Part shown: positions 1 through 64,000 of the stretch, piece after piece
Numbering within the stretch: position 1 is the stretch's first letter
Layout: every line of letters starts with the position of its first letter
Virus record (IMG/VR): IMGVR_UViG_3300032213_001373
Coordinates: 1 to 64,000 of that record
From: a virus
Direction: 5' to 3' (one strand)
Length of the DNA: 64,000 nt
Translations under genes and position numbers: made by a program
Notes under the pieces: generated by a model
The model's database searches: none
Seen by the model: the letters and a program-made list of their open reading frames with translations, nothing else
Told to the model about the DNA's origin: nothing

Positions 1-719
1 AGCATGAAGTTACCTGGAGCTGCGTACTTTGTTACTTCGATGAACTCTGGGTTGTCACGAAGCTTGCGGCTCTGGTGTGGGTGAATGAATGCAACATATG
101 TCTCACCTAGGCGAGGGATGTTCTTTGTTGCAAGTGTCTCTACTGCGTCCTTGACAACACCTGTTGTGAGGTCAAATGCGCCAGTTAGAGATGCACGGTT
201 TGTACCAGCGGTACCTGTTCCGTACCAGTCATTTGCAGCTGAAAGACCTGAGCGGTCGTAACCGTAGATAACTGATGATGCTGCCATGAGTGTGTCACGA
301 GCCTGACCATCTAGGTAGAGGGCCATGTTACGTCCAAGAAGACGTGAAGCTGATGCCATAACGTCATCGAATGATGCGTTAAGTAGTAGTTCTGAAACAG
401 CAATTGCGTAGCCATGCTCTGCAACTGTGATTGAGAACTGCTGTGCTGTCAATGCGTTTGTTGACATACGGACACCTTCAACAAGTGAAGATGCAAATCC
501 GAGGTTGTTATAACGCATGAAGTTGATCTGGAGACCAGGTGCAACGCCTAGTTCTGTCTTCTTAACAGCGAACTGTTCGAAGCGTAGGATTGGCATTGAC
601 TGGAAAAGGATTTCCTTTGACCAGATGGTTTGAATTGCTTGTGTAAGCTGGCTGTTAGCGCCAGAATACGCTGTAGGTGCTGCGGCTAAATTGCCGGTAC
701 CTGTTACGGCTGATGCCAT
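1..719 (-). CDS. Major capsid protein, N4-gp56 family (5' part; runs off window)
   Basis: Hand translation from ATG at 719 (RBS AAGGAG): MASAVTGTGNLAAAPTAYSG...IWSKEILFQSMPILRFEQFAVKKTELGVAPGLQINFMRYNNL...IPRLGETYVAFIHPHQSRKLRDNPEF; directly downstream of scaffold and portal. Confidence 0.9.
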   Translation of the reverse strand, partial: MASAVTGTGNLAAAPTAYSGANSQLTQAIQTIWSKEILFQSMPILRFEQFAVKKTELGVAPGLQINFMRYNNLGFASSLVEGVRMSTNALTAQQFSITVAEHGYAIAVSELLLNASFDDVMASASRLLGRNMALYLDGQARDTLMAASSVIYGYDRSGLSAANDWYGTGTAGTNRASLTGAFDLTTGVVKDAVETLATKNIPRLGETYVAFIHPHQSRKLRDNPEFIEVTKYAAPGNFM

Positions 720-762
720 AGTCGGTTTTACTCCTTAGTTAGATTTATGGATAGGTAAGTGT

Positions 763-1545
763 TTACCCGAAGATTCCCTTATTTCGATCATTCGCTGCTT
801 TTCCAAGAAGCTTTGATCGGTATTTTGCGTACTCGGTAACCGACATGGCAGCAATTTGTTCTGCCGTTAACTGATTTTGCTCCATATTAGTGTCCATCGG
901 TCCGGTTGGCGGCGCGGTTACCCGGCTGCCGGTCATTTCTTTACGTGCATTCTGCATAGCAGACTGCGCCGATTCCAAGATTCGGGAGCTGCGCTCACGC
1001 AATCCTGTAATACTACTTTCGATCTCTTCCTTGGTATTACCAGAGATTAGATCTACGAGCTCGGGCATAATATTATCCCGCTCGTCTTCCAAGCGACGAG
1101 TACGATACTCTGTGAGTTCTGCGTACTGGCGCTCGCGTTCTAGAAGAGCGAATGTGCGTTCACGCTCGAGCTTTTCAGACTCAAGCTTTTCTGCCCACTC
1201 TTTTTCTTTTGTTTCAAGAAGTTGGCGGATATCCATCTCTGACTCGGCTTTACGCTTTGCGTCTGCTTCTGCTTCGGCACGTTGACGTTCAACCTCGGCT
1301 AAACGCTCTTCTCGTTCCTTCTTCAGCAAGGATAGCTCTTCTTTTAGAGAATCAATTTGAGGGTAGAGCTTTGATTTTTCTTGCTCTCGTACTCGCTTAA
1401 GATCCTCTTCAGTGTATTGGCTCATTATTACATTTGAGTTTTCTACTGAGGTTACTACATTTGTAGCTGGTGTTGATGTTGGTACGTCAGTCAAGAAAGC
1501 TTCTTGAGCTGCCGGAGTATCAACAATATTTGTTGCGTCTGACAT
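763..1545 (-). CDS. Capsid scaffolding protein
   Basis: 260 aa, E/K/R-rich coiled coil, between portal and capsid, C-terminal MSVTEYAKYR helix typical of scaffolds. Confidence 0.8.
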   Translation of the reverse strand: MSDATNIVDTPAAQEAFLTDVPTSTPATNVVTSVENSNVIMSQYTEEDLKRVREQEKSKLYPQIDSLKEELSLLKKEREERLAEVERQRAEAEADAKRKAESEMDIRQLLETKEKEWAEKLESEKLERERTFALLERERQYAELTEYRTRRLEDERDNIMPELVDLISGNTKEEIESSITGLRERSSRILESAQSAMQNARKEMTGSRVTAPPTGPMDTNMEQNQLTAEQIAAMSVTEYAKYRSKLLGKAANDRNKGIFG

Positions 1546-1657
1546 AGTTGTTCCTTAGGTGTAAGAGGTCGTTGTCCGAATTAATGCCACGATGACCTGC
1601 GGATATTTATGTGGTATTAGGCTGGCAAATTTTTCATCATTTGTCTGCCTAAATCTA

Positions 1658-3364
1658 TTATTCTTCTTTGTCTTGATCTGGGGTACGACGCTGAGGCATT
1701 TTCGTGCCGTAAGCTTCCGTAACCAGATCTACCTGGGTTTGGGCTAGCTCTTGTAATACATCCTTTTCTAGAGGACTAATTACACCTGGCTGACCGAATG
1801 GTCCAGGACCTACTCCGTCTCCTGGCACAGCGCCTGGAGGAGGAGTTCCATCAGGCATCATACCAGTGAGGGAGACGATAGATGCCGCAATCTGATTCTG
1901 TACAAGCTTAAGGGCTCCATCTGCCTTGGCATCGGAGATGAGCTCTGAACGAATCTCTTCAAGCTTCTCGTCTGGGAATTCTTCGCCTAGCTGGCGCAAA
2001 GCACCTTCACGGCTTTCAAGACCCATGTTCATCTTCTGCTGAATCTCGCTAAGGACAATTAGCTTATCCAAAGGTAGTGGAGGTGGGAAGTGAACTGTAG
2101 ATTCAAAAGTAACAGGGTTGTTTAGATCAAGCACAGGCATCTGGAACTTTTTGATAGGTCCATTAACTTCTGGGCGGTACATAAAGCCTTCTGGCTCTTT
2201 AAACGCCAAGGTCATCAAAACAAGCTCATTGATTCTCTGAATACCTTCACCATACTGTGTAATCTTCTGGTGATAGCGGTTCATCAATGGCTGGTACTGA
2301 ATAGACAATGCAACGCCTGAAGTGTTAGAGATTGGCTGTACTTGTCCTAGAGCTGTCTCTGGAACACCAACCATCTCATGCATAGCTGTCTTAATGATCT
2401 TTAGATACTCCATAGCGCCTGCAAGACCTTGTCCGCCGCCTTCTAGGTTAAATACCTGAGCATCCTTTGGAAGACCACCCCAAACCTTCTTAGGTCCCTT
2501 TTCAAGACCAGAAGCTTTAGCACCAGTGATAACTGTTACTGGAGCTGCGTGGTAGTTAATAATGTCCGCAATATCTGTTGCTGTTTCGTTGTAGTTGCGG
2601 TTTAGAACAATAATGTCGTGGCAATCTGAAAGTCCCCATGGAGATCCAGAAACACGTACGTTAGGGATATGTACTACCGGCACTACGCCGATTGGGTTAG
2701 GACGAGAGTCGATAATCTCGTCGTTGATATATTCTTCAATACGATCATCAGTCAAGATTTCAGTATAGGTATATACCTGACGAGTACCTTCGGTAGATGT
2801 ACCCCAGAAACGGTACTTTAACTTAAAGCGGATCAGACGGTTTCTATCGTGTGGGTGGAACTCTGGGAAACAGAAAGATGAGTTCAAAGGAAGAATACGA
2901 ACCTTGCCTGGATGTGCTCGACCGGCTGGATCTACGTAAGCCTCTTCATAGGCTACTTTAACGAAACAGTCTCCGGAAACTCCGCCTTGCTGGCCCATTT
3001 CCCACATAACTGATTGTTTATCGTTATCGGATTCCCAGACTCGCTTTAGTAGGTCTGGAACTACTGCTTCGGTAACTGATGGGCTTCTAAACTGTGCGCC
3101 ACGTCCGAAAGTAAAGTTAATGATGTAATCTGTAAAAGCTCTGTAATAGTTATATACCATCTGTGCTTCGCCAATTTCACGGCGATAAGACCAGTGATGG
3201 CCAAGATACATAGCCCAGTTTAATGAGTAGCGATTTAGACGTGGACCATGGACTTCAAACTCTTCGTCTGCAAGTTCTACAAGACCGAGAGGAGAAATAG
3301 AGATGGTTAAGTCAGATGACGCCGCTCTATAACTGGGAGGCGAGAAATCAATACCACCGGCCAT
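1658..3364 (-). CDS. Portal protein (SPP1 gp6-like)
   Basis: 568 aa; NPIGVVPVVHIPN, WGLSD, NTSGVALSIQYQPL motifs; position between TerL and scaffold. Confidence 0.9.
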   Translation of the reverse strand: MAGGIDFSPPSYRAASSDLTISISPLGLVELADEEFEVHGPRLNRYSLNWAMYLGHHWSYRREIGEAQMVYNYYRAFTDYIINFTFGRGAQFRSPSVTEAVVPDLLKRVWESDNDKQSVMWEMGQQGGVSGDCFVKVAYEEAYVDPAGRAHPGKVRILPLNSSFCFPEFHPHDRNRLIRFKLKYRFWGTSTEGTRQVYTYTEILTDDRIEEYINDEIIDSRPNPIGVVPVVHIPNVRVSGSPWGLSDCHDIIVLNRNYNETATDIADIINYHAAPVTVITGAKASGLEKGPKKVWGGLPKDAQVFNLEGGGQGLAGAMEYLKIIKTAMHEMVGVPETALGQVQPISNTSGVALSIQYQPLMNRYHQKITQYGEGIQRINELVLMTLAFKEPEGFMYRPEVNGPIKKFQMPVLDLNNPVTFESTVHFPPPLPLDKLIVLSEIQQKMNMGLESREGALRQLGEEFPDEKLEEIRSELISDAKADGALKLVQNQIAASIVSLTGMMPDGTPPPGAVPGDGVGPGPFGQPGVISPLEKDVLQELAQTQVDLVTEAYGTKMPQRRTPDQDKEE

Positions 3365-3385
3365 TACTTAGCTCTTCCTGACATA

Positions 3386-3661
3386 TTATTTGCCCCCACG
3401 CTTAAAATATTTATTGTCAACATTTGTTGACTTTGCCTTCTTCTTTTCTGCTTCTTTTTTCTTTATAGCTTCTGTTTTTGGATCTGGATTAGTAACGTCT
3501 TTCTTTGATGACACATATTGTCCACCACGTTTTTTATATTCATTACTTGCCCATTTAGCTGCGGCATATCCTAAACCACTTCCACGATGTGAAGGGTATT
3601 TAGCTTTTGCCTGCGACACTACGGAGTTCCAAAGTTTTTGGTCCGCCGCTATGTTTGCCAC
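3386..3661 (-). CDS. Small basic hypothetical protein
   Basis: 91 aa, GTG start with GGAGG RBS; LW...AKAKY...W..EYKKRGG pattern. Confidence 0.75.
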   Translation of the reverse strand: MANIAADQKLWNSVVSQAKAKYPSHRGSGLGYAAAKWASNEYKKRGGQYVSSKKDVTNPDPKTEAIKKKEAEKKKAKSTNVDNKYFKRGGK

Positions 3662-3680
3662 TTATCCTCCTAAGCTATTA

Positions 3681-3723
3681 AGGCATCCCAGCCCCGGAGA
3701 AGGGATACAGGGCTGGGGTGCCT
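3681..3723. promoter_or_regulatory. Intergenic 14-bp hairpin with purine-rich (+) / pyrimidine-rich (-) loop
   Basis: AGGCATCCCAGCCC / GGGCTGGGGTGCCT, loop CGGAGAAGGGATACA. Confidence 0.6.
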
Positions 3724-3739
3724 CTATAGTCTACTGTAC

Positions 3740-4147
3740 TTAGTCAGCTACCTGTGCAGGATTTACACGCTGGTAGCGTGAGCCTGAGCGAATAACTTCT
3801 TCGATTTCAATCTGAGAGTGATCTCCAAAGCTTCCTTGTGAAAACTCACCAAGATAAATTGGTGCTTCTACCCAAGCAGCAGATCCAACGTGGGCACGAG
3901 CCTTCATTGTCTCTTCTGGATACTTCTCCATGACATTCATGTTGTGGTTTGGACGACCGGCTGGTGTGTCATAGCCTGAGTCAAGTCCTACCTGGAAGTC
4001 ATTTGGTACATCGGTGTCTGTTGCAACGCCTTCTTCAAAACGAAGTGGGCCACGAAGGCCTGGTGTTGCAGGAGACATTTTGCGCTCATAGGTTGCGCCA
4101 ACCTTCTCAGGGAACTGAGGAGTTGGGGCGATATTGCTTACTGCCAT
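3740..4147 (-). CDS. Hypothetical protein (head module)
   Basis: 135 aa, AGGAG RBS. Confidence 0.8.
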   Translation of the reverse strand: MAVSNIAPTPQFPEKVGATYERKMSPATPGLRGPLRFEEGVATDTDVPNDFQVGLDSGYDTPAGRPNHNMNVMEKYPEETMKARAHVGSAAWVEAPIYLGEFSQGSFGDHSQIEIEEVIRSGSRYQRVNPAQVAD

Positions 4148-4227
4148 TATTTTCTCCTATAGGGATTGAGTTTGAGGGTCCTCAGGTAAAAGTATCGACC
4201 TATTTCAAACGTTTAGGTATCTAAACC

Positions 4228-5808
4228 TTAAAAAAATGGTGAAGAGCTAACTTCTACCGATGGCATAACCATATCCTGTGTTAGGGAGCATGCCAAGGCT
4301 AAAGAGTCAACAAAGTCGTCGTGGGCATGGGCTTCATCCGGAGCCTCAACTGTAAAGTTAGGACCCTTGTATTTGACCTCTGCATCCGTCATTTGTTGAA
4401 AAAACTTCTTCCAGATACGTAATCTTCTAGTTTTTGCATGGGCTGGCCATGAAACCATTTGACGCTGGATAAGAGCCTGTAAGTGCTTCCAACGACGTGA
4501 CTGCTCTGATGGGCTAGAAGAGATCGGGATAACCTCAGCTCTGGGCATAAGGATCTTCATACGACCAGCTACGGCGTCTCCTACACCATTGGCGTCTACG
4601 CCGATAGCTAGCACGTCGTAGTTTTCTAAGAAGTTAACAATCTGAAAGTATTGCTCTTCCCAATCGTCCCCTTGAATCTCTAACCAGTTCAAAACTCTAT
4701 GGTCGTAGTAACCAAACTCGTCTGGTCTATCCCAGTCAACCCACACAACAGTCACAACTGTTGAGTCCATTTTTCTAGCTGGGTCGATACCTACAACAAC
4801 CGGAGAACGATGCCACGTCTTTACTAGCTCTTGAGATGTGTCACCCAGCTGCTCCATAACTGTAGAGGTTACGAACATACCTCTTTCAAGCAACCACTTG
4901 CAGTTGTAAGAGAGCTGGAACTCATCGGAGTCCTCCCCAATACGTAGCATCTCTTTCTTAATGAACTTTTCATAGTTATTGTTGAACTTAGCCACGTCTT
5001 TCCAGTCCCATTGGAAATGGTTCTGTTTAGCAGATCGCCCTGTCTGACGTCGTTTATTAAGTTGAATGGCTTTATAGAAATTGTTCTTACTTGTAGTTGG
5101 AGTGCCTGTCTTAACAATCGTAGCGTTGTAGTACGCACCCATAGGAGCAATAGACTTAGATACTACGAAGTCATCCGCTTCTTGGCACTCGTCAATGATA
5201 ATTAGGTGGAACGACTTAGATTCGATCTTAGCTCTTGGGTTAGCTGTCATCATCATAAGAGTAGATCCGGAGTTCTTAAGCTTGATGTTCTTCACAATTC
5301 CAGGCATCTTTGTTGCAATATCGTCGATCTCAGGATCTCCAAGAACTTCAATAGCTCTTTCGCTAGTTAGGCGGGATACGGTACGTCCATAAAGAGTTTC
5401 TACCTGAGACTGGATAGGTGCAAACATACCTACCCAAATACCATCACCAAACTTACCTAAAAGATCTGGGTACATTCTTGCAAGACGTGGAAGAATAACC
5501 ATCAACGTAGCAACGGTATTAGCGATTGTTTCTGACTTACCAGACTGACGTGCAGCAAGGGCTGTTACTTCTTCACCGTCATTTATGATTACCGACTCAA
5601 TAACTCTACGAGCCAAAGGTTCTTGGTATGGGTGGAGCTTATGCCCTACCAACATTTCCATGAACTGCATAATTTTTTCTATCAATGCCTTTACAAACTC
5701 TTTAGAGAGTTCATCCAGCTCTTCGACCTCTTCTTCAGGCAGATCTTCAAGGTCATCAAATGTTGGTACATCGAGTTCCTCAAATTGTTCATCTTCAAAG
5801 TCTTGCAT
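4228..5808 (-). CDS. terL: Terminase large subunit
   Basis: Walker A ARQSGKSE, Walker B IIIDE, coupling motif TGTP, RNase H-like VGIDPA ... HDDFVDS. Confidence 0.95.
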   Translation of the reverse strand: MQDFEDEQFEELDVPTFDDLEDLPEEEVEELDELSKEFVKALIEKIMQFMEMLVGHKLHPYQEPLARRVIESVIINDGEEVTALAARQSGKSETIANTVATLMVILPRLARMYPDLLGKFGDGIWVGMFAPIQSQVETLYGRTVSRLTSERAIEVLGDPEIDDIATKMPGIVKNIKLKNSGSTLMMMTANPRAKIESKSFHLIIIDECQEADDFVVSKSIAPMGAYYNATIVKTGTPTTSKNNFYKAIQLNKRRQTGRSAKQNHFQWDWKDVAKFNNNYEKFIKKEMLRIGEDSDEFQLSYNCKWLLERGMFVTSTVMEQLGDTSQELVKTWHRSPVVVGIDPARKMDSTVVTVVWVDWDRPDEFGYYDHRVLNWLEIQGDDWEEQYFQIVNFLENYDVLAIGVDANGVGDAVAGRMKILMPRAEVIPISSSPSEQSRRWKHLQALIQRQMVSWPAHAKTRRLRIWKKFFQQMTDAEVKYKGPNFTVEAPDEAHAHDDFVDSLALACSLTQDMVMPSVEVSSSPFF

Positions 5809-6043
5809 TAGACTGCCTTCTATTGATTGTTTCTACTATAGTGTAAACGACTTCAGCGTTTAATCTAGCCTCTTCTAAATAGGAAAGGTCTTCTGACTTC
5901 TGCCATGCAGCTAAATTGCGTCCAATAGGGTAAAGAGCTTGCTCTACCCACTGGACTAGTTCCGAAGTCGGAAGCGACTCTACTCGCTTCTCAACCCTAG
6001 TTTTCTGTCGCTCCTGCTTCTGCTTCTTGCCCAAACCGAACAT
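5795..6043 (-). CDS. Hypothetical protein
   Basis: Likely ATG at 6043 (MFGLGKK...), stop overlaps TerL start. Confidence 0.65.
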   Translation of the reverse strand: MFGLGKKQKQERQKTRVEKRVESLPTSELVQWVEQALYPIGRNLAAWQKSEDLSYLEEARLNAEVVYTIVETINRRQSNARL

Positions 6044-6302
6044 AATCCCAGTCGACCTCCTCTTTGTCCATAGCCCTGCCACGTATTGCATTTGTTAGGG
6101 CTTGACTTTCACTTAAACTCTCGCCCCACTTACCTACTACTAAAGCTAGTCTAGTAAAAGGTAATCGTATAGCTAATCCTACTCCAAAACGGAAAGGCTC
6201 TCTAATTTCTTGTGTCTCTGCACGTTCCCACAACACTGGCGGTTTTATTGGGTAAACCAACGGATGCCAGTAGAAGTGACCTACGTCACGAGGATTCGCC
6301 AT
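5997..6302 (-). CDS. Hypothetical protein
   Basis: ORF in tightly overlapping minus-strand run. Confidence 0.65.
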   Translation of the reverse strand: MANPRDVGHFYWHPLVYPIKPPVLWERAETQEIREPFRFGVGLAIRLPFTRLALVVGKWGESLSESQALTNAIRGRAMDKEEVDWDYVRFGQEAEAGATEN

Positions 6303-6564
6303 CGTCATCTACCTCACATACGTGATCTGGCACTTCACGTTCACTTATGATTTCTAAACAGACACGGCATTTAAAATATTTAAGTGGCGCAAAATTATTT
6401 TGCGCTGTTCCACCTATTGCCGTCTCTCCTCCGCCATTATCTGGTTCATAGTCTACAACAACTTCTGGACGCTGAAACAATTCTGGTGGGAAAGGACCTT
6501 TAGCATATGTTGCAGCATCAGGCACAGGATGACCCTGTTTTGTTGCAATACGTTCAATTCTCAT
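6286..6564 (-). CDS. Hypothetical protein with C-terminal C2HC zinc finger
   Basis: FKCRVC...HVC. Confidence 0.7.
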   Translation of the reverse strand: MRIERIATKQGHPVPDAATYAKGPFPPELFQRPEVVVDYEPDNGGGETAIGGTAQNNFAPLKYFKCRVCLEIISEREVPDHVCEVDDDGESS

Positions 6565-6658
6565 TAATCATAGTCCGATTTCTATAACAATTTAATAAAG
6601 ATATATTATATCGGTTTGCGGGTGGCTGACACCCTGTATTTACTGGTATGGTATTGCT

Positions 6659-6790
6659 ATGGCCAGAGCAATCTGGCCATCAGCACCTCCGTAACAAAAG
6701 GGTTGCAGACCGAACTTGGCAGAAAGAGGCCAAGTTGCTTAGTATATGTGACAGATATACGAAGTCAGGACTGGCCTTCTAGCCTAGGAG
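6659..6790 (+). promoter_or_regulatory. Structured 5' leader of the transglycosylase gene (riboswitch/attenuator-like candidate)
   Basis: Four consecutive hairpins including ATGGCCAGA-GCAA-TCTGGCCAT; CTTCT (6776-6780) can pair with the SD AGGAG (6786-6790). Confidence 0.45.
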
Positions 6791-6795
6791 ACCGA

Positions 6796-7332
6796 GTGCA
6801 AAGTTATGAAAGATCGCATGTAGCAATGTTAGTCCTATACGGACTACTACTTATCGGAATACCAAAAGCTCTAGCTGCAGACACACCTGTAGTAGATGGG
6901 TCGACAGTAACGGTTCAAGTAGTAAATCCGTTAGACAAGTACCGCGGAGCCACCGAGCTCACTGATACGGAACTTGTTGACTTACTGTCACTAGTTGGCT
7001 TTGAGGGTAAATCCTTAAAAACAGCTTGGGCCGTAGTTATGCGGGAATCCAGGGGTAACCCAACATCCCGGAATAATACTCCAGCAACTGGGGATAACTC
7101 TTATGGGCTATTCCAGATCAACATGATTGGTGGTCTTGGAGAAGTTCGCAGGGGAAAATTTAATATCGAAAAGAATAGTGATCTATTTGATCCAGTAACC
7201 AATGCTCAGGCAGCCTTCTATATGACGGCTCGTGGGACAAATTGGGGTTCTTGGGGATTAGGTCCTGACGCTTACGATGGTTCTCCAGAAGAACCGAGTG
7301 TTACCAAATGGTTGGATGACTTTCCATCATAA
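6796..7332 (+). CDS. Secreted lysozyme-like / SLT lytic transglycosylase
   Basis: GTG at 6796 after AGGAG; signal peptide ending ALA; catalytic RESRG, SYGLFQIN, DPVTNAQAA, WGSW motifs. Confidence 0.85.
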   Translation: MQSYERSHVAMLVLYGLLLIGIPKALAADTPVVDGSTVTVQVVNPLDKYRGATELTDTELVDLLSLVGFEGKSLKTAWAVVMRESRGNPTSRNNTPATGDNSYGLFQINMIGGLGEVRRGKFNIEKNSDLFDPVTNAQAAFYMTARGTNWGSWGLGPDAYDGSPEEPSVTKWLDDFPS

Positions 7333-7336
7333 AGAG

Positions 7337-7363
7337 AAAGGCCCGGGAAACCGGGCCTTTTTT
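7337..7363. terminator. Bidirectional intrinsic terminator
   Basis: AAAGGCCCGG-GAAA-CCGGGCCTTTTTT between convergent genes. Confidence 0.85.
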
Positions 7364-7850
7364 ATTTAGGAGGGTCAATTCTATTCAACGACAGTATTGC
7401 TTCTGCATCTGGAGATCCAAACTTATCCTCGTACCCATTCTCTACATAATCGCAAAATGGACATGTAGCATGGCTTAGAGATACATGCTGAAAATCACTT
7501 TTATGTAAAGGTGCACCAAGACGTTTATTAAAAGGTCTTAAAATACCTCTGGTTTCATACATAGACAATGCTTCTGGTTTTGGCCACGGTACAGAAGCAA
7601 GATTTACATGTTCTTCGTGAAAATCTTTAATTTGTTCGTAAGTCCCTGCTTTTTTAAACTTATCTGCAACCTTATCCATATGACCGATGTATCGTTTAGA
7701 AGAATCAGCATAATCCTGTGTATCTTGAGCATCTCGTTCTTCTGCGGACATTTTACGTCTAGCGTTTGACCAATCCTCAAAAGCATCTAAATCAACGTCA
7801 GGAATTTGCAACCCGGTTGCTTCATGAAAATCATTATTATTTCTTCCCAC
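7362..7850 (-). CDS. Hypothetical protein
   Basis: 162 aa, GTG start after AGGAG; CPFC motif. Confidence 0.75.
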   Translation of the reverse strand: MGRNNNDFHEATGLQIPDVDLDAFEDWSNARRKMSAEERDAQDTQDYADSSKRYIGHMDKVADKFKKAGTYEQIKDFHEEHVNLASVPWPKPEALSMYETRGILRPFNKRLGAPLHKSDFQHVSLSHATCPFCDYVENGYEDKFGSPDAEAILSLNRIDPPK

Positions 7851-7961
7851 TTATTCTTCTCCTAAATGTTTCATCTCACAACTACGAGCTAAATCAGGAA
7901 CAACGTAGATCTTCCCGCAGAATTCGCAGGTCCACCGCTTAATGCGTTCCTTATCGTCCAA
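7851..7961 (-). CDS. 36-aa zinc-finger microprotein
   Basis: Hand-read: (M)DDKERIKRWTCEFCGKIYVVPDLARSCEMKHLGEE, TTG start, fills gap exactly. Confidence 0.6.
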   Translation of the reverse strand: MDDKERIKRWTCEFCGKIYVVPDLARSCEMKHLGEE

Positions 7962-7963
7962 AG

Positions 7964-8257
7964 CTACTTCTTACCTGCTCTGCGCTTATTCTCCTTAGCA
8001 GTGTTCTTCCCGTGCTTTAGAGGGCGCAAATTGCTTGCCTTGTCGTTATCGTGGTTATTGTCTTTATGATCCACGTCTGTGCCTTTAGATAACTTGCCGT
8101 GCTTCTTCTCGTACTTAGCTCGGGCAGCGTTTTTAGAGGTAGTGTGCCACTTACCAGACTTATCTTTGTAGTGTTCAACAATGATCTTACGACCACCGTT
8201 TTGCTTAGAGCCTTTGTACTCTTTTCCGCCAGCTACTTCTTTTTTCTTAGTTGCCAT
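7964..8257 (-). CDS. Small basic HNH-motif protein
   Basis: DVDHKDNNHDNDKASNLRPL...N. Confidence 0.7.
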   Translation of the reverse strand: MATKKKEVAGGKEYKGSKQNGGRKIIVEHYKDKSGKWHTTSKNAARAKYEKKHGKLSKGTDVDHKDNNHDNDKASNLRPLKHGKNTAKENKRRAGKK

Positions 8258-8394
8258 TACTTCTTAGCTTTCTTAACCGGCTTCTTAACTTTGTCTTTAC
8301 CGGAACCTTCAGGTACGCAGTTAGGTACTTGCTTACCATCTTTGTTCTTCATACCGACCTGTACATAACCCTTCCAGCATGGATTAGTAGCCAT
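8257..8394 (-). CDS. 45-aa basic microprotein (CWKGY...GMK..GK.VPNCV motif)
   Basis: Hand-read MATNPCWKGYVQVGMKNKDGKQVPNCVPEGSGK...; coupled TAATG junctions on both sides. Confidence 0.7.
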   Translation of the reverse strand: MATNPCWKGYVQVGMKNKDGKQVPNCVPEGSGKDKVKKPVKKAKK

Positions 8395-8657
8395 TAGCAA
8401 TCCCACTTTCGTAGAGCTAGTGCCTTACGAGTTGGCTTACCGTTCTTGTCCTTCATAGGACCTGGCATACCACTCATACGGGCGCAGAAAGATTTACGAC
8501 GTGCAGCATCTTTAGGAGACTTCTTAGCCTGTGATGATGAAACTGGCGGCTTTAATGTTCCACCGGTTTCACGCTTGTATGAGGCACGACCTTTAGCGTT
8601 AAGTCCACCTTCAGGGTTCTTACCTTCTTTACGTTGCCATGCTGCTGTTTTAGCCAT
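8394..8657 (-). CDS. DUF6321-like basic phage protein
   Basis: AWQRKEGKNPEGGLNAKGRASY...RRKSFCARMSGM...ALRKWDC. Confidence 0.75.
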   Translation of the reverse strand: MAKTAAWQRKEGKNPEGGLNAKGRASYKRETGGTLKPPVSSSQAKKSPKDAARRKSFCARMSGMPGPMKDKNGKPTRKALALRKWDC

Positions 8658-8838
8658 TTTTCTTATGCCAATCTCTAGTTGCTTTTACGCCTTGTGCAAT
8701 AGTTTTAGATCCAGCTTTTTTAGTAAGGTTGATCTTGTCATACTTACCTTTTTTACCGGCATGGTCGACAATAATGTCTCCCTTGTTGTTTTTCTTAATT
8801 GTGTGCTTTTGACCTGCGGCCTTTATGGTTTTAGCCAT
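8650..8838 (-). CDS. Small basic hypothetical protein
   Basis: 62 aa, K-rich, coupled. Confidence 0.7.
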   Translation of the reverse strand: MAKTIKAAGQKHTIKKNNKGDIIVDHAGKKGKYDKINLTKKAGSKTIAQGVKATRDWHKKNG

Positions 8839-9089
8839 TAGTTAAGGTCCTTTCGATCTTTCCAGGAATCCCGCTCAACTCCGCACTCGTGTGTTAACGC
8901 TTTGTAGTCGATAGCATTCTTTTGCTGTATGCCGCCAATTATAGTCTCGTAATGGTCGCAGTCACGGCAATGAAAGCCAAATATGTTTTTACCCCCAGGT
9001 CCTTCACCTTCTTTGGTAAAGCGCAGCACGTCATGGTCTGTAGGCTGCTGTCTAGGAGGTTGTGGCTTGCGTTTACGTGGACGTCCCAT
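8838..9089 (-). CDS. Hypothetical protein, putative zinc-binding
   Basis: HCRDC...HEC. Confidence 0.7.
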   Translation of the reverse strand: MGRPRKRKPQPPRQQPTDHDVLRFTKEGEGPGGKNIFGFHCRDCDHYETIIGGIQQKNAIDYKALTHECGVERDSWKDRKDLN

Positions 9090-9268
9090 TAGTTACTAGA
9101 CTCCCCGCTTGCGCCCCTTCCAGGGGTCCGTAGAGGCACGCTCTTGTCTATCTTAGGTAGATAAGGTAGGCCTGTTAAGTACTCGGCTGCTTCTCTTGCG
9201 TATAGGCGTAGAGACTTATGAGCCGGAGCACTTTTAGGCTTCTGGTTAAAACTAGCCTTGCGTCCCAT
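9089..9268 (-). CDS. 59-aa basic microprotein
   Basis: Hand-read MGRKASFNQKPKSAPAHKSLRLYAREAAEYLTGLPYLPK...; fills gap. Confidence 0.6.
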   Translation of the reverse strand: MGRKASFNQKPKSAPAHKSLRLYAREAAEYLTGLPYLPKIDKSVPLRTPGRGASGESSN

Positions 9269-9271
9269 ATG

Positions 9272-12130
9272 TTACTCCGCTAGAGCTGCAGAGTTTGGTG
9301 GGCGCTTTAGTGGACGAGACTTTTTGCCTTTAACTCCACCCTTAGTAGAGTTAACAACAACATTTGTTCCTTTTATCTTTTCTCCAGCTTGAAGTCCGCG
9401 ACGACCTCCGCCACGCTTTGCTAGCTCAACAACACCACTAGATGTAGGTGTTTGAGTTGTAGGGCGAGCTGCAGTAGCTGCTGGAGATCCGACATCAAAG
9501 TTGGCAAGAGGAGGGTTCATTCCACGAATTGTGTTAGCACCGACGTTTTCAACATTTTGTTCAGCATCTGTCAATGTACGAATGTCTCCAAGCATAAACT
9601 GACGTGTCTTTACCACTCCAGGGACTCTAGGGTTAAAGTCAAGCTCGTCTTGAGTGTAGTCTGGTTTCTTAGCTGGAGCTGGTTGTTCTACAGCACCAAT
9701 AGTTGGGCGTCCAGATGCTGCTTCTGCACGTAAACGCAAAGTACGTGAATCAGGAAGCCCAGTATTTAAAGTAGCAGCTTCTGATCCACGAAGAACAGTT
9801 GGCTTAACCGTAACAGCCCTTCCTGGACCCGGTACACGAAGTCTTTCTGTTACTCCTGGAGAAGTCTCGACATCTCTAAACTCTATCGCTTCCCCAATTA
9901 TTTTTTCAGGAGTGTTTTCTGGAGTCATCTTTTCAGTCAATCCAGCTGCAGCACGTGTATCAACTCCGGCAGGTAGAGGACCTTCTAGTGTTCTAGTACT
10001 ATAAACTTCAGGAATAGCACGTTGACGCTCTACGTTACCATAAGCTTCAAAACCAGGAATGATTCCTTGCTTACCACGATATTGTGGTTCAACCCCTGCT
10101 ACACCTTGGAACTGACGTCCTACAGGTGCAGTAGGGCTTCTAAGAGCAGCGCTAGTTATCGGGCTACGGTTGGTTTTCTTTGAATCCTCAACTTCATCAG
10201 CCACTGGCCCTTCAAAAGCTGCCGCAGCATCTTCACGTCGTTGTGGGTCTGGGCTAGCCATGAATACTTCCGCAGATCTTTCGGCAGGAGATGTAAACTG
10301 GTTTCCACGACCTGTTTGAACAACGTGAATGCTTCGACCAGTTCCTGGTACACCAGAACGTGGTGCAAGAGGTACAAGATTACCGTTTGCATCCTTAACG
10401 TGTGGTAGATCATCATAAGTAACGATGTTGTCATCACCGGCTTTAGGAATATCAACGATGTCACGCTTGTACGTAGTTGTTGCTGGAGCACCACCATTTT
10501 GGGTAAATCCAGGCATAGGTACAGCTACTTGTCGTTTTACACCAATACGCTTACCTTCTGCTGCAAGCTGTTCAATTAAACTCTTTGTACGTTCAGCGTG
10601 AGCTGGTCTTGTACCGGCACGTGTTCGTCCTTCACGAATAGCATCTGTAATGTGAGTTACATTTGAAGTAAAACCTTGTGGGTCAGAAAGGTTACTGTCA
10701 GTAAAACCCTCTGGCGGTGGAGTAAATGACCAAGAACCTGCAGCATTTTTGCTGTGACCAAAACGAATAGATACTGGCATGTAGTCTCCAGCACGTTTTG
10801 TAACAGTGTTTGCATAGCGAAGCGCTGGATTGTCTTTAGCCGCACCTGAAATTGCAGGGGTTTCACGAAGAACGGTTGTACCTTCAAACTCATTTTCGCT
10901 CTGAAAGCCACCCCAAGGATGATTAAGTTGCTTAACCATATCTGGGTGCATATCAGACACCTTGTATGTTTTAGGTAAGCCGTTTGCATCTTTTTCAGTT
11001 GGGTGTTGCCAAGTTTCGTTTTGTGCTGCTTCAGTTGCAGTAATGCTTCCGTCTTCACCTCTTACAAGACCCATACGTGGCAACACATCGTTTTTACGAC
11101 GTGAACGTACGTTTCTCATTACAGTTTCATGCAACTCATTTAATTTATCCGTTGCAATAGAAGGGCGACCACCAATATGATTCTGAACTTCTTCAGCTGT
11201 CATACCTGTGTGGTGGATGATACGAGCCATACGCTGGTGTGGGCCGCCTTGTAAGCCGGTTTCTACAGCTTCAGGGGTAATTTCTTTTCCTTGATCCATG
11301 AGCTCTGTTGTCTTAAGACGACGAGCAAGATCCATAACTTCTGGCTTATCTGTGTATGGGCGTTGACCGGCTCCCCAGTCTTCTACCTCACCACCAAATA
11401 CAGCTTCTGCTGCAGAACGACGCTCAACATCCATACCTGCAGATGCAGCGCTTTCTGCACGGGCAGCGGTTCTACGAGCTGCACGAGCTTCTTGTTCGGA
11501 AGTAAGTCCGGCATTTTCACGACCACTACCAGCAATATCTCTAAAATCAACAACACCTGTGCCACGACGTGCTGTACGTCCTGAAGCTCTACGAACTGCT
11601 TCTGCATCAGTTACTTCATCAAAACCTTCTCCAACATTACTTGGAAGGTCTACACGTGTCATACCTGCAACACGTTCTTGTTCTGCAGCTGCACGACGCT
11701 CTTGAATACCCTTAACAACATCAAGAGGTGTACGTGGTTGGAGATTTTCTCCTGATTCAACCAAAGCTTGACGACGTTCGTCTTCACGAATAGCTGCAGC
11801 TTGTAATGCGTCATCTGCAACATCTGCTGCATCTAGTGTTGGGACAGGGCGTTCTCCACGAGCAATAGGACGATCAGCGTAACCAAGCTTTACATCATCA
11901 TCTAGTTTCGGAAGTGAAGTTGGTGGGGTAACAGAAGCGGTAGCTGCAGGAGTAGTGTCTGCTGGTCTATTCTCTTGAATAGCAGCGGCAATAGTATTTG
12001 CTTTTTCTACTTTACTTTGTAAGTCAGCATCAGCCTTTGCTTTATCTGCCTTGCTTGCAGCACGCTTTGAAGCACGTTCTGCTTTACGAGGATCAACAAT
12101 TCCTTTTTTACGGTTCTTATCTTTAGCCAT
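9272..12130 (-). CDS. Large, probably disordered hypothetical protein (952 aa)
   Basis: A/R/P/T/G-rich, no Cys, basic termini; no recognised domain. Confidence 0.85.
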   Translation of the reverse strand: MAKDKNRKKGIVDPRKAERASKRAASKADKAKADADLQSKVEKANTIAAAIQENRPADTTPAATASVTPPTSLPKLDDDVKLGYADRPIARGERPVPTLDAADVADDALQAAAIREDERRQALVESGENLQPRTPLDVVKGIQERRAAAEQERVAGMTRVDLPSNVGEGFDEVTDAEAVRRASGRTARRGTGVVDFRDIAGSGRENAGLTSEQEARAARRTAARAESAASAGMDVERRSAAEAVFGGEVEDWGAGQRPYTDKPEVMDLARRLKTTELMDQGKEITPEAVETGLQGGPHQRMARIIHHTGMTAEEVQNHIGGRPSIATDKLNELHETVMRNVRSRRKNDVLPRMGLVRGEDGSITATEAAQNETWQHPTEKDANGLPKTYKVSDMHPDMVKQLNHPWGGFQSENEFEGTTVLRETPAISGAAKDNPALRYANTVTKRAGDYMPVSIRFGHSKNAAGSWSFTPPPEGFTDSNLSDPQGFTSNVTHITDAIREGRTRAGTRPAHAERTKSLIEQLAAEGKRIGVKRQVAVPMPGFTQNGGAPATTTYKRDIVDIPKAGDDNIVTYDDLPHVKDANGNLVPLAPRSGVPGTGRSIHVVQTGRGNQFTSPAERSAEVFMASPDPQRREDAAAAFEGPVADEVEDSKKTNRSPITSAALRSPTAPVGRQFQGVAGVEPQYRGKQGIIPGFEAYGNVERQRAIPEVYSTRTLEGPLPAGVDTRAAAGLTEKMTPENTPEKIIGEAIEFRDVETSPGVTERLRVPGPGRAVTVKPTVLRGSEAATLNTGLPDSRTLRLRAEAASGRPTIGAVEQPAPAKKPDYTQDELDFNPRVPGVVKTRQFMLGDIRTLTDAEQNVENVGANTIRGMNPPLANFDVGSPAATAARPTTQTPTSSGVVELAKRGGGRRGLQAGEKIKGTNVVVNSTKGGVKGKKSRPLKRPPNSAALAE

Positions 12131-12133
12131 TGA

Positions 12134-12700
12134 TTAACCTCGGTGCCATGGTGGAGTTGCGGAAGGTGGAGTTACTTTAGGTGGTGTAACGTTTGTTTCA
12201 CCATCATTATCATTTTTCTTTGTTGCACCTTCACCAACAGGTGCATTTTGTTCACGAGACTTAATTTCTGCTTTAGTTTGAGCAGCTTGTGCAGCAGAAC
12301 GGGATGACCAAGTCATTGAACCTGGATTTTCTGGCATTCCATAATCAGCCATACCTGGATACACGAAATCTGTAGCCTTAACTTTTCCAGATACAACATC
12401 AGGATGATCTGCGCCATACTGCTTGTACACAGTGTCATGTACGTTTATGGCGTGCTCTAAAGAACCTTGGCTTTTAATTCGATCTTGAATGATGTTTCCG
12501 GCAGCTTTAGCAGCAGCTTCTCCAATTTTACGCTTGCCCATCTCTTCAGTAAGTTTTTCTTGCTGTGCACCAAACATCCGAAGGTTGAGCTCTGCCATAG
12601 GAGCAGCACGTAGCATTCCAAAAATCTTACCGCCCCATCTACCGCGGGATCCTCCGGTAGGTTGGACTATATTGTTGCCCTTAAAATTGTTAATCATCAA
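12134..12700 (-). CDS. Hypothetical protein
   Basis: 188-aa ORF upstream of the 952-aa gene. Confidence 0.7.
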   Translation of the reverse strand: MMINNFKGNNIVQPTGGSRGRWGGKIFGMLRAAPMAELNLRMFGAQQEKLTEEMGKRKIGEAAAKAAGNIIQDRIKSQGSLEHAINVHDTVYKQYGADHPDVVSGKVKATDFVYPGMADYGMPENPGSMTWSSRSAAQAAQTKAEIKSREQNAPVGEGATKKNDNDGETNVTPPKVTPPSATPPWHRG

Positions 12701-12709
12701 GACCCCGAT

Positions 12710-12892
12710 CTAGTTTGTAGTACTAAGAAGTTTAGCAATTCCGCCCTTGTCTGTAAGGGCTTCAGCGTTTTTATTGTAATGATGGAGGCAAAACCATAGA
12801 TTTCCAAAGGGGAGATCTACCTTTACCATCGCCCTGGCAGAGCAAGAATCACATTGTTCCCTCTGCCCCGATTCCACCAACAGCTCCGACAT
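12710..12892 (-). CDS. Small actinobacterial-type zinc-binding protein (CDxC...LxFCxHH)
   Basis: ATG 12892 after GGAGG; EQCDSCSARAMVKVDLPFGNLWFCLHHYNKN. Confidence 0.7.
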   Translation of the reverse strand: MSELLVESGQREQCDSCSARAMVKVDLPFGNLWFCLHHYNKNAEALTDKGGIAKLLSTTN

Positions 12893-13103
12893 TTCCTCCG
12901 GTGCTAGTACTTGCTTGTCCATCGGTTTCCCCATTTCCATAGCCTTGTCGATCGTAGCCCCCATAGCCGCCGAATCCGATTCCATAGTATAACGAATACC
13001 ATGGCACCCCATAAATTTGCTGGCCGCCGCCAAGACGTCCCACGGTGTTCGTGTTATGTCCATGCATTGTCAACCCTTGTCGGTTCTTCTTGGTTTTGGC
13101 CAT
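12849..13103 (-). CDS. Gly/Tyr-rich hypothetical protein
   Basis: 84 aa, YYGIGFGGYGGY. Confidence 0.6.
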   Translation of the reverse strand: MAKTKKNRQGLTMHGHNTNTVGRLGGGQQIYGVPWYSLYYGIGFGGYGGYDRQGYGNGETDGQASTSTGGNVGAVGGIGAEGTM

Positions 13104-13127
13104 AGGGCAATACTCTCATGAAATGCC

Positions 13128-13156
13128 AAAGGCCGGGGTGTTTAATCCCGGCCTTT
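13128..13156 (-). terminator. Intrinsic terminator after structural gene
   Basis: AAAGGCCGGG-GTGTTTAAT-CCCGGCCTTT. Confidence 0.7.
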
Positions 13157-13180
13157 GCGCTATTAAGTTGTAAGGCTGAT

Positions 13181-14224
13181 TTATGAAGCTGCAGCCCAAG
13201 GTGTGATTGTGATTGTTGCTGTTGATGCCACTGAAGCTGCACCAGCTGCTGTTGACTGTGCCTTGATTGTTCCAGCAACTGCCACAACTGAACCTGTAAT
13301 GCTTGTAAGAGCCAATACTGTGGTTGCTGTGGTTGTAACTGTGAATGTGTTGTCTGTGAGCTTGGTGATGGTGTATGTGCCGTTAACAGAAGCGTCAACA
13401 CCAGAAATTGTGACCTTGTTACCGGTAACAAATCCGTGTGATGAATCTGTAATGGTTGTAACGCCTGAGCCTGCTGTACGTGAAGCTGCTGTTACAACGC
13501 CTGCAGCGTTTGTAGCCGCTGTAGCTGTAGTAATGTTAGCTGCTTCGTAACCAGCATCCTTGAGTGTGTCAAGAGCTACTGCTGTTGTCTCGCCGAGTAC
13601 GTTAGGTACTACGATGTAAGGAATTCCAGCGCCATCAGCTGCTGAACGAGCTGTTGTCTTTTCTACCTTGCCGTACCACTGTCCGGTAATTTCACCAGCG
13701 CTAGCTGCGTTAGTTACTGTGAACTTAAGTGGGTTTGCTGTAGCAACAGTTGCTGCTGAAAGATTGTAAGCAGAAGCTGTTAGGCCTGTGATGTTTACAA
13801 CGTCGCCAGCTGAAAGTTTATTCTGTGATGTGTATGTAACAGTTGTTCCGTTACCTGAAGCTGCTGTAACCATGTAGTTACCTGCTGCTTCTACATATGA
13901 AGGAAAGTTAGCCCACTCAGCTTCAATATCTGAGTGATTTCCAAGTGATGCGTTTAGGCGAGCACTTGCGATAGTAGACTTAGTTGTCCACTGTCCGTTC
14001 TGTGCAGCACCGTATGTTGTTGTAGCTGTTGGAGTTCCATCAGCACGCTCATCATTTGGTTGTGCAGGAAGATTTCCCCAGACGAAGTCTGTCTGTAGGT
14101 TTCCTGCTGAGTCGGTAAGGTTACCGTTGTTATTTGTTGTTGCGGCAGTATTTCCAATTGTGATGGATTCTGCTCCTGTACCGCTTGGCGACCCAACGGC
14201 CGCGGGTAGGTTGTAGCTTGACAT
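13181..14224 (-). CDS. Thr/Ala-rich virion structural protein with repeated beta domains and a PASTA-like domain
   Basis: Two VTAAS...GDxVxIxG...FTVT units; VVPNVLG...A...L..AG and GTIKAQS PASTA halves. Confidence 0.7.
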   Translation of the reverse strand: MSSYNLPAAVGSPSGTGAESITIGNTAATTNNNGNLTDSAGNLQTDFVWGNLPAQPNDERADGTPTATTTYGAAQNGQWTTKSTIASARLNASLGNHSDIEAEWANFPSYVEAAGNYMVTAASGNGTTVTYTSQNKLSAGDVVNITGLTASAYNLSAATVATANPLKFTVTNAASAGEITGQWYGKVEKTTARSAADGAGIPYIVVPNVLGETTAVALDTLKDAGYEAANITTATAATNAAGVVTAASRTAGSGVTTITDSSHGFVTGNKVTISGVDASVNGTYTITKLTDNTFTVTTTATTVLALTSITGSVVAVAGTIKAQSTAAGAASVASTATITITPWAAAS

Positions 14225-14284
14225 TAAATTTTCCTCACTTGATCAATGTGATTGTTCGGTCGAACTCGCCTATGATGACAGAAA

Positions 14285-14851
14285 TCAGGCCTCTTGTATG
14301 TATGTATAGATCTTTCCACCTGAATAGATGTCATGCTTGCAAGCGATCTCAATTGCCTTGCGGAGAATCTTTTCGGCGGCCTCGGGTGTATCTACTTTGG
14401 CGTAGTTAAGGGCTTCGAGAGCTCCTAGTGCTACATCACCCCCACTACCTGCGTAGTAGATGTTGCGGGCTTCTCGGTCCCAAGAGTAGTCATTAAAGAT
14501 CGGGTAGATAGTTCCTCTAACAGAAACGATAAGGTTAGAGTCTTGCCATGCTGCATCGCCATCATCTTTAGCATCATAGCCGGCATCTTGAAAAGCTTTA
14601 CGCATTGATGGGATAAAGCGTTTAGTCATAAATATATCTAAATCTTCAGTTGCACGAGGTTTTGGAGGTTTCCAACCAAATTGCGTAATGTTTCCACCAC
14701 GGGAAGCGCCAGAGACTGCAATTAGTACTCCGTTATTATTAATGACCTTAGATGTTGCAAGTTCCATATAACGGCCATCTTCATCGGATGCACGAGAGTC
14801 GCAACCAATTACAGACCAACCATCTCCTTGAATTGCAACAAGCGTCGTCAT
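14285..14851 (-). CDS. Ntn-hydrolase peptidase (HslV / proteasome beta-like)
   Basis: N-terminal MTT, GCDSR, SKV, AGSGG..ALGAL, DIYSGG. Confidence 0.88.
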   Translation of the reverse strand: MTTLVAIQGDGWSVIGCDSRASDEDGRYMELATSKVINNNGVLIAVSGASRGGNITQFGWKPPKPRATEDLDIFMTKRFIPSMRKAFQDAGYDAKDDGDAAWQDSNLIVSVRGTIYPIFNDYSWDREARNIYYAGSGGDVALGALEALNYAKVDTPEAAEKILRKAIEIACKHDIYSGGKIYTYIQEA

Positions 14852-14909
14852 TTAAAACCCTTCAGAATTTCGGAGGCCCGGTTTGGTGTAATACACCTAG
14901 GGTATCAGA

Positions 14910-15326
14910 TTATCGACCTTCTGATTGACCCATACGCATCTGGTCGACGGGCTTTCTTGGTAGAGCTCCTGCACCTTCTCCAGTGATATCTGTCCAAGCT
15001 TGATCATCTATACCTGAATACTTCAAGAATTTACCTGTGGAGTCTGAGTATTTCAAATTCTCCCATACTTCCTCTGGGATAGGGTCATTGTACATAACCC
15101 AGGTCTTATCACGGAAAACTACTACTAAGGTCTCTGTGTCCTTGTTATAGCCCAATACGAGGGCTCTAGGGAAGCTGCTATCGGTCGTAGGGGCTTCTAC
15201 AGTCTCATACCCTGGTCCGAATGGAGAGTAACCAGATGCATCATTGAGCACGTTCTGACTACGCAGCCTGTCCATTGAGGCTCTGATTTCCCGTGACAGT
15301 CCACTTGTGTAATATCGTTTTCCCAT
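14910..15326 (-). CDS. KTSC-domain-like protein
   Basis: GYNKDTETLVVVFRDKTWVMY...VWENL..SDSTGKFL. Confidence 0.7.
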   Translation of the reverse strand: MGKRYYTSGLSREIRASMDRLRSQNVLNDASGYSPFGPGYETVEAPTTDSSFPRALVLGYNKDTETLVVVFRDKTWVMYNDPIPEEVWENLKYSDSTGKFLKYSGIDDQAWTDITGEGAGALPRKPVDQMRMGQSEGR

Positions 15327-15347
15327 GCTTTGTATTCTACACCCCCC

Positions 15348-15519
15348 GGCTACTGCCTAGAACTGTCAAAGCCTTGGAGTTATTTAGCTACTCTCATTTT
15401 AGATATCTAGCTCCCCGACTTTTTTCTTTATGATCATAGTTCCCCCGACTTTTTGCCCCACAGCTTGTCAAGTATGATCTTTCTCACATTTTGGTCATCA
15501 CCTTTTGGCTACTGCCTAG
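15348..15519 (+). repeat. Short direct repeats at the strand-switch / putative genome end
   Basis: GGCTACTGCCTAG at 15348 and 15507; TCCCC(C)GACTTTTT twice (about 15412 and 15441). Confidence 0.6.
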
Positions 15520-15597
15520 CTTTCTGGATCGTAGCAGTCACTCTCAGCTGCTGGAGACTGGGGACAGGGGCGACTTAAGGGTGGGGGGTGGCAAACC

Positions 15598-15745
15598 GAT
15601 TTACAAGGGGTATGGAACTCAAGCGAGCCAAGTGGGGCAACGACAGGATTACTCTGTCTATGCCCGTGATAGGTAACCTTCCTGCGTAGGGTGGGCAGGG
15701 TGCGACCGCAAGTTAGCCCTGCCTACCTACTAGCCCTTGTAAGTC
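15598..15745 (+). ncRNA. Structured element A (multi-stem, 12-bp closing helix)
   Basis: GATTTACAAGGG / CCCTTGTAAGTC enclosing GGGCA..GACAG..CTGTC..TGCCC and a 14-bp hairpin at 15686-15730. Confidence 0.5.
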
Positions 15746-15784
15746 CATAGACCTTCTATGGCGTGGGGTGAAGAAAGGTAACAA

Positions 15785-16330
15785 ATGTCCAATGCGACAT
15801 TGTCTCTTATAGAGACAGCCCGCCTGCTCGTATCAGGCGATAAGGAAGCATCACTAGAGACTATTGCTCTAGCGTATCAAGCAGGTTCTACCCCGCTTGA
15901 ACTATTCACAACCGACAAGCCAACCGCTACTATGCGTGGCAAGGCTTGGGGTGCTTACATTGTCTATAAGTATCCAGACATCAAAGTCTCCCACATTGTG
16001 AAGCACCAAGCCGCTATCGGCAAGAAGTCCGAACTATTGGACTTCACACTCTCATCTGATGCTATGTCTGCTGCGCTCACCGACCTTACCGACTTGGTAA
16101 AGCAAGAGCGTAAAGAAGCAGAGGCTCAAGCCATCATCTCAGGTCAAGCCCTGACTGATGACCTTGATGCTCTAATCACCTTGCTAACCAAGGTGAACGA
16201 CAACCCAATCTATCCGACTATCCAGAACACCTTGCAGTTTAAGGTTGCTTTGGACAAGATGACCGCATTGCGGGGGTCATTTGGTCATACTTCGGTAGAA
16301 GTCAAGCAGGAAGAGCCTTCACTAGTCTAA
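15785..16330 (+). CDS. Hypothetical early protein
   Basis: 181 aa, GAAAGG RBS, followed by hairpin. Confidence 0.8.
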   Translation: MSNATLSLIETARLLVSGDKEASLETIALAYQAGSTPLELFTTDKPTATMRGKAWGAYIVYKYPDIKVSHIVKHQAAIGKKSELLDFTLSSDAMSAALTDLTDLVKQERKEAEAQAIISGQALTDDLDALITLLTKVNDNPIYPTIQNTLQFKVALDKMTALRGSFGHTSVEVKQEEPSLV

Positions 16331-16337
16331 TCACTAG

Positions 16338-16385
16338 ATGGAAGTAAGCAGGGGGTGGGCTATGTCCTGCCCCCTGCCTCTTTCT
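16338..16385 (+). terminator. Possible intrinsic terminator
   Basis: GCAGGGGGTGGG...CCTGCCCCCTGC followed by CTCTTTCT. Confidence 0.5.
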
Positions 16386-16508
16386 ATGCTCATACACTAT
16401 GTATGGTCATAGATGGAGAGTTCCGACCAATCGGACGACAACTATCTGTAACGATAGACTCCATACGCATAGGTTACAACTATCACTAACACTTGTGTCT
16501 TCTGTCTA

Positions 16509-16554
16509 GAAGAGCCCTCAGCCGACCCCTTTTATTGTCGGTTGGGGGCTCTTC
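16509..16554 (+). other. 18-bp hairpin (2 G-U pairs)
   Basis: GAAGAGCCCTCAGCCGAC / GTCGGTTGGGGGCTCTTC. Confidence 0.65.
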
Positions 16555-16861
16555 ACATCAGGCTACTGCTATTTAGCGCCCAAGACAGACCATCAGTAAC
16601 ACCAGGTCTGAGCAGGGCTGCTCTATCTATTATCAGGTAATTGGCTTAGTCCAGCCAGCAGAGGCTATGTCTTGTAGTTATGAGATGCCTTACTGCAAAG
16701 AGGACTTCTATCAGGTAGTTGTAGATGGAAGACATAGAACTAGGCAGTATGTTGAGGCTCGCAAGGTATTCATTTACCTAAGTAGCGTGTAGGCATACTA
16801 TCTACTCTCTGTGTCTTCTCTCTATGACTATTAGATAGTCAGTTCCCCGCCTTTTTTTCGC

Positions 16862-16947
16862 GTAGATGGTGATGGATACACAGGACTATGTCGTACTGGC
16901 CCGTCGGTCTATGAGGTCTTTTCCCTGTGTATCTCTCACTCTCTATG
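16862..16947 (+). ncRNA. Structured element E (long irregular stem)
   Basis: GATACACAGG / CCTGTGTATC extended by GTGA/TCAC and GTAGA/TCTAT. Confidence 0.4.
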
Positions 16948-16971
16948 TTGAGAGTAGTTTAGGAGCAGTAA

Positions 16972-17139
16972 ATGTTTGATGAAGATGAGTGCTGCACTCC
17001 CCTACAAGAAGCAGCCACAGTTATAGCCAAGCATCTGAGTGAGTTCTATAACGACCGCTCTCATAAAGATGAGATACCTACTTGCATAGTGTGTATGTCT
17101 TTCTTTATGGGAACACAGAACGCAGATAGTTTGGCGTAA
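16972..17139 (+). CDS. 55-aa hypothetical protein
   Basis: AGGAG RBS; MFDEDECCTPLQEAA...CIVC... Confidence 0.6.
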   Translation: MFDEDECCTPLQEAATVIAKHLSEFYNDRSHKDEIPTCIVCMSFFMGTQNADSLA

Positions 17140-17162
17140 TACACCAAATCTTCCCCGCGAAG

Positions 17163-17452
17163 TCTTGAGATGGACAGAGGGCACACTGAATAGGCTTTTG
17201 ATTATCACCGAGAACGAGGAATCTATGTGGGTGTAACTATTATCATAGAGGGGGCGTGAAGAAGCGAAGTAGTACGGACTTGGGTGCTGAGGTATCCAGG
17301 GGGCGATAGTTACCTGCCCAAGTAGGAGTGGTGTATGTAGTAAGAGACGCGACCGAGACTGCATACGGAGTGAAGCAACGCAAAAGAACTATGGCTGTGA
17401 GTCTCACGATAATACCTTTAGTAATTCAGTGTGCCGTCTGTTCATCTTAAGA
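17163..17452 (+). ncRNA. Structured element B, about 290 nt, closed by a 29-position helix
   Basis: 17163-17191 pairs with 17424-17452 (26 WC, 2 G-U, 1 mismatch); internal stems TCTATG/CATAGA, ACTTGGGT/GCCCAAGT, GAGACT/AGTCTC; terminator-like hairpin downstream. Confidence 0.65.
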
Positions 17453-17482
17453 TGATTAGTTTTTCTGACGGGATAGGGGAAA

Positions 17483-17528
17483 GCCCCTCGCCAATAGTCC
17501 CTCGCTATTGGTGAGGGGCACTTTTTTT
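17483..17528 (+). terminator. Intrinsic terminator
   Basis: GCCCCTCGCCAATAG / CTATTGGTGAGGGGC then ACTTTTTTT. Confidence 0.75.
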
Positions 17529-17555
17529 GTCCCATTTTTATCGAAAGGAACAATT

Positions 17556-17807
17556 ATGGTCACAGTTATTCGTTGTGGCACCGTCCTCCAAGGTGATGGC
17601 GGTGCTTCTACTGGTGCTGAGGTCTTGCAGTTCAAGCCCTCAATCAATGACGAGAATTGCACGATTATCTTGTGCAAAGCACCAAACAGTCCCCACCACC
17701 CCTTTGTTGTATGGACATACAACGAAATCACAGGCAAGTGCGGAACGGGAGATTACTTTGAGACAGTCACCGAGGCTGCTCAACGCTTTGACGAAAGGAA
17801 ATGGTAA
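17556..17807 (+). CDS. Hypothetical early protein
   Basis: ATG 17556 after GAAAGGA; HPFVVWTY...GDYF....EA...FDER. Confidence 0.75.
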   Translation: MVTVIRCGTVLQGDGGASTGAEVLQFKPSINDENCTIILCKAPNSPHHPFVVWTYNEITGKCGTGDYFETVTEAAQRFDERKW

Positions 17808-18019
17808 TGAACTCGTTACACATAAAGATCGACATAGCCAACACCATTGGAGAGAAACAATGGGTTGAACTACACAACAAACTAGAGGCAGAGATTCACC
17901 GCTTCTTGTTTTCATTAGTAACACAGAACAAAGTAATACCCACCCGAAAGGAAATCAATGCCATCGAACAAGTACATAGTCAGGGATTACAGTCACAAAC
18001 CGAAATGTGCCACAACTGA
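17807..18019 (+). CDS. Hypothetical protein
   Basis: Coupled TAATG junction. Confidence 0.5.
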   Translation: MNSLHIKIDIANTIGEKQWVELHNKLEAEIHRFLFSLVTQNKVIPTRKEINAIEQVHSQGLQSQTEMCHN

Positions 18020-18263
18020 GTGCATCAAGTATGTGTACAAAAACTATGCCTATTGTTATGCGTGTAATTACATACAAGAGGGTATGGAATTATCTCCCGA
18101 AGAACAGCAAGAACTAACTGAGTCTTTAAATAGAATCAGTTGTAACAGTGATAAGTACATTGATTACTTAATGAGACAAGCCCCCGGTGTCTCAGAAAAG
18201 CCTGAGGTTAGGCTAGAGAAAGCCATCAATTACAACAGCCCGTTGATTGATGAAGAAGAATAA
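17958..18263 (+). CDS. Hypothetical protein with Cys motif
   Basis: GAAAGGA RBS; C-x4-C...CxxC. Confidence 0.7.
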   Translation: MPSNKYIVRDYSHKPKCATTECIKYVYKNYAYCYACNYIQEGMELSPEEQQELTESLNRISCNSDKYIDYLMRQAPGVSEKPEVRLEKAINYNSPLIDEEE

Positions 18264-18447
18264 TTCCTCGAGAAGGGGATACACAGTAACGACCAAGGTA
18301 ATCCCACAATGGATAACAGCCGGCCCTCTGCGCTCTAAGCGCAACGGCTTAGGTGTAGACGCTTTCTACTTAAATGTTACTCACGCCTATGGGTGGGAAA
18401 GTGCTGTGGTTGGTCTGACGAGACCTGAGGTAAAACACGACCCGTAA
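18250..18447 (+). CDS. Possible hypothetical protein
   Basis: Short ORF overlapping upstream stop; weak RBS. Confidence 0.35.
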   Translation: MKKNNSSRRGYTVTTKVIPQWITAGPLRSKRNGLGVDAFYLNVTHAYGWESAVVGLTRPEVKHDP

Positions 18448-18469
18448 GCATCGGGACATACCTGCTTCC

Positions 18470-18500
18470 TCACCTGAGCAAGTGAAGGCTAAACTGCTCA
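18470..18500 (+). promoter_or_regulatory. Compact H-type pseudoknot motif, copy 1
   Basis: TCAC-CTGAGCAA-GTGA-AGGCT-AAAC-TGCTCA; covarying copy at 55531-55557. Confidence 0.65.
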
Positions 18501-18524
18501 CCTATTCAAGATTGGAGGTTTGAA

Positions 18525-18647
18525 ATGGCTACAGTCAGTGACATCGTAAAAGTTACTATCAAAGAATTAAATTTCAGCAAGGTTGAACCAGTAACTGCTG
18601 CAGATTGGCAGATTGTTAATAACTATCTGTTAGAACGCTGCAAGTAA
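18525..18647 (+). CDS. 40-aa microprotein
   Basis: GGAGG RBS; MATVSDIVKVTIKELNFSKVEPVTAADWQIVNNYLLERCK. Confidence 0.65.
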   Translation: MATVSDIVKVTIKELNFSKVEPVTAADWQIVNNYLLERCK

Positions 18648-18673
18648 TACTCCCGACTAAGAGTTGTTAGTTC

Positions 18674-18706
18674 GCCTGTGTAGATTTCATCGTCTATACA
18701 GGCACG
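18674..18706 (+). promoter_or_regulatory. Minihelix + ACG motif, copy 1
   Basis: GCCTGTGTAGA-TTTCATCG-TCTATACAGGC-ACG. Confidence 0.6.
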
Positions 18707-18934
18707 TGGGCAGAGACATAATGAGTGGCCAAGAGCCGAGAAGGATCATTAGTATGAAGTGCCTTATCTGTTGTAGGTTAGTCGGGTATCCCGTGGGGAA
18801 ACTACTCCCGACTTAGCAACCACTCAAAACACTAGAGACTAAATGCGTTTGCTGTTGACAGCGTTGCCTCGGGGTAACCCACGCAACGCCGAGGCTAGAG
18901 TCAGGATACCGTTGACAGTGGCGTCTCTGCCCAC
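18706..18934 (+). ncRNA. Structured element C, about 230 nt; Ms1-like candidate
   Basis: Perfect 12-bp closing helix GTGGGCAGAGAC / GTCTCTGCCCAC; internal stems; motif words GGCCAAG, GAGAAGG, CTCCCGAC, TAGCA, ACCCACGCAAC, CGCCGAGG. Confidence 0.6.
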
Positions 18935-18957
18935 ACCCTACAAGAGAAAGAAAACAA

Positions 18958-19110
18958 ATGGCTGGAGTAAAAGTATCAAAAGAGACAGCTATGACCATAG
19001 AGGAACTCAAGAAGCAATTGTTTCTTGCTATTGAAGTCCTCAATGGTTTTACAGAAAACGAAGCAGAAAAGAACTGGGAGTGTGAAAATGGCAAATGCAA
19101 ATGCCAGTAA
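18958..19110 (+). CDS. 50-aa microprotein
   Basis: Hand-read MAGVKVSKETAMTIEELKKQLFLAIEVLNGF...CENGKCKCQ after GAGAAAG. Confidence 0.55.
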   Translation: MAGVKVSKETAMTIEELKKQLFLAIEVLNGFTENEAEKNWECENGKCKCQ

Positions 19111-19348
19111 GTTATCTCACGTCTACAACCCGTGGGGACCAACCATCATCGACCACGGCGATGGGATGATTGAACAAGTCATTGATGATAAGACAATGTG
19201 GCACCCATATTGTGATCCGGAGAACCCACTCACCAACGCTGAGTATCAAGCAGTGTGGGATGAGGATGCTCTCTTATGTTTCCAATGTAAACGCTTCTTG
19301 GATTCAGAAGAAAATATGGTAAAAGAACTTACACGTGAGCGGGAGTAA
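19088..19348 (+). CDS. Hypothetical protein
   Basis: ATG 19088 after GGAG; HPYC...CFQC. Confidence 0.7.
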   Translation: MANANASKLSHVYNPWGPTIIDHGDGMIEQVIDDKTMWHPYCDPENPLTNAEYQAVWDEDALLCFQCKRFLDSEENMVKELTRERE

Positions 19349-19400
19349 CTAGGTTACGAAAACTCACCTCGTAGGCTGCTAGCCGTCAGACAATACGGCA

Positions 19401-19433
19401 GCCGGTGTGGATGTCATAGTCCACGCCGGCACG
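19401..19433 (+). promoter_or_regulatory. Minihelix + ACG motif, copy 2
   Basis: GCCGGTGTGGA-TGTCATAG-TCCACGCCGGC-ACG. Confidence 0.6.
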
Positions 19434-19477
19434 CAGGTCGCCAACACAAACATCGCGGCGCCGGCAGAAGGGACAAT

Positions 19478-19762
19478 ATGCTAAAACGCAAACTAGTGAG
19501 CAAAATAGAGCGCATGATGGTAGAGCAAGAGCTCGAAATTCATGACCTCGACTCACAACATAGTAGGGCGTATCACACGGGCATCATCGATGGCCTAGGT
19601 ATGGCTCTCTTTGCGCTATCCCCAAAACGTGCTCGTCGTAATCCAATCAGTATCGTATGGTTTGATGAAGATTATGATGAACCACGTCAACTAGAACAAC
19701 ATCGTGAGACTGTATTTGATGCGGTCAATGAATCGTTGTTTTCAACAGCGGAGGCAAAGTAA
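19478..19762 (+). CDS. Hypothetical protein
   Basis: 94 aa, AGAAGGG RBS. Confidence 0.75.
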   Translation: MLKRKLVSKIERMMVEQELEIHDLDSQHSRAYHTGIIDGLGMALFALSPKRARRNPISIVWFDEDYDEPRQLEQHRETVFDAVNESLFSTAEAK

Positions 19763-20464
19763 ATGCAACACCGTTATGTAAAAGACTATGCAACAGCAGT
19801 TGCATGGCTCAAAGGTGGTCGTAAAAAACACGATCGCCCCCTCTATTCCCGAGGACTTCGTCTTCAATATAGAACAGGGAATAGAATCGCAGTCGTAGAC
19901 AGGTGGTCAGGTACAGACATTTTGTATTACCACCCTGATGACACTATGACTATACAAGCCCCAACAGTTACGACTGCTTGGGGTAGCCAATACAGCCTAC
20001 TTAGATCTCAATCAGTTCGACTAGTTCTGTCTGAGTATGCTGGGTTTCAAAACCTCTATGTAAAAAATGGTAGGGCTCACATACTGGAGTATGGACACAA
20101 CAACACTCCCCCCAAGATTCAAAAGTGTCGTTCGTGTAGTGGGTTAGGTAAACAAAAGGCTTGGTGCACACCAGTTACCTGTTGGAATGACCCGTGCAAG
20201 TATCCTGACAGACCAGTGCTCAACGCTAACAAGTACCGTAATTGGCACGAACATTCGTGCGAGCACGGTAACCACAAGATGCATAAAATCTATACTGAAA
20301 ATGATTGCTATCGCTGTGGAGGCGCTGGCAAAGCCGATTACGGCTCAAAGCCTATTGCAATGATGTGGGACGGTTCTCCGTTGCGTATCAAGCACGGGCA
20401 AATTATAAACAATCAACCAACTGAACTAGAGAAAGCGATAGCAGCCTATGTCAAGACAGGTTAA
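19763..20464 (+). CDS. Hypothetical protein with DnaJ-type CxxCxGxG zinc motifs
   Basis: CRSCSGLG and CYRCGGAG; GGAGG RBS. Confidence 0.75.
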   Translation: MQHRYVKDYATAVAWLKGGRKKHDRPLYSRGLRLQYRTGNRIAVVDRWSGTDILYYHPDDTMTIQAPTVTTAWGSQYSLLRSQSVRLVLSEYAGFQNLYVKNGRAHILEYGHNNTPPKIQKCRSCSGLGKQKAWCTPVTCWNDPCKYPDRPVLNANKYRNWHEHSCEHGNHKMHKIYTENDCYRCGGAGKADYGSKPIAMMWDGSPLRIKHGQIINNQPTELEKAIAAYVKTG

Positions 20465-20939
20465 TTACACAGGTGAGTTTGTACAAACCATCTATGTTTC
20501 AAACCACGACCCAGAGTTATCTGCGATGGCAATTCTTTCTGATAAGCAAATACCAGAAAGTTTTGTCCAGTTGTCAGAGAAAAGCAAGTCATACAAAGAG
20601 TGTGTACTAGCACACCTTCTATTAAAAGTAACTAATCACGATGAGTTATTAGATACTATGTGTTCTTTCATGCGTTCTGCTCCTGAGGGTGGAACAACTG
20701 CTAAAGTTATGACTGAATACGCCGCATCAATTGCGTTTGCGCTTGAGCACAAGGACCTAGCAATTGACATCATCACACGAAACCAACCATCTGAGGTTGG
20801 CCCACACATCTGGTCCTTAGTTAGTGCAATCAAGAAAGGTATGCCAGGAGTTATGTATCAGTCATTGCTGACATCTAACTTACATCTAGCATCTACCGAG
20901 TGGGATCAAAGCAGAGCTGTAGTGATTAACTCACTATAA
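20448..20939 (+). CDS. Hypothetical helical protein
   Basis: 163-aa ORF overlapping upstream stop. Confidence 0.75.
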   Translation: MSRQVNYTGEFVQTIYVSNHDPELSAMAILSDKQIPESFVQLSEKSKSYKECVLAHLLLKVTNHDELLDTMCSFMRSAPEGGTTAKVMTEYAASIAFALEHKDLAIDIITRNQPSEVGPHIWSLVSAIKKGMPGVMYQSLLTSNLHLASTEWDQSRAVVINSL

Positions 20940-20944
20940 CAAAC

Positions 20945-21074
20945 GCCCCAGTCACATCACGTCTGCACTGGTATGAATCCAAACTATAAGTAGACAACAT
21001 CGCTCACCTTTAAGGGAGTATGTCTGTTTACTTTCCCGGGTGATTACCCCTTCGTTGATGGGTGTGACTGGGGC
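20945..21074 (+). ncRNA. Structured element D (14-bp closing helix)
   Basis: GCCCCAGTCACATC / GGTGTGACTGGGGC; internal AAGTAGACA..CAT / ATG..TGTTTACTT and GGGT/ACCC stems. Confidence 0.55.
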
Positions 21075-21412
21075 ATCAAGTTTCTTGTACGGTGAGAAAC
21101 ATCACCCTAAATACTTGATCCGACCCAAGCCGGAACGCAAAACAGTAGCCCGTTGAGCAGATGCCCGAACGTGACTTAGTTAGTCCGCCTGAGCGCTGCC
21201 GCGAGTAGTTACTTGAGCAAGCCCGTAGTCGCTAAGGTTCCAGCCTCTTTAGGCTTCGTGTGTAAACCATACAAGATGCCCCCGGGGTATGCCTTATAGG
21301 TATAACCCCGGGGGATTTATAAATTACGAGGGCAATAGATTTCCCAACAAATCGTTGGGAAACTATCGGCGTGTCCCATTGACTAGCCGATAGTGCTATC
21401 ACTACGATAGCA
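21075..21412 (+). ncRNA. Structured element F (tandem stems upstream of MoxR gene)
   Basis: ATCAAGT/ACTTGAT, GC.GGAAC/GTTCC.GC, CCCCCGGGGT/ACCCCGGGGG, then three back-to-back hairpins at 21340-21412; no credible ORF. Confidence 0.5.
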
Positions 21413-21443
21413 AACGAATCCACATACCGAGAAGGGGTAGGAA

Positions 21444-22871
21444 ATGGATATCGCTATATTCACAGAGTCGTACGAACCAATTATGGGTGCTAAGCGCCGT
21501 CAGGTTCTAATCACACCACACGGTGACAACGTACGAATCTATTCACGCAACACTGACGGGACCAAAGGTCCACACAATAAGTGGGACGAAATTGATCTCG
21601 ACAGTCTCGTGGGACAGATCGGTGCAGGTGAGTGTCTTACACGCACACCAGTCGGCGTATATGTTACGTCAGCAGATGAGCGTGCTATGACAGACAAGGG
21701 TTACTCTCCTGTCCTTGGTACCAAAGCGTGCCAGGCTCACACCAAAGCAACCGTATCAACAGACCCAGTGCTTGACATCATCTATGAAATCTATAGCCGA
21801 GTCGAACAGCGTGACGCCACGCTTGAAGACTACGTTATCGATGGACGTCGTCAGCCAGGTTCTGTAGTGCCGGTTGTAACTGCTCCAACACAAACAATCG
21901 CACAGCCAGCACCACAACTTAACCAGGCTGCATTGGATAAGTTTGAAATCCAACTACCAGCAGCTCCGGTGTATGCAGCGCTAGCGTCAGTGCCACGTAA
22001 AGAACTTGCTGAAAAGTATGTTCATCGTCAGATTTGGAGTCGTGATGACTTCGAGATCTTTGACTATGCTCGTAGTAACAGCATTAACGTTCTTATCTAT
22101 GGCCCTACCGGTCCCGGCAAGACAACCTCTGTCGAAGCCTGGGCTGCTGAGCGTCAGCTCAAGTTAGCAACCGTATCTGGTAACGCAACTATGGAACCTA
22201 GCCAAATGTTTGGCAAGATGACAATGGTTGACGGCTCCTGGGTATGGATTGATGGTCCTGTAACTGATGTAGTTCGTAATGGCGGGGTTCTTCTCCTTGA
22301 CGAAGTTAACTTCATCAACCCTAAGATCTACACAGTTCTGTATTCATTGATGGACGGTCGTCGTAGCATCACGCTCCTCGATCATCTTGGCGAGACTATT
22401 CAGGCTCACAAAGACCTGACTGTATACGCAACTATGAATCCAGACTACATCGGTACAACACCACTCAACTTTGCGTTCCGCAACCGTTTCGACATCCAAA
22501 TCCCTTGGGACTACGATGACAAGGTTGAGAACAAGTTGGTTGATTCCAAGTCATTGTTGGCATTGGCTCGTCAGCTTCGCGTTGAAGCTGCTAAGGGTCA
22601 GTATGAGACACCAATCTCAACCAACATGCTCATGGAGTTCCATCAGTTCGTTGATGCATTGGGCTATGAGTTCGCAGTTGAGAACTTCATCGCTCACTTC
22701 TCTGCTGATGAGGCTGCATCTGTGCGCCTTGTCTTCCAGACATTCGAACACAACATCAAGTCTGACTTTGGTATCGAGATTCCAATTGTTGTAGAACAAC
22801 AACCAGAATCTAAATCACCAGACGAGAAACTTGCAGAGTGGGCGGGTCAATTCGCTCCTGTTAATGTCTAA
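21444..22871 (+). CDS. MoxR/CbbQ/CobS-type AAA+ ATPase
   Basis: GPTGPGKT, LLLDEVN, ATMNPDY, FRNRF. Confidence 0.92.
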   Translation: MDIAIFTESYEPIMGAKRRQVLITPHGDNVRIYSRNTDGTKGPHNKWDEIDLDSLVGQIGAGECLTRTPVGVYVTSADERAMTDKGYSPVLGTKACQAHTKATVSTDPVLDIIYEIYSRVEQRDATLEDYVIDGRRQPGSVVPVVTAPTQTIAQPAPQLNQAALDKFEIQLPAAPVYAALASVPRKELAEKYVHRQIWSRDDFEIFDYARSNSINVLIYGPTGPGKTTSVEAWAAERQLKLATVSGNATMEPSQMFGKMTMVDGSWVWIDGPVTDVVRNGGVLLLDEVNFINPKIYTVLYSLMDGRRSITLLDHLGETIQAHKDLTVYATMNPDYIGTTPLNFAFRNRFDIQIPWDYDDKVENKLVDSKSLLALARQLRVEAAKGQYETPISTNMLMEFHQFVDALGYEFAVENFIAHFSADEAASVRLVFQTFEHNIKSDFGIEIPIVVEQQPESKSPDEKLAEWAGQFAPVNV

Positions 22872-22882
22872 GAAAGGACATC

Positions 22883-24820
22883 ATGTTCCAAGACGAGTTC
22901 AATGATGGCTTTTATGGTGCCGCCAGAGAAGAAGAGGAACAAGAGCGTGCCTTGCGACTTAACACACTATGTCGTGTGTATGAGCAAGCCGATCGAGTTC
23001 TGTCTGGCGACCCTGTAACAGTCAATGTCGTGACGTCTGGTCCAGCTCCGGCTTGGTCAGACGGTGCGTCAATCACATTCAATGCAGAACATATCACTGA
23101 TATGGATCTGGAAACATTGACACAAGTAACTGGTCTTAATTACCACGAGCTTTGTCATCACCTGTATACACCCCGCAAGGGAACAGAGATGATGAAGTGG
23201 GTAATGGAGAACAACTACATTGAGAGTATGAATATACTCGAGGACCAACGCATCGAGACTTTGTTTACCGCAAGGTTTCCATCTGTTATCCCATTCCTTA
23301 CAGCAACCTGTGCTAGGTGGCTGGCAGAGAGTGAAGATGAAGTTGCAGGCAATTACATTGCCATTCGTGGTCGCAGGTATCTGCCTGTAGAGATTAGAGA
23401 AGCATTCAGAGATGCTTTTGCTTTCCCTAATCTAATTCCAGTTATCGCAAGAGTTGTTGATGAGTATCGCTTGCTTACGTTCCCCAAGGACTACAAACGA
23501 GCACAAGAACTAATCAAAGAACTCAATGACCTAGTGCTCAAGCCAACAGGCATACTCGATGATATGCATAGAAATCCTAACTCACCTCACGGTGGTCCAA
23601 ATGGATGCGGTCATCGTGCCCCTGTGGCTAAAGGCAGACCAGAACCTGGTAAGGCTCAGGAGAAAGACTCTCAACGTGCTCGAGGTATGGGCACACCAGA
23701 AAGTCCATACACTCCTAGCAAACCAAAACAAACACCAGAACCAGGTGCGGGAACTATTGATCCTAAAGACATTGTAGATAGCAAACACAATAACAATGGG
23801 CAAGGCAGTAGTCCTGTACGCACTATGACACAACAGCAAGCATTGGATGTGCGTGACTCTCGTGTAGATTCACACACCCCACAGCCTGCTGGTTCTGGAC
23901 ACAATCCAAGCGTAGGTGGCGTTCCTAAAGATGTAATCAAAGGAATGTTATCCGACGCTATTGACGATGTACTTGCACGTAAAGATGTACAGCAAGACAT
24001 CAAGACTAAGCAACGTGTAATCGTTGGTGGTGATGGTAAGCACGACGATGCTACAAAGCGTGGCAAGTTTGACTTAACCGCAGCACCAGCAGAAGCAATC
24101 GTTGCTTATCGTCGTTTCGCACGAGAGCTACAACGCTTGCGTGATGACTCTGAACCTCATTGGGTCAAAGAAACTCCTACTGGTAAATTCAATGTCAATC
24201 GAGTTATGAAAGGCTGTGAACCTGACGAAGCATTCGACCGTTGGGATGAAGGCGATGATGGCTGTGACATTGAGGCTGTAATCCTTGTCGATCGTTCAGG
24301 CTCTATGTCTAGCGGTCGCAATGACCAAAAAGCATCGGTGGCCTGTTGGACTATCAAGCGTGCTCTTGAGCACATTGAGGCTCCAGTGACTGTCTATGCA
24401 TTTGATGACCAGAACGAGGTTGCTTACACTCGAGACGAAAAAGCCAATCGCACACAATACAAGTTCATCTACGGCAACGGTGGTACTCATCCGTATCCAG
24501 CGTTGATTGCAGCTGAACAGTTACTCATGGCCTCACGTAAAAAGAACAAGATGTTGTTCTTAATTACTGACGGTGAGTTTAACTCCGAAAAGAACGACCA
24601 GTTGATTACCCGCATCGCATCCCGCGGTGTTCTAACAGCCATGACGCTTATCATGAGTGACAAGGGTTACAATCAACTCATCACTGACTACAACAGAACG
24701 CCAGACGAGTTCCGTCATGGTGCCGAGATCTTTGGCCGTGTTAATAGCGCTGAGGATCTTCTTCCATTCGCTAAATCTATTGTTACTGGGGCAATCAAAA
24801 AGCGCTCCCGTATGCGGTAG
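22883..24820 (+). CDS. VWA-domain protein with N-terminal HExxH metallopeptidase-like region (CobT-like partner)
   Basis: HELCH...NILED.RIE; MIDAS DRSGSM, GGT, ITDG. Confidence 0.88.
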   Translation: MFQDEFNDGFYGAAREEEEQERALRLNTLCRVYEQADRVLSGDPVTVNVVTSGPAPAWSDGASITFNAEHITDMDLETLTQVTGLNYHELCHHLYTPRKGTEMMKWVMENNYIESMNILEDQRIETLFTARFPSVIPFLTATCARWLAESEDEVAGNYIAIRGRRYLPVEIREAFRDAFAFPNLIPVIARVVDEYRLLTFPKDYKRAQELIKELNDLVLKPTGILDDMHRNPNSPHGGPNGCGHRAPVAKGRPEPGKAQEKDSQRARGMGTPESPYTPSKPKQTPEPGAGTIDPKDIVDSKHNNNGQGSSPVRTMTQQQALDVRDSRVDSHTPQPAGSGHNPSVGGVPKDVIKGMLSDAIDDVLARKDVQQDIKTKQRVIVGGDGKHDDATKRGKFDLTAAPAEAIVAYRRFARELQRLRDDSEPHWVKETPTGKFNVNRVMKGCEPDEAFDRWDEGDDGCDIEAVILVDRSGSMSSGRNDQKASVACWTIKRALEHIEAPVTVYAFDDQNEVAYTRDEKANRTQYKFIYGNGGTHPYPALIAAEQLLMASRKKNKMLFLITDGEFNSEKNDQLITRIASRGVLTAMTLIMSDKGYNQLITDYNRTPDEFRHGAEIFGRVNSAEDLLPFAKSIVTGAIKKRSRMR

Positions 24821-24847
24821 CCCAACACAAACAAAAGGAGGTCAACC

Positions 24848-25045
24848 ATGTACGTAGTATTTGACGGTGTCACTGAGACACTAATTGGACCATTCAATGA
24901 CTATGAAGATGCACAGATGTTCATTCTGCACGCTTCTGACTTAATCATCGATGGCAATGTGTCAGAACTAACCATCGAGCCTATCTCTGAACCACAGGAA
25001 TGGGCGTTAGATAACTCATTGGAACCACAATATGTACAGCAATAA
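24848..25045 (+). CDS. Small acidic hypothetical protein
   Basis: AAGGAGG RBS; IGPF....A. Confidence 0.75.
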   Translation: MYVVFDGVTETLIGPFNDYEDAQMFILHASDLIIDGNVSELTIEPISEPQEWALDNSLEPQYVQQ

Positions 25046-25214
25046 ACGTGAGCTGTATACCGACGTTAATCAACTTAAACTTCAAGAAGATGAGCGTTAT
25101 GAAGAATACAAAAGAGCAGTAGTCCGCTTGTTCATCAAGAAAGGGCAAGCGGATTTACTTCCTATGTTAGGACTAAGTGAAGACGATGGTCAACACCTTC
25201 CTGCCGTTTCCTGA
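25032..25214 (+). CDS. Hypothetical protein
   Basis: 60 aa, overlapping run. Confidence 0.65.
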   Translation: MYSNKRELYTDVNQLKLQEDERYEEYKRAVVRLFIKKGQADLLPMLGLSEDDGQHLPAVS

Positions 25215-25671
25215 CTACCGCAAGGTAGCCAGAACACTAGATACAAAACGCTTAGGTAAGCAACGAGTAGAAGGTTTACAGATACTCAAAGCTAACTTAG
25301 GTATGACCAAAGGATGGGTAAACCATCCTGCCGCAGTCATGTGGAGAGGACATGAAGGCTTATTGTCTATCTATATTCTCTCTATGTGTAATCGATGGGT
25401 GTCACTAGGATACAAAGACTCTGTAGCTGATCAAGTTATTGAGTTAATGGATCACATACCCGCCGATTCTTATACCAATCCGTGGTGGATGGGTAATGAA
25501 GAGTTCCATACAAGTCATCAGTCCAATCTTCAACGCAAGATGCCTATGCATTATTGCTTTGATGTAGATGATGACATACCATACAAATGGCCAATGCCAG
25601 ATGGAACCTTAAGGGTAACAGTTAAAAAAGAACCTAAAAAGAAAAGGAGCAAAAATGCCAGCAATAAGTAA
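25186..25671 (+). CDS. Pyrimidine-dimer DNA glycosylase / MSMEG_6728 family
   Basis: NTFLP..D....A..LD.KRLGKQRVE..QIL...GW.NHPA..MW.G; HxSHQSNL. Confidence 0.88.
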   Translation: MVNTFLPFPDYRKVARTLDTKRLGKQRVEGLQILKANLGMTKGWVNHPAAVMWRGHEGLLSIYILSMCNRWVSLGYKDSVADQVIELMDHIPADSYTNPWWMGNEEFHTSHQSNLQRKMPMHYCFDVDDDIPYKWPMPDGTLRVTVKKEPKKKRSKNASNK

Positions 25672-26626
25672 CACAGAAGAGTTAGTAACTTCTGTGCCTT
25701 TCTTAGTTGGGTATGAACCAAAAGAATCTATTGTTGTCATCGCGTTTAAAGATGACAAAGTAGAATCTGCAATGCGTGTGGATTATCCTGAAGAAAGTAA
25801 TTTTGATGGATACATGCGTATTGCAAAGATGATTATGGCACAGGGAGTTCAAGATGTTGCCATAGTTAGTTACCTACCAGACCATATAGAAAACCCTGAG
25901 TCTGTTGTAGATCTACAGATTACGTTTAGCCATTATAAAATCAACGTTGTAGATTCTATAGTTGTATTCACCGGTAGATATGTGTCGCTGTTTGAAGAAG
26001 GTAGTCCTCCTAATGGATACCCAATGCCTGACATCAAAGAATCTAAACTTGCGCTTGAGACAGTATTGGAGGGCACACCTTTGCCGTTCAATAGTCTTGA
26101 CTCTCTAAGAGCATCTTTAACTATCTATGATGAGATTCCAGAACTATTACAACATATCTCAAATGTCGCTGTAGTAGAGGATGACGAAGGTCGTAGGCTT
26201 GGAGCCAAAACCTTTGACAAACTATTATCAGAGTTCTCTAAGGGTGGTAAATCTTTAGACTACAAAGAGGTAGCGGTATTACTCGTGTCTCTCAAAGATG
26301 TAACAGTTCGTGATTATCTATTAGGAAGCATTACCGAAGAAAATATAGATGACATCGAAAGTCTTTGGCGTTGGCTATTGTTAGTAGCGCCTGAAGGATA
26401 CAGAGCATCTATTGCATGCTTGAATGCGGCACTTGCGTATGAACGAGGTGGCGGTGCTCAAGCCCATGTCTTCCTTGACATTGCCTTCAAAGAGGACAAT
26501 GATTACTCACTAGCAGTACTCTTGAAGAGAGCTCTCAGCGCAGGCTGGCCTCCTGAGAGTTTTGCCACAATGCGTAAAGAGTTGCATCCAAAAGTGTATG
26601 CAGCTTTATTTGAATCAACAAAGTAA
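25655..26626 (+). CDS. DUF4192-family protein
   Basis: VPFLVGYEP.ES.V, MRVD, VRD.LL, AYERG.GA.A, YSLA.LL...L.AGWPP. Confidence 0.8.
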   Translation: MPAISNTEELVTSVPFLVGYEPKESIVVIAFKDDKVESAMRVDYPEESNFDGYMRIAKMIMAQGVQDVAIVSYLPDHIENPESVVDLQITFSHYKINVVDSIVVFTGRYVSLFEEGSPPNGYPMPDIKESKLALETVLEGTPLPFNSLDSLRASLTIYDEIPELLQHISNVAVVEDDEGRRLGAKTFDKLLSEFSKGGKSLDYKEVAVLLVSLKDVTVRDYLLGSITEENIDDIESLWRWLLLVAPEGYRASIACLNAALAYERGGGAQAHVFLDIAFKEDNDYSLAVLLKRALSAGWPPESFATMRKELHPKVYAALFESTK

Positions 26627-26641
26627 AGAGAAGGAATACAA

Positions 26642-27289
26642 ATGCCAAATTGGTGTACTAACACACTCGTGATCCAAGGTGATCCCGAAGAAATGGAACA
26701 ACTAGTTCGTATAGTGGAAGGGGACTCACACCCTTTTTCACTTAATAGTGTAATCAAGATGCCACAGGAACTCAAAGATCAAAGCTCACCTGTACGTGAT
26801 GAGGTTGTAGGTAAATCAAACCTAGAAAAGTATGGTGCTAAAGATTGGTACGACTGGGCAATAACTAACTGGGATACTAAATGGGATGTAGATGCTCGGA
26901 TTGTTTCCGATATAACAAGCCCAATGCTTCCGGGATTACGAACGATAACATACGAGTTTGACTCAGCATGGAATCCACCGCTTAAGGTGTACGACGTGTT
27001 AGCTGCTCGCTTCCCCAACACAAACATCTACACCTGCTGGGACGAACCTGGCTGTGACTTTAGTGGCTACCGTATGTATCGAAACGGTGAGCTTGTAAAA
27101 CAAGTAGATGAAGAGCCGTCATACTCTAATAGACAACTCAACTACAACCCAACTGAAGAAATCTTCGATTACTTTCCTAGTGAAGGAGAGGTAGAGAAGC
27201 TACGCAAACAAGCAGAGGAAAGGAGAATGGCTGATCTCAATGTAAAAACAGCATTACTCAACATGCAAAACCTAATCAACAACTTATAG
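26642..27289 (+). CDS. DUF1281 / YubB ferredoxin-like domain protein
   Basis: MPNWCxN.L, WYDW...NW.TKW, FDSAW.PP, DEPG. Confidence 0.8.
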   Translation: MPNWCTNTLVIQGDPEEMEQLVRIVEGDSHPFSLNSVIKMPQELKDQSSPVRDEVVGKSNLEKYGAKDWYDWAITNWDTKWDVDARIVSDITSPMLPGLRTITYEFDSAWNPPLKVYDVLAARFPNTNIYTCWDEPGCDFSGYRMYRNGELVKQVDEEPSYSNRQLNYNPTEEIFDYFPSEGEVEKLRKQAEERRMADLNVKTALLNMQNLINNL

Positions 27290-27299
27290 AGAGGGAAGT

Positions 27300-27551
27300 A
27301 TGGACAACATGCATTACCGTCTCACCCTTCAGTTTGATATATCCATTGCAAAGTGGCGTATTGATGACCCCAGGGTTGCGGAGAACGCGGAGTGGTCTTT
27401 ATCTGTGTATGACCGTAACAAAGGTGAATGGGTAAATATCAGGGACTTGAACAGACCAGGAGAGTTTGCTCATATATCTCGCATCTCGCTTATGAATGAT
27501 GAGACCCCCGGTCGCACTCCGGAGGACCCCACCGACGATGTGAGCTCGTAG
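27300..27551 (+). CDS. Hypothetical protein
   Basis: 83 aa, GAGGG RBS. Confidence 0.65.
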   Translation: MDNMHYRLTLQFDISIAKWRIDDPRVAENAEWSLSVYDRNKGEWVNIRDLNRPGEFAHISRISLMNDETPGRTPEDPTDDVSS

Positions 27552-27625
27552 TCTAAGGAGCTTACATCTATAGTATAGGCGAACAAACTATGATCAAAAA
27601 CTGAACGATAAGATAGGAGGAGACT

Positions 27626-27868
27626 ATGCAGATGGCATCAGTCAAAGTAAGAGATAAACATATAAAAAAGCTAGTATCAGCATTAGAGTCTGCTGGGCTA
27701 GAAGTATCTGTAACCAAGGGTAAGCAGCACATACGTGTGCGTAATCCCGAGACCGGCAAGGTGGTATTCTTTGGGGGCAATTCCCTCGGGGATTGGAGAG
27801 CGGCTAAAAATATTATCCGTGACCTCAAGATTGTCGGGTTTGATTCAACCGGTATAAAGTTAGGATAA
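27626..27868 (+). CDS. HicA-like toxin-fold protein
   Basis: L..AG..V..TKG..H......G..V....S..D.RA.KN...DL...G; AGGAGG RBS. Confidence 0.7.
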   Translation: MQMASVKVRDKHIKKLVSALESAGLEVSVTKGKQHIRVRNPETGKVVFFGGNSLGDWRAAKNIIRDLKIVGFDSTGIKLG

Positions 27869-27877
27869 ACTAAGCAC

Positions 27878-28159
27878 ATGGCTAAAAAAATCAATAAAAC
27901 TATTAAAGTAGCTTTGCGTAAGAACATCAATAAAGGTGGCGCATGGCTATGCGAAGTAATCGTCAATAATGAAGCAGGCGATACTGAAGTTGCAAATATT
28001 ACAGCGTGGGCAAATGCCTCTGCTGCAAAGCGTCACATCAAGGCGACCGTTATTGAACTTACCCCTCGTAAGAGCATCAAGCTGACACCGGGTAACTTTG
28101 ATGATAAAGAGAAGCCAACATTCTTTAGTGGCGCTATGACCTATAAGGTAGATGCATAA
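27878..28159 (+). CDS. Basic hypothetical protein
   Basis: 93 aa; AW.NASAAKR. Confidence 0.75.
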   Translation: MAKKINKTIKVALRKNINKGGAWLCEVIVNNEAGDTEVANITAWANASAAKRHIKATVIELTPRKSIKLTPGNFDDKEKPTFFSGAMTYKVDA

Positions 28160-28287
28160 TGGACTATGAAACTGTACTTCCTATCATTAGCAGACCAGAA
28201 AAAACTGTTAATGATGTTATGAAAGAAATCCAAGAAAGTAATGAACCCTGTGGCTGTGGACATTGCAGCTGTGGAGGCAATGTTTAG
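28159..28287 (+). CDS. 42-aa Cys-tailed microprotein
   Basis: Hand-read ...EPCGCGHCSCGGNV; coupled TAATG. Confidence 0.55.
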   Translation: MDYETVLPIISRPEKTVNDVMKEIQESNEPCGCGHCSCGGNV

Positions 28288-28310
28288 ACCGCATAGTGCT
28301 ATACAAGCAA

Positions 28311-28345
28311 ATGGCCCCCGTTCCTCAATTTGAGGCGGGGGCCAA
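28311..28345. terminator. Hairpin between convergent transcription units
   Basis: TGGCCCCCG..CCTCAA / TTGAGG.CGGGGGCCA. Confidence 0.65.
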
Positions 28346-28364
28346 ATGTTTGTGTTGGGCGATT

Positions 28365-28496
28365 TTAGGCCTCGTTTTCGAAGTCCTCTAGCAATAAATC
28401 TTCCAACTCATCAATATCTTCCTCATCGAAATCCAAGTCTTCGAATTCTTCATCGTCGAACTCTTCATCGAATAGGTCTGGATCGAGGTCTTCCAT
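28365..28496 (-). CDS. 43-aa hyperacidic microprotein
   Basis: AGGAG RBS; MEDLDPDLFDEEFDDEEFEDLDFDEEDIDELEDLLLEDFENEA. Confidence 0.7.
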   Translation of the reverse strand: MEDLDPDLFDEEFDDEEFEDLDFDEEDIDELEDLLLEDFENEA

Positions 28497-28534
28497 GGTA
28501 TCTCCTGTACTAGTAGTGATTAAATGCTACACCA

Positions 28535-30568
28535 TTAACTATTATCTTTGATCAACTTAACCTCGCAGGCATCGGTAGTGCAGTAAGACTCACCGATCGC
28601 ATCCGCCGCCATTCCGGCATACACCCCACTGAAATCAATAGGGAATAAGGTCATAGTTGCCTGCTCATACTCTTCTTCTGTAATCTGAGTGTACGGCATC
28701 TGTGGATATACAGTGTTACCTGATGGTAAGAATGAGACTGTCTTCAGCTGGCCGTCGTACATGTGTAGGACCGTACCAATGTGCTTAGCCTCTGTCTCTG
28801 GATCAAAGCTTATAGTTACTGAAACAGAGTTGTCTGACCAATACCGCTGTGCTGTAGCTGCGAGCGCCATCTTCTCGTAGATAGTTACATCCTTTTCAGA
28901 ACGCACCGCTCCGGACTTTACCGGGAAGAACACGACTGACGTTGTGTCTGGAGATTCACTCGCAGGCTCAACTCGGTACATTGCCATCTTAAATAGAGGA
29001 AGCATAGGGTCACTATTAGCAAAGCGAATTGCTCTAAGGAAATACTTACCTCCAACAGGCCAATGCACTCCAGGTGATTCACCGGCTAGAATTGAAACAG
29101 TTCCAGAAGGCTTGACGGTCGTCATCTTGATAGATTCACGAATACCCAACCACTCTGAGTATGATTGATCATAGTTCTTGATAACTTCGTATCCCGCATC
29201 CATCCAAGCTCTGAGCTCCGGTAGTCCCTTGTTGTCAGCAAAGTTGGCAACTCCGCTAATAGATGTTCCAATACGACGGTTACGCTGCATGATGGCGTTT
29301 GTCTCCTCCCAGTGTGTTGGGAGTAGTGTCACAGTCTTGGCATAGAGATATGCAAACTTCAGAGTTCTCTTAAAATCATCCAGGCTGTCGTGACGATTAA
29401 GGTAAGTCTCAACCAAAGTACAGCACTCAAAGGATTCCAAAGACTGCTCGGCACAAGGGTTATATCCCTGCGCTCTCCAATCCTTATTGTTAATTGGGTC
29501 AGCCAAACGTCCGTACTTACGAGTAACGTCCATCCAAATCACGCCTGGCTCACCGTTGCGAGCAATACCATCAATGATGGGAGATAGGTCTTGCCCTACC
29601 TCTACAGATACGGAGTTGTTTGACATCCAAGCCCAACCCGGATTCTTTGGATCGTATGAGTTGCGGTCTGGGAACGCCTCGGCATTCTTTAAGTTCAGAA
29701 AGTCTGCGTCATCAATACGGCCAATTAGAAGCTCTGCACTGCGGCGAACGTTGCCACTAACAACGCACACACCAATGAGATTACCAATATCAGCGATATC
29801 CCTGCGATTAAGTTTTTCATTTACACGCCCCTTAAATATACGACGAATGTGGTTATGGAGTTTTTCTAGTGGTTCGTGTCCTGCTGCGGTTCCACCAAAC
29901 GTTTTGATAGGAGTGCCTGCTGGACGGATTTCTTTGTAATCAAATACTGGAGCCTTGCAATCTGGCTTGAGGAAGGAATTGATGAGGAGCGTGACTGACT
30001 CGACCCAACCTTCGCGGGTATCTGGGATGACAATCGGGTCGGTATCTGGTTGTGGCTCATAGATAGTGAAGTCCTTGTCTGCGCCCTTGTCGTCGAAACC
30101 AACACCTACACCGAGCATAGATGCTTCCATTAGAAAAGCAAAAGGCTTGGCTGGGTTAATCTTGGTCATAGATTCTGTAGATACGAAAGCACAGTTCTGA
30201 AGTGCTGCTGAGTTCCTATCAACATTAACAATAGGAGTTCCCATTACCCATAGACCTCGTCCTGGTGGAGTCCACTTCAGATTCCAAAGTCGATCATAGG
30301 CTTCCTTGGCAGAAGACTGTGCCTTGGCATCGTTCCACGGAAGGCGGTTAGTCTTGGCATGGTCTTTCTGTAAAGAGTACATACCGTTGATGACTCGCTC
30401 ACAAACCTCTGTCCAAGTCTCCTTGGTTCCGTCAGCCTTGAGTCGGGAGTAAGTACGAAGGAAGGTAATCTCCCCTACCGAATTACCGGCAGCGTCCTTA
30501 TATCCCCAAGGGACTGGCTTGTCCTTATATGAGTTAACGAAGTCTTCTGTTAGTTTAAATGAAAACAA
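28535..30568 (-). CDS. nrdJ: Ribonucleotide reductase class II (adenosylcobalamin-dependent)
   Basis: RTYSR, PPGRGLW, LQNC, GNVRRSA, NPCAEQ, TTVKPSGTVS, C-terminal CTTDAC. Confidence 0.95.
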   Translation of the reverse strand: MFSFKLTEDFVNSYKDKPVPWGYKDAAGNSVGEITFLRTYSRLKADGTKETWTEVCERVINGMYSLQKDHAKTNRLPWNDAKAQSSAKEAYDRLWNLKWTPPGRGLWVMGTPIVNVDRNSAALQNCAFVSTESMTKINPAKPFAFLMEASMLGVGVGFDDKGADKDFTIYEPQPDTDPIVIPDTREGWVESVTLLINSFLKPDCKAPVFDYKEIRPAGTPIKTFGGTAAGHEPLEKLHNHIRRIFKGRVNEKLNRRDIADIGNLIGVCVVSGNVRRSAELLIGRIDDADFLNLKNAEAFPDRNSYDPKNPGWAWMSNNSVSVEVGQDLSPIIDGIARNGEPGVIWMDVTRKYGRLADPINNKDWRAQGYNPCAEQSLESFECCTLVETYLNRHDSLDDFKRTLKFAYLYAKTVTLLPTHWEETNAIMQRNRRIGTSISGVANFADNKGLPELRAWMDAGYEVIKNYDQSYSEWLGIRESIKMTTVKPSGTVSILAGESPGVHWPVGGKYFLRAIRFANSDPMLPLFKMAMYRVEPASESPDTTSVVFFPVKSGAVRSEKDVTIYEKMALAATAQRYWSDNSVSVTISFDPETEAKHIGTVLHMYDGQLKTVSFLPSGNTVYPQMPYTQITEEEYEQATMTLFPIDFSGVYAGMAADAIGESYCTTDACEVKLIKDNS

Positions 30569-30580
30569 AGCCGTGCCCTT

Positions 30581-32080
30581 CTAGTCTAGGTTGTCTGAGA
30601 TTATTCTACTCGTCTCTTCCTCATTCAAACCACCGTTTGGTAGTTCCTTGAGGGTGTTAGCTCGGTCACCAAAAAGGGCCGACATAACTCCGCCAGATGT
30701 CTGGCGCTCTACGGTCATTCTAACGAATTCTCTGTTGTCTTCCAACTCTTTGAGTTGTTTTACAATCTTAAAGAGTCGGTCAATCTCTTGTCCGGTGTTG
30801 GGATCTGGATAACCGCCGTTGAGTTCTTCTGCAAAACGAGCGAAGGCAACTCTAGCACCTTGCATCTCGATTATGGCATTGAGCAACCCCTTAAGTTGGT
30901 CTTTAGTCTTGACCTCTACTGGAAGGTTAAATGCACAAGTGTTATCAGGTTTAAAAGCAGGGCAATTTGCAGCAACGAAACATGTATTACATTGGCGCAA
31001 AGAAGAGTGGTTAGTTCCAAGTACAGAAACGTCTCTTATCAGGTCTTTACCGGACTCATCTTTATCAATAACAGTCTTCGTAGTTACTGAAAATACGGGT
31101 AAATTCATAGTTTCTGATGGGTCTCGTGTAACTATTCTGTTAGTTGAAACATCGGATTCTTTCCGCACTTCTAGGGTGCTGTTATCAGGATCCACACCCA
31201 GTGTTTCCGCAGAACCGGGACCATTACTATCGTCACTGTTATCAGATAACAGTCTCAAGTGAGGGGGCTTTTTCTTATCCAAGGATTCCTCCAGCTGCAG
31301 GTAGCTCCAAATAGCGAGGCGAGTTACCTCGTTACTATCATCATTAATAATCTTGTCGAAGTCTAGTCCAGCCCGCTCTATGATTGCCTTATAACGGGGA
31401 CGAGCCTGGTCTTTTTGCTTCTTCTGGTACCGCACTAGTTTAGTGCCATCCCAGACTATAGTTTCACCACGCATCATAGGAGAGAGCCACGACAAGGTGC
31501 TAGCAGTCTCCAGGGGAACCTGACGTAGGTTGTCTGGCTTGGCGCAACCAAGACCGTGAAAGGCAGTCCCAAACTGGCTCTGTAGAGCCCGTGTGCGCCC
31601 CGCTAAGGTCGTATCGGACTCTATGGCATCTCCGAGTAAGGCTACGTTTGCCCAGTTCTCAGCCAACGCAAAAAGGGCTGTATGCCCCATCTCCGGCTTC
31701 CATACTGGCCAGTATTTATCCTGTAGTTCAAACCCCAAAGTCTTGCGTTGTTCCGCAATCCATTCAGATCCTAGGACTTGTGAGTCAAACTCAATCACCC
31801 CAGCTATATGATCATAGTTATTGGCTATGAAGTCCTCAAAGGATGCGGCGTAGTCTTCCAGCTCACGGGTGCTCAAGCCAGCTGCATCAGCGTGCCGGCC
31901 GCCGCCATCGATATAAACCTTAACATCATCAGGGTACTTCTCTGATAATAGATAGTTCTTGGTTTTGGGAAGGCCGCGTTTAGCTAGGCCCCAGTAGCTG
32001 AGACCTATGTGCTTTACGTTATTATCTAAAAGGAGAAGGCGATGAGAGGGGACCTCGCCCCCCATAAATACCAGGTTCAT
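30581..32080 (-). CDS. TGT/DpdA-like TIM-barrel protein (degenerate) with C-terminal 4-Cys domain
   Basis: LSY, VYIDGGG (cf. LDSGA), EFD, PVW, FHGLG, PLETASTLSW (cf. PxxSVDSxSW); CNTC-x4-CP-x7-C. Confidence 0.55.
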   Translation of the reverse strand: MNLVFMGGEVPSHRLLLLDNNVKHIGLSYWGLAKRGLPKTKNYLLSEKYPDDVKVYIDGGGRHADAAGLSTRELEDYAASFEDFIANNYDHIAGVIEFDSQVLGSEWIAEQRKTLGFELQDKYWPVWKPEMGHTALFALAENWANVALLGDAIESDTTLAGRTRALQSQFGTAFHGLGCAKPDNLRQVPLETASTLSWLSPMMRGETIVWDGTKLVRYQKKQKDQARPRYKAIIERAGLDFDKIINDDSNEVTRLAIWSYLQLEESLDKKKPPHLRLLSDNSDDSNGPGSAETLGVDPDNSTLEVRKESDVSTNRIVTRDPSETMNLPVFSVTTKTVIDKDESGKDLIRDVSVLGTNHSSLRQCNTCFVAANCPAFKPDNTCAFNLPVEVKTKDQLKGLLNAIIEMQGARVAFARFAEELNGGYPDPNTGQEIDRLFKIVKQLKELEDNREFVRMTVERQTSGGVMSALFGDRANTLKELPNGGLNEEETSRIISDNLD

Positions 32081-32541
32081 TCAAATCTCTTAACATTGCT
32101 GCCGAGTTCTGCCTCAAGCATGGCTAAGCGTTGGCGCTCCACCTCTTCTCGCAGCTCTTCCCATGGCTTTATCTGGCGGCTGGTACGTATAAATCTAGGG
32201 GATGCAAACATCAATGTAGGTACATTGTTAGCCAACGCCATGGCACAACGGTCAGCGTCTGGATCAACGAACAGCTCGACTCGACCTTTAGATTTAGCTA
32301 CAGCTAGCTGGCGGGCACGCAAGTCTTGGCCCTCGAAGAAGTATCTATCATCATAGATATCTCCGTAGCCAACAATTAGGTTGGACCTCAACCAGTGATC
32401 TGTGTGCTCTATTGACATATCCGAGGCGATTATGACCCTGTAATGTTCAGCCAATATGCGGTAAAGCATTATGCCTTCTGGTATTGGATCGCCTGTTTCT
32501 GTTTTTAGTACACCTTCTAATGCAACGAATGCTGTTTTCAT
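32077..32541 (-). CDS. HAD-like fold protein (motif I degenerate)
   Basis: FVALEGVL, G..LY..L, WL, LFVD.D. Confidence 0.55.
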   Translation of the reverse strand: MKTAFVALEGVLKTETGDPIPEGIMLYRILAEHYRVIIASDMSIEHTDHWLRSNLIVGYGDIYDDRYFFEGQDLRARQLAVAKSKGRVELFVDPDADRCAMALANNVPTLMFASPRFIRTSRQIKPWEELREEVERQRLAMLEAELGSNVKRFE

Positions 32542-33471
32542 TTATCCTCTAAGCGATCTCCGAATTAATGTACTAGTGTCTGGTAGCTCTACGCCGTATG
32601 TCTGAAGCTGGCTTGCAGATTCAGCCGCGTCTTTCTGATCTTTAATAGTTTTTAAAGCTTGAATAACTCCGGTCTTCTTACCGGCTTGCCAACGATAGTT
32701 GTTATAGTCAGAATATCCTGCACCAATACGACTAAACGCAATCTTACGTCCGTGATGGATGTCTTCATAGAAAGCACTAGCCTGTTCTGCAGCATGTTTG
32801 ATCTTTGATTCAGCATTAACACGGTGAGCAGGGTTTGTAGCCGCCCGAGCTTCTTGTAAAGCTGAGGAATATCTACCAACTAGTTCCGAACCCATTTCAT
32901 AATCTCTGTTTGCTTTTTGTTCCCAAATAGAGTTCTTAGGAGGGTGCGGCGTTTTATCAGGTCGAACCGTCCAATCATCTAAAGTAAGATCATAGGCAGC
33001 GTAAGGATTAATATCTCGTATGTCTGATTGTTCATTGACATAGAATGTAAGTTCATAGCCGTTCCAGTTAGCAGTCTTTGGCATTAATTGCTCATGAAAA
33101 CCCTCATTGATTGTCTTTGCAATCTCAGCATCGGAATACCCGACATAGCTCTGATTAGATTCACGAAACTTTACATAGTTTATTCCTACCAAGCAATCTA
33201 AATCGCCAGGCTGACGTGAAGCTTCCCACTGGTATGAAACACCAGAGCCTGCTAACCAGGCCCTGGTCCAAGTATGAGCATTAGAGAACTTACTATCTAA
33301 ATAGTTAAATAACAAAGTAAGGATAGGTTCTCTAATGGATACCTTCAGGCGCTCTTCAGGATCAAAGAGTTTTTGGTCTAGGTCCATAGATGGCGCACTG
33401 AAATAGGATGTGGATGCCGGTGAAATCGCAGGGATATCCCCGCTCTTGGCTACAGCATCTACAAAGTTCAT
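32542..33471 (-). CDS. Nucleotidyltransferase (Pol-beta superfamily)
   Basis: LAGS...Y.W...GDLDCL, YELTFYV, YDL..D.W. Confidence 0.75.
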   Translation of the reverse strand: MNFVDAVAKSGDIPAISPASTSYFSAPSMDLDQKLFDPEERLKVSIREPILTLLFNYLDSKFSNAHTWTRAWLAGSGVSYQWEASRQPGDLDCLVGINYVKFRESNQSYVGYSDAEIAKTINEGFHEQLMPKTANWNGYELTFYVNEQSDIRDINPYAAYDLTLDDWTVRPDKTPHPPKNSIWEQKANRDYEMGSELVGRYSSALQEARAATNPAHRVNAESKIKHAAEQASAFYEDIHHGRKIAFSRIGAGYSDYNNYRWQAGKKTGVIQALKTIKDQKDAAESASQLQTYGVELPDTSTLIRRSLRG

Positions 33472-33510
33472 AGCCCTATTCTTTCACTTGTTTTGTCGGT
33501 ACGTCAGGGT

Positions 33511-33768
33511 TTACTTAGATTCTTCAGCTCTGTCAGCAGCCTGCATACGGAGCACGGTGTACTCAGCTGCTGCTTGGGCTTGAAGATCCATAAGAATCTC
33601 TGAACATAGACGACGAACCTCTACAAGAGTGGCCTCACGCTCTACCGGCACGGAAAACACCTTGGTGTTACGTTCTACGAACATATTACCGTCGGCATCT
33701 ACCAATACAGCGAAACCTGTTTTTGGCTTTGGTTTTTCTTCTGTTACTGTGTCTTTTTCTTTTGACAT
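33511..33768 (-). CDS. Hypothetical protein
   Basis: 85 aa, AGGAG RBS. Confidence 0.75.
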   Translation of the reverse strand: MSKEKDTVTEEKPKPKTGFAVLVDADGNMFVERNTKVFSVPVEREATLVEVRRLCSEILMDLQAQAAAEYTVLRMQAADRAEESK

Positions 33769-33777
33769 GTGTTGCTC

Positions 33778-34359
33778 CTATTCGTATAGTTTTGCAGCTT
33801 GACGCTGCTTTGTTACATAATGTGTTTTTACTGGACAAAAATCGCAAAGATATACGTTTGTGCTAGCTGATTTAGCGGCCGACTCCAAACCAACTTCTTT
33901 ACGCAAATCATCAGTTCCCTTAGGAATTAAACGTTTGTTCTTTGCACGCCAATCTCCGCAGTCTTCCTTAGGACGTAAATGCTCAGAATAACATTTCATA
34001 GCGTCTTCAAAGAAAGTTGCTTTGGTTATGTAATAGTCTGGGTCGATATCTGCAAGTCCGCCACCGACACGGTTGCGAAGGTTCTCAATAACTTGCTTAC
34101 GCACCTCTGGACGTTCATACGTTTTTGCGCCAATCTTTGCAAGAAACCCTGTGTGCGGAATTCCAGCAGATTCGTGCTTCTCTACAAGAATCTGAAGGAG
34201 AGTGTCATCATCTGGGTTACCTTCGAAGTCTGGTAACTCTTCAATTGTTTTACAATTATAACAATAGAGAAGACGGATCTTAGGACCCTCGTCTTTAATC
34301 TCTGTGTATGTACCTTGATCGGCAGGAGTGTTTCCCTGTCCAAGGATTGGTATCGACAT
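33778..34359 (-). CDS. Hypothetical protein with Cys motifs
   Basis: CYNC, C..H, LCDFCP. Confidence 0.8.
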   Translation of the reverse strand: MSIPILGQGNTPADQGTYTEIKDEGPKIRLLYCYNCKTIEELPDFEGNPDDDTLLQILVEKHESAGIPHTGFLAKIGAKTYERPEVRKQVIENLRNRVGGGLADIDPDYYITKATFFEDAMKCYSEHLRPKEDCGDWRAKNKRLIPKGTDDLRKEVGLESAAKSASTNVYLCDFCPVKTHYVTKQRQAAKLYE

Positions 34360-34368
34360 GTGTGCTCC

Positions 34369-35748
34369 TTATTTACGTTTTGTAGACCTCGCCGTAGGTA
34401 TGCCAGGCTGCATTAGATTAGATATCCTAGCAGACTCGGCAGCATCGTCGAACGCGGCCCTACGCTTAGGTAGAGGGCCGATATCTCCAATCTGGTCAGC
34501 CATATATTGAAACACATTAAGGGGATCTGAAGAACCTGCACCTAGTCGAGAAGTGCGTAGAGCATTGTGAGCAACAGTGAGCTTGGTCATAGCCTCTACG
34601 CTTCCTCCCTCTACGTCCGGGTGTGCTGTCTTTGCCAGTGTTCTGAAAGAATCATGAATTTCATCCCAAGAAGCGCCAGGCTTGACACCCAAAGTATCAT
34701 AATGTTCTTTGAGAGATGGGGAGCCCGCTGTATCCACTTCAAACTTTTTAACATCATCTTGGGTCATAGTTTCGGCACGATCACGAACTACATCTTCTGC
34801 AGCTTGTTTAAATCTGCTCTTAGTTTGAACAGGTTCTGGGATAACACTTGCCGAGCCGGTAATTCTCTTGTGATGTTGGATAGCAGGAACTAATAAACTT
34901 TTAGCTTCTGTCTCAGATAGACCTAGTTCTTTGGACTTAGTTAAATAAACAGCCTTGTTTGGCTCTGAACCACCAATGCCCATAGCATGCACCAACGCCT
35001 GATGTGCTAGGTGAACTCTTGTTTTACCGCCGCTCTGTCTAGCCTGTTGCACTACAGCTTCAATATTGTTTTCTGGGGTAGCGCCTTCGGTAAGACCGCT
35101 AACATCCCACCAGTTTTCTCCTTCAGTCTGTGGTTTAGGTGCTCTACCTGGACCATGAAGGGTTTTCTTACGTGCAGACCAATTCTCTGCACCAAGATCA
35201 TGTGCTAACTTTTCATCTCTAAACTCAGCCATCTTTTTTTGCTTGGCTTTATGAATTCTATAGTCTAGTGGGTGTCCTTCAGCTATTGGGTAATGAGTAT
35301 AGTTTTCTCCACCACCAAAGGTTTCATAAGGAGCGGTCTGCTCTTGTGTAGGATTTAATCTACCCTCACGAAGATACTTTTCTAAGTGGTGTCCGCATAC
35401 AGGTTTGTGAGTATGTTCACCTGGAAGTTTAATAAATGATGTTGCGTTTCCTCTGTGACGGGTGCCTGGAGCTTCACAAGCTAAAGGTCGACTGCTGCTA
35501 GGATTATTCTTAAACAGTGTCTCAATGTAGTTAAAACCCTCATGAGTTAAATCTCCGGTGTACGGATCTTCTTGAGTAGATTCTTGAAAAAGAACTCTAG
35601 GTTTACCATTCTCGTGGGTACGAGAAGAAAAACCTTCAACTTCAGATAAGCCAGATTCTCGTGCTTCTCTTGAATCTGGGAGTTGTTGCTGAGAAACCTC
35701 ATCAAACTGGTTTTCTGGGGGCGTTACAGGCGATATGTCCTTAGCCAT
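34369..35748 (-). CDS. Protein with C-terminal DnaJ (J) domain
   Basis: HYDTLGVKPGASWDEIHDSFRTLAKTAHPDVEGGSVEAMTKLTVAHNAL with intact HPD. Confidence 0.85.
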   Translation of the reverse strand: MAKDISPVTPPENQFDEVSQQQLPDSREARESGLSEVEGFSSRTHENGKPRVLFQESTQEDPYTGDLTHEGFNYIETLFKNNPSSSRPLACEAPGTRHRGNATSFIKLPGEHTHKPVCGHHLEKYLREGRLNPTQEQTAPYETFGGGENYTHYPIAEGHPLDYRIHKAKQKKMAEFRDEKLAHDLGAENWSARKKTLHGPGRAPKPQTEGENWWDVSGLTEGATPENNIEAVVQQARQSGGKTRVHLAHQALVHAMGIGGSEPNKAVYLTKSKELGLSETEAKSLLVPAIQHHKRITGSASVIPEPVQTKSRFKQAAEDVVRDRAETMTQDDVKKFEVDTAGSPSLKEHYDTLGVKPGASWDEIHDSFRTLAKTAHPDVEGGSVEAMTKLTVAHNALRTSRLGAGSSDPLNVFQYMADQIGDIGPLPKRRAAFDDAAESARISNLMQPGIPTARSTKRK

Positions 35749-35754
35749 AAGGAC

Positions 35755-35982
35755 CTACTTTTTTCTAGAGTCGCGGGTTAACTTAGAAGCATTCTCTCTA
35801 AGAGCAGCGTTATCACGGATACCCATAACTCCGGTAGTATCGCTGTCATCTACTGCATAATCTGGGTGGTCTTTAGGTAGCGCAGCACGGCGTTCAATAT
35901 CTGCAGTAATTTCTGCTGCTAAATCTCTCTTAGGTGCTGCAAATGACGGGCGATTACGATCACGGCGTGGAACATTATTCAT
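35755..35982 (-). CDS. Hypothetical protein
   Basis: 75 aa, coupled run. Confidence 0.65.
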   Translation of the reverse strand: MNNVPRRDRNRPSFAAPKRDLAAEITADIERRAALPKDHPDYAVDDSDTTGVMGIRDNAALRENASKLTRDSRKK

Positions 35983-36358
35983 CTCGTTCTCCCATCATTC
36001 TTTTAGCATCTCGTTCTTCTTTAAACTTACCCATAGAAATAACCTTAGCATCTGGCGCTCCATCGGAGATACCATCGTGCAAATGTCCTGTTCTATCTTT
36101 TTCCATCAAAGAATCCAAATGTTCTTGAAATCTTGCTGCCCTCTCTGGGGGCATAGTCTCTACAAAGGGATCATCTTCGTATTCGTTGTCGCTCTGCTTG
36201 TAAGTTACTTGCTCTGGACCAAATACATGATCCATAATACTATTTTTGAACACACGTAAACGGCGCATACCCATTCCAGGTAACTGCGCTACGTTATCGT
36301 CAGGCTTTAATCCCCTATGTGCAGGATGATTTGGGCCTGGTGTGCCCATATCGTCCAT
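35975..36358 (-). CDS. Hypothetical protein
   Basis: 127 aa. Confidence 0.7.
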   Translation of the reverse strand: MDDMGTPGPNHPAHRGLKPDDNVAQLPGMGMRRLRVFKNSIMDHVFGPEQVTYKQSDNEYEDDPFVETMPPERAARFQEHLDSLMEKDRTGHLHDGISDGAPDAKVISMGKFKEERDAKRMMGERDE

Positions 36359-36360
36359 AA

Positions 36361-36639
36361 TTAGTAATTAGCACCCATCTGATTATTGTAAGTGTCAGCT
36401 ACGTTTCCTGACATCTTTGGTGCAGTATCGCCAGACTTACCCAATGGATTTACCTTTGATGGTGCCTCTTGATCAATAAAGTCATAGTTCCAGTAAGGGT
36501 TGAGTGCGGAACGGTTAGCCTTCATGATGTCTTCGCCAGTTCCTGGAGCAACAGTAGTATTAGGACGCACCTTGCGGTACTTACCATCAGTTGCACCATC
36601 AACTAGGCTTGCGTTCAATGAACGTGATTCGTTTTTCAT
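36361..36639 (-). CDS. Hypothetical protein
   Basis: 92 aa, AAAGGA RBS. Confidence 0.75.
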   Translation of the reverse strand: MKNESRSLNASLVDGATDGKYRKVRPNTTVAPGTGEDIMKANRSALNPYWNYDFIDQEAPSKVNPLGKSGDTAPKMSGNVADTYNNQMGANY

Positions 36640-36654
36640 TATTTATTTCCTTTG

Positions 36655-36837
36655 TTAATAACGACTTGGATTACTGTCGATTATATTGATAGTTTTTCCA
36701 TCTCTATCTTCTTCAGTAATATGTCCCCGGAAAATGTCTGGGTTTTTAATTGAAGCCTTACCAAACGCATCCATAGTAGACTCATGGGTACGGATAGATT
36801 TAGCTACACGTCTTGCATCTCTAGCTCTGTCAAACAT
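36655..36837 (-). CDS. Hypothetical protein
   Basis: 60 aa. Confidence 0.65.
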   Translation of the reverse strand: MFDRARDARRVAKSIRTHESTMDAFGKASIKNPDIFRGHITEEDRDGKTINIIDSNPSRY

Positions 36838-36838
36838 T

Positions 36839-37114
36839 TTAATCGTCGCCTGTCATAAGTCGATATTTGTGCGGATCATATTCAGCTGCGCGTTGTGGAG
36901 TTGTATTATTTGAAGAATCTACGGATGCAGGTCCTACAGGTCTAAATGGTTTCTTACGATCCATCAATTCTTGATTGCTGGGAGAACCTTTTGTATCTGT
37001 TGGGGTACCCCACTCAACCGTTCTTTGTGGCGCCGTCCACTCAGAAGGGCTCCACTCTCCGGCACGTGAAGCTTTTACAGCTTTACGGGCACGGACATAA
37101 TTTAATAGTCCCAT
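36839..37114 (-). CDS. Hypothetical protein
   Basis: 91 aa. Confidence 0.65.
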   Translation of the reverse strand: MGLLNYVRARKAVKASRAGEWSPSEWTAPQRTVEWGTPTDTKGSPSNQELMDRKKPFRPVGPASVDSSNNTTPQRAAEYDPHKYRLMTGDD

Positions 37115-37254
37115 TATTTCTTCTTCGCTTTCTTCTTTTCCTTTTCCTTCTCCACGTCAGCCTTGGTCTTTACCTTTAGGGGTACGACTTTAGCCTTCTT
37201 CAAAGGATGGTCTACGGGTACAGTATCCTGCTTTTTTTTCAGTTTGTCAGCCAT
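37114..37254 (-). CDS. 46-aa Lys-rich microprotein
   Basis: Hand-read MADKLKKKQDTVPVDHPLKKAKVVPLKVKTK... Confidence 0.55.
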   Translation of the reverse strand: MADKLKKKQDTVPVDHPLKKAKVVPLKVKTKADVEKEKEKKKAKKK

Positions 37255-37438
37255 TGCGTTGCTTTCTTATCCTAGGACGAATTACCTTCTTAGTTCTTGC
37301 TTTGAATTTGGGACTGTTCTTGCGTCGTTGAATAGCCTCTGGGGTGCCGGGATTCAAAGAACTAGCCTGCTGGCTGGTCCAACGTCCTGAGGGTTTCTTT
37401 TCCCAGCTAGAACCTACGGACATATGTTTAATCGCCAC
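37247..37438 (-). CDS. Small basic hypothetical protein
   Basis: 63 aa. Confidence 0.6.
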   Translation of the reverse strand: MAIKHMSVGSSWEKKPSGRWTSQQASSLNPGTPEAIQRRKNSPKFKARTKKVIRPRIRKQRNG

Positions 37439-37598
37439 TCATTGCCCCCTTTACGTGAGCTCCATGCTTAAGATTGCGACAGGTGGGGCACATAGTCCCA
37501 CCGGTATACATAGCCTCAACTGGGGTCATAAATAGGCCACACTTAGGGCACATCACGCTACCGTCATAGATAGTTTCAGTTGAGACTTCTTCGATCAT
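37428..37598 (-). CDS. 56-aa zinc-ribbon microprotein
   Basis: Hand-read ...MCPKCG...MCPTCRN... Confidence 0.65.
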   Translation of the reverse strand: MIEEVSTETIYDGSVMCPKCGLFMTPVEAMYTGGTMCPTCRNLKHGAHVKGAMSGD

Positions 37599-37852
37599 TT
37601 GAACATAGCCTCCAGCTGATCTACCTGGTGAAGGCCGGAGATTCGTTCTCCCGGCTTTTCATCATTAAAGACAATAAAGGTTGGGAACCCATCAATTTGG
37701 TTGTGCTCAACCGCATCTTTGTTCTCTGATTCCAAAATCTTTACGACGTTAACGTTAGGATTTTTAGAAATAAATTCTTCTAGAATGGGACCCTGCTGCT
37801 TGCAGTAGGTGCACCAATCTGCGTAAAAATACCAAATCTCTTTCATTACCAC
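37595..37852 (-). CDS. Thioredoxin
   Basis: FYADWCTYC, I.GFPTF. Confidence 0.9.
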   Translation of the reverse strand: MVMKEIWYFYADWCTYCKQQGPILEEFISKNPNVNVVKILESENKDAVEHNQIDGFPTFIVFNDEKPGERISGLHQVDQLEAMFK

Positions 37853-38193
37853 ACCGATTCACTAATATTGCGGGCAGTTCCAGAATAGGAACCATTGGAC
37901 TGAGTATAGTCGGTTCTTTCTGGTTGGAATTCCGCGTTGACGTTCATAACGTCTGTGATAGTCAACTGACGAGTACGGTAGCCAAAACGAGGTCTGAAAA
38001 GTTGAACCTGCGGTAGTGGTGGGCGAACTATGTCCTGCACCATACTGGCCGGTAGGGTAACTGAGCGTACAGCTCTAGTAATTAAAGCTTCTTGTTCGTT
38101 CTCGAACGGCCCCATGTAGTCGTACCGGATCTGCGGACCGTTATCAACGATCTCTCTAGGCTTACTATGATCATAGACTCCATCTTGCATCAT
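37846..38193 (-). CDS. Hypothetical protein
   Basis: 115 aa. Confidence 0.7.
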   Translation of the reverse strand: MMQDGVYDHSKPREIVDNGPQIRYDYMGPFENEQEALITRAVRSVTLPASMVQDIVRPPLPQVQLFRPRFGYRTRQLTITDVMNVNAEFQPERTDYTQSNGSYSGTARNISESVW

Positions 38194-38903
38194 AGGCCGG
38201 TACGCTTCCAGAAGTCTTCGTCAGTGTGTCCAATAGGACGTCCTGAACCAGAACGAAGTGCATCCATAATATTAGATGTGTGCATTCCAACTTCAAAATG
38301 TTGGTCACGAGTTAAGTCTGGTGGAGTTAGATCTTCAGTAACTCTTCGACCAGATTTAAAGTGAATTAAACGATCTTTGAGAGTTGGATGATGGGGGTCA
38401 TTTCCGAGTGTTCTGATTTCTTCCCCGGCTCTTTTACGAAGCGTTATTTCTCCACGCATTTTTTCTAAGTTTGCTGATGCAGTTGGTCCAGCAAGATGTC
38501 CTTGATCATTTAAGAAATCAACAACTTCACTGTGTTTAAACCATGTGCGTGTACCACGTTGAAGTGAATCTACGTCCATTGGGTCTGTACCCTCTGTTCT
38601 GCGACCCATACCCTTTTGTTCTACATAGTGTGGAATTTCTCGTGTGTGAGTCCAACGTTTTACAGAATCTGGGTGTACGCCATATAACGAAGAAATCTCA
38701 TGCATCTGTAGATATGGCAAACCTTCCTCATCAACTGGGGTTGGCTTAGCTGTTGATTGGCGTACATAGTTAGTACCCATCAATTCGCTATATCTAGACT
38801 CATTAAGAGGTTTAGCAGAGGTTAATCCGGCCACTGGTTCGAACTTTTCGACCTTGGGGGTATTTTCTGATTTGGCTTTTGGTAGGTTCTTTTTCTTAGC
38901 CAT
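38190..38903 (-). CDS. Protein with excisionase/MerR-like HTH
   Basis: YLQMHEISSLYGVHPDSVKRW...IP ... WF..SEV..FL. Confidence 0.65.
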   Translation of the reverse strand: MAKKKNLPKAKSENTPKVEKFEPVAGLTSAKPLNESRYSELMGTNYVRQSTAKPTPVDEEGLPYLQMHEISSLYGVHPDSVKRWTHTREIPHYVEQKGMGRRTEGTDPMDVDSLQRGTRTWFKHSEVVDFLNDQGHLAGPTASANLEKMRGEITLRKRAGEEIRTLGNDPHHPTLKDRLIHFKSGRRVTEDLTPPDLTRDQHFEVGMHTSNIMDALRSGSGRPIGHTDEDFWKRTGL

Positions 38904-39446
38904 TTAGTTCCACCGTGGTCTCAAGTGTGTGAAGTTGTGAGCAACTCTAGGGTTAAATTCAATAGGCACAGTAGCAGAGATGTTTGCCTTACCATCATTA
39001 ACTAGGTGAGGTGGTGGGGCAAGCGTTGCTTTAGGAGCATTGCGCTTTACATTCATAATTAAGCTACCACCATTGTCTGCTGGGGTAACTCTAGCCTTCA
39101 AGCGACGATCAGGCTGCAAACCTTCCGGCCACATATACTGACCTGGATCAATGCGCTCGCCTTTGTGTACACCACGTTGGTAGCCGCGTTGGTTTTGTCT
39201 AGCCTTTAAAGAATCAAGAACAGAGTCTGAGACTGCATATGGTTTACCTTTATCGTCACGACGTGAACGAATGGTTCCTAAGTAACCGTCTGGATATTCT
39301 GCTGAAGGAGTTCTGCCAACACCAAGACGTAAGAAATCCATGGAACTGCGTGGAACGATAGGCGTACCTCCACCACCTGTGGTGGTGTATGCGCCAACGT
39401 ATCCACTAGCACCTAGATACTGCCAGTTCTGGTGTGAGGATGGCAT
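38904..39446 (-). CDS. Hypothetical protein
   Basis: 180 aa; EYPDGYLGTIRSRR.D, YQRGVHKGERID. Confidence 0.8.
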   Translation of the reverse strand: MPSSHQNWQYLGASGYVGAYTTTGGGGTPIVPRSSMDFLRLGVGRTPSAEYPDGYLGTIRSRRDDKGKPYAVSDSVLDSLKARQNQRGYQRGVHKGERIDPGQYMWPEGLQPDRRLKARVTPADNGGSLIMNVKRNAPKATLAPPPHLVNDGKANISATVPIEFNPRVAHNFTHLRPRWN

Positions 39447-39718
39447 TACTTCTCCTCGTCTACGACAACTTCTTCTTTAACTTCTTCTACAGGAGCTTCT
39501 TCAACTGCTGCTGCTTTTTTCTTTACTTGCTTTTTAACCTCTGGTTGAGGAGCAGGCTCTTCGATAGGGGCTTTGAATACTTCGACTTCAAAAACTTTGG
39601 TTCCAAGATCCCGTGAAAGTTTGATGAACCACGGTAAGTGAGCAGCACAATATAACTGAGAACGAGCTTTATCTTTAAGCTCATACTTTGCCAACTCTCC
39701 ACAGTTATCGCAGGTCAT
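39446..39718 (-). CDS. Hypothetical protein (CxxC...CxxH)
   Basis: 90 aa. Confidence 0.7.
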   Translation of the reverse strand: MTCDNCGELAKYELKDKARSQLYCAAHLPWFIKLSRDLGTKVFEVEVFKAPIEEPAPQPEVKKQVKKKAAAVEEAPVEEVKEEVVVDEEK

Positions 39719-39987
39719 GGTTTCTTCTTTGCAGCTTTCTTAACTTTCTTGTTTGACTCTTCAACAATAGCAGCTAATTGCTTTTCAATCTCAGGAAGAA
39801 CAGCCTTCACAATACCGAATGCTGGATCTTTTGGATTTACTGCACGAGCAGCTACTGGAAGAACGGCTGCTAATCCTGCAGCAACAAGTCCTGTAATATC
39901 ATGGTTGCCGGTCATCCATACTGCGGTAGCAGCTGCCACAAAAGAGCGGCCATAGGAGGCGAGCATTGCCTTTAGTTTTGCGTCCAT
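39715..39987 (-). CDS. Holin-like membrane protein
   Basis: SYGRSF.AA, two hydrophobic segments, NPKDPAFG, basic C-terminus. Confidence 0.65.
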   Translation of the reverse strand: MDAKLKAMLASYGRSFVAAATAVWMTGNHDITGLVAAGLAAVLPVAARAVNPKDPAFGIVKAVLPEIEKQLAAIVEESNKKVKKAAKKKP

Positions 39988-40050
39988 TTTATTTCCTTTC
40001 TAGGTGGTCCTAGGATATCTATGGTGCCCTAAAAAGGGTGTAACGTCAGG

Positions 40051-40299
40051 TTAATCCTTGTTTTCTTTGATGTGCTGGTCCAAACGGCCCTTCATTTCGG
40101 ACACTTCGCTGCGGATTTCGCCCAAGATCGGGAGGATCTCTAGACGAATCTTATCGGCTAAGCTGTTGCCACCATTGGGCTTCAATTCACTTAAGTATTC
40201 TTTGATTAGGTACTCGTTAAACTTTCTAAGCGCTACAAACAACGATGTTGAAATCGCAATAATTCCGGAGATAACTCCAACCCAATCAAGCAGTGACAT
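40051..40299 (-). CDS. Single-pass membrane protein
   Basis: ATG 40299 after GGAG; TM then ELKPNGG.SL.D coiled coil. Confidence 0.7.
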   Translation of the reverse strand: MSLLDWVGVISGIIAISTSLFVALRKFNEYLIKEYLSELKPNGGNSLADKIRLEILPILGEIRSEVSEMKGRLDQHIKENKD

Positions 40300-40395
40300 A
40301 TTGTCTCCCAAGGTGTATTTAATTGTATGCAAACTATGATGCATGAAACACAGTGTGTCATGTTAAACTCTGTACATAGTTAGAAGGAGATAATC

Positions 40396-43212
40396 ATAAA
40401 CCCACTGCGTATATTCGCAGCACTATCTGTATTACTAAATAGGATTAATTTCGTAATTGGAGCGGGTTTTATATACCTGCTGTTAACACTTTCCCCAGCT
40501 CAGGCTGATGAACCTAGTCCCTCCACAGGGTCTGAGACCTCAACTGTTCTAGTTGGTACTCCAACTCAAGAACCCGCGCCTGCAACTTCGGGCCCTCAAA
40601 CTTCCAGTACGACAAATTCTGCTGAGGTAACTCAGACATCAACGAGTCAACCTTCTTCGACGCCCACAAACGGTTCTTCTCAGCCCAGCGATCCAAGTCC
40701 AGCTGCTGCGCCCGAATCTTCGACTCAGCACACTTCAACTGAACCGACAACTTCAACACCTTCCCCTTCTCCGGCTGATACCACTGGATCAACGACACCA
40801 AGTAGCCAAGAACAAACGCCACCAACAACAGTAGAGACTCCAACTGTAACCTCCGTTCAGACAAAAATAGAGAACGCAACTGTAACATTAAATACGGCTG
40901 TAGCTACAGCTTCTCCTGAACAAATTTCTGCGGCTACAGAACCTGTTGCTGCGGCTCAAACAGCTATTGCAGCCGCTGATTCAGCCACCGCGGTTGCTGT
41001 AACAGCCCAAGCAGCGGTAGATTCTCAGACAGCCGTGGTAGCAACTGCTACTACAAATGTAGCAACCGCCCAAGCAGATTTAACAACGGCTACTACTAAT
41101 CTAACAACAGCTCAAGCTGATTTAACAACAGCTCAAACCACCCTTACTAACGCCCCTGTAGTTGAGACAACCGCCCCAGGACTTGTTGTAAAAGTCTACA
41201 ACGTTCAAGGTCAAAACCAAGCTCCAGTACTGCCACAAGGGGCAACACCTATCCATACAGCAGTTGACACTAACGGCATCAATGAAAACTGGGGAAGCGG
41301 TAACGTAGCTGGCTCTAATCGTTCAGAGGATGTAATTGTTACCTATGAAGGACAAGTTACTGCACCAGAGGGCGTAAACACCATTCGGTTCTTAACACTT
41401 TCAGATGATGGCGCCAGGATATTTATTGATAACGTATTAGTTGTAAACCAGTGGGTAGACCAAGGACCTACCTGGAGCCTTCCAAGTCAGTGGATTGATT
41501 TCACTAACGACAGAACTAAGGATATTGCCGTTTGGTATTATGAAAATGGTGGCGGTGCAACCCTTCATCTAGGTTGGCAACACAGCGGTATTCATACAGG
41601 TGTGGGTGCTCAGTATCTATCACATACAACAACTACTCAAGACCCTACGTTAGTAACGGCGGTCACTACCGCACAATCTACTGTTACAGATAAAACGGAA
41701 GTGAAGCAAGTAGCAGAGACAACGCTTGCAACAGCTCAGACCACACTAACAACAGAAACTGGGACATTAACAACCCTCCAATCAACAGCTAGTACAGCAC
41801 TTGCAACAGCTAACGCTCTAGCAGATACAGCTACAGCTACGGTTGCCACTGCCGTTACAGTTCTTCAAACTCCGATTCCTCAGCCGACTCCAACACCTGA
41901 GCCAACTCCCGCACCGCAGCCAGAGCCAACACCAACCCCACAACCAGAGCCGACACCAACCCCAACACCACAACCCGAACCTTCACCTGAACCTACCCCC
42001 GTTCCTGTCGATCCAACACCCACACCAGTAGCGCCACAACCAGTGGAACCAACACCAACGCCAACTCCAACACCTGAACCTCCTACAGTTCCGTCAGTGG
42101 ACCCTGTCCCCACAAATCCTGACCCGGTTCCAACACCTCAACCTGAGCCTCAACCTCAACCAACCTCTCCTGAGCCCGAAACGACACCAGAGGTAGACAC
42201 TCCAGAGCCTCAACCAGAGCCTTCTCCAGAGGAAACACAAAATCCGGAAGAGCCTGAGTCTCCTGAAGAGAACATTCCTTCAGACACTGAAGACGGTTCA
42301 GACAGTCCTGAAGATCTTCCCGAAGACGATACTGATCCCACCACAGAGTCACCTACTGAGCCCTCCACAGAAGAGCCAGAGACACCCACAGAACCATCAA
42401 CAGGTACGGAAGAGCCCGAAGAACAACCCGTAGAGCCTGAGGTGCCGTCTGAGGAAGTCGATACACCTGAGGAACCAGAAACACAACCAGAGATACCAGA
42501 GCAAGAGCAAGAAAATCCGTCCACAGAACCATTAGAACCTCCTATTGAAGAAACAACTCCAGAGCCTACCACACCTGAAGAGGAGGTAGCGTCTGCTGTA
42601 GAGGACGTCCTATCTGACGGCAAGCTAACTGCTGCTGATGCTGAAGAAGTTATGGACGCTCTAAACGCAGATGGAAAAGTCACTGCTGAGGAAGTCACTG
42701 CCCTAGTTGATGCCCTAAAGGAAGACGGCAAGCTTAGTGCTGCTGAGAAGGAACTTGTTGCTACTGCTCTTATTGAGTCTGTAGCCCCAGGTGAAACCCT
42801 CACAAAAGAACAGATTCAAGATGCCGGAATTGCTTATCAAGACCTGCCACCAGAGACTCCTGTTGAGGTTAGACAGGATGAAAACGGTAATGAAGTTATA
42901 ATTACAGCAGACGTTGCCGCAGCCCTTGTGCTACTTGAGAACCCTGCGGAATTAATCGGTGAATTATTCAATGACCCAGGTCAAGCCCTCCAAGCACTCG
43001 GAAGTATCGGTGCGGACATGAGCCCAGAAGAACGTGAAGAAGCAACAGAAATGGTAGTTGCTGCCGTTGTGGCTGCAGGCGCTGCTATAAATGCAGTTGG
43101 TGCAGCAACAGGAAGCACTGGTGGAAGCACTGGTGGTTCTGGTGGCGGAGGCAGTTCTGGTGGCGGAGGTCCATCAGGAGATTCTAAAGGCGTTAGGAGA
43201 CGTAAACCTTGA
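40396..43212 (+). CDS. 938-aa exported PA14-domain protein with Pro/Thr/Glu-rich stalk (non-canonical start)
   Basis: Frame open from 40384 with no ATG/GTG/TTG until 41035; AGAAGGAG RBS 6 nt before ATA 40396; signal peptide ending AQA; PA14 motif SDDG.R.FID...W....[11 protein letters not shown]. Confidence 0.8.
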
Positions 43213-43379
43213 AGATTATTAGAGACATGATCGACCAACTATGGACATTGTTAGGCATGTTTATCGCCTGGGTTGTCCTCGATGGATCTGCAAAGACTGT
43301 AGTTGGTTATGCCATTGTTGGAACAATATTTGCATGGGCCGTTACCTATCCACTTCGTAACCCAAAGGATGAGGAATGA
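43209..43379 (+). CDS. 56-aa two-TM membrane protein
   Basis: Hand-read (M)[55 protein letters not shown]; coupled on both sides. Confidence 0.75.
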
Positions 43380-43777
43380 AATCAATAGGAAACATTATTT
43401 TAAGAATCGTAGCTACTTTTGCAGCTAGCGGTTTGTCAGTAATTGGTGCTGGAGCTATTGCAGGAGTTGACACAATCACTGCAGTAACTGTAGCTGGTCT
43501 TACAGCTGTTGCAGCAGTAGTTGAAAAACTTGCCCGCGGCTTTATGAATGACGGTAAATTAGATCTAGAAGAGATCAACGCTGCATTTGCTGCGGTAGAT
43601 ACTAAAGCCAAGAGTGAACACGATCTCAAGGTAGAAGCTAAGCAAAATGGAACAGACATCACCATCAGTGCAGCAGGTGCAGTAACTTATGCAGCAGTTG
43701 CAGCTGGAAAGCCTGAGGGAGAAGTTCCTGCAGAGCAGCCAGTTGATGAGGACTGGGCAAAAGAGGAGAACAACTAA
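43376..43777 (+). CDS. Membrane protein (holin-like)
   Basis: Two hydrophobic segments then DGKLDLEEIN. Confidence 0.7.
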   Translation: MKSIGNIILRIVATFAASGLSVIGAGAIAGVDTITAVTVAGLTAVAAVVEKLARGFMNDGKLDLEEINAAFAAVDTKAKSEHDLKVEAKQNGTDITISAAGAVTYAAVAAGKPEGEVPAEQPVDEDWAKEENN

Positions 43778-44346
43778 TGGCAGATCATGGCACAGCAGCT
43801 AAGCTTATTGAAGTTGCTACAGCAGAACTAGGAACCATTGAAGGTCCTAAGGATAATGAGACAAAGTACGGCGCTTATACCAAGGCCAACTTCCAGCCAT
43901 GGTGTGGTTCATTTGTTAACTGGTGCGCTAACGAGGCTGGTGTAAAGGTACCTAATACTGTATACACCCCTGGTGGAGCAGCAGCATTTAAGAAGGCTAG
44001 TTCATGGATTGATGGAGACATCGCAGATCCAGAACCAGGAGATATTGCGTATTTTGATTTCCCATCAGACGGCGTCGATAGAATTTCTCACGTAGGAATT
44101 GTTATCAAGGACAACGGAGATGGAACTGTTTGGTGCATTGAGGGTAATACATCCCCTGATGAAAAGGGCAGCCAGCGCAATGGTGGTCAAGTTTCTAAGA
44201 AGCTTCGTGCTTTTAAGAAGAACCCAAAGAAAGTACAGATTTCTATCGTGGGATTTGGACGCCCTAAGTTTAAGGGTGCTCCTAAGGCTACTGCTCCGGC
44301 AGAATCGACCCCGGGGGTTTGTTCCTGCTGCGGTCGTCAGCTCTAA
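43777..44346 (+). CDS. CHAP-domain amidase / endolysin
   Basis: PWCGSFV.W, PGDI.YF, SHVGIV, IEGNT, GFGRP. Confidence 0.9.
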   Translation: MADHGTAAKLIEVATAELGTIEGPKDNETKYGAYTKANFQPWCGSFVNWCANEAGVKVPNTVYTPGGAAAFKKASSWIDGDIADPEPGDIAYFDFPSDGVDRISHVGIVIKDNGDGTVWCIEGNTSPDEKGSQRNGGQVSKKLRAFKKNPKKVQISIVGFGRPKFKGAPKATAPAESTPGVCSCCGRQL

Positions 44347-44437
44347 TGTATTACTTAACTCACGTAACTTTTCAAGGAGTATTTTTAGTTACACTAATAC
44401 TCACTGTAGTACTTGGGGATTGGTGGGCAAACAGATA

Positions 44438-44472
44438 ATAAAAAACCCCCGGTTAATAGCCGGGGGTTTTTT
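44438..44472. terminator. Bidirectional intrinsic terminator
   Basis: AAAAAAACCCCCGG-TTAATAG-CCGGGGGTTTTTT. Confidence 0.88.
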
Positions 44473-44473
44473 G

Positions 44474-45637
44474 TTATCCTCCAAGAACAACAAGTTCCCT
44501 TCGAGGATCGATACCTTCACCAACAACTAAGGAAACGATTCCCGGTTGGCTTTCAAGACCAGACTTATCACGGAACCAAGCTGAACCATTATCCATTGCT
44601 GGATTCTGAATAAACAATCTAGGTCCAACACTCTGTGCATGGTAGTGGTGGTAGTGACCTACGTTAAGGATGTCAGCCTGAGCAACGGAGCAACGTCCCA
44701 TGGCTTGACCTCCCCACCACTTAATTAGATCACGGGCTTGATGACCGTGAGCCATACCATAAAGAGTCCCACTTAGATTAACAGCAAGCGTGCTGTCATC
44801 TGCGGCTGGATACCTAAACTCAACGCGATCACGTAAGAAGTCATTCTCTTTACATATATCTTCTACCTGTGCAACTACATCGATTTGCCAGGAATCTTCT
44901 GGTCGTCCTACTAAGAAACGTTGTACCTCATCGTGGTTACCTGGAACAACAGGTACAATGATATTTCCAAACGGTGCTAATGCTTTGATCTGAGCCAACA
45001 ACATACGACGACCAACACGTACCTGCTCTGATACGCCAATGTCATGGCGACCCATTACCTTACCCTTTTGACTCGTCATACCTTCAATGCAATCACCTAG
45101 TTGAGGTAAAGCAATCTGAGCAATAGGGTATTTCTTAGCTAAATATTTATGGTGATCTACAGCTGCGTCGAATGAACGAAGTACACGATCAATAATGGCA
45201 GGAGTGTCATCCTTACCGTACTGAGTATCTCCCATGCTGTACACAGCAGTTAGATCTCCCGATACTTCAAGAACCTTTCCAGGCTTCCACTTTGTAATAC
45301 CATCAAGTAGCTGCTCAAGATCATAATCCTTTGCGTTCTCTGGCTTTACTGGCACTACGTTTACACGAAACGACTCAAGCCAATCACCATTAAATGTTTG
45401 CCAACGTGAACGACGATGTGAAACAACAGCCCACTCTTCTGGATTTAGGTTTGCTTCACGCAGGATGTCTTCTGCACCAGGAGTGTTTCCATCTGGTCGT
45501 GGAGTAGACACAACAAATCCACCGTCAGTTCCAATTTCAGAACGTGGACGCCATGCATCTGGAATGCTTTTATTTACCTTATCTGAACCTTGGTTACTTG
45601 TTTGAATTATTGAATCATAGTCATCTGCTAAGGACAT
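44474..45637 (-). CDS. Calcineurin-like metallophosphoesterase (Mre11/SbcD-like)
   Basis: GDTQ.G, LGDCIEG, PGNHD, AHGH, GHYHH. Confidence 0.85.
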   Translation of the reverse strand: MSLADDYDSIIQTSNQGSDKVNKSIPDAWRPRSEIGTDGGFVVSTPRPDGNTPGAEDILREANLNPEEWAVVSHRRSRWQTFNGDWLESFRVNVVPVKPENAKDYDLEQLLDGITKWKPGKVLEVSGDLTAVYSMGDTQYGKDDTPAIIDRVLRSFDAAVDHHKYLAKKYPIAQIALPQLGDCIEGMTSQKGKVMGRHDIGVSEQVRVGRRMLLAQIKALAPFGNIIVPVVPGNHDEVQRFLVGRPEDSWQIDVVAQVEDICKENDFLRDRVEFRYPAADDSTLAVNLSGTLYGMAHGHQARDLIKWWGGQAMGRCSVAQADILNVGHYHHYHAQSVGPRLFIQNPAMDNGSAWFRDKSGLESQPGIVSLVVGEGIDPRRELVVLGG

Positions 45638-45861
45638 CCACATTCTCCGTTTCGGTGAGTTAATAAGGATGTCAAACCGAATGACGCCCCAGCTTTTTGG
45701 TATAACTTAAAGAGACTTCTAGTTGAGAAGTCTACGTCATTTAAGGAAGTATCAAATGCAGTTCTATCTGTTTCAGAAAGGGTTGCAGCCCATTGGCCAA
45801 CAACACAATGGCCACTTAACTTTGTATGCTCTTTAGCTTCGGCATATAAATTATCTAACAT
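45628..45861 (-). CDS. Hypothetical protein
   Basis: 77 aa, C...HR..ECGC. Confidence 0.75.
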   Translation of the reverse strand: MLDNLYAEAKEHTKLSGHCVVGQWAATLSETDRTAFDTSLNDVDFSTRSLFKLYQKAGASFGLTSLLTHRNGECGCP

Positions 45862-45892
45862 ATTTGCTCCGTATGTCTTAGTCCGATGTATA

Positions 45893-45918
45893 AGCCGGGC
45901 CCGTTAAGGCCCGGCTCT
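45893..45918 (-). terminator. Hairpin / weak terminator
   Basis: AGCCGGGCC-CGTTAA-GGCCCGGCT. Confidence 0.5.
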
Positions 45919-45930
45919 TATACTACACTA

Positions 45931-46284
45931 TTAGTAAGAAGCAGATGCTCCACCATCAAAATTTGGACGACTGCGATAAACAGCTGTCTTGACGATGTTT
46001 CCATTAGCCTGTGTAAAACCTGCTGATGGATCTGTCTGCTTTGTATAACGAGCTGTCAATGGACGGTAAGCTGCGCCATTACGTTCTGCCTGTGATGGCA
46101 TTGCGTTCTCACGATTTACCTTTGTGCCAGCTCCTGTTGGGTCGCCCGCCTTTGCGTTGCCTTTCTTTGGCATAAGTTTGCCAGCCTTTACACCTGCGGT
46201 AGAGAACTTAATTCCGTCCTTACCCATAGGTGTGCGGCCTTGCTTAGCCATTCCAGCCAACGCTTCAGATGTTACGTCTGCCAT
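45931..46284 (-). CDS. Basic hypothetical protein
   Basis: 117 aa. Confidence 0.7.
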   Translation of the reverse strand: MADVTSEALAGMAKQGRTPMGKDGIKFSTAGVKAGKLMPKKGNAKAGDPTGAGTKVNRENAMPSQAERNGAAYRPLTARYTKQTDPSAGFTQANGNIVKTAVYRSRPNFDGGASASY

Positions 46285-46325
46285 GTTAGTCCTAACTTTA
46301 AGAGATCTCTTAAACTAAGAATACC

Positions 46326-46607
46326 TTAGTTCACTTCTACAGTAAAGACTATTGCTGAAATTTGTCCGTCCCGAGAGTCCACGGTAGTGAAACCTGGACG
46401 GCAAGTTAGGTCTAATCCTCTAGGGGCTACGTAGCCTCTAGCTATAGCAATTGCTTTTACTGCCTGGTTTACTGCTGATGCACCTACCGCTCTAATCTTC
46501 ACCTGTGGTGCTTCATAGAGTGCGTGGGCAATAGCGGAACCAACCGACTGGGCATTCGATCCGGCGCTTACACGCAGGAACTTCTCATCTAGTTCTTTAT
46601 CTATCAC
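46326..46607 (-). CDS. spoVS: SpoVS-family protein
   Basis: LRVSA.SN..SV..AIA, A.GA.AVNQAVKAIAIARGYVAP.G.DL.C.P.F. Confidence 0.92.
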   Translation of the reverse strand: MIDKELDEKFLRVSAGSNAQSVGSAIAHALYEAPQVKIRAVGASAVNQAVKAIAIARGYVAPRGLDLTCRPGFTTVDSRDGQISAIVFTVEVN

Positions 46608-46665
46608 GTTTTGTAGTCCTTCAGTTGTCGAGTTGTTCGCCCCCTGATGGAAAACGGTACGTGAT

Positions 46666-47016
46666 TTAAGAGGATCCGTCAGCGTATCCAGCCTCTTTTA
46701 ATAGGTTTACAAAGTCTTCTAGACGTAGCATGACCGGCCATTCCCCGATATTAGCCTCTCCTTGGCCATTAAGACGTAGGACAGCTACAGGCAAATCTTT
46801 ACCGTTATGACGTTCCTTGAGCTGTTTTATAGCTGCACTGGGGTTGAAGTCTCTACGAGCCTTTACTTCCCAATCAATGCCTATAGTTCCAGTAACGTCT
46901 GTGCCAGACCTACCCGCCCCAGCTGACTCTGCATAGATCCAGCCGTGCTTAACTAAGAACTCAGCCAAAATCTTTTGAGATTTGTAGCCACGATGCTTCC
47001 TACTTTGAGATGGCAT
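46666..47016 (-). CDS. Holliday-junction resolvase (PD-(D/E)XK)
   Basis: RKHRG...Q, GTDV, WEVKAR. Confidence 0.75.
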   Translation of the reverse strand: MPSQSRKHRGYKSQKILAEFLVKHGWIYAESAGAGRSGTDVTGTIGIDWEVKARRDFNPSAAIKQLKERHNGKDLPVAVLRLNGQGEANIGEWPVMLRLEDFVNLLKEAGYADGSS

Positions 47017-47620
47017 TACTCATCCTAGTCTGAATCAAAAGAGTTAGATCTTCAATTGTCCCGTTGTTAACAAAGATTTGATCAACCTTGTAATCATCTA
47101 GTTCGTGCTCTGAAACATGAGAGTTAACTGCTTCTACACCTAAACGCTTTATACGCCAGATCTGACCGCCTAACGAATGGACGGTCTCAGCTTCATTCTT
47201 AAATCGAACGTCTGTAATAACTAACTTATGATTACCGCCTACTACTGGATGTTCGGCAAGGTATGGCTTCAGAGCTTGGTTCACCCAAAAATCTTCACCA
47301 AACATATTACGTGCAGCTACACCGACATCCTGCAAAATGCGACGAACCTGTGGTTCTTGCTTAGCGTTATCCCAACCAACAAGGTTTACAAGATCTTTAA
47401 GATAACCTGTAGGGCTGCATGCAACCATTGGGTTAACTTCATAGATAAAGTTTCTAATGGTGTCGGCAAAAGCAACACGACGATAGCCATATCGCTCTAC
47501 TAAAATAGATGCGACTGTGTCCTTGCCAGACTGAGCGTAACCGGTAAGCCCGATAATTTTATACTCTGAATGAATGCCCAGCTCTTCATCAGTAAACATA
47601 GACATCTGTTCCCAGGTCAT
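47000..47620 (-). CDS. Deoxynucleoside monophosphate kinase
   Basis: GLTGYAQSGKDT, AFAD, RRILQ..G, ITDVRF.NE, HVSE. Confidence 0.9.
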   Translation of the reverse strand: MTWEQMSMFTDEELGIHSEYKIIGLTGYAQSGKDTVASILVERYGYRRVAFADTIRNFIYEVNPMVACSPTGYLKDLVNLVGWDNAKQEPQVRRILQDVGVAARNMFGEDFWVNQALKPYLAEHPVVGGNHKLVITDVRFKNEAETVHSLGGQIWRIKRLGVEAVNSHVSEHELDDYKVDQIFVNNGTIEDLTLLIQTRMSNAISK

Positions 47621-48120
47621 GGTGTCAACCACACACTTCTACCTGCAGCCTTGTTAATGTTAACTCGACGTGTGATCTCACGGTTGATAAGAGAGATGTC
47701 TTTAGATAGGCGTTCGGAAATAATCTGAATCAAACCATGGTAATTAGACAGCTCTTGAAATGAGTCTGCCTTACTACGATAGTCAGGATCTACTTCAATC
47801 TCAGCGTCCATCATGGCCACTGCTACTCCGGTGGTCTTTAGGGATAATTTTTTTCTAGCCCGAACTAAAGCAACCTGCTTGTCGGCCTCTGCTTTGTCTA
47901 CCTCTGCACACCAAAGCTGTAGGTTAATAAACTCTAAGTAAGCTACATACTTTGTGTACAGATCCATAACCTGCTCTTCTGACATACCTGTGATGTCAGC
48001 TGGTAGGGATGGAGCATCATAACCATAGTACTGGTTAACATCCATACCCTGCTGTTGAAGAGCACTAATAGTTTTACTACTAGCCTCAGCAACTTTCAAC
48101 TCAATAGGACTCATACTCAC
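47617..48120 (-). CDS. Helical hypothetical protein (possible recombination mediator)
   Basis: 167-aa coiled coil in recombination cluster. Confidence 0.65.
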   Translation of the reverse strand: MSMSPIELKVAEASSKTISALQQQGMDVNQYYGYDAPSLPADITGMSEEQVMDLYTKYVAYLEFINLQLWCAEVDKAEADKQVALVRARKKLSLKTTGVAVAMMDAEIEVDPDYRSKADSFQELSNYHGLIQIISERLSKDISLINREITRRVNINKAAGRSVWLTP

Positions 48121-48284
48121 GCCTCCACGTTCTCTTTAGCCCAGTCAATCCATTCAAAAATTAAATCGTCAACCTTAATAGTGTCAGCAAATCCGTTTTC
48201 CTGTAGATGCTCAAGAAAATCGTCGTCTCCTACTAAAACTGGAAGGTCAAGCCCTACCTCTAAGAATCCTGGATACTTGGTCAT
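48117..48284 (-). CDS. 55-aa acidic microprotein
   Basis: Hand-read MTKYPGFLEVGLDLPVLVGDDDFLEHLQENGF...; 4-nt overlaps on both sides. Confidence 0.65.
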   Translation of the reverse strand: MTKYPGFLEVGLDLPVLVGDDDFLEHLQENGFADTIKVDDLIFEWIDWAKENVEA

Positions 48285-48451
48285 TGTCCGCCCCATCCCC
48301 CACCTTTAAGGTGGATACCAAAGTTTGAAAACTGTCTGAAGGCTTCTCCTCCACACTCACACATTACAGCAGGTGCAGGTCCATCAGCAATAGGGAAAAA
48401 GCTTTCGCTTGTCTCTTGACACACCGAACACTTGTACTCATAGTTAGGCAT
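48281..48451 (-). CDS. FmdB-family zinc ribbon protein
   Basis: MP.YEYKC..C...C.CGG...R...I..KG.GW. Confidence 0.85.
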   Translation of the reverse strand: MPNYEYKCSVCQETSESFFPIADGPAPAVMCECGGEAFRQFSNFGIHLKGGGWGGQ

Positions 48452-49313
48452 TATCTTCTCCTCTGTATGGCTCACACCGCTTACATCCAGCCACTGAATC
48501 AATACTACACATAGGTGGGCGGTTGTTGTCAACTGCCCAGACTACATCTAAAGCCTTGTCAAAAATGTCAGCTACAAACTCTGGGTTGTACTGTACAACA
48601 AACTCTTTATAATCTTGGTTAGCTTTAAGCTCATAGATAAATACAATCTCTTTTGGAGCTGACTCAAGCAAACCTTCCTCAACCATTAGGTGAGCTAGGT
48701 GAAGGTACATCTGACCTTGCAACTGGTGAGCTCGGAAAGGTTGCTTAACATTACGCCAAGCTTTTTCTAGATCCCCATCAGCCTGCGCCAAGATTGCAGG
48801 TGCTTCAAAACGAAGTGTTCCTGTACCTATAGATTTAATTTCAATAAGGCAGTCATCGCCTAGGCCTTTGATCCAACCATCAGCGTGTCCGCTAATCCTA
48901 TGCTTGGCACTACGTAAAGGTACTTCTGCATAGTCAACACTTGGGTGGATATCTTTAGACACACCCCAGCTTGTTCCAGTCTTATCCCTCCACATACCGT
49001 AGAGAATTCCCATGTCTCTAAACCATCCCTGCCATTTAGCGTGGATAGCGTGACCCTCTGCAAAGATAGATACCTGTCGCAGAGTTAACTTCTCTCGAGT
49101 TTCTACATAGTTACCACGAAGGGCATGGTAAGAAGCCAGAGCACACCACTCGGGCTTAATAAGATCAGATGGATGCAGCACATCCTGGCTACGCTCATCA
49201 AAAGGTTGGGACAACGTGTAACGCTCAAGAGAGCCCATCAATCTAGACTCCCGCTTAGAAGCATTAAGAAACGCTTTAAGTTCCTTGCTAGCTACTGTCT
49301 TTGGCTTTCCCAT
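48444..49313 (-). CDS. Cas4-like / PD-(D/E)XK exonuclease
   Basis: HPS...WC, G.AIH, GHADG, IEIKS, Q...Y, C-terminal C...C..C. Confidence 0.82.
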   Translation of the reverse strand: MGKPKTVASKELKAFLNASKRESRLMGSLERYTLSQPFDERSQDVLHPSDLIKPEWCALASYHALRGNYVETREKLTLRQVSIFAEGHAIHAKWQGWFRDMGILYGMWRDKTGTSWGVSKDIHPSVDYAEVPLRSAKHRISGHADGWIKGLGDDCLIEIKSIGTGTLRFEAPAILAQADGDLEKAWRNVKQPFRAHQLQGQMYLHLAHLMVEEGLLESAPKEIVFIYELKANQDYKEFVVQYNPEFVADIFDKALDVVWAVDNNRPPMCSIDSVAGCKRCEPYRGEDNA

Positions 49314-49632
49314 ACTTACCCTCCGAGTTTATCCATTCGTCCAAGGTCAATCCTTTGGCCTTGTATCTGCGCTGTGCTGCATTTCTTTCTCGATGGGACA
49401 TACCACCAAATATTCCATGCAGCTCGTCATTCATGATAGCTTCTTTCAAACACTCTTTGCGTACAGGGCAGGGAGGTCGACCGTCCTTGCCCCAACAAAT
49501 AGCTTTTGCTTGATCTGCTATCGGCTTATATAAAGTTTTGTCTCTTGGCGGGAAAAATATTTCCGTATCTTCCCCTCGGCACTTTGCCTTATAACGCCAA
49601 GCCCAAGACGCTTCGTCCTGGTAATCGTCCAT
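49288..49632 (-). CDS. whiB: WhiB-family transcription factor (copy 1)
   Basis: W...A.C...D..IFFP, AKAIC...CPV...CL..A, GIFGGMS.RER. Confidence 0.92.
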   Translation of the reverse strand: MDDYQDEASWAWRYKAKCRGEDTEIFFPPRDKTLYKPIADQAKAICWGKDGRPPCPVRKECLKEAIMNDELHGIFGGMSHRERNAAQRRYKAKGLTLDEWINSEGKYGKAKDSS

Positions 49633-49953
49633 TCATTCACCTCTAATTGAGTTACGAAGTTCAAAAAAATCTTCCTCCAAAAGAACTACATAATTCTCAC
49701 CGTCAAGATGAAGCCCTAGCACCGGTGTCCGGCTATCTAGTATTGCTTCGGTTGTGATCTTCTTCAAGACTTCTGACTTGATAGTAACTGACTTCTTGCC
49801 AGTCCACTTATGCTCAATCAAAAGCTCGTCGTTTCTCACGTCGCCCTTGCGAGACCAGAAAGCTCCAGAAGCAGCAGTGCGTTTGCCGTTGATCTTCTTT
49901 TCTAATCGCTTCTCATGCTTAAGCGATTCTTTCTGACCTTCACTCTTCATCAA
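49633..49953 (-). CDS. PD-(D/E)XK nuclease / resolvase-like protein
   Basis: HE.RL, ASGA...KGDV, LIEHK.T. Confidence 0.75.
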   Translation of the reverse strand: MMKSEGQKESLKHEKRLEKKINGKRTAASGAFWSRKGDVRNDELLIEHKWTGKKSVTIKSEVLKKITTEAILDSRTPVLGLHLDGENYVVLLEEDFFELRNSIRGE

Positions 49954-50989
49954 GAACCAGTACAGGTTGAGCTTTGATAGTGCTCATCACTGCCTTGCTG
50001 ATCTCCTCACGGAGGTCGACTTCTTCTCGAAGAGAGTCAATAAGGGCTGGTGCGCCTTGCCACTTACGATCACCATAATACATCCATCCGCCACGTCTAT
50101 CGACGATGCCGTTCAAAATGCTTAGGGCAACGATTTCCTTGCCAGTATCGTATTGACCTGCATCAATTGGGCCACCATCTGCAAAGTAAAAGTCCATATA
50201 AGCAGTCTGCTGAGGTGGGAAGGTCTTGTTCTTTACTGTGCGAACACGGATAGTCTGTCCCACACGGCGCTTCTCCTGACCAGTACCTACCTCTAGCCAG
50301 TCATCACGCTTTACCTCGCAACGAATTGCGTAGGCATAATCCTTACCCAAACCACCTGGAGTAGTACGAGGATCTCCGTGAATAACGCCGATCTTCATAC
50401 GATACTGATTGATCATAATTCCAAGGACTGGTCGTTCCGATTCGATGAGGTCTCGCTTGGTAGCTGACGCCACTTTTCTAAAGAACTTATTGGTAATAAG
50501 TGCGCCACGACCCACAGTAAATTCTTCCATATGCTTTTCATCTTCTGCGCTAGGAACCAAGGCAGGAAGGGAATCAATAACAACCATGTCCACAGCTTTG
50601 CTCTCCATAAATTGAATGACCGAATCAAATGCATCCTCCATGCTATTAGTCTCTACAAGAAGAACTCTGCTGGTATCTACCCCGCAAAATTCTGCGTACT
50701 TAGAATCAAAATCTTCTGCAGCAATCCATACTGCTGTAAACTCTGGGTTAATCTTTTGATTAGCTGCAATAGTCTTTAGAGCAATTGCAGTCTTACCATG
50801 AGACGCTTCACCCATAAGCTCTACCCAACGGTTCATAGGCCAACCTCCACCAAGAACCACATCAAGTGTTAAAGACCCTGTTGTAATGCGTTGTGGAATA
50901 TGTGTATCTCCGGCGAGCACAACAGTATTAGCACCAAGCTTCTTATTAATTCCTGCTGCAATCTTTAATGCCTCTGCGTTTAATGCCAT
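49940..50989 (-). CDS. recA: RecA/UvsX recombinase
   Basis: TTGSL.LD..LGGG.P, GEASHGKT, VIDSL.ALVP, INQ.R.KIG...GDP.TTPGG, KNKT.PP. Confidence 0.95.
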   Translation of the reverse strand: MALNAEALKIAAGINKKLGANTVVLAGDTHIPQRITTGSLTLDVVLGGGWPMNRWVELMGEASHGKTAIALKTIAANQKINPEFTAVWIAAEDFDSKYAEFCGVDTSRVLLVETNSMEDAFDSVIQFMESKAVDMVVIDSLPALVPSAEDEKHMEEFTVGRGALITNKFFRKVASATKRDLIESERPVLGIMINQYRMKIGVIHGDPRTTPGGLGKDYAYAIRCEVKRDDWLEVGTGQEKRRVGQTIRVRTVKNKTFPPQQTAYMDFYFADGGPIDAGQYDTGKEIVALSILNGIVDRRGGWMYYGDRKWQGAPALIDSLREEVDLREEISKAVMSTIKAQPVLVLDEE

Positions 50990-50994
50990 TGTAA

Positions 50995-51381
50995 TTAACC
51001 TAACCTATCTACGATTACATTTGGATTGAATCCTCCGCCTTGTGACGGCTGACGTGCTGCAATCGGTGCCCCACCTTGTCCGGTACCACCGACACCTGTT
51101 CCAGCTTGAACAATTGGATAACCGCAATCATAACAACGTTTGCGCTGCGTACCAACTGGAGCCATGTAATTGCCAGACATACATCCTGGACAACGTTCCT
51201 GGTCTCTAGCACTTTGAGCACGTGTAACTAACTGATCTTGGTTTGGATCATAAGATACTTGTACGTTAGGTGCTTGCTGTGGCGGTCGGTATACGTTTCC
51301 TTGAGGCGGTGTAGTAGGGGGAGTATTTGGAAGAGGTCCATTTGCTCCAAGTTTGTTAGCCCACCAATTACTGTTACTCAT
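50995..51381 (-). CDS. Pro/Gln-rich zinc-ribbon protein
   Basis: ATG 51381 after GGAGG; CPGC...RCYDCGYP. Confidence 0.75.
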   Translation of the reverse strand: MSNSNWWANKLGANGPLPNTPPTTPPQGNVYRPPQQAPNVQVSYDPNQDQLVTRAQSARDQERCPGCMSGNYMAPVGTQRKRCYDCGYPIVQAGTGVGGTGQGGAPIAARQPSQGGGFNPNVIVDRLG

Positions 51382-51793
51382 CGTAATCCTCCACGACATT
51401 AGATTCAATTAACCCTAAACTAAATAATGTAGAAACGCAAGATACAGATGATGCAAGAGAGACAAGTCTGAACAATTCCAGCAGCTGCTCTACTTTTTCA
51501 TCTGGGAGGTCATTAAAGTCCTCGTCATCAATGATGTATGCAGCTGAGGCAATACGTGCAGAGATGTCAGCATGTGCATCGATAAACGGTAGGAGAGCAG
51601 CCATACGAGTCAGGCGATCCTGACTTGCACGCTCTTCCATCTCAGAAACTTCTTCTGATACCGGTGGCAAACCCATGTGTGCTGCAATCTCTTCTGCTGG
51701 CATCATCATTGAATCATAAATGACCTGACGAATAAGGACAGGAAGAGGTACCTGTTGTACCAAGACTTTCTTTTTACGTCTGAACAAATTCAC
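51374..51793 (-). CDS. Hypothetical protein
   Basis: GTG overlapping the polymerase stop. Confidence 0.7.
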   Translation of the reverse strand: MNLFRRKKKVLVQQVPLPVLIRQVIYDSMMMPAEEIAAHMGLPPVSEEVSEMEERASQDRLTRMAALLPFIDAHADISARIASAAYIIDDEDFNDLPDEKVEQLLELFRLVSLASSVSCVSTLFSLGLIESNVVEDYDE

Positions 51794-53766
51794 TTTGCTT
51801 CTCCCCATCGTTGTACCACCTTTACATCTGCAATCATTGGAATGGATAAGGCTTTGATGCCTTCCATAGCCTGACGAATTGCTTCGGCTGTATCCTCAGC
51901 AAGATGATCAGGAGTTACTGTCACCAGTTCATCGTGTACCGTAAGAATCAAACTTGATTCGTTAGGGATCATCTTATGTGCCCTAATCATAGCAAGTTTA
52001 ATGAGGTCTGCTGCCGACCCTTGGATAACGGTATTGAATGCCTGACGTTCTGCCCTGGAACGCTTCCAGACCTCACTAGAACGAAGCTCCGGTAGGTAAC
52101 GTCGCCTGTTCATGTAGGTAGAGGCATACGGTATAGGGGCATGCCGACGGCTCTCTGCAATCACCTGCTTCTTATAGCGGGCAACGGCAGGAAACTTATG
52201 TAAGAAGTCGTCTAGAAGAGTTCTTGCCTCAGCAACAGTAACGCCAATAGAGTCTGCAATTTTATCTGGACCAACGCCGTACATCATTGCCAATACCAAA
52301 GTCTTGGCTGCGCTACGGTCTACACCTACCGTGTTTCCAATGGTTGTATAGATATCTTCTCCGGCCAGATAAGAGCTACAGAGGATACGATCATTGCTAA
52401 AGGATGCCAAAACTCTAGGCTCAATCTGAGAGTAGTCAGCTACAACTAACTTGTAACCTTCCGGAGCGGTGAACAGGTTTCGGATCGCTTTACCGTTAGG
52501 TGTGCGTGGGTTAGGAACATTCTGAAGGTTTGGATTACGACTAGAAAAACGCCCTGTCTCAGCGCCGTACTGTACAAAGTCAGTATGAATACGACCATTC
52601 AATAGTAAGCTTTTCTTAGCCACAATCTTTGATTTACCTGCAAGAGTTCTAGTGATGTCACCACCAAGATATGGGATCACATATGTAGTAAGCAGCTTAT
52701 TAAGATCTGAATAAGCAATCAAACCATCTACTAAAGCATCTTTACCAGCAAATGCTTGAAGAGCTGGTTCTGATACTGAGTAGTCTGAGACAGAAGAGAG
52801 TTGACCCTCCTCAGCCCTCTTCTGCCCAGCTGGGGTAAGGACCTTAGGCCGAAGCCCACGTCCCCCATCCTTCTTCAATGAGAATAATAATTTCTGCTTC
52901 TCTGGAACACTATTAATATTAAAAGCTTTTCCTGCAATCCGATAGATACTTGCCTTGGTAGTTTCCAGCTGCAGTTCTAGATCTGCTTTGAGGATCTCCA
53001 AGCGCTTAGTATCAATGTCAGCGCCACGTAGTTCCATAGAACAAATGACACTTAACACATCCATCTCAAGGTTAAAGATGCCACGCAACCCATCCTTATC
53101 AAGCTTGTCTGATAAGTGAAGCCAAAGCTTCCAAGTCCATTCAGCATCTAGGGCTGCGTAGGTAGCAACCTCTTCGAAAGAATACTTCTCTACTTCTTTA
53201 CCCACACCTTTGACCATGTGATACCCGAACTCACGTTGCAAGCAATCATCTAGACCAAGGTTGTTCCGGTCCTGTGTATTAATAATAAATGCAGCATTAA
53301 GGGTACAGGCGTATGGTTGAGCAGGGAGTCCACCCAAATACTTTGAAACGCTCTGTAGATCAAACTTAAGGTTGTGCCCAGCCTTTACCTTAGAACTGTT
53401 AAGTAAAGGCTTAAGAGCCTTAAATACTTCCGCCGGCGTTAGCTGTTCTGGCGCAGGGCCAAAGATTCGTGTGGACTTACGTTCGTCTTTACTGTAGTCG
53501 GTGGGGCGTAGTTCTAAGCCTTTTTCTAGACGAGCGTGAGCTGATGGTAGCAATGGGTACTCTGTGCGAAGGTACTCTCCATTGGGATGTCCCATAGGGA
53601 TAACGTCTACACGATCATATGTAGACATAGAGATCCAAGTAACAATGTTCTGTCGTGGATCTCCGCGATGGTCTCCAACTGTTTCTACGTCAAACGCAAA
53701 AGCATCTACTTTATCGTAGGCAGCAACAAGTTCTTCAAGTTGTTTGGTGGTCGTAACAATATTCAT
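51790..53766 (-). CDS. polA: DNA polymerase family A with 3'-5' exonuclease
   Basis: ATG 53766 after AGGAG; FDVET, HN.KFD, YAALDA, TGRFSS.NPNLQN, DYSQIE.R, R..AK, IQGSAAD, VHDEL. Confidence 0.96.
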   Translation of the reverse strand: MNIVTTTKQLEELVAAYDKVDAFAFDVETVGDHRGDPRQNIVTWISMSTYDRVDVIPMGHPNGEYLRTEYPLLPSAHARLEKGLELRPTDYSKDERKSTRIFGPAPEQLTPAEVFKALKPLLNSSKVKAGHNLKFDLQSVSKYLGGLPAQPYACTLNAAFIINTQDRNNLGLDDCLQREFGYHMVKGVGKEVEKYSFEEVATYAALDAEWTWKLWLHLSDKLDKDGLRGIFNLEMDVLSVICSMELRGADIDTKRLEILKADLELQLETTKASIYRIAGKAFNINSVPEKQKLLFSLKKDGGRGLRPKVLTPAGQKRAEEGQLSSVSDYSVSEPALQAFAGKDALVDGLIAYSDLNKLLTTYVIPYLGGDITRTLAGKSKIVAKKSLLLNGRIHTDFVQYGAETGRFSSRNPNLQNVPNPRTPNGKAIRNLFTAPEGYKLVVADYSQIEPRVLASFSNDRILCSSYLAGEDIYTTIGNTVGVDRSAAKTLVLAMMYGVGPDKIADSIGVTVAEARTLLDDFLHKFPAVARYKKQVIAESRRHAPIPYASTYMNRRRYLPELRSSEVWKRSRAERQAFNTVIQGSAADLIKLAMIRAHKMIPNESSLILTVHDELVTVTPDHLAEDTAEAIRQAMEGIKALSIPMIADVKVVQRWGEAK

Positions 53767-53787
53767 TATGCTCCTGATGATTAGGGA

Positions 53788-53833
53788 GCTGGGGGCCTGT
53801 AAGAGAAAGGAGGTAAAAGACCAGGCCCCCAGC
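53788..53833. promoter_or_regulatory. 12-bp hairpin whose minus-strand loop contains ACCTCCTTTCT
   Basis: GCTGGGGGCCTG / CAGGCCCCCAGC, between putative SSB and polA. Confidence 0.6.
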
Positions 53834-53845
53834 AACTATAGTGGG

Positions 53846-54553
53846 TTAGAGCTGTCCAGCGATTTCACGAGCAATCTCTTCAAGTTCAGCCTTTGTCGGA
53901 ATGTGAAGTGCTTCCGGTCCAAGTGGCTTCATTGGTTTGATTAACTCGGCTGCTGCTACAGGATCAATTTCCCAGTCATCAGCAAGATCGCGCTCTTTAA
54001 CAGGAGCTATAGAGTACGCGGTCTTTGTACCAGTACCGGACTTGCTAACAGCCCAGTAAATATCTGGACGATCAAGTGGTCCAGTCTTCTTATCAGTGTG
54101 GAGCTTTTCAAGCTGACCACATAGACGAACGCCTACAACCATAAGTTCGATCTTTGGTTCTTCGGCAGAAAGATTAACTACAGAGAATGCAAACTTTTGA
54201 TCTGGCTTGCTTCCTACTGCAATTAGTGGATCGCCCTCACCAATACTAATAAATGAGCGCTTGCCCTGACGGTTAACCCAGTGCTGCATAAAGGTCATTG
54301 GTTCGCCAGAGATGAATTTGATTAGCTGAACGTCCTCAGTAAACTTGAAGTCGTTTGCATACTTTTCATTGGACTTAGCAACTGCTTTCTTAGCTGCTGC
54401 CCAACCTGATTGGATTGTAGAAGAACGATCTGATGTATCGTTTTCGTTTTCTTCTACGAACATTTCCTCAAGCTCTGCTTGAGATGGACTGTGCATTGTG
54501 TCAACATATGAGTCAACATTTGGTGCGTCTTCTTTATCAATACGAATACCCAT
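53846..54553 (-). CDS. Putative single-stranded DNA-binding protein
   Basis: ATG 54553 after AAGGAG; IKF...P..F.QHW, SK.G.G.KT.Y; adjacent to polymerase. Confidence 0.6.
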   Translation of the reverse strand: MGIRIDKEDAPNVDSYVDTMHSPSQAELEEMFVEENENDTSDRSSTIQSGWAAAKKAVAKSNEKYANDFKFTEDVQLIKFISGEPMTFMQHWVNRQGKRSFISIGEGDPLIAVGSKPDQKFAFSVVNLSAEEPKIELMVVGVRLCGQLEKLHTDKKTGPLDRPDIYWAVSKSGTGTKTAYSIAPVKERDLADDWEIDPVAAAELIKPMKPLGPEALHIPTKAELEEIAREIAGQL

Positions 54554-54596
54554 TTGGGGTACTCCTTTCATAGCCATAGCCATAGTCATAGTAGAG

Positions 54597-55070
54597 TCAA
54601 GAAACGGATGTTTCTTGTGAGTGAATCTTATCCCATTTTCCCATCAATTCAATTGATAGATCCGGGTATCGATTCCAATCAATCCGTGGGGCTTCAAGAA
54701 GCCCACGAGATTGAAAGCTTTCGATAGTTGCTTCGACGATTGCTCTGCTGTACATCCGCCATCCGGGCTTCTTTACACCATTTACAACCATTGACTTCAA
54801 GCGATAGGGTGCACGTGGTATATAACCTTTTCGTTCCCAAAGCCTCAAAGTAACTAACGGTCTGCCTAATGCAAGAGCTAACGCACCTGCACTAAACAAT
54901 TCTAACTCCTTACCTGTTGGTAAGGTTTTTACCTGTGGATCGGAATCCCAGGAACCTACTGTAGCAGCTTTTTTAACCTTCGCTTTAGGGTCGGGTTCTC
55001 TGCGCTTACGTTTAGAGCCTGGATAAAAATCATCTAGGCTACTAAATAACTTATCTACTTCATCGTTCAT
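54597..55070 (-). CDS. MerR-like HTH DNA-binding protein
   Basis: F..GALA.ALGR...TLRLWER.G.IP...R.YS. Confidence 0.78.
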   Translation of the reverse strand: MNDEVDKLFSSLDDFYPGSKRKRREPDPKAKVKKAATVGSWDSDPQVKTLPTGKELELFSAGALALALGRPLVTLRLWERKGYIPRAPYRLKSMVVNGVKKPGWRMYSRAIVEATIESFQSRGLLEAPRIDWNRYPDLSIELMGKWDKIHSQETSVS

Positions 55071-55507
55071 GATTTACTTGGAACAAACGCCCATGTAATC
55101 TTCTTAGGGAACATAGTATCCACATCTTCTTCAGAGAGCAAACCCTCATAAAGGCAAGCCATAACTGCGTCCTCATCCAGTACCGGCATAGTTCTAAAGC
55201 AACGGCTTTCCAATCCTTTTTCCTTTAGGATTCGCTCTGCCTCATCTAGATCCAAGCTTTGTGAAACACGACGCTCACGCTTTAAAGATACATACCCACC
55301 AACCTCTTCAGGAAGTTGGTACCACTTGTGGCCCTTATCATCTTCTTCACCATCTGAATCTACAAGATCTGATAGGTAAGACTTTACTTGGGTAAGTTCT
55401 TTTGTTGCATCATCAATTTTATTTTTTAAGAATACAAAGTTACGTACTTTACCTAGTACGCCATCGTCAGCAGATACTGATCTAGATGGTTTTTCAATCT
55501 TTGCCAT
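55067..55507 (-). CDS. Hypothetical protein (coiled coil + beta region)
   Basis: 146 aa, AGAGGG RBS. Confidence 0.75.
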   Translation of the reverse strand: MAKIEKPSRSVSADDGVLGKVRNFVFLKNKIDDATKELTQVKSYLSDLVDSDGEEDDKGHKWYQLPEEVGGYVSLKRERRVSQSLDLDEAERILKEKGLESRCFRTMPVLDEDAVMACLYEGLLSEEDVDTMFPKKITWAFVPSKS

Positions 55508-55530
55508 AACGCCCTCTTTCTCTTTGTTGG

Positions 55531-55557
55531 TGAGCAGTTTAGGGACATACTCAGGTC
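55531..55557 (-). promoter_or_regulatory. Compact H-type pseudoknot motif, copy 2
   Basis: GAC-CTGAGTAT-GTC-CCT-AAAC-TGCTCA on the minus strand. Confidence 0.65.
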
Positions 55558-55566
55558 ACTGTCAAA

Positions 55567-56067
55567 TTAATTAATCTCGATTACCTTTGGTTTCTTTTCC
55601 TCAGGAAGCTCCTGACGAAGAAGAATACGAAGCATACCATCCTTCATATCGGCGCTGTCAACCACGACGTACTCAGCTAGAGCAAAGTCTTGCTTGAAGT
55701 CTCGGGAAGCAATGCCTTTATGAACATAGTTATCCACAGATGGTAGGGCTGAGCCTTCTACTGTCAAAGTTAGTTCCTTGACAGAGATCTTGATGTCTTC
55801 TTTTGAGAATCCGGCAACAGCAATTTCCAGGACGTAGTTGTCCTTGGACTTGTAGATGTTGTAAGGCGGGTAGGAAGTCATCTTTGCCTCAGAAGCAATT
55901 GACTTTAGGGTTTCAAACAAAGGATCAAACCCGATAGCCCAACGCTCAAACTGTGGGAAGAGTGAATTGATTGTAACTGGCCCAGGGGATGTAGCGGCTG
56001 GCTTTTTGTGCCAATCGTAGTCTGGGTACTTTTTGTTGCCTTCATGAGGCATGGGAATTAGAGCCAT
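55567..56067 (-). CDS. hsp20: Small heat-shock protein Hsp20 (IbpA-like)
   Basis: IGFD, YPPYNI, IAVAGF, HKGIASRDF...F.LA, DGML.I.L...PEEKKP..IEI. Confidence 0.95.
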   Translation of the reverse strand: MALIPMPHEGNKKYPDYDWHKKPAATSPGPVTINSLFPQFERWAIGFDPLFETLKSIASEAKMTSYPPYNIYKSKDNYVLEIAVAGFSKEDIKISVKELTLTVEGSALPSVDNYVHKGIASRDFKQDFALAEYVVVDSADMKDGMLRILLRQELPEEKKPKVIEIN

Positions 56068-56147
56068 AATTATCTCCTTAGACGATAACTAGTAATGGAC
56101 CCCCCGTTGTGGGCAGGTCTCGGTGTATAACAACTATACCAGGGAAT

Positions 56148-56291
56148 TTATTCCCCGATATATTTTTTCAATGCCTCAATGATTACCTCTGTGACGGTAC
56201 GCTCTTCGATGGCAGCCTTATCCTTTACGGCATTCCAGAGGTCGTTAGAGACTCGGATGGTCCGTGTAGGCGTCTTCGGTGCATTGGGCAT
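56148..56291 (-). CDS. 47-aa ribbon-helix-helix DNA-binding protein
   Basis: Hand-read MPNAPKTPTRTIRVSNDLWNAVKDKAAIEERTVTEVIIEALKKYIGE. Confidence 0.8.
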   Translation of the reverse strand: MPNAPKTPTRTIRVSNDLWNAVKDKAAIEERTVTEVIIEALKKYIGE

Positions 56292-56300
56292 ACATATATT

Positions 56301-57863
56301 TTAAACCGTAATGTTCTGTAAGAAAGCACGAAGTGACCCCGCAGTTAAGGCTACCCCACCCTCAGAATTAATACCTTCACCGTCCAATACAGCCCCAGCT
56401 ACAGCCAGTTTCTGAGCCAGCATAGCGTGCTGTCGCTCCTCGATAGACCCCTCCATAAGGAAGTCTTGGACGACTATGGTTTTCCATGTACTAGACGCAC
56501 GACGAATACGACCGTTGCGCTGTACAGCCAAGCCAGCATTCCACGGCAAGTCGTAATTAATGAGTAGGTTAGCCTGAGGAAGATCCACCCCATACCCACC
56601 AGCATCAGAACTAACGAGGATACGAGTACCAGGCTGAGTCTGAAACTTAAGTTTAGAATCTTCTTTAGCTTTTGCATTCATCTCTCCTGTGTAGGGTGCG
56701 CTACCCCAATCCATAATTAAAGCATCACGAATAATATCAACCATGTGTACATAGCTGGTAAAGATAACAAGTTTGTTCTTGTCATCTGAATTTAAAAAGT
56801 TATCAACATATTCTTTAAGAGCGGAAAGTTTAGGATGCTTAGTAACACTGTCTAAACGTCCAGAATCTTTTAGGCCACTGACATATCCGGAAGACTCTGA
56901 GGATACTTGCAGCAATTCAGGGTGATCGCAAAGCATTCTAAGTGCAGTTAGTTTAGACATGATACGACCTCGTAAAGCATCCGCACCTTCAAAGCTATCT
57001 GCGTGACCGTAATGCGTAAAGATGTCAAAAGACGCACCGTAGGAATCCGTAGCTTCATCTAGATCGTTGAGGATTTCATTAGCAATACTCTTGTATAGTT
57101 TTTTAGATGCTGAATCAAAAGGAACAAGAATAGGCTCAGCAAAAATTGTTTCTGGCAAGTAAGGTGCAACATCTTCGTCGGTCTGACGTTTGCGTACACA
57201 CGCCTCCATCAATGTCTTGTTAAGTATAGGAAGGTTACGGTAACGCTCTACACCACCAAAGCGGTTGCGAACAATAAAGGTTTGATCGAATAGATCAAAG
57301 CGCCCTAGCAATGAAGGGTCTACAAACTGCATAATTGAATATAGTTCTTCCGGCTTTCCGTTCTCTACGGGTGTGCCGGTTAGAGCAAACTTGTAATCGC
57401 TCTTAAGTTTCTTTACATACTTTGATCGTTTTGATCTAAAGCTTTTGATTGCGGTTGCTTCGTCGCAGACAATGAATCCCGTAGGGAGCTGTCGTACGTA
57501 CTCCCAGTCGTTAACAACTTGCTCGTAGTTAATAATGACATAATCAACCAACGAATGGCCCCAGTCGAGTGCTTCGATGTACTGGGCTTCCCTTTGTTTT
57601 GGCGTTCCATCAATAACCAGAGGTGTTGAAGTTCCATCAGTAAATTTCCTAATCTGTTCTGCCCATTGGTATTTAAGGCTAGAAAGACAGATGATAATAC
57701 CTGGCTCCCGGATTGAACCGTTGTCCATCAACTGTTCGAGCGCAGCTATAGTCAGGACTGTCTTTCCAAGCCCCAAATCATAGGCCACTAACATCTTGCC
57801 GCGATCGCACATTGCGTCTACGGCTTCTGGTTGGTAAGGCAATAAGGTACCTGTGAAGGTCAT
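56301..57863 (-). CDS. SNF2-family helicase
   Basis: L.PYQ, DLGLGKT, CDEA, LTGTP.EN, GVDL..A..LINYDLPWN, QR.GR..R. Confidence 0.92.
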   Translation of the reverse strand: MTFTGTLLPYQPEAVDAMCDRGKMLVAYDLGLGKTVLTIAALEQLMDNGSIREPGIIICLSSLKYQWAEQIRKFTDGTSTPLVIDGTPKQREAQYIEALDWGHSLVDYVIINYEQVVNDWEYVRQLPTGFIVCDEATAIKSFRSKRSKYVKKLKSDYKFALTGTPVENGKPEELYSIMQFVDPSLLGRFDLFDQTFIVRNRFGGVERYRNLPILNKTLMEACVRKRQTDEDVAPYLPETIFAEPILVPFDSASKKLYKSIANEILNDLDEATDSYGASFDIFTHYGHADSFEGADALRGRIMSKLTALRMLCDHPELLQVSSESSGYVSGLKDSGRLDSVTKHPKLSALKEYVDNFLNSDDKNKLVIFTSYVHMVDIIRDALIMDWGSAPYTGEMNAKAKEDSKLKFQTQPGTRILVSSDAGGYGVDLPQANLLINYDLPWNAGLAVQRNGRIRRASSTWKTIVVQDFLMEGSIEERQHAMLAQKLAVAGAVLDGEGINSEGGVALTAGSLRAFLQNITV

Positions 57864-58078
57864 ACGAGTTCGTCTCTCCTCCAGTGGATAAAAGACTTCA
57901 CGTAAACAATTGCGTAAGCAATAGCAGAAAAGATAAACCCATATTGCTTAGTAGTGACGGCATATACGATCCAAATTACTTCGTTAACTAGTAGGACTAT
58001 CCATCCCCAAATAGTTTTCTTTCCCACGAAGTAGATTCCGCAAACACCAATGGCAGCTAAAACCCAAGACCAGTACAT
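57860..58078 (-). CDS. Short PnuC-like membrane protein
   Basis: 72 aa, about 3 TM; G.K..WGW.....N..IW..YA....QYG. Confidence 0.6.
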   Translation of the reverse strand: MYWSWVLAAIGVCGIYFVGKKTIWGWIVLLVNEVIWIVYAVTTKQYGFIFSAIAYAIVYVKSFIHWRRDELV

Positions 58079-58086
58079 ACCTGCCC

Positions 58087-59064
58087 CTAACTGTAGATTG
58101 CAGACTCTCCGAATACGCAGTGCCTAGCATTTTCAATTCCATATACTACCTGATCCCGAGTCATGTCACCGATGTCTTTGGCGCCACTATCTCCGTAGGC
58201 AAAGAACCAGCACTCCATACCAAGCTTCTTAATCTTAGCAAACATTTCTTTAGAGGCTTTCTCCCCAGCCGGATCGATCTTGGGGTTATCAAATGCCAGT
58301 ATTAACTTGTCAGCTTGACGCATTAGTTCAACCTGTTCAGAGCTTACAGAAGCTCCAAAGGTAGAGACTCCATCTGGACCTACTTTTAAAGATCTTAAAT
58401 AGACCGCATCTAAAGGAGATTCTACTACAATCATAGTTCCTCCTAACCACACGTCCAATCCAAATAAAGTCTTAGACTTCTGAACACCGGCTGGACGGTT
58501 TCTAAAGAGTCGATTGCTCTGACCCTTCTCCTGCCAGCCCATAAGCTTGCCACTATCAGCGTGACGTATAGGTGTGATCCAAGCCTCTTGTCGCTTATCC
58601 CAACGCACACCATAGTCATAGCAAGCGTTCTCAGTTAGCTTACGAGCCTGAACAGCCCACTCCGGAGGAGAGTCAAAGATTGCAAGACGGGCTTCGCTCA
58701 TCTCAACTGGTCTAGGAATAGATACGTAGCTGTTACGCATCTCCTCCATCTGCTTTACAAGAAGGTCAAGGTCTACCTCAACGTTAGCTCGCAACCAATC
58801 CTTGGCTGCCTCTAGATCAAGGCGTCCCCACTCTGTCTTAAGCTCAAGCACTTCCGCGACAAGAGTTATAAGAGTTCCCTTGTATCCACAGGAGAAGCAA
58901 TGGTGGACACCAGTCTCAGAGTTGATTGACCAGGATGGATTGTGATCTTCCTTGCCGGTTCTCTCTAAGTGCATAGGGCACCAACCAGTCAGCTCACTGT
59001 TCCGCTGAGTGGTATCGATACCAAGACGTAGCAGAGCTTGCTGTACGTCACCTTCTCTATACAT
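58087..59064 (-). CDS. DNA primase (CHC2 zinc finger + TOPRIM)
   Basis: CPMH...HCFSC; VVESPLD, AFDN..D.AG, KDIGDM. Confidence 0.92.
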   Translation of the reverse strand: MYREGDVQQALLRLGIDTTQRNSELTGWCPMHLERTGKEDHNPSWSINSETGVHHCFSCGYKGTLITLVAEVLELKTEWGRLDLEAAKDWLRANVEVDLDLLVKQMEEMRNSYVSIPRPVEMSEARLAIFDSPPEWAVQARKLTENACYDYGVRWDKRQEAWITPIRHADSGKLMGWQEKGQSNRLFRNRPAGVQKSKTLFGLDVWLGGTMIVVESPLDAVYLRSLKVGPDGVSTFGASVSSEQVELMRQADKLILAFDNPKIDPAGEKASKEMFAKIKKLGMECWFFAYGDSGAKDIGDMTRDQVVYGIENARHCVFGESAIYS

Positions 59065-59234
59065 TAGTCCACCGGTGTTGGTGCGGTTGCAAGCGCACCG
59101 CATAACGCACATTCCATATCAAGCATGTAAAGAGAGATCTCTCCCTCTTCAAACATAACCTGTACCTTCCACAGCAGAGAGCCGCAGATACATACATGCA
59201 ATGGTGCTTCTTTATCTCTAAGATCTAAACTCAT
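59064..59234 (-). CDS. 56-aa zinc-ribbon microprotein
   Basis: Hand-read MSLDLR...HVCICGS.LW...MECALCG.LATAPTPVD. Confidence 0.75.
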   Translation of the reverse strand: MSLDLRDKEAPLHVCICGSLLWKVQVMFEEGEISLYMLDMECALCGALATAPTPVD

Positions 59235-59509
59235 GCCCTTACCCTCTTCCTACGACGCATTAGGCGCCGCTCATGAGGAGTTGTTGCTCCCCAAATACCA
59301 TCCAGCTCAGGATGCTTAAGTGCATACTCAAGACACCCTAGTGTTAACGGACAGCTCTTACAAATAGCCTTTGCTGTATACATATCTGCATACTCTTCAG
59401 GTGTCGAGTCTGTAAGGTCGTCCTTCTCCCTTGTAAAGAAGAGTTCAGGATCTACCTGTGCACAGAGCTGACTGCCATCAAACAATTGGTGTTCCGAATA
59501 GAGATCCAT
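59231..59509 (-). CDS. whiB: WhiB-family transcription factor (copy 2)
   Basis: LCAQVDPELFF, AKAICKSCPL..CL.YAL, GIWGATT..ER. Confidence 0.92.
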   Translation of the reverse strand: MDLYSEHQLFDGSQLCAQVDPELFFTREKDDLTDSTPEEYADMYTAKAICKSCPLTLGCLEYALKHPELDGIWGATTPHERRLMRRRKRVRA

Positions 59510-60719
59510 ACTCTTCAAACTTTCCTTCCTCCCAGTCCCACAACAGGTCACTTGAAGCCGGTCCGCAGTTACGGCTGGCTACGATCTTAAGCTCACGAGA
59601 TGTATCGTCTTCTTCATCCTGCTTTTGCAAACCAAGGATTACATCTGAGTCCTGATAGAACGATGATGAATATCCAATTGCGTCCGCGGAAACTTGACGC
59701 TTCTTCATCTTCCAGAGAAGCACCTGTGTGGAGACGACGATAGGAATCTCTTTAGCCATAGCAAGATGCTTAAGGCCACGAGTTATATTGGTGAGTGCTT
59801 GAGGAGAGTTGGACTCTCCACTGACCTCATCAAGCATAAGATAAACACCGTCAACAAAAACAATGTTAGGACGAAGCTTGTCGATCTTTGCTGAGAGTCC
59901 TGTAACTGTCATTGCTGATACTGAATCTGTTAGATAGAAGTTGTGCATGGTCTCCATCTTTGTTAGTGCTGCTTTGTAGCGAGCTTCTTCATCTGGATTA
60001 AGAGAACCACGGATAAGTCGAGAGTGTGCAATCTTGGCACGCATTGCATCGTGACGATGTTGCTGTTCAATGTTAGTCATCTCAAAAGATTGGAACATTG
60101 GAACAAACCCATCTTCGTGAATGTTAACTGCAACCTGCATTGCAAGCACAGACTTACCGGTCTTAGGTGGTGCAATGATTGTTACAAGTTGTCCCGGCTG
60201 AAGACCTGCAGTTGCTTGGTCGATAGTTCTAAAGCCGGTTGCCATTCCAAGCAAACCATTAGGACGAGTCTTAACACTTAGATACTCATCAAAACGATTC
60301 ATTGGATCTTTAGTTAGATCGATATCAGATGACTCTGCTACACCCTCATCTGCAATACGGGCAACGCCACGACTCATCGCAGCTAAAGCAGAGTTGTGAT
60401 CTCCCTGTGAGATTGCCTCTGCTGCACTCTGTACTACGTCAATAGTGTGCTGGCGTTTGCGGTACTCAACTAACTGATCTACAAGATACTCAAGAGAATC
60501 TTCTACTGCCAAGAGGTTGTAGGTAGGAAAGTTATCTTTGACTGTGACAGCTGTAGGAACTTCGCTGTACTTAGTCCAGTGCTGTCTAAGGAACTGCCAG
60601 ACCTGTCGATTCTCATCAACAAAGAACCAACCGTCCTGAACCCCGGCCTCTAGCAGAGGAGCGATATCACGGGTGCGGATAGCACGAGACAGTAACCTGA
60701 TCTCATTATCTGCTGCCAT
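59478..60719 (-). CDS. dnaB: Replicative helicase DnaB
   Basis: TGF..ID..T.GLQ.GQL, APPKTGKS, SFEM, FVDG.YLM, QDSD, ASRN. Confidence 0.93.
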   Translation of the reverse strand: MAADNEIRLLSRAIRTRDIAPLLEAGVQDGWFFVDENRQVWQFLRQHWTKYSEVPTAVTVKDNFPTYNLLAVEDSLEYLVDQLVEYRKRQHTIDVVQSAAEAISQGDHNSALAAMSRGVARIADEGVAESSDIDLTKDPMNRFDEYLSVKTRPNGLLGMATGFRTIDQATAGLQPGQLVTIIAPPKTGKSVLAMQVAVNIHEDGFVPMFQSFEMTNIEQQHRHDAMRAKIAHSRLIRGSLNPDEEARYKAALTKMETMHNFYLTDSVSAMTVTGLSAKIDKLRPNIVFVDGVYLMLDEVSGESNSPQALTNITRGLKHLAMAKEIPIVVSTQVLLWKMKKRQVSADAIGYSSSFYQDSDVILGLQKQDEEDDTSRELKIVASRNCGPASSDLLWDWEEGKFEEYGSLFGTPIV

Positions 60720-61126
60720 TAGACCTTCCCCTCAATGTTAATGTACTTGCTTCCATAGCGTAACCCACGTTCTGGAATATCCACAACTCCGTACAACTCT
60801 GGTCTGTAGGGAAGTTCAGCAACCAGGTCTGCGACTACGTTATATGCAATGTAATAGTTAAACGGATTAGTGCCAAGATTATCTAGATCCTCTTGTACAC
60901 GATCCATTTCTTTTTGAGTATAGCCAAACCCAACTAACTCTAAACGGTACTCATACTTTTCAGCAAAGCGCCAGAACAGAGAAAGGGATTGTCGATTGTA
61001 AGTTACCTCTTCACCGAAGACAGGGATCCCTAGAACCTTTTTAAAGGTAGGGCTGCGATCGATGATGCAGTCAATAGCAACTGCAATTCTTGGAGGAACT
61101 TCATTTGAAATATCGCCCCCCTTCAT
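60719..61126 (-). CDS. Hypothetical protein (possible degenerate HAD-like fold)
   Basis: MKGGDISN..P.RI.V. Confidence 0.7.
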   Translation of the reverse strand: MKGGDISNEVPPRIAVAIDCIIDRSPTFKKVLGIPVFGEEVTYNRQSLSLFWRFAEKYEYRLELVGFGYTQKEMDRVQEDLDNLGTNPFNYYIAYNVVADLVAELPYRPELYGVVDIPERGLRYGSKYINIEGKV

Positions 61127-61128
61127 AA

Positions 61129-61428
61129 TTAGACTACCTCAATTTTTCCGTAGTCAATTAATAGTTTGCGAAACAACTTGGGATCCTTACTAGCGATGAT
61201 GGTGTCTAGTTTGGACGCACGATTAGAAACCTCGGTTGGATACACTCCACCGTTCTCTTCCATACGTGACTTAACAAAGCGGGTGTGCTTGCAGTTACCT
61301 CTGGAATCAAACCCAGGGCAAGAACAACGAAGTCGTTCTGTAGAGAGATTGATTTCAACCTCGTGCACGCCAGTATCTGATAAAAAGATCTGGGTAACTT
61401 GCCAGTAATTCATCTTCGTCCTAATCAT
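61129..61428 (-). CDS. SWIM zinc-finger protein
   Basis: CSCPGF....CKH. Confidence 0.8.
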   Translation of the reverse strand: MIRTKMNYWQVTQIFLSDTGVHEVEINLSTERLRCSCPGFDSRGNCKHTRFVKSRMEENGGVYPTEVSNRASKLDTIIASKDPKLFRKLLIDYGKIEVV

Positions 61429-62102
61429 CGTCGTCGATCTCCTCCGGTAGCAATTATGTCAAGAGGAACAAAAGCTTCATGCCCAAAGCTCCCCATAGAT
61501 TCTCCATACATTGAATCCCACTTGTCTAAAGAATAGTTGGTTGTAACGATAGTTGGCAACCCAGCATTAAATCTTGCACGTAGTAAAGCATCAAAAGTGT
61601 TTTCAGCCCACCCGCTTGCAGTTCTGTACTCCTTACCTAGGTCATCAAGAACTAGAAGTCGCACGTTGTTATCACGACCTGCTTCTCCATAAAGACCATT
61701 GATAAGAACTTCAAGTGTGTCATCAAACTCTGACCATTGTTGCTTCTGTAAACGAAGAAGCTTTGGGTAGTCAAGAAAAACTACTGGACGCTTTGCAGCA
61801 GAGCCTGTAGTCCCCCAACCAATAGGAGCCATAGTACGAATCAATGTCTGAGCAGTTACCGACGCAAGAGTTGTCTTGCCATGACCTGGTTCTCCCTGCA
61901 ACAAAAGACCTAGCCCACACTTCTTATCTCCGGCAGCGGTAATGACTCGTCCTTCTTCGACAAGTTTGATCCACTTATAAATCTCATCAACGACTGGGTT
62001 TTGATCCAGGTCAGAGAATTCCCACCCAACACTTTTTGTTGGGAAGCCAGCAGCATTGATCTGTGCCCTAACACTTCCAGGTAAATCTGATAGTGAATAC
62101 AT
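61425..62102 (-). CDS. DnaC/IstB-like ATPase (helicase loader)
   Basis: GEPGHGKTT, LLVLDDLGKE, R....LPTIVTTN. Confidence 0.9.
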   Translation of the reverse strand: MYSLSDLPGSVRAQINAAGFPTKSVGWEFSDLDQNPVVDEIYKWIKLVEEGRVITAAGDKKCGLGLLLQGEPGHGKTTLASVTAQTLIRTMAPIGWGTTGSAAKRPVVFLDYPKLLRLQKQQWSEFDDTLEVLINGLYGEAGRDNNVRLLVLDDLGKEYRTASGWAENTFDALLRARFNAGLPTIVTTNYSLDKWDSMYGESMGSFGHEAFVPLDIIATGGDRRR

Positions 62103-63055
62103 TAGCCCTCCAATAGCTTAAGCATTTTCTCTTGATGCTTCTTCAAAGCATCGTCATCACCTTCTGGTTTTTCATCGCGGTGAACCAATCCGTGAATGGT
62201 CGGATAGTATGCCACAAATCTGCGCCACAAGGGTTCACCGATTCCAGGGTCACGTAGCAACCGTGGATCAGCAAAGAACATTCTAATCGCCTTTAACATT
62301 CCAAGTCGAGTTGCACCTTCGCCAAACATCTTGTGCATCCAAGAACGGAAGTGATCGCGGTTCATCTGACCTGGTGTTCCTGGTGCAGCATCACGCATCA
62401 AGTCATAGAACTCAGCAATGATGTCGTTGCTATCCCACAACTCTTCAGGACGTTCGTTACGACGCATGTGCTTTGGCACCGCTTCGAACTTAGTCTTCTT
62501 GTACTTCTCGTTCAAACGTTTCTGACGATCCTCGATCTTTCCGACGGCGCCTGGTGATGCGTCAGCTTCCTCGCTGATGCGGAGGCGGCGGGGTTTGGGA
62601 TCTTCTTGCTCTTCTTCAAAAGGCCAACTCATTTCAACTTTCCCTTCGGACGTAGTCCCTAAAGATAAAGTACGTAGTACTTTATCTTTCTTTAAGCTAA
62701 GCGACTTAGTACTAGTATTAGTATTAGCTACTGCACTACTGTCAGTGTATAGACTGCCTGAAAACCCGTCGTCGGTCAAACCGTCGTCGGTGATTCTAAC
62801 GAATGGCATATTCAAATCGTTATTAGTAAATTTCCAATACGTTCGGAACTGACCTTTAACGCGATGCTTTTCCATTGTGATGTAACCAGCAAGCTTTAAC
62901 TCATTCATTGCAGAACGAATTGCGTCACGTCCTTCGCTAACATCTGGACGATCCGCTGCTTCCTCCGCAGAAATAACTCTGCCGATTTCTAAATAGAAAT
63001 AAAAAAATCCGACAGCACGTTTTGATAGCCTCGGATCTGTTGCGGGTGATTTCAT
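62102..63055 (-). CDS. Putative replication initiator (N-terminal HTH)
   Basis: DPRLS..A.G, EGRDAIRSAM.EL..AGYI; upstream of DnaC-like gene; internal repeats. Confidence 0.72.
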   Translation of the reverse strand: MKSPATDPRLSKRAVGFFYFYLEIGRVISAEEAADRPDVSEGRDAIRSAMNELKLAGYITMEKHRVKGQFRTYWKFTNNDLNMPFVRITDDGLTDDGFSGSLYTDSSAVANTNTSTKSLSLKKDKVLRTLSLGTTSEGKVEMSWPFEEEQEDPKPRRLRISEEADASPGAVGKIEDRQKRLNEKYKKTKFEAVPKHMRRNERPEELWDSNDIIAEFYDLMRDAAPGTPGQMNRDHFRSWMHKMFGEGATRLGMLKAIRMFFADPRLLRDPGIGEPLWRRFVAYYPTIHGLVHRDEKPEGDDDALKKHQEKMLKLLEG

Positions 63056-63078
63056 AGTCCCTCCTTCAGGAGGAGACT

Positions 63079-63342
63079 CTAGCGGGGTAAAACTCGATCA
63101 GGCAAATTGGTCTTGGCTGGGGCGGAAAGCTGCTCCACCAGGATAGACAAAACTAGGCCGCCAAAGGTCGCTGCAAGGCCGTAGACGGGCAAATAGGAGA
63201 GTTTAGTATCCAGGGTTAGGCAGAACCCTAAAGCGGCTACAAGGCCCAGCAAACCCCGCCATTTACCAAGCTGGATTATTAAACCTTCTACAGCCGTAAG
63301 AATGCAGGCAGTAGCCATAGATGCTATGAGTACTGTGGTCAT
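63079..63342 (-). CDS. Small membrane protein
   Basis: 87 aa, hydrophobic. Confidence 0.7.
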   Translation of the reverse strand: MTTVLIASMATACILTAVEGLIIQLGKWRGLLGLVAALGFCLTLDTKLSYLPVYGLAATFGGLVLSILVEQLSAPAKTNLPDRVLPR

Positions 63343-63350
63343 GTTGCCCC

Positions 63351-64000
63351 CTATTGCCTGAAGACTACCCGATCTAGGTAGAATACTCTACCAGATCCTA
63401 GAGCATCAGGAGTCGCCTCAACATATAGTTGAGCGGTCTTTGCTCCAGAAATTTCTGACTTAGGAGCGTAGGTTGCAAAGTATGCCCAACGATCCGTGTG
63501 AACGATTCTAGCAGAATAACTTTTTTGAATAATTAAAACATCAGCATCATCATAGAATCTTGCTCTGATTGTGTATTGACCGTAAGCATCCTCATTCTCA
63601 GGCTTTATAGCTGCAGAGATATAGTAACCGGCTAAGAAATCAATCGGAAGTTTATCGGTGTGAACACCAAAGGTTGATGCAGCTGTTGACGTAATGTGAC
63701 CAAAAGCAGCACCATGAGTTGTGTACTCGTCAAACAAAGATCCTCGAGTTACTTCTCTCTCAATTATAGATGAGTCAGCAATCCAACCATCAGTACTTTG
63801 TTCAAAAGATGGGGACAACAAAATTGATGGGGTAAGTTCTGGATATGGAGGTGTGGCAAAGCCAGGCATAATTTCCCAGCTAGATCCGTAGGGCATAACT
63901 AAAGGAAGTGTCTCTGCTAGACGAGCAAGCTTATTTAGATAGTTAGTCCAACGATAGCTTCTTCCTGAAGTTGTAGCAGGAAATTCCCAAGCACAATCCA
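63351..64000 (-). CDS. 3' end of a larger, probably tail-associated protein (carbohydrate-binding-like beta domain)
   Basis: Frame stays open to the window edge; LL.PSFE...GW ... FYLD.V pattern. Confidence 0.6.
   Translation of the reverse strand, partial: DCAWEFPATTSGRSYRWTNYLNKLARLAETLPLVMPYGSSWEIMPGFATPPYPELTPSILLSPSFEQSTDGWIADSSIIEREVTRGSLFDEYTTHGAAFGHITSTAASTFGVHTDKLPIDFLAGYYISAAIKPENEDAYGQYTIRARFYDDADVLIIQKSYSARIVHTDRWAYFATYAPKSEISGAKTAQLYVEATPDALGSGRVFYLDRVVFRQ

What the first reader, a model, noticed from the sequence alone, without database searches (positions are those of the whole stretch)
15598..21440. Array of large structured non-coding RNA-like elements interleaved with the earliest genes: candidate phage RNA system
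Seen: elsewhere genes abut or overlap, but about 2 kb of this 6-kb stretch has no credible ORF. It folds into at least six multi-stem units: A 15598-15745, E 16862-16947, B 17163-17452, C 18706-18934, D 20945-21074 and F 21075-21412. A, B, C and D are each clamped by a long end-to-end helix of 12, 29, 12 and 14 positions. Non-WC positions in these helices are nearly all G-U on the + strand (they would be A-C on the - strand), which argues for selection on a + strand single-stranded fold. The units are punctuated by repeated processing-like motifs and a terminator. Inference: the phage makes a set of stable, end-protected RNAs at the start of infection. They could be decoys or sponges for host RNAP or defence proteins, or antitoxin mimics. 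I do not recognise them as a named family.
Basis: partly seen in the sequence, partly recalled or inferred. Interest (0 to 1): 0.9.

Follow-up and report, generated by a model that had tools for sequence, protein, structure and literature searches.

The report
Cluster of new phage RNA folds
A 6-kb stretch of an uncultured freshwater actinophage carries at least five conserved folded RNA elements that match no catalogued RNA family; they are kept better than the neighbouring protein genes, probably act mostly as structured leaders of short phage operons, and their function is unknown.

Summary
About 2.7 kb of 15327-21443 has no conserved ORF.

Related IMG/VR and metagenome contigs show strong compensatory base-pair changes for B (29 distinct copies), C, the 5' part of F (F1, redefined as 21086-21273 plus hairpin 21279-21314), E, and an unlisted element G (18264-18500, ending in an H-type pseudoknot). 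Units A and D occur only in one 99%-related phage. A's clamp is broken there.

Rfam has no match. There is no tRNA or tmRNA, and no RT, Ro or RtcB gene. The elements are not introns, MITEs or recoded genes.

The B, G and C RNAs are more conserved in nucleotides (79-91%) than the best-kept neighbouring protein gene (72-74%).

No expression data could be obtained.

The anatomy points mainly to cis-acting 5' leaders:
- B has a riboswitch-like closing helix with an alternative partner, followed by a terminator or a ribosome-binding site.
- G's pseudoknot recurs before a second gene.
- tRNA-like minihelices precede C.

These are real, new RNA families. How they work is inferred, not shown.

The parts
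15327..15597 (+). Divergent control region between the structural genes (- strand) and this module. It holds repeated promoter-like words: GGCTACTGCCTAG (15348, 15507; a variant at 16561) and a palindrome followed by YTCCCC(C)GAC and a T-run (15408, 15441).
   Evidence: families D2, D17. The same words lie at the equivalent place in relatives. Promoter function is inferred only.
15598..15745 (+). Unit A, a folded 5' UTR of ORF 15785-16330.
   Evidence: z -5.6. Found only in L001. One internal pair is compensated there, but four pairs of the closing helix are broken.
16348..16554 (+). Two terminator-like hairpins after ORF 15785-16330 (16348-16377 and 16509-16554).
   Evidence: I4.
16843..16958 (+). 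TTCCCCGCC + T7 motif. Next comes unit E (16862-16947), a long helix GTGATGGATACACAGG/CCTGTGTATCTCTCAC around a variable interior. A small hairpin ACTCTC/GAGAGT follows, 25 nt before ORF 16972.
   Evidence: z -5.1. The helix is kept in L012, L016, L013, L010, L009 and L019, with CACAGG/CCTGTG changed to CATAGG/CCTATG and with different interiors.
17133..17162 (+). Conserved word GTAATACACCAA(A)TC-TTCCCCGCGAAGT immediately 5' of B. It may be a promoter/start region or a small 5' hairpin CUUC-CCCGC-GAAG.
   Evidence: Conserved in 20 or more B loci and duplicated in some.
17163..17452 (+). Unit B, a 290-nt multi-helix RNA closed by a 26-29 bp helix. It has invariant unpaired blocks (GUGAAGAAGC, ACGGACU, ACGCAAGAG).
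   Evidence: 10 copies: 94.3% of cells paired, 41 pairs with double changes versus 18.3 in shuffles and 6-10 in slid controls. 29 distinct copies: 40 of 63 pairs compensated. The + strand is favoured.
17442..17527 (+). Platform after B. An alternative hairpin uses the 3' strand of B's outer closing helix (17442-17455, UCAUCUU/AAGAUGA). Then comes an intrinsic terminator, 17483-17519, with a T-run to 17527. The SD and ATG of ORF 17556 follow.
   Evidence: The three-way complementarity (5' strand, 3' strand, downstream copy of the 5' strand) is kept in at least three sequence classes.
18264..18500 (+). Its parts are hairpin CCUC/GGGG, helix CACAG/CUGUG (18282-18286/18404-18408) around a variable insert, hairpin 18412-18425, and an H-type pseudoknot at 18468-18500. 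The SD lies at 18514 and the ATG at 18525.
   Evidence: 94.4% paired, 6 double-change pairs versus 2.6 in shuffles and 1-2 in slid controls. The insert ranges from a UUCG loop in L022 to about 120 nt here. tRNA-Met lies directly upstream in L019, L020 and L023. A second pseudoknot copy lies at 55512-55558 on the - strand.
18673..18705 (+). 12-bp minihelix (acceptor-plus-T-arm-like) followed by ACG, directly 5' of C.
   Evidence: It covaries among relatives. In L026 the same place holds a tRNA-like element with a 7-bp acceptor stem and a canonical GGTTCGATTCC T-arm but no anticodon arm. ARAGORN calls no tRNA there.
18706..18934 (+). Unit C, a 229-nt two-domain RNA closed by a 12-bp helix. It has a GNRA-capped hairpin and a variable 5'-domain insert.
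   Evidence: 97.3% paired, 16 double-change pairs versus 7.1 in shuffles and 1-5 in slid controls. Its gene neighbours differ between phages.
19349..19477 (+). Gap before ORF 19478. It holds a second minihelix + ACG (about 19401-19431) and the CA-rich word CCAACACAAACA.
   Evidence: It is identical in L001 and otherwise not alignable.
20945..21074 (+). Unit D, a 130-nt branched hairpin with a perfect 12-14 bp clamp. It is an insertion relative to most relatives.
   Evidence: z -6.0. Found only in this genome and L001's contig. The two differences lie in loops. Relatives have nothing or unrelated inserts at this spot.
21086..21314 (+). F1, a 188-nt unit closed by TGTACGGT/ACCATACA (21086-21093/21266-21273), plus a 15-bp hairpin at 21279-21314.
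   Evidence: 92.3% paired. 31 of 41 pairs have double changes, versus 14.6 in shuffles and 6-9 in slid controls. All 7 closing pairs and 13 of 15 hairpin pairs covary.
21334..21443 (+). F2, three hairpins and the SD region before the MoxR-type AAA gene (21444). In most relatives an ~85-aa ORF occupies part of this space.
   Evidence: The hairpin TTTCCCAACA..TGGGAAA is kept with changes in relatives.

Best explanation
Shown: the non-structural + strand module of this ~102-kb freshwater actinophage carries at least five independent, evolutionarily maintained RNA folds (E, B, G, C, F1). Two further folded stretches are lineage-specific (A, D). None belongs to a catalogued family.

Inferred: most of them work in cis, as long structured 5' leaders of short transcription units.

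B is the clearest case. It sits just after a conserved promoter-like word. Its conserved multi-helix core is closed by a long helix, and the 3' strand of that helix has a second, downstream partner. This switch region is followed either by an intrinsic terminator and an ORF or directly by an SD and start codon. That is the layout of a riboswitch or protein-sensing attenuator that gates whatever genes follow. The ligand is unknown and the logic of the switch is unresolved.

G ends in a pseudoknot 24 nt before a start codon, and this pseudoknot recurs before a second gene, as a shared translational operator or enhancer would.

E and F2 are leader hairpins.

tRNA-Met before G and tRNA-like minihelices before C suggest that RNase P/Z-type cuts define the 5' ends of these leaders. 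The 22-29 bp helices of E and B are long enough to be RNase III sites.
For: Real RNA structure:
- Covariation tests for B, C, G and F1, and helix changes in E.
- + strand preference of B, and the T-arm orientation before C.
- RNA modules are 79-91% identical in nucleotides where the AAA gene is 72-74% and the small ORFs are undetectable.
- No conserved ORF.

Cis reading:
- B is followed by a terminator then an ORF in the window and about 10 relatives, and directly by SD+ATG in L022, L012, L279, L290 and L016.
- The alternative hairpin keeps its complementarity in the sequence classes CUAUCUAUCUC/GAGGUAGAUA, CAUCUU/AAGAUG and CUGUCUUAUC/GAUAAGACAG. L012 and L016 carry double changes, and the L016 change breaks the closing-helix pair.
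- ORF 17556 has no room for its own promoter after the terminator.
- A second G pseudoknot lies before the ORF starting at 55507.
- E, G, C and F1 each lie 25-60 nt upstream of an ORF start in every relative.

Processing context.
Against: - Promoters, ends and processing are all inferred.
- The ORFs downstream of B are of at least six unrelated kinds and G precedes different genes. This is unlike metabolite riboswitches, which keep a gene association.
- Within the main sequence class the alternative hairpin varies little: 2 double changes, and 22 of 500 shuffles do as well.
- The alternative hairpin does not overlap the terminator stem, so a simple terminator/antiterminator logic is not evident.
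- C is separated from its SD by a generic CA-rich spacer, and the SD does not covary with C's closing helix. C could equally be a free-standing RNA.
- B with promoter-like word and terminator also fits a stand-alone RNA gene.
Confidence: 0.45

Rival explanations
1. The units are cut out or terminated as discrete, end-protected stable RNAs that act in trans, for example as decoys for host RNA polymerase, RNases, tRNA-targeting defences or other immunity proteins. They would resemble T4 stable RNAs C/D or the large phage-borne GOLLD/ROOL RNAs.
For: - End-to-end helices and flanking hairpins would protect both ends.
- B has a conserved upstream word and its own terminator in many genomes.
- A tRNA and tRNA-like minihelices next to G and C imply endonucleolytic release.
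- Unpaired blocks are invariant, and the modules are better conserved than proteins and independent of which genes flank them.
Against: - No expression or end data.
- B lacks a terminator in at least five relatives and runs straight into an SD and ATG.
- No partner protein gene was found: no TROVE, RT or RtcB.
- No host homologue to mimic was found.
- A 12-nt complementarity of B to the ORF 19763 mRNA is not conserved.
Confidence: 0.3
2. The units are passive punctuation. They would be RNase III / RNase P processing sites and 5'/3' stabilising structures that split a polycistronic transcript and protect short mRNAs, as the RNase III hairpins do between T7 early genes. No ligand or partner specificity would be involved.
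For: - The helices of E (22 bp) and B (26-29 bp) reach RNase III length.
- In E, G and C the closing helices are conserved while the interiors vary or are swapped.
- tRNA-like minihelices are present.
- The units sit between short ORFs.
Against: - B, C and F1 keep elaborate interiors with invariant unpaired nucleotides over 29 copies. That is far more than a cleavage site needs.
- The clamps of C, D and F1 are only 8-14 bp.
Confidence: 0.15
3. The elements act at the DNA level. They would be inverted-repeat mobile elements (MITE-like), recombination cassettes like PeSLs, or single-stranded DNA hairpins of an origin or promoter.
For: - D is a clean insertion with perfect 12-bp terminal inverted repeats, absent from most relatives.
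- Modules and flanking ORFs are shuffled among relatives next to repeated short words.
- On C the - strand folds as well as the + strand.
Against: - Each unit is single-copy in the genome.
- D occurs in only two near-identical genomes in IMG/VR and shows no target duplication.
- Helices deep inside B, C and F1 covary, and B prefers the mRNA-sense strand with many G-U pairs. This fits RNA.
Confidence: 0.05
4. One or more units are self-splicing or self-cleaving ribozymes: a group I intron, or an HDV-like, twister or hammerhead ribozyme that trims a neighbouring tRNA.
For: - C contains AGAGACUAAAUG, which resembles the group I R element, and a GNRA hairpin.
- G lies directly 3' of tRNA-Met in five relatives and contains a pseudoknot.
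Against: - No Rfam ribozyme or intron hit even at E<=10.
- The flanking genes of C differ between phages, so there are no exons.
- The G of GACU varies while its supposed P7 partner is invariant. Covariation instead pairs GAC with GUY of CCGUUGA.
- G's pseudoknot has no P3 or P4 between its strands, unlike HDV-like folds.
- The CUGA of a hammerhead-like word is lost in L012.
Confidence: 0.05

Closest known systems
Riboswitch and protein-sensing attenuator leaders of bacterial and phage operons (generic class; no specific family)
   Same: B shares several features with this class. It has a conserved multi-helix core with invariant junction nucleotides, closed by a P1-type helix. The 3' strand of that helix has an alternative downstream partner. 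The same core is followed by two kinds of expression platform in different genomes, a terminator or an SD. It sits just after a promoter-like word.
   Different: No match to any Rfam riboswitch. At 290 nt it is larger than most. There is no constant downstream gene. The alternative hairpin does not overlap the terminator. No ligand is known.
GOLLD and ROOL RNAs, and T4 stable RNAs C/D (phage-borne structured RNAs of unknown function, often beside tRNA genes; Weinberg et al. 2009/2017, PMC5737381; Kretsch et al., PMC12286853; T4 from my own knowledge)
   Same: They are phage-encoded, elaborately folded and of unknown function. They have tRNA or tRNA-like neighbours (tRNA-Met before G, pseudo-tRNA before C in relatives).
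   Different: No sequence or structure match (Rfam searches negative). The units here are 90-290 nt, against about 580-800 nt. There are several different families in a row rather than one. Accumulation as free RNA is not shown.
RNase III processing hairpins between T7 early genes, and rRNA-operon end-to-end helices (my own knowledge)
   Same: Structured elements lie between the genes of a phage non-structural operon. Long end-to-end helices (E 22 bp, B 26-29 bp) enclose a folded interior, as the helices around 16S/23S rRNA do.
   Different: T7 sites are simple ~60-nt hairpins. Here the interiors are large and conserved, and most clamps are too short for RNase III.
PeSL promoter-terminator cassettes of T4-type phages (PMC2839356, PMC4122927)
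   Same: Short repeated regulatory words (palindrome + TTCCCCG + T-run; GGCTACTGCCTAG) border small, shuffled ORFs in a plastic region.
   Different: PeSLs are ~50-60 nt composite promoter/terminator stem-loops. The motifs here are different in sequence, and they accompany much larger conserved RNA folds.
csRNAs predicted from IMG/VR (Fremin, Bhatt and Kyrpides 2023, PMC10690425)
   Same: Same data source (IMG/VR intergenic regions) and same kind of evidence (covariation). That survey reports tRNA-like and cis-regulatory leader candidates.
   Different: Those models are 29-151 nt, mean 67, so at most they cover sub-hairpins of B, C or F1. The supplementary lists were not available, so overlap could not be checked.

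Membership tests
Any Rfam 15 family (including 6S, Ms1, GOLLD, ROOL, raiA, riboswitches, ribozymes, Intron_gpI, phage pRNA, Y RNA) | Covariance-model score at or above the family's gathering threshold | tested here: not met
   0 hits in the 64-kb window. Only hairpin-type noise far below threshold at E<=5-10 on the whole stretch and on B, G, C and D+F separately.
tRNA / tmRNA | Cloverleaf or tmRNA recognised by ARAGORN | tested here: not met
   None in the window. Relatives carry tRNA-Met next to G. There is a pseudo-tRNA without an anticodon arm before C in L026.
Group I intron | Interrupts a host gene whose exons are conserved and contiguous in intron-less relatives | tested here: not met
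   The homologue of ORF 18958 lies upstream of C in L012, L013, L016, L017 and L022 but downstream here. C is directly followed by a different ORF in those phages.
Group I intron | P3-P7 pseudoknot core with paired R/S elements | tested here: not met
   The GACU/AGUC pairing is not supported. The G varies (G/A/C) against an invariant partner, and covariation supports another helix.
Riboswitch-type leader (generic class) | Conserved aptamer-like core closed by a P1 helix, upstream of coding genes on the same strand | tested here: met
   B.
Riboswitch-type leader (generic class) | The 3' strand of P1 alternates with an expression platform (terminator or SD) | tested here: inconclusive
   An alternative hairpin is kept across at least three sequence classes and a terminator or SD follows. 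Covariation within the main class is weak, and there is no overlap with the terminator stem.
Riboswitch-type leader (generic class) | Constant association with functionally related downstream genes, and a defined ligand | tested here: not met
   At least six unrelated downstream ORFs. The ligand cannot be tested with these tools.
Retron msr-msd RNA | Flanking inverted repeats plus an adjacent reverse transcriptase | tested here: not met
   Inverted repeats are present, but there is no RVT_1 match in the complete genome.
Y RNA / Ro system | TROVE-domain Ro protein (often with RtcB) encoded nearby | tested here: not met
   No TROVE or RtcB match in the genome. The VWA protein at 22883-24820 matches only VWA_2.
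MITE-like mobile element | Multiple dispersed copies with terminal inverted repeats and target-site duplication | tested here: not met
   Every unit is single-copy in the genome. D is found only on one other near-identical contig. No duplication is visible.
T7-type RNase III processing signal | About 20 bp or more of dsRNA between cistrons, cleaved by RNase III | not testable with these tools
   The length criterion is met by B and E only. Cleavage needs an experiment.
Stable trans-acting phage ncRNA | A discrete abundant transcript with defined ends | not testable with these tools

The most novel reading that the evidence does not exclude
B would be a new, unusually large sensor RNA, either a riboswitch or a protein- or tRNA-binding attenuator. 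A freshwater actinophage would use it to gate a block of non-structural genes on the state of the host cell. C and F1 would be further orphan ligand- or protein-binding RNAs. The phage would then devote about a third of this module to RNA-based control or counter-defence.
Probability: 0.22. Interest if true: 0.85.

Novelty: new variant of a known kind. Interest (0 to 1): 0.62.

Why it matters
Phage genomes are annotated almost wholly by their proteins. Here about 40% of a 6-kb module is RNA structure under stronger purifying selection than the surrounding genes. It comprises at least five unrelated folds, two of them 230-290 nt long.

If B is a sensor, it would be a rare case of a phage-specific riboswitch-like class and a handle on how uncultured actinophages time gene expression. 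If the units are free RNAs, they add mid-sized members to the small set of orphan phage RNAs (GOLLD, ROOL, T4 RNA C/D) whose roles are still unknown.

Either way, the alignments built here give ready material for Rfam-style models, for structure probing and for ligand screens.

Tried and rejected
- Stop-codon recoding: rejected because stops are mixed in all frames.
- Hidden conserved ORFs: none.
- Group I intron reading of C: no exons and no P7 covariation.
- HDV-like or hammerhead reading of G: wrong topology, and the core word is not conserved.
- Trans pairing of B's loop (ATAGAGGGGGCG) with the ORF 19763 mRNA: a 12-nt perfect match here, but it drops to 5-8 nt in all relatives, including the 99% one.
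- SD sequestration by the 3' strand of C's closing helix: the SD region ACAGAAGGGA stays constant while the helix varies.
- Host homologue of B: a three-block pattern scan of 185,579 genomes gave two hits (a Subtercola MAG and an Acidobacteriota MAG). Neither shows any profile similarity, so both are chance.
- Partner genes: no TROVE, RT or RtcB. The T7-type RNAP search was uninformative because its controls were silent.
- D as a mobile element: no other copies.
- The first two IMG/VR pattern scans were too loose and returned mostly chance hits. Profile searches kept only members of this phage clade.
- INPHARED phage records have no nucleotide match.
- Fremin 2023 supplements are not held.

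Full report
CONTEXT. The window is the first 64 kb of a 102,327-bp IMG/VR virus record with direct terminal repeats. It is a tailed dsDNA phage. Portal and large terminase lie on the - strand to the left of the stretch, and ribonucleotide reductase, DNA polymerase and helicases lie to the right. Its DNA polymerase is closest to those of ~113-116 kb Streptomyces phages (BRock, Alone3) at about 40% identity, so an actinobacterial host is likely. The flagged stretch is the start of a + strand block (15785-27289) that diverges from the structural genes at 15327-15784. That these are the 'earliest' genes is an assumption.

OBSERVATION. With the credible ORFs marked, about 2.7 kb of 15327-21443 is non-coding. 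All three stop codons occur in every frame of the gaps. Among homologues the longest open frames change strand and phase and never span a unit.

The closing helices were found independently as inverted repeats.

In a 150-nt scan of the whole genome, corrected for G+C, 12 of the 40 most over-folded + strand windows fall in this 6% of the genome. Here 11.5% of windows have z<-2, against 2.4% genome-wide.

Rfam gives nothing at gathering thresholds. At E<=5-10 it gives only hairpin noise, whether the whole stretch or single units are searched. ARAGORN finds no tRNA or tmRNA.

COMPARATIVE EVIDENCE. The MoxR-type AAA protein (21444-22871) retrieved 26 related IMG/VR loci at 52-99% protein identity. 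A, D and the gap 19349-19477 exist only in the 99% relative L001.

B. Ten copies give 89 consensus pairs, and 94.3% of cells form standard pairs. 41 pairs change on both sides, against 18.3 +/- 2.6 in shuffles and 6-10 when the 3' partners are slid. A three-block pattern found 29 more metagenome contigs. With 29 distinct copies, 40 of 63 consensus pairs show compensatory change. The alignment folds to -67.9 kcal/mol (89 pairs) on the + strand and -40.7 (50 pairs) on the - strand. B is therefore an RNA of mRNA sense. Blocks such as GUGAAGAAGC, ACGGACU and ACGCAAGAG are unpaired and almost invariant.

C. 46 pairs, 97.3% paired, 16 with double changes versus 7.1 in shuffles and 1-5 in slid controls. 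Its features are:
- a 12-bp clamp;
- a 7-bp second helix (UGAGUGG/CCACUCA changed to UGAUUAG/CUAAUCA) around a variable insert;
- a GNRA-capped hairpin (GUAA, GCAA or GAAA);
- a long-range helix closing the 3' domain.
The strand test is ambiguous for C. However, the element just upstream is a tRNA-like minihelix, and in L026 it carries a canonical GGTTCGATTCC T-arm, which only makes sense on the + strand.

F. The covariation-supported unit is F1, 21086-21273, closed by TGTACGGT/ACCATACA. A 15-bp hairpin at 21279-21314 follows. In total 41 pairs are 92.3% paired, and 31 have double changes, versus 14.6 in shuffles and 6-9 in slid controls. The rest (F2) is three leader hairpins. Most relatives have an ~85-aa ORF there instead.

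E. The long helix is kept in six relatives, including the distant L019. CACAGG/CCUGUG becomes CAUAGG/CCUAUG, the interiors are unrelated, and a small conserved hairpin and the SD follow.

G (18264-18500, new here). It consists of a hairpin, a helix CACAG/CUGUG whose interior ranges from a UUCG loop (L022) to ~120 nt (window), a second hairpin, and an H-type pseudoknot at 18468-18500. Both pseudoknot stems show compensatory changes: CAC/GUG to GUC/GAC in L019, L020 and L023, and G-C to A-U in L009 and L015. 94.4% of cells are paired, with 6 double-change pairs versus 2.6 in shuffles and 1-2 in slid controls.

A and D. In L001 unit A has one compensated internal pair, but four pairs of its clamp are broken. 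D differs from its L001 copy at two loop positions only. It has no other copy in IMG/VR and is an insertion relative to most relatives.

CONSERVATION. Against relatives whose AAA gene is 72-74% identical in nucleotides, B is 81-91%, the 3' part of G is 82-91% and C is 79-88%. F1 is 69-81%, about the same as the AAA gene. The neighbouring small ORFs are mostly undetectable at the nucleotide level. The protein genes around B, G and C differ from phage to phage.

WHAT THEY ARE NOT. They are not introns. The homologue of ORF 18958 lies upstream of C in five relatives and downstream here, and C abuts a different ORF there. A group-I-like word in C (AGAGACUAAAUG) does not pair as P7 would. There is no RT, TROVE or RtcB gene. 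They are not repeated mobile DNA. No copy of B was found in 185,579 prokaryote genomes: two pattern hits showed no profile similarity. A 12-nt match of a B loop to the ORF 19763 mRNA is not conserved.

HOW THEY PROBABLY WORK (inference).

B sits immediately after a conserved word, GTAATACACCAAT(C)C-TTCCCCGCGAAGT. Similar words occur three more times upstream, at 15408, 15441 and 16843. Each has the form TA..A. hexamer, 6 nt, then TCCCCG and a T-run. They look like start regions of short transcription units.

The pyrimidine-rich 3' strand of B's outer closing helix can pair instead with a downstream purine-rich copy of the 5' strand. This three-way relation is kept although the sequences differ between classes: CUAUCUAUCUC with GAGGUAGAUA, CAUCUU with AAGAUG in the window, and CUGUCUUAUC with GAUAAGACAG in L010 and L009. 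In L016 a double change keeps the alternative hairpin but breaks the closing-helix pair. Within the main class variation is small and the statistics are weak.

Downstream comes either an intrinsic terminator and then an ORF (the window and about ten relatives) or directly an SD and start codon (five relatives). One conserved core with two kinds of platform is the signature of a riboswitch-like leader. In the window, ORF 17556 can only be expressed by reading through terminator 17483-17527.

Two points count against a classical metabolite riboswitch. The regulated genes are of at least six kinds, and the alternative hairpin does not overlap the terminator.

G's pseudoknot ends 24 nt before ATG 18525. 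A second copy (nhmmer E 1e-4) sits just upstream of the ORF that starts at 55507 on the other strand. G also precedes different ORFs in different phages. This fits a shared translational operator or enhancer.

C is preceded by a tRNA-like minihelix and followed by a generic CA-rich spacer and SD. The SD does not covary with C, so C could be a leader domain or a released RNA.

tRNA-Met directly 5' of G in L019, L020 and L023 and the pseudo-tRNA before C in L026 make cleavage by tRNA-processing enzymes plausible.

I therefore rank the explanations as follows: cis-acting leaders 0.45, free trans-acting RNAs 0.30, passive processing or stability signals 0.15, DNA-level elements 0.05, ribozymes 0.05.

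COMPARISON WITH KNOWN SYSTEMS. B works most like a riboswitch or attenuator leader but is a member of no known class. As orphan phage RNAs beside tRNA genes, the set recalls GOLLD/ROOL (PMC5737381, PMC12286853) and T4 RNAs C/D, but the units are smaller, unrelated and plural. The long clamps recall RNase III sites of T7 early mRNAs and rRNA operons. The short repeated words in a shuffled ORF region recall PeSL cassettes (PMC2839356, PMC4122927).

The IMG/VR-wide survey of Fremin et al. (PMC10690425) predicted 8,495 covarying motifs of 29-151 nt. It may contain pieces of these units, but this could not be checked.

Notes from this scan on other genomes report comparable orphan phage RNAs. They served as leads only.

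VERDICT. The elements are new RNA families restricted to one clade of freshwater phages. The decoy interpretation is untested, and a cis-regulatory reading fits the anatomy better. Function remains unknown.

Noticed in passing
window 55512-55558 (- strand): A second copy of the G-type H-type pseudoknot lies just upstream of the ORF 55067-55507 start, in the replication module (nhmmer E 1e-4).
   Followed up: partly
L012 7920-7965; L017, L013, L016, L022 downstream of C; window 19441-19452: A generic leader is used before many ORFs of this phage clade: CCAACACAAACAAAC, then ACAGAAGGGA 5-7 nt before the ATG. It is a CA-rich unstructured spacer plus a strong SD, perhaps a translation enhancer.
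   Followed up: partly
L026 8745-8806: A tRNA-like element lies directly 5' of a C homologue. It has a 7-bp acceptor stem, a short D-arm and a canonical T-arm, but a pyrimidine tract in place of the anticodon arm. ARAGORN does not call it.
   Followed up: partly
L019 7235-7309, L020 7309-7383, L023 7239-7313 (also L018, L025): tRNA-Met(CAT) lies about 25 nt upstream of the G element in the more distant relatives. The window's own clade has lost it.
   Followed up: partly
L012 6287-6373 (also L017, L022, L013): A 28-aa hydrophobic mini-ORF (MYIEFEPQTIVIICISLVFIVAIKAWRK) lies directly after B. It is absent from the window.
   Followed up: no
window 19763-20464: The 233-aa protein has two CxxCxGxG motifs (CRSCSGLG, CYRCGGAG) of the kind seen in DnaJ zinc-finger domains. 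It has no Pfam hit and is conserved across the clade at 37-49% identity.
   Followed up: no
window 19088-19348: An 86-aa ORF starts at ATG 19088 and overlaps the end of ORF 18958-19110. The mechanical ORF list gives it a TTG start at 19025.
   Followed up: no
window 4001-4150, 6601-6800, 7251-7450, 28251-28400, 44351-44550; genome 101301-101500 (+), 76601-76750 (-): These are other strongly over-folded 150-nt windows (z below -2.8) outside the flagged stretch. They were not examined.
   Followed up: no
window 13181-15326 (- strand): The genes just left of the control region match PASTA and E1_FCCH, a proteasome-type fold (C-terminal 54 aa) and KTSC domains. This is an odd set next to the structural module.
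   Followed up: no
L019 8501-8975: In the distant relative the gap holding the C homologue is ~475 nt. It also contains a 5' module beginning with the same ..GGGGAUAC.. word that starts G in the window. This suggests the modules are recombined in different orders.
   Followed up: no

What the first reader, a model, noticed from the sequence alone, without database searches (positions are those of the whole stretch)
17163..17528. About 290-nt RNA-like unit clamped by a 29-position helix and followed by its own terminator
Seen: TCTTGAGATGGACAGAGGGCACACTGAAT (17163-17191) pairs with ATTCAGTGTGCCGTCTGTTCATCTTAAGA (17424-17452), giving 26 WC pairs, 2 G-U and 1 mismatch. It encloses three internal stems and purine-rich linkers, and a 15-bp hairpin plus T7 follows. 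No + strand ORF with an RBS spans it. This is the strongest single structure in the window. Inference: a stand-alone ncRNA, possibly released by RNase III, since the helix is long enough to be a substrate.
Basis: partly seen in the sequence, partly recalled or inferred. Interest (0 to 1): 0.75.

Follow-up and report, generated by a model that had tools for sequence, protein, structure and literature searches.

The report
New folded RNA in lake phages
The flagged stretch is a real, conserved, about 290-base folded RNA gene in the early region of a 102-kb freshwater phage; it matches no catalogued RNA family, its job is unknown, and large intricately folded RNAs of this kind are rare.

Summary
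Arms 17163-17191 and 17424-17452 form the longest inverted repeat in the window, and a strong intrinsic terminator follows.

It is an RNA made from the + strand, not a DNA element:
- 34 distinct homologues exist in related ~100-kb freshwater phage contigs and metagenomes.
- They share a fold of about 10 helices plus a loop-loop pseudoknot.
- 95.6% of cells pair, and 55 of 77 pairs show compensatory changes (0 of 500 shuffles reach this).
- G-U outnumbers A-C 248 to 19.
- Indels are mostly 1 nt.
- The element is single-copy, with no target-site duplication.

It matches no Rfam family. There is no tRNA or tmRNA in the window and no reverse transcriptase in the genome. No copy was found in 185,579 prokaryote genomes.

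Two freshwater metatranscriptome studies hold contigs over the unit only, not its flanking genes.

Flanking genes differ between relatives. The terminator is present in about two thirds of them. In most relatives, though only weakly here, the 3' arm can instead pair with a downstream copy of the 5' arm.

Best reading: a discrete, stable RNA excised from the early transcript at the clamp helix, with an unknown partner.

The scan has already found this family in three other genomes, with the same verdict.

The parts
16972..17139 (+). Upstream 55-aa ORF with an AGGAG RBS. Its stop codon TAA (17137-17139) lies inside the conserved 5' flank of the RNA unit.
   Evidence: The protein family recurs in relatives (F14). 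There is no Pfam or PHROG match.
17136..17162 (+). Conserved 5' flank GTAATACACCAAATCTTCCCCGCGAAG. It is the left border of the conserved module. In relatives, three non-homologous upstream ORF families all end at this TAA.
   Evidence: A variant RNA contig in run X17 begins at CACCAATTC, 20 nt before P1.
17163..17191 (+). P1 5' arm, the clamp helix.
   Evidence: Covariation (helix 1: 22 of 34 pairs changed on both sides, 98.6% of cells paired).
17194..17213 (+). 5' strands of the stalk extensions. P1a 17194-17197, G17200, P1b 17201-17204, P1c 17210-17213. They pair with 17419-17422, C17416, 17410-17413 and 17402-17405.
   Evidence: P1b column 51/284: GC 22, AU 11. P1c column 60/276: AU 23, GC 6, GU 4.
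17214..17257 (+). P2 domain. The base helix 17214-17216 pairs with 17255-17257. The hairpin stem 17223-17227 pairs with 17244-17248. The 16-nt loop carries the pseudoknot strand.
   Evidence: helices 3 and 4 (98-100% paired). Column 74/103 has five different standard pair types.
17233..17240 (+). Pseudoknot 5' strand GUAACUAU in the P2 loop. It pairs with AUAGUUAC at 17306-17313.
   Evidence: The duplex is -9 to -11 kcal/mol in this sequence type (z -3 to -4.5). Compensated variants are ACAACUAU/AUAGUUGU (L194) and GGCUA(A)/(U)UAGUC in the second type. Column-wise 76% of cells pair, because the second type is shifted in register.
17258..17277 (+). Conserved purine-rich junction GAAGAAGCGAAGUAGUACGG. 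It includes the 5' strands of P6' (17264-17265) and P6 (17269-17273).
   Evidence: Invariant and nearly invariant columns. For P6, 5 of 5 pairs changed on both sides (helix 7).
17278..17323 (+). P4 domain. ACUUGGG 17278-17284 pairs with CCCAAGU 17317-17323. The domain encloses the mini-hairpin P4a (17295-17297 with 17301-17303) and the pseudoknot 3' strand 17306-17313.
   Evidence: helices 8-10. Variants ACUUAGG/CCUAAGU and ACUAUGGG/CCCAUAGU appear.
17333..17366 (+). P5 hairpin. GUAUGUAGU pairs with ACUGCAUAC. The loop holds the semi-conserved AGACGCGAC. The hairpin varies in length among relatives.
   Evidence: helix 11 (6 of 6 pairs changed on both sides). One-sided changes in the closest relatives keep the pairs.
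17367..17423 (+). 3' half of the core. It holds the conserved junction ACGCAA.AG, the P6 3' strand 17388-17392, the P6' 3' strand 17397-17398 inside the palindromic word GUGAGUCUCAC (17397-17407), the 3' strands of P1c, P1b and P1a, and the invariant A17423.
17424..17452 (+). P1 3' arm.
   Evidence: This arm varies C to U opposite an almost invariant G-rich 5' arm, which is G-U tolerance on the + strand.
17442..17455 (+). Weak local version (UCAUC-UUAA-GAUGA) of the alternative hairpin, in which the outer 3' arm pairs with a downstream copy of the 5' arm.
   Evidence: In this window the hairpin is not significant (-7.7 kcal/mol, 84 of 300 shuffles as good). In most relatives it is about 10 bp, -13 to -16 kcal/mol, with compensated variants.
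17483..17530 (+). Intrinsic terminator: a 16-pair hairpin followed by a T7 run.
   Evidence: It is compensated in L214/L171 and replaced by unrelated terminator hairpins in other relatives. It is absent in L029, L023, L019, L218 and L198.
17557..17807 (+). Downstream 83-aa ORF with its own RBS. It is not a constant neighbour of the RNA.
   Evidence: Runs X18 and X19 hold RNA contigs over it but not over the RNA unit.

Best explanation
B is the gene of a previously uncatalogued, complex-folded non-coding RNA of about 290 nt, restricted to one clade of ~100-kb freshwater tailed phages. The hosts are probably actinobacteria.

Shown:
- It is read on the + strand.
- It folds into a long irregular stalk (P1, P1a, P1b, P1c; about 45 pairs).
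- The stalk carries a compact head built from a P2 hairpin and a P6/P4/P5 three-way domain.
- An 8-bp contact between the P2 loop and the interior of P4 ties the head together.
- Purine-rich junction strands are nearly invariant.

Inferred:
- It has no promoter of its own. It is transcribed with the upstream early ORF, whose stop codon sits 24 nt before P1.
- It is then cut out of that transcript at or near the clamp helix. RNase III is the obvious candidate, since the helix is 18-29 bp in every member.
- The result is a discrete, stable RNA that outlasts the neighbouring mRNA.
- In most relatives the released 3' arm can refold with a downstream copy of the 5' arm into a 10-bp hairpin just before the next gene's Shine-Dalgarno sequence. 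This would cap the 5' end of the downstream mRNA.
- The conserved head then acts in trans, most likely by binding a host or phage protein early in infection. The partner is unknown.
For: Homologues and covariation:
- There are 34 distinct members.
- RNAalifold gives 69 pairs, 47 of them compensated.
- On the model-fitted alignment, 95.6% of cells pair, 55 of 77 pairs change on both sides, 0 of 500 shuffles reach the observed values, and slid controls give 34-45% pairing.

Strand and non-coding nature:
- G-U/U-G 248 against A-C/C-A 19, and 207 of 224 indel runs are 1 nt.
- The covariance model scores 298 bits on + and 25 bits on -.

Module independent of its neighbours:
- At least five upstream and eight downstream ORF families occur next to it.
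- The border is fixed at GTAATACACC.

Discrete RNA:
- Run X15 (one study) has a 233-nt contig covering 17196-17427.
- Run X17 (another study) has pieces covering 17163-17421, plus a 285-nt variant contig at depth 63.
- Neither run holds anything over 16500-17100 or 17440-17600.

Alternative hairpin:
- It has compensated variants in L194, L023, L019, L016/L017 and L256.

Other families excluded:
- No Rfam family matches.
- No tRNA or tmRNA is found in the window.
- No reverse transcriptase is found in the genome.
Against: - No RNA ends are known. Contigs cannot show ends, strand or level, and the runs were chosen because they hold this stretch.
- RNase III cleavage is untested.
- A trans function and a protein partner are pure inference. 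No gene co-occurs with the RNA at a fixed position.
- In this window the alternative hairpin is weak, and a terminator rather than an mRNA follows.
- The sequences are related to one another, and alignment A5 was fitted to the model. Both inflate the pair statistics somewhat.
- Five complete, more distant phages of the group lack the RNA, so it is dispensable for the phage type.
Confidence: 0.45

Rival explanations
1. It is a purely cis-acting intercistronic module. The folded unit insulates, processes or stabilises the early polycistronic transcript. The clamp helix brings the upstream stop codon and the downstream Shine-Dalgarno sequence together, and after cleavage it leaves protective hairpins on the flanking mRNAs. 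The head has no trans target.
For: - The stop codon lies at a fixed 24-25 nt before P1 for three unrelated upstream ORF families.
- In five relatives an SD-like purine run or a real RBS with start codon follows directly after the unit.
- The alternative 10-bp hairpin sits just before that SD.
- A similar layout, GTAATACTCC stop then folded unit then SD, occurs at element C, 18644-18957.
- T7 early mRNAs are punctuated by RNase III hairpins (established knowledge).
Against: - A processing site needs only a hairpin.
- Here about 230 nt of interior carry six or more covarying helices, a pseudoknot and near-invariant junction strands. This points to selection on a three-dimensional fold.
- In this genome and about two thirds of relatives a terminator follows, so there is no downstream mRNA to couple to.
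- The pairing of CUUCCCC with GGGGAA(A)G (P0) is no better than shuffles.
Confidence: 0.25
2. It is a riboswitch-like or attenuator element. The head senses a ligand or factor. P1 (strands X:X') competes with the alternative hairpin (X':X2) to control the downstream terminator or ribosome-binding site.
For: - The anatomy is that of an aptamer closed by P1, followed by a terminator and then a gene.
- P1-outer and the alternative hairpin are nearly isoenergetic in most relatives: -14 to -18 against -13 to -16 kcal/mol.
- Conserved junction nucleotides are typical of ligand pockets.
Against: - Downstream genes belong to at least eight unrelated families, and none is metabolic.
- The strand X2 does not overlap the terminator stem in any sequence type, so the classic logic is missing.
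- The inner 15-19 bp of P1 are not competed for.
- The terminator is absent in five relatives.
- No riboswitch family in Rfam matches.
Confidence: 0.07
3. It is a catalytic or self-assembling RNA: either a new ribozyme, or an RNA that oligomerises through the 8-bp loop-loop contact made between molecules, as in phi29 pRNA, ROOL and GOLLD.
For: - Its size, its pseudoknot and its invariant purine-rich junctions are what large ribozymes and ornate RNAs show.
- The loop-loop helix could form within one molecule or between molecules. Sequence alone cannot tell.
- Run X17 holds a preferred fragment end at 17232, right before the pseudoknot strand (table 7).
Against: - There is no evidence of cleavage products or joints (table 5: none).
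- The 17232 end comes from one run and one contig.
- The phage has an ordinary terminase and portal, so a pRNA-type packaging role is not needed.
- No Rfam ribozyme or pRNA match was found.
Confidence: 0.1
4. It is a DNA-level element: a miniature transposon with terminal inverted repeats, a replication origin, or a protein-binding palindrome.
For: - It has 29-nt inverted arms.
- The 5' arm word recurs downstream of the 3' arm in many relatives.
- Flanking genes are mosaic.
Against: - It is a single copy in a complete 102-kb genome and in every relative.
- It has no target-site duplication.
- Arm mismatches are G-T on the + strand and C-A on the other (248 against 19).
- Interior helices covary.
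- It always has the same orientation relative to the early genes.
- It is present in RNA libraries without its flanks.
Confidence: 0.02

Closest known systems
RNase III processing stems: the helices formed by sequences flanking 16S and 23S rRNA, and sites R0.3 to R1.3 between the early genes of phage T7
   Same: A long duplex (18-29 bp here), made by sequences on both sides of a folded RNA or between cistrons of an early phage transcript. It is long enough to be an RNase III substrate. After cutting, hairpins could remain on the flanking mRNAs.
   Different: Cleavage has not been shown. T7 sites are simple ~60-nt hairpins, whereas this helix encloses a conserved ~230-nt pseudoknotted core. The enclosed RNA is not rRNA or tRNA.
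GOLLD, ROOL and OLE (large ornate bacterial and phage RNAs of poorly understood function)
   Same: An orphan, large, multi-helix RNA with pseudoknots and strong covariation. It is phage-borne and seen in RNA libraries.
   Different: It is much smaller (290 nt against about 580-800 nt). There is no sequence or covariance-model match in Rfam 15. There is no evidence of oligomers. Its distribution is narrow, one phage clade.
phi29 packaging RNA (pRNA)
   Same: A phage-encoded RNA whose 5' and 3' ends form a long basal helix below a junction. The junction carries two loops that are complementary to each other.
   Different: pRNA is 120-174 nt, and its 4-nt loop contacts form between molecules on the portal of small protein-primed phages. 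This phage has a terminase. The loop contact here is 8 bp. No Rfam pRNA match was found.
6S RNA and Ms1 (RNA-polymerase-binding RNAs; Ms1 is the ~300-nt actinobacterial form)
   Same: Similar size, closed by a long terminal helix, abundant and stable, and plausibly a protein decoy in an actinobacterial setting.
   Different: There is no central open-promoter-like bubble. No match to the 6S or Ms1 models was found at E up to 10. Binding is untested.
Transcription-terminating riboswitches
   Same: A P1-closed multi-helix domain with conserved junctions, followed by an intrinsic terminator and a gene.
   Different: P1 is far too long to switch. No strand is shared between P1 and the terminator. 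The downstream genes are unrelated to one another. The terminator is missing in some members.

Membership tests
Any Rfam 15 family (4227 models) | A covariance-model match at the gathering score, or at least a suggestive E-value | tested here: not met
   There were 0 matches at the gathering score in the whole window. At E up to 10 on 16700-17700, the only hits were chance matches to the terminator hairpin and to a stretch upstream of the unit (16858-16942): MIR1033, Antizyme_FSE, sno_ZL8.
tRNA / tmRNA | Cloverleaf or tRNA-like domain with a tag reading frame | tested here: not met
   ARAGORN found 0 genes in the window.
Retron msr-msd RNA | A reverse transcriptase gene next to the RNA, which is closed by a1/a2 inverted repeats | tested here: not met
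   PF00078 has no match in the complete 102-kb genome, while the control genomes did match. The neighbouring ORFs are 55 and 83 aa.
Miniature inverted-repeat transposable element | Multiple copies per genome or empty sites; a target-site duplication outside the terminal inverted repeats | tested here: not met
   There is one copy in the genome and no direct repeat flanking the arms. Arm mismatches are strand-asymmetric.
Riboswitch with terminator expression platform | A constant class of regulated downstream genes | tested here: not met
   At least eight unrelated downstream ORF families were seen.
Riboswitch with terminator expression platform | The P1 3' strand shared with an antiterminator that overlaps the terminator stem | tested here: not met
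   The partner of the alternative hairpin lies 15-30 nt before the terminator stem and does not overlap it. The terminator is absent in five relatives.
RNase III substrate | A double-stranded segment of about 20 bp or more | tested here: met
   The helix is 29 bp here and 18-27 bp in the most distant members.
RNase III substrate | Staggered cleavage in the helix, in vivo or in vitro | not testable with these tools
   Only contigs of RNA runs were available. They stop at 17421-17427 and start at 17163-17196 but cannot define ends.
Group I intron | Interrupts a gene, has a P3-P7 core with a guanosine site, and matches the Rfam Intron_gpI model | tested here: not met
   The unit lies between ORFs, 24 nt after a stop codon. 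There is no Rfam match. RNA contigs show no spliced joint (table 5).
6S / Ms1 RNA | A long helix interrupted by a large central bubble, and binding to RNA polymerase | tested here: inconclusive
   No model match was found. The consensus fold has a branched head instead of a bubble. Binding cannot be tested here.

The most novel reading that the evidence does not exclude
B is the founding member of a new class of large trans-acting phage RNAs. On this reading the pseudoknotted head is either a catalytic centre, a self-assembling unit, or a high-affinity decoy for a host enzyme such as RNA polymerase, an RNase or a defence protein.
Probability: 0.25. Interest if true: 0.85.

Novelty: new member of a known kind. 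Interest (0 to 1): 0.6.

Why it matters
Large RNAs with many covarying helices, a pseudoknot and invariant junctions are rare. Those that have been solved turned out to be ribozymes, riboswitches, scaffolds or RNA cages. This one is phage-borne, lies among the earliest genes, is seen in lake metatranscriptomes without its neighbours, and belongs to abundant freshwater phages of uncultured hosts. It gives a defined, testable 290-nt object, with a covariance model and 34 natural variants. It can be used to ask what structured RNAs do during phage takeover, and whether helix-clamped units are a general way of packing stable RNAs into phage operons.

Tried and rejected
- Rfam at the gathering score and at E up to 10: nothing relevant.
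- ARAGORN: no gene found.
- blastn against 50,697 deposited phage records: no match.
- Reverse transcriptase search in the genome: none, so it is not a retron.
Only one true member turned up among 119 stretches.
- Scan of 185,579 prokaryote genomes with the specific motif: 14 stretches, none confirmed by nhmmer. This is a motif test, not a full model search of host genomes.
- Covariance-model search of five complete, more distant phages of the group, and of other distant loci: no member.
- Paralogy with the other folded units of the window: none. Only weak hits with E near 1.
- An outer helix P0 (CUUCCCC 17150-17156 with GGGGAAA 17476-17482): it recurs, but is no better than shuffles. It was left out of the model.
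- The pseudoknot in the second sequence type, tested by duplex energy alone: not significant. Its support is the change of both strands between types.
- Circular or spliced forms: no joints in the RNA contigs, which is weak evidence.
- Literature: the 2023 catalogue of 10,006 viral candidate structured RNAs reports lengths of 29-151 nt, so it does not hold a unit of this size as a whole (PMC10690425). Searches on freshwater actinophages found no RNA of this kind.
- A whiB-type or any other Pfam domain in the small neighbouring ORFs: none.

Full report
**Setting**

The window is the first 64 kb of a complete 102,327-bp viral record with direct terminal repeats. It is a tailed phage. Markers found:
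- terminase and SPP1-type portal;
- HslV-like peptidase, a MoxR/CobS-like ATPase and a VWA protein;
- DUF4192, which I recall from my own knowledge as typical of actinobacteria and their phages (not tested here), and a B12-dependent ribonucleotide reductase.

All DNA runs that hold the stretch are freshwater metagenomes. The finding lies in a 6-kb + strand region of short early ORFs that begins at a divergent switch near 15.3-15.8 kb.

**Observation**

- Arms 17163-17191 and 17424-17452 are 29 nt, 90% complementary, 232 nt apart.
- They form the longest inverted repeat within 600 nt in the window.
- The + strand folds to -146.4 kcal/mol (z -6.7). The - strand folds to -110.1 kcal/mol (z -4.6).
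- A 16-pair hairpin with a T7 run follows at 17483-17530.

**Homologues**

- The flanking proteins led to two close relatives.
- The MoxR/CobS-like protein gave 26 loci at 52-99% identity. nhmmer found the element in all loci with 74% identity or more and enough flank, always on the same strand.
- A specific motif from the 3' core hit 14 viral contigs, all true members.
- Its relaxed form hit 59 metagenome stretches, 47 of them true.
- After removing duplicates, 33 distinct sequences were aligned (A4). One more divergent member came from a search with a neighbouring protein family.
- No member was found in 50,697 deposited phages.
- None was found in 185,579 prokaryote genomes at the motif level.
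- None was found in five complete, more distant ~100-kb phages of the same group.
- The genome holds one copy and no paralogue.

**Structure**

RNAalifold predicts 69 pairs, 47 with compensatory changes. A covariance model was built (R1) and used to realign all members (A5).

Counts on A5, with the pseudoknot added:

| Measure | Value |
|---|---|
| Cells paired | 95.6% |
| Pairs changed on both sides | 55 of 77 |
| Cells changed on both sides | 301 |
| Shuffles reaching any of the five measures | 0 of 500 |
| Cells paired when partners are slid by 1-3 columns | 34-45% |

The alignment was fitted to the model and the sequences are related, so these figures lean upward. The gap to the slid controls is nevertheless very large.

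The fold, in window coordinates:
- a stalk of P1 (29 bp), P1a, P1b and P1c, separated by small conserved internal loops;
- a junction carrying P2 (17214-17257) and a domain closed by P6'/P6 that holds P4 (17278-17323, with mini-hairpin P4a) and P5 (17333-17366).

The P2 loop strand GUAACUAU (17233-17240) is complementary to AUAGUUAC (17306-17313) inside P4. This contact is kept through double changes:
- ACAACUAU/AUAGUUGU in L194;
- GGCUA(A)/(U)UAGUC, or GACUA/UAGUC, in the second sequence type;
- GGAUAUA/UAUAUUCC in L018.

It is therefore a probable loop-loop pseudoknot. I cannot tell whether it forms within one molecule or between molecules. In the second type it partly competes with P4. The junction strands GAAGAAGC, ACGGACU, GAGG, AGUAAG, ACGCAAGAG and GUGAG are nearly invariant.

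**RNA, and which strand**

- Among paired cells, G-U/U-G occur 248 times and A-C/C-A 19 times.
- The G-rich 5' arm of P1 is almost invariant, while the 3' arm drifts between C and U.
- The model scores 298 bits on + and 25 bits on -.
- Of 224 indel runs, 207 are 1 nt long, so the stretch is not coding.
- There is no target-site duplication.

The DNA-element reading is rejected.

**Expression**

Six freshwater or lake metatranscriptome runs hold 7-15% of the sampled words of a 1-kb query in which the unit makes up 30%. Four were laid on 16500-18500.
- X15 has one 233-nt contig covering 17196-17427.
- X17, from another study, has pieces covering 17163-17421, plus a 285-nt contig at depth 63. That contig is a natural variant of the unit and starts 20 nt before P1.
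- Neither run has anything over the upstream ORFs or over 17440-17600.
- X18 and X19 hold only the downstream gene.

Contigs cannot give ends, strand or level. Still, DNA contamination would not single out the unit. The pattern fits a discrete RNA roughly co-extensive with B that does not extend to the terminator. No joints were seen.

**Context**

- The conserved module starts at GTAATACACC (17136). This word includes the stop codon of the upstream ORF. In relatives, three unrelated ORF families end at this same TAA.
- No promoter-like site precedes the unit. Sequence further upstream is not conserved.
- Downstream, about two thirds of relatives have an intrinsic terminator, of at least three unrelated sequences. 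Five relatives have a Shine-Dalgarno sequence and a start codon at once.
- At least eight downstream ORF families occur.

The unit is therefore neither a leader nor a trailer of any particular gene.

**An extra feature: the alternative hairpin**

In most members the outer 10 nt of the 3' arm can pair with a downstream copy of the 5' arm.
- Examples: CUAUCUAUCUC-loop-GAGGUAGAUA, and CUGUCUUAUC-loop-GAUAAGACAG in L016/L017. The energy is -13 to -16 kcal/mol, with few shuffles as good.
- Compensated variants occur in L194, L023, L019 and L256.
- Its energy is close to that of outer P1.
- It sits just before the purine-rich Shine-Dalgarno-like run.
- In this window it is only UCAUC-UUAA-GAUGA and is not significant.

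**Interpretation**

The data show a conserved, complex RNA fold. They suggest a discrete, stable RNA. What follows is inference.

My best reading (0.45):
- B is co-transcribed with the upstream early ORF.
- It is excised at the clamp helix. RNase III is the natural candidate.
- Where an mRNA continues, the leftover 3' arm refolds into a 5' hairpin.
- The head acts in trans on an unknown partner.

Rivals:
- a purely cis-acting punctuation and stability module (0.25);
- a catalytic or self-assembling RNA (0.10);
- a riboswitch-like attenuator (0.07);
- a DNA element (0.02).

**Comparison with known systems**

B works most like the helix-clamped RNAs of rRNA operons and the RNase III-punctuated early transcript of T7. 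It resembles GOLLD, ROOL and OLE in being an ornate orphan RNA. Its basal helix and complementary loops recall phi29 pRNA. It is a member of none of these (see the membership table).

The published catalogue of viral candidate structured RNAs reports lengths of only 29-151 nt (PMC10690425).

**Earlier notes of this scan**

The scan had flagged this same family in three other genomes. Each time it was judged a new structured RNA of freshwater actinophages with unknown function. My independent tests agree.

Noticed in passing
17136-17145 and 18644-18653: The word GTAATAC(A/T)CC holds the stop codon of the ORF just before folded unit B. With one change, it also holds the stop codon of the ORF just before folded unit C (18706-18934). 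It may be a shared punctuation or processing signal.
   Followed up: partly
17232: In metatranscriptome run X17, an 80-nt contig joins Illumina adapter letters directly to position 17232. This marks a preferred fragment end in the P2 loop, one base before the pseudoknot strand. It could be an RNA end, a reverse-transcription stop or chance (table 7).
   Followed up: no
L166, L187, L204, L218, L194 (5' flank of the unit): In these relatives the word TTCCCCGCGAA before P1 is tandemly duplicated (TTCCCCGCGAATTTTCCCCGCGAAGT).
   Followed up: no
L166, L204, L205 and similar (3' flank of the unit): An SD-like run GAGAAGGGGGA is separated from the next ORF's ATG by the terminator hairpin. The ATG follows the T run directly. 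When folded, the hairpin would bring the SD and the start codon together.
   Followed up: no
They are not paralogues of B by profile or covariance-model search. I did not analyse them further.
   Followed up: partly
15349-15361 and 15508-15520; 15412-15424 and 15441-15454: Repeated words sit in the divergent intergenic region upstream of the early genes: GGCTACTGCCTAG twice, and CCCCGACTTTTT twice. They may be promoter or operator signals.
   Followed up: no
17397-17407: The conserved palindromic word GTGAGTCTCAC lies in the 3' core. In L010 both halves change together (GCGAG..CTCGC). In the consensus fold its two halves pair with different partners (P6' and P1c), so the palindrome itself is unexplained.
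   Followed up: partly
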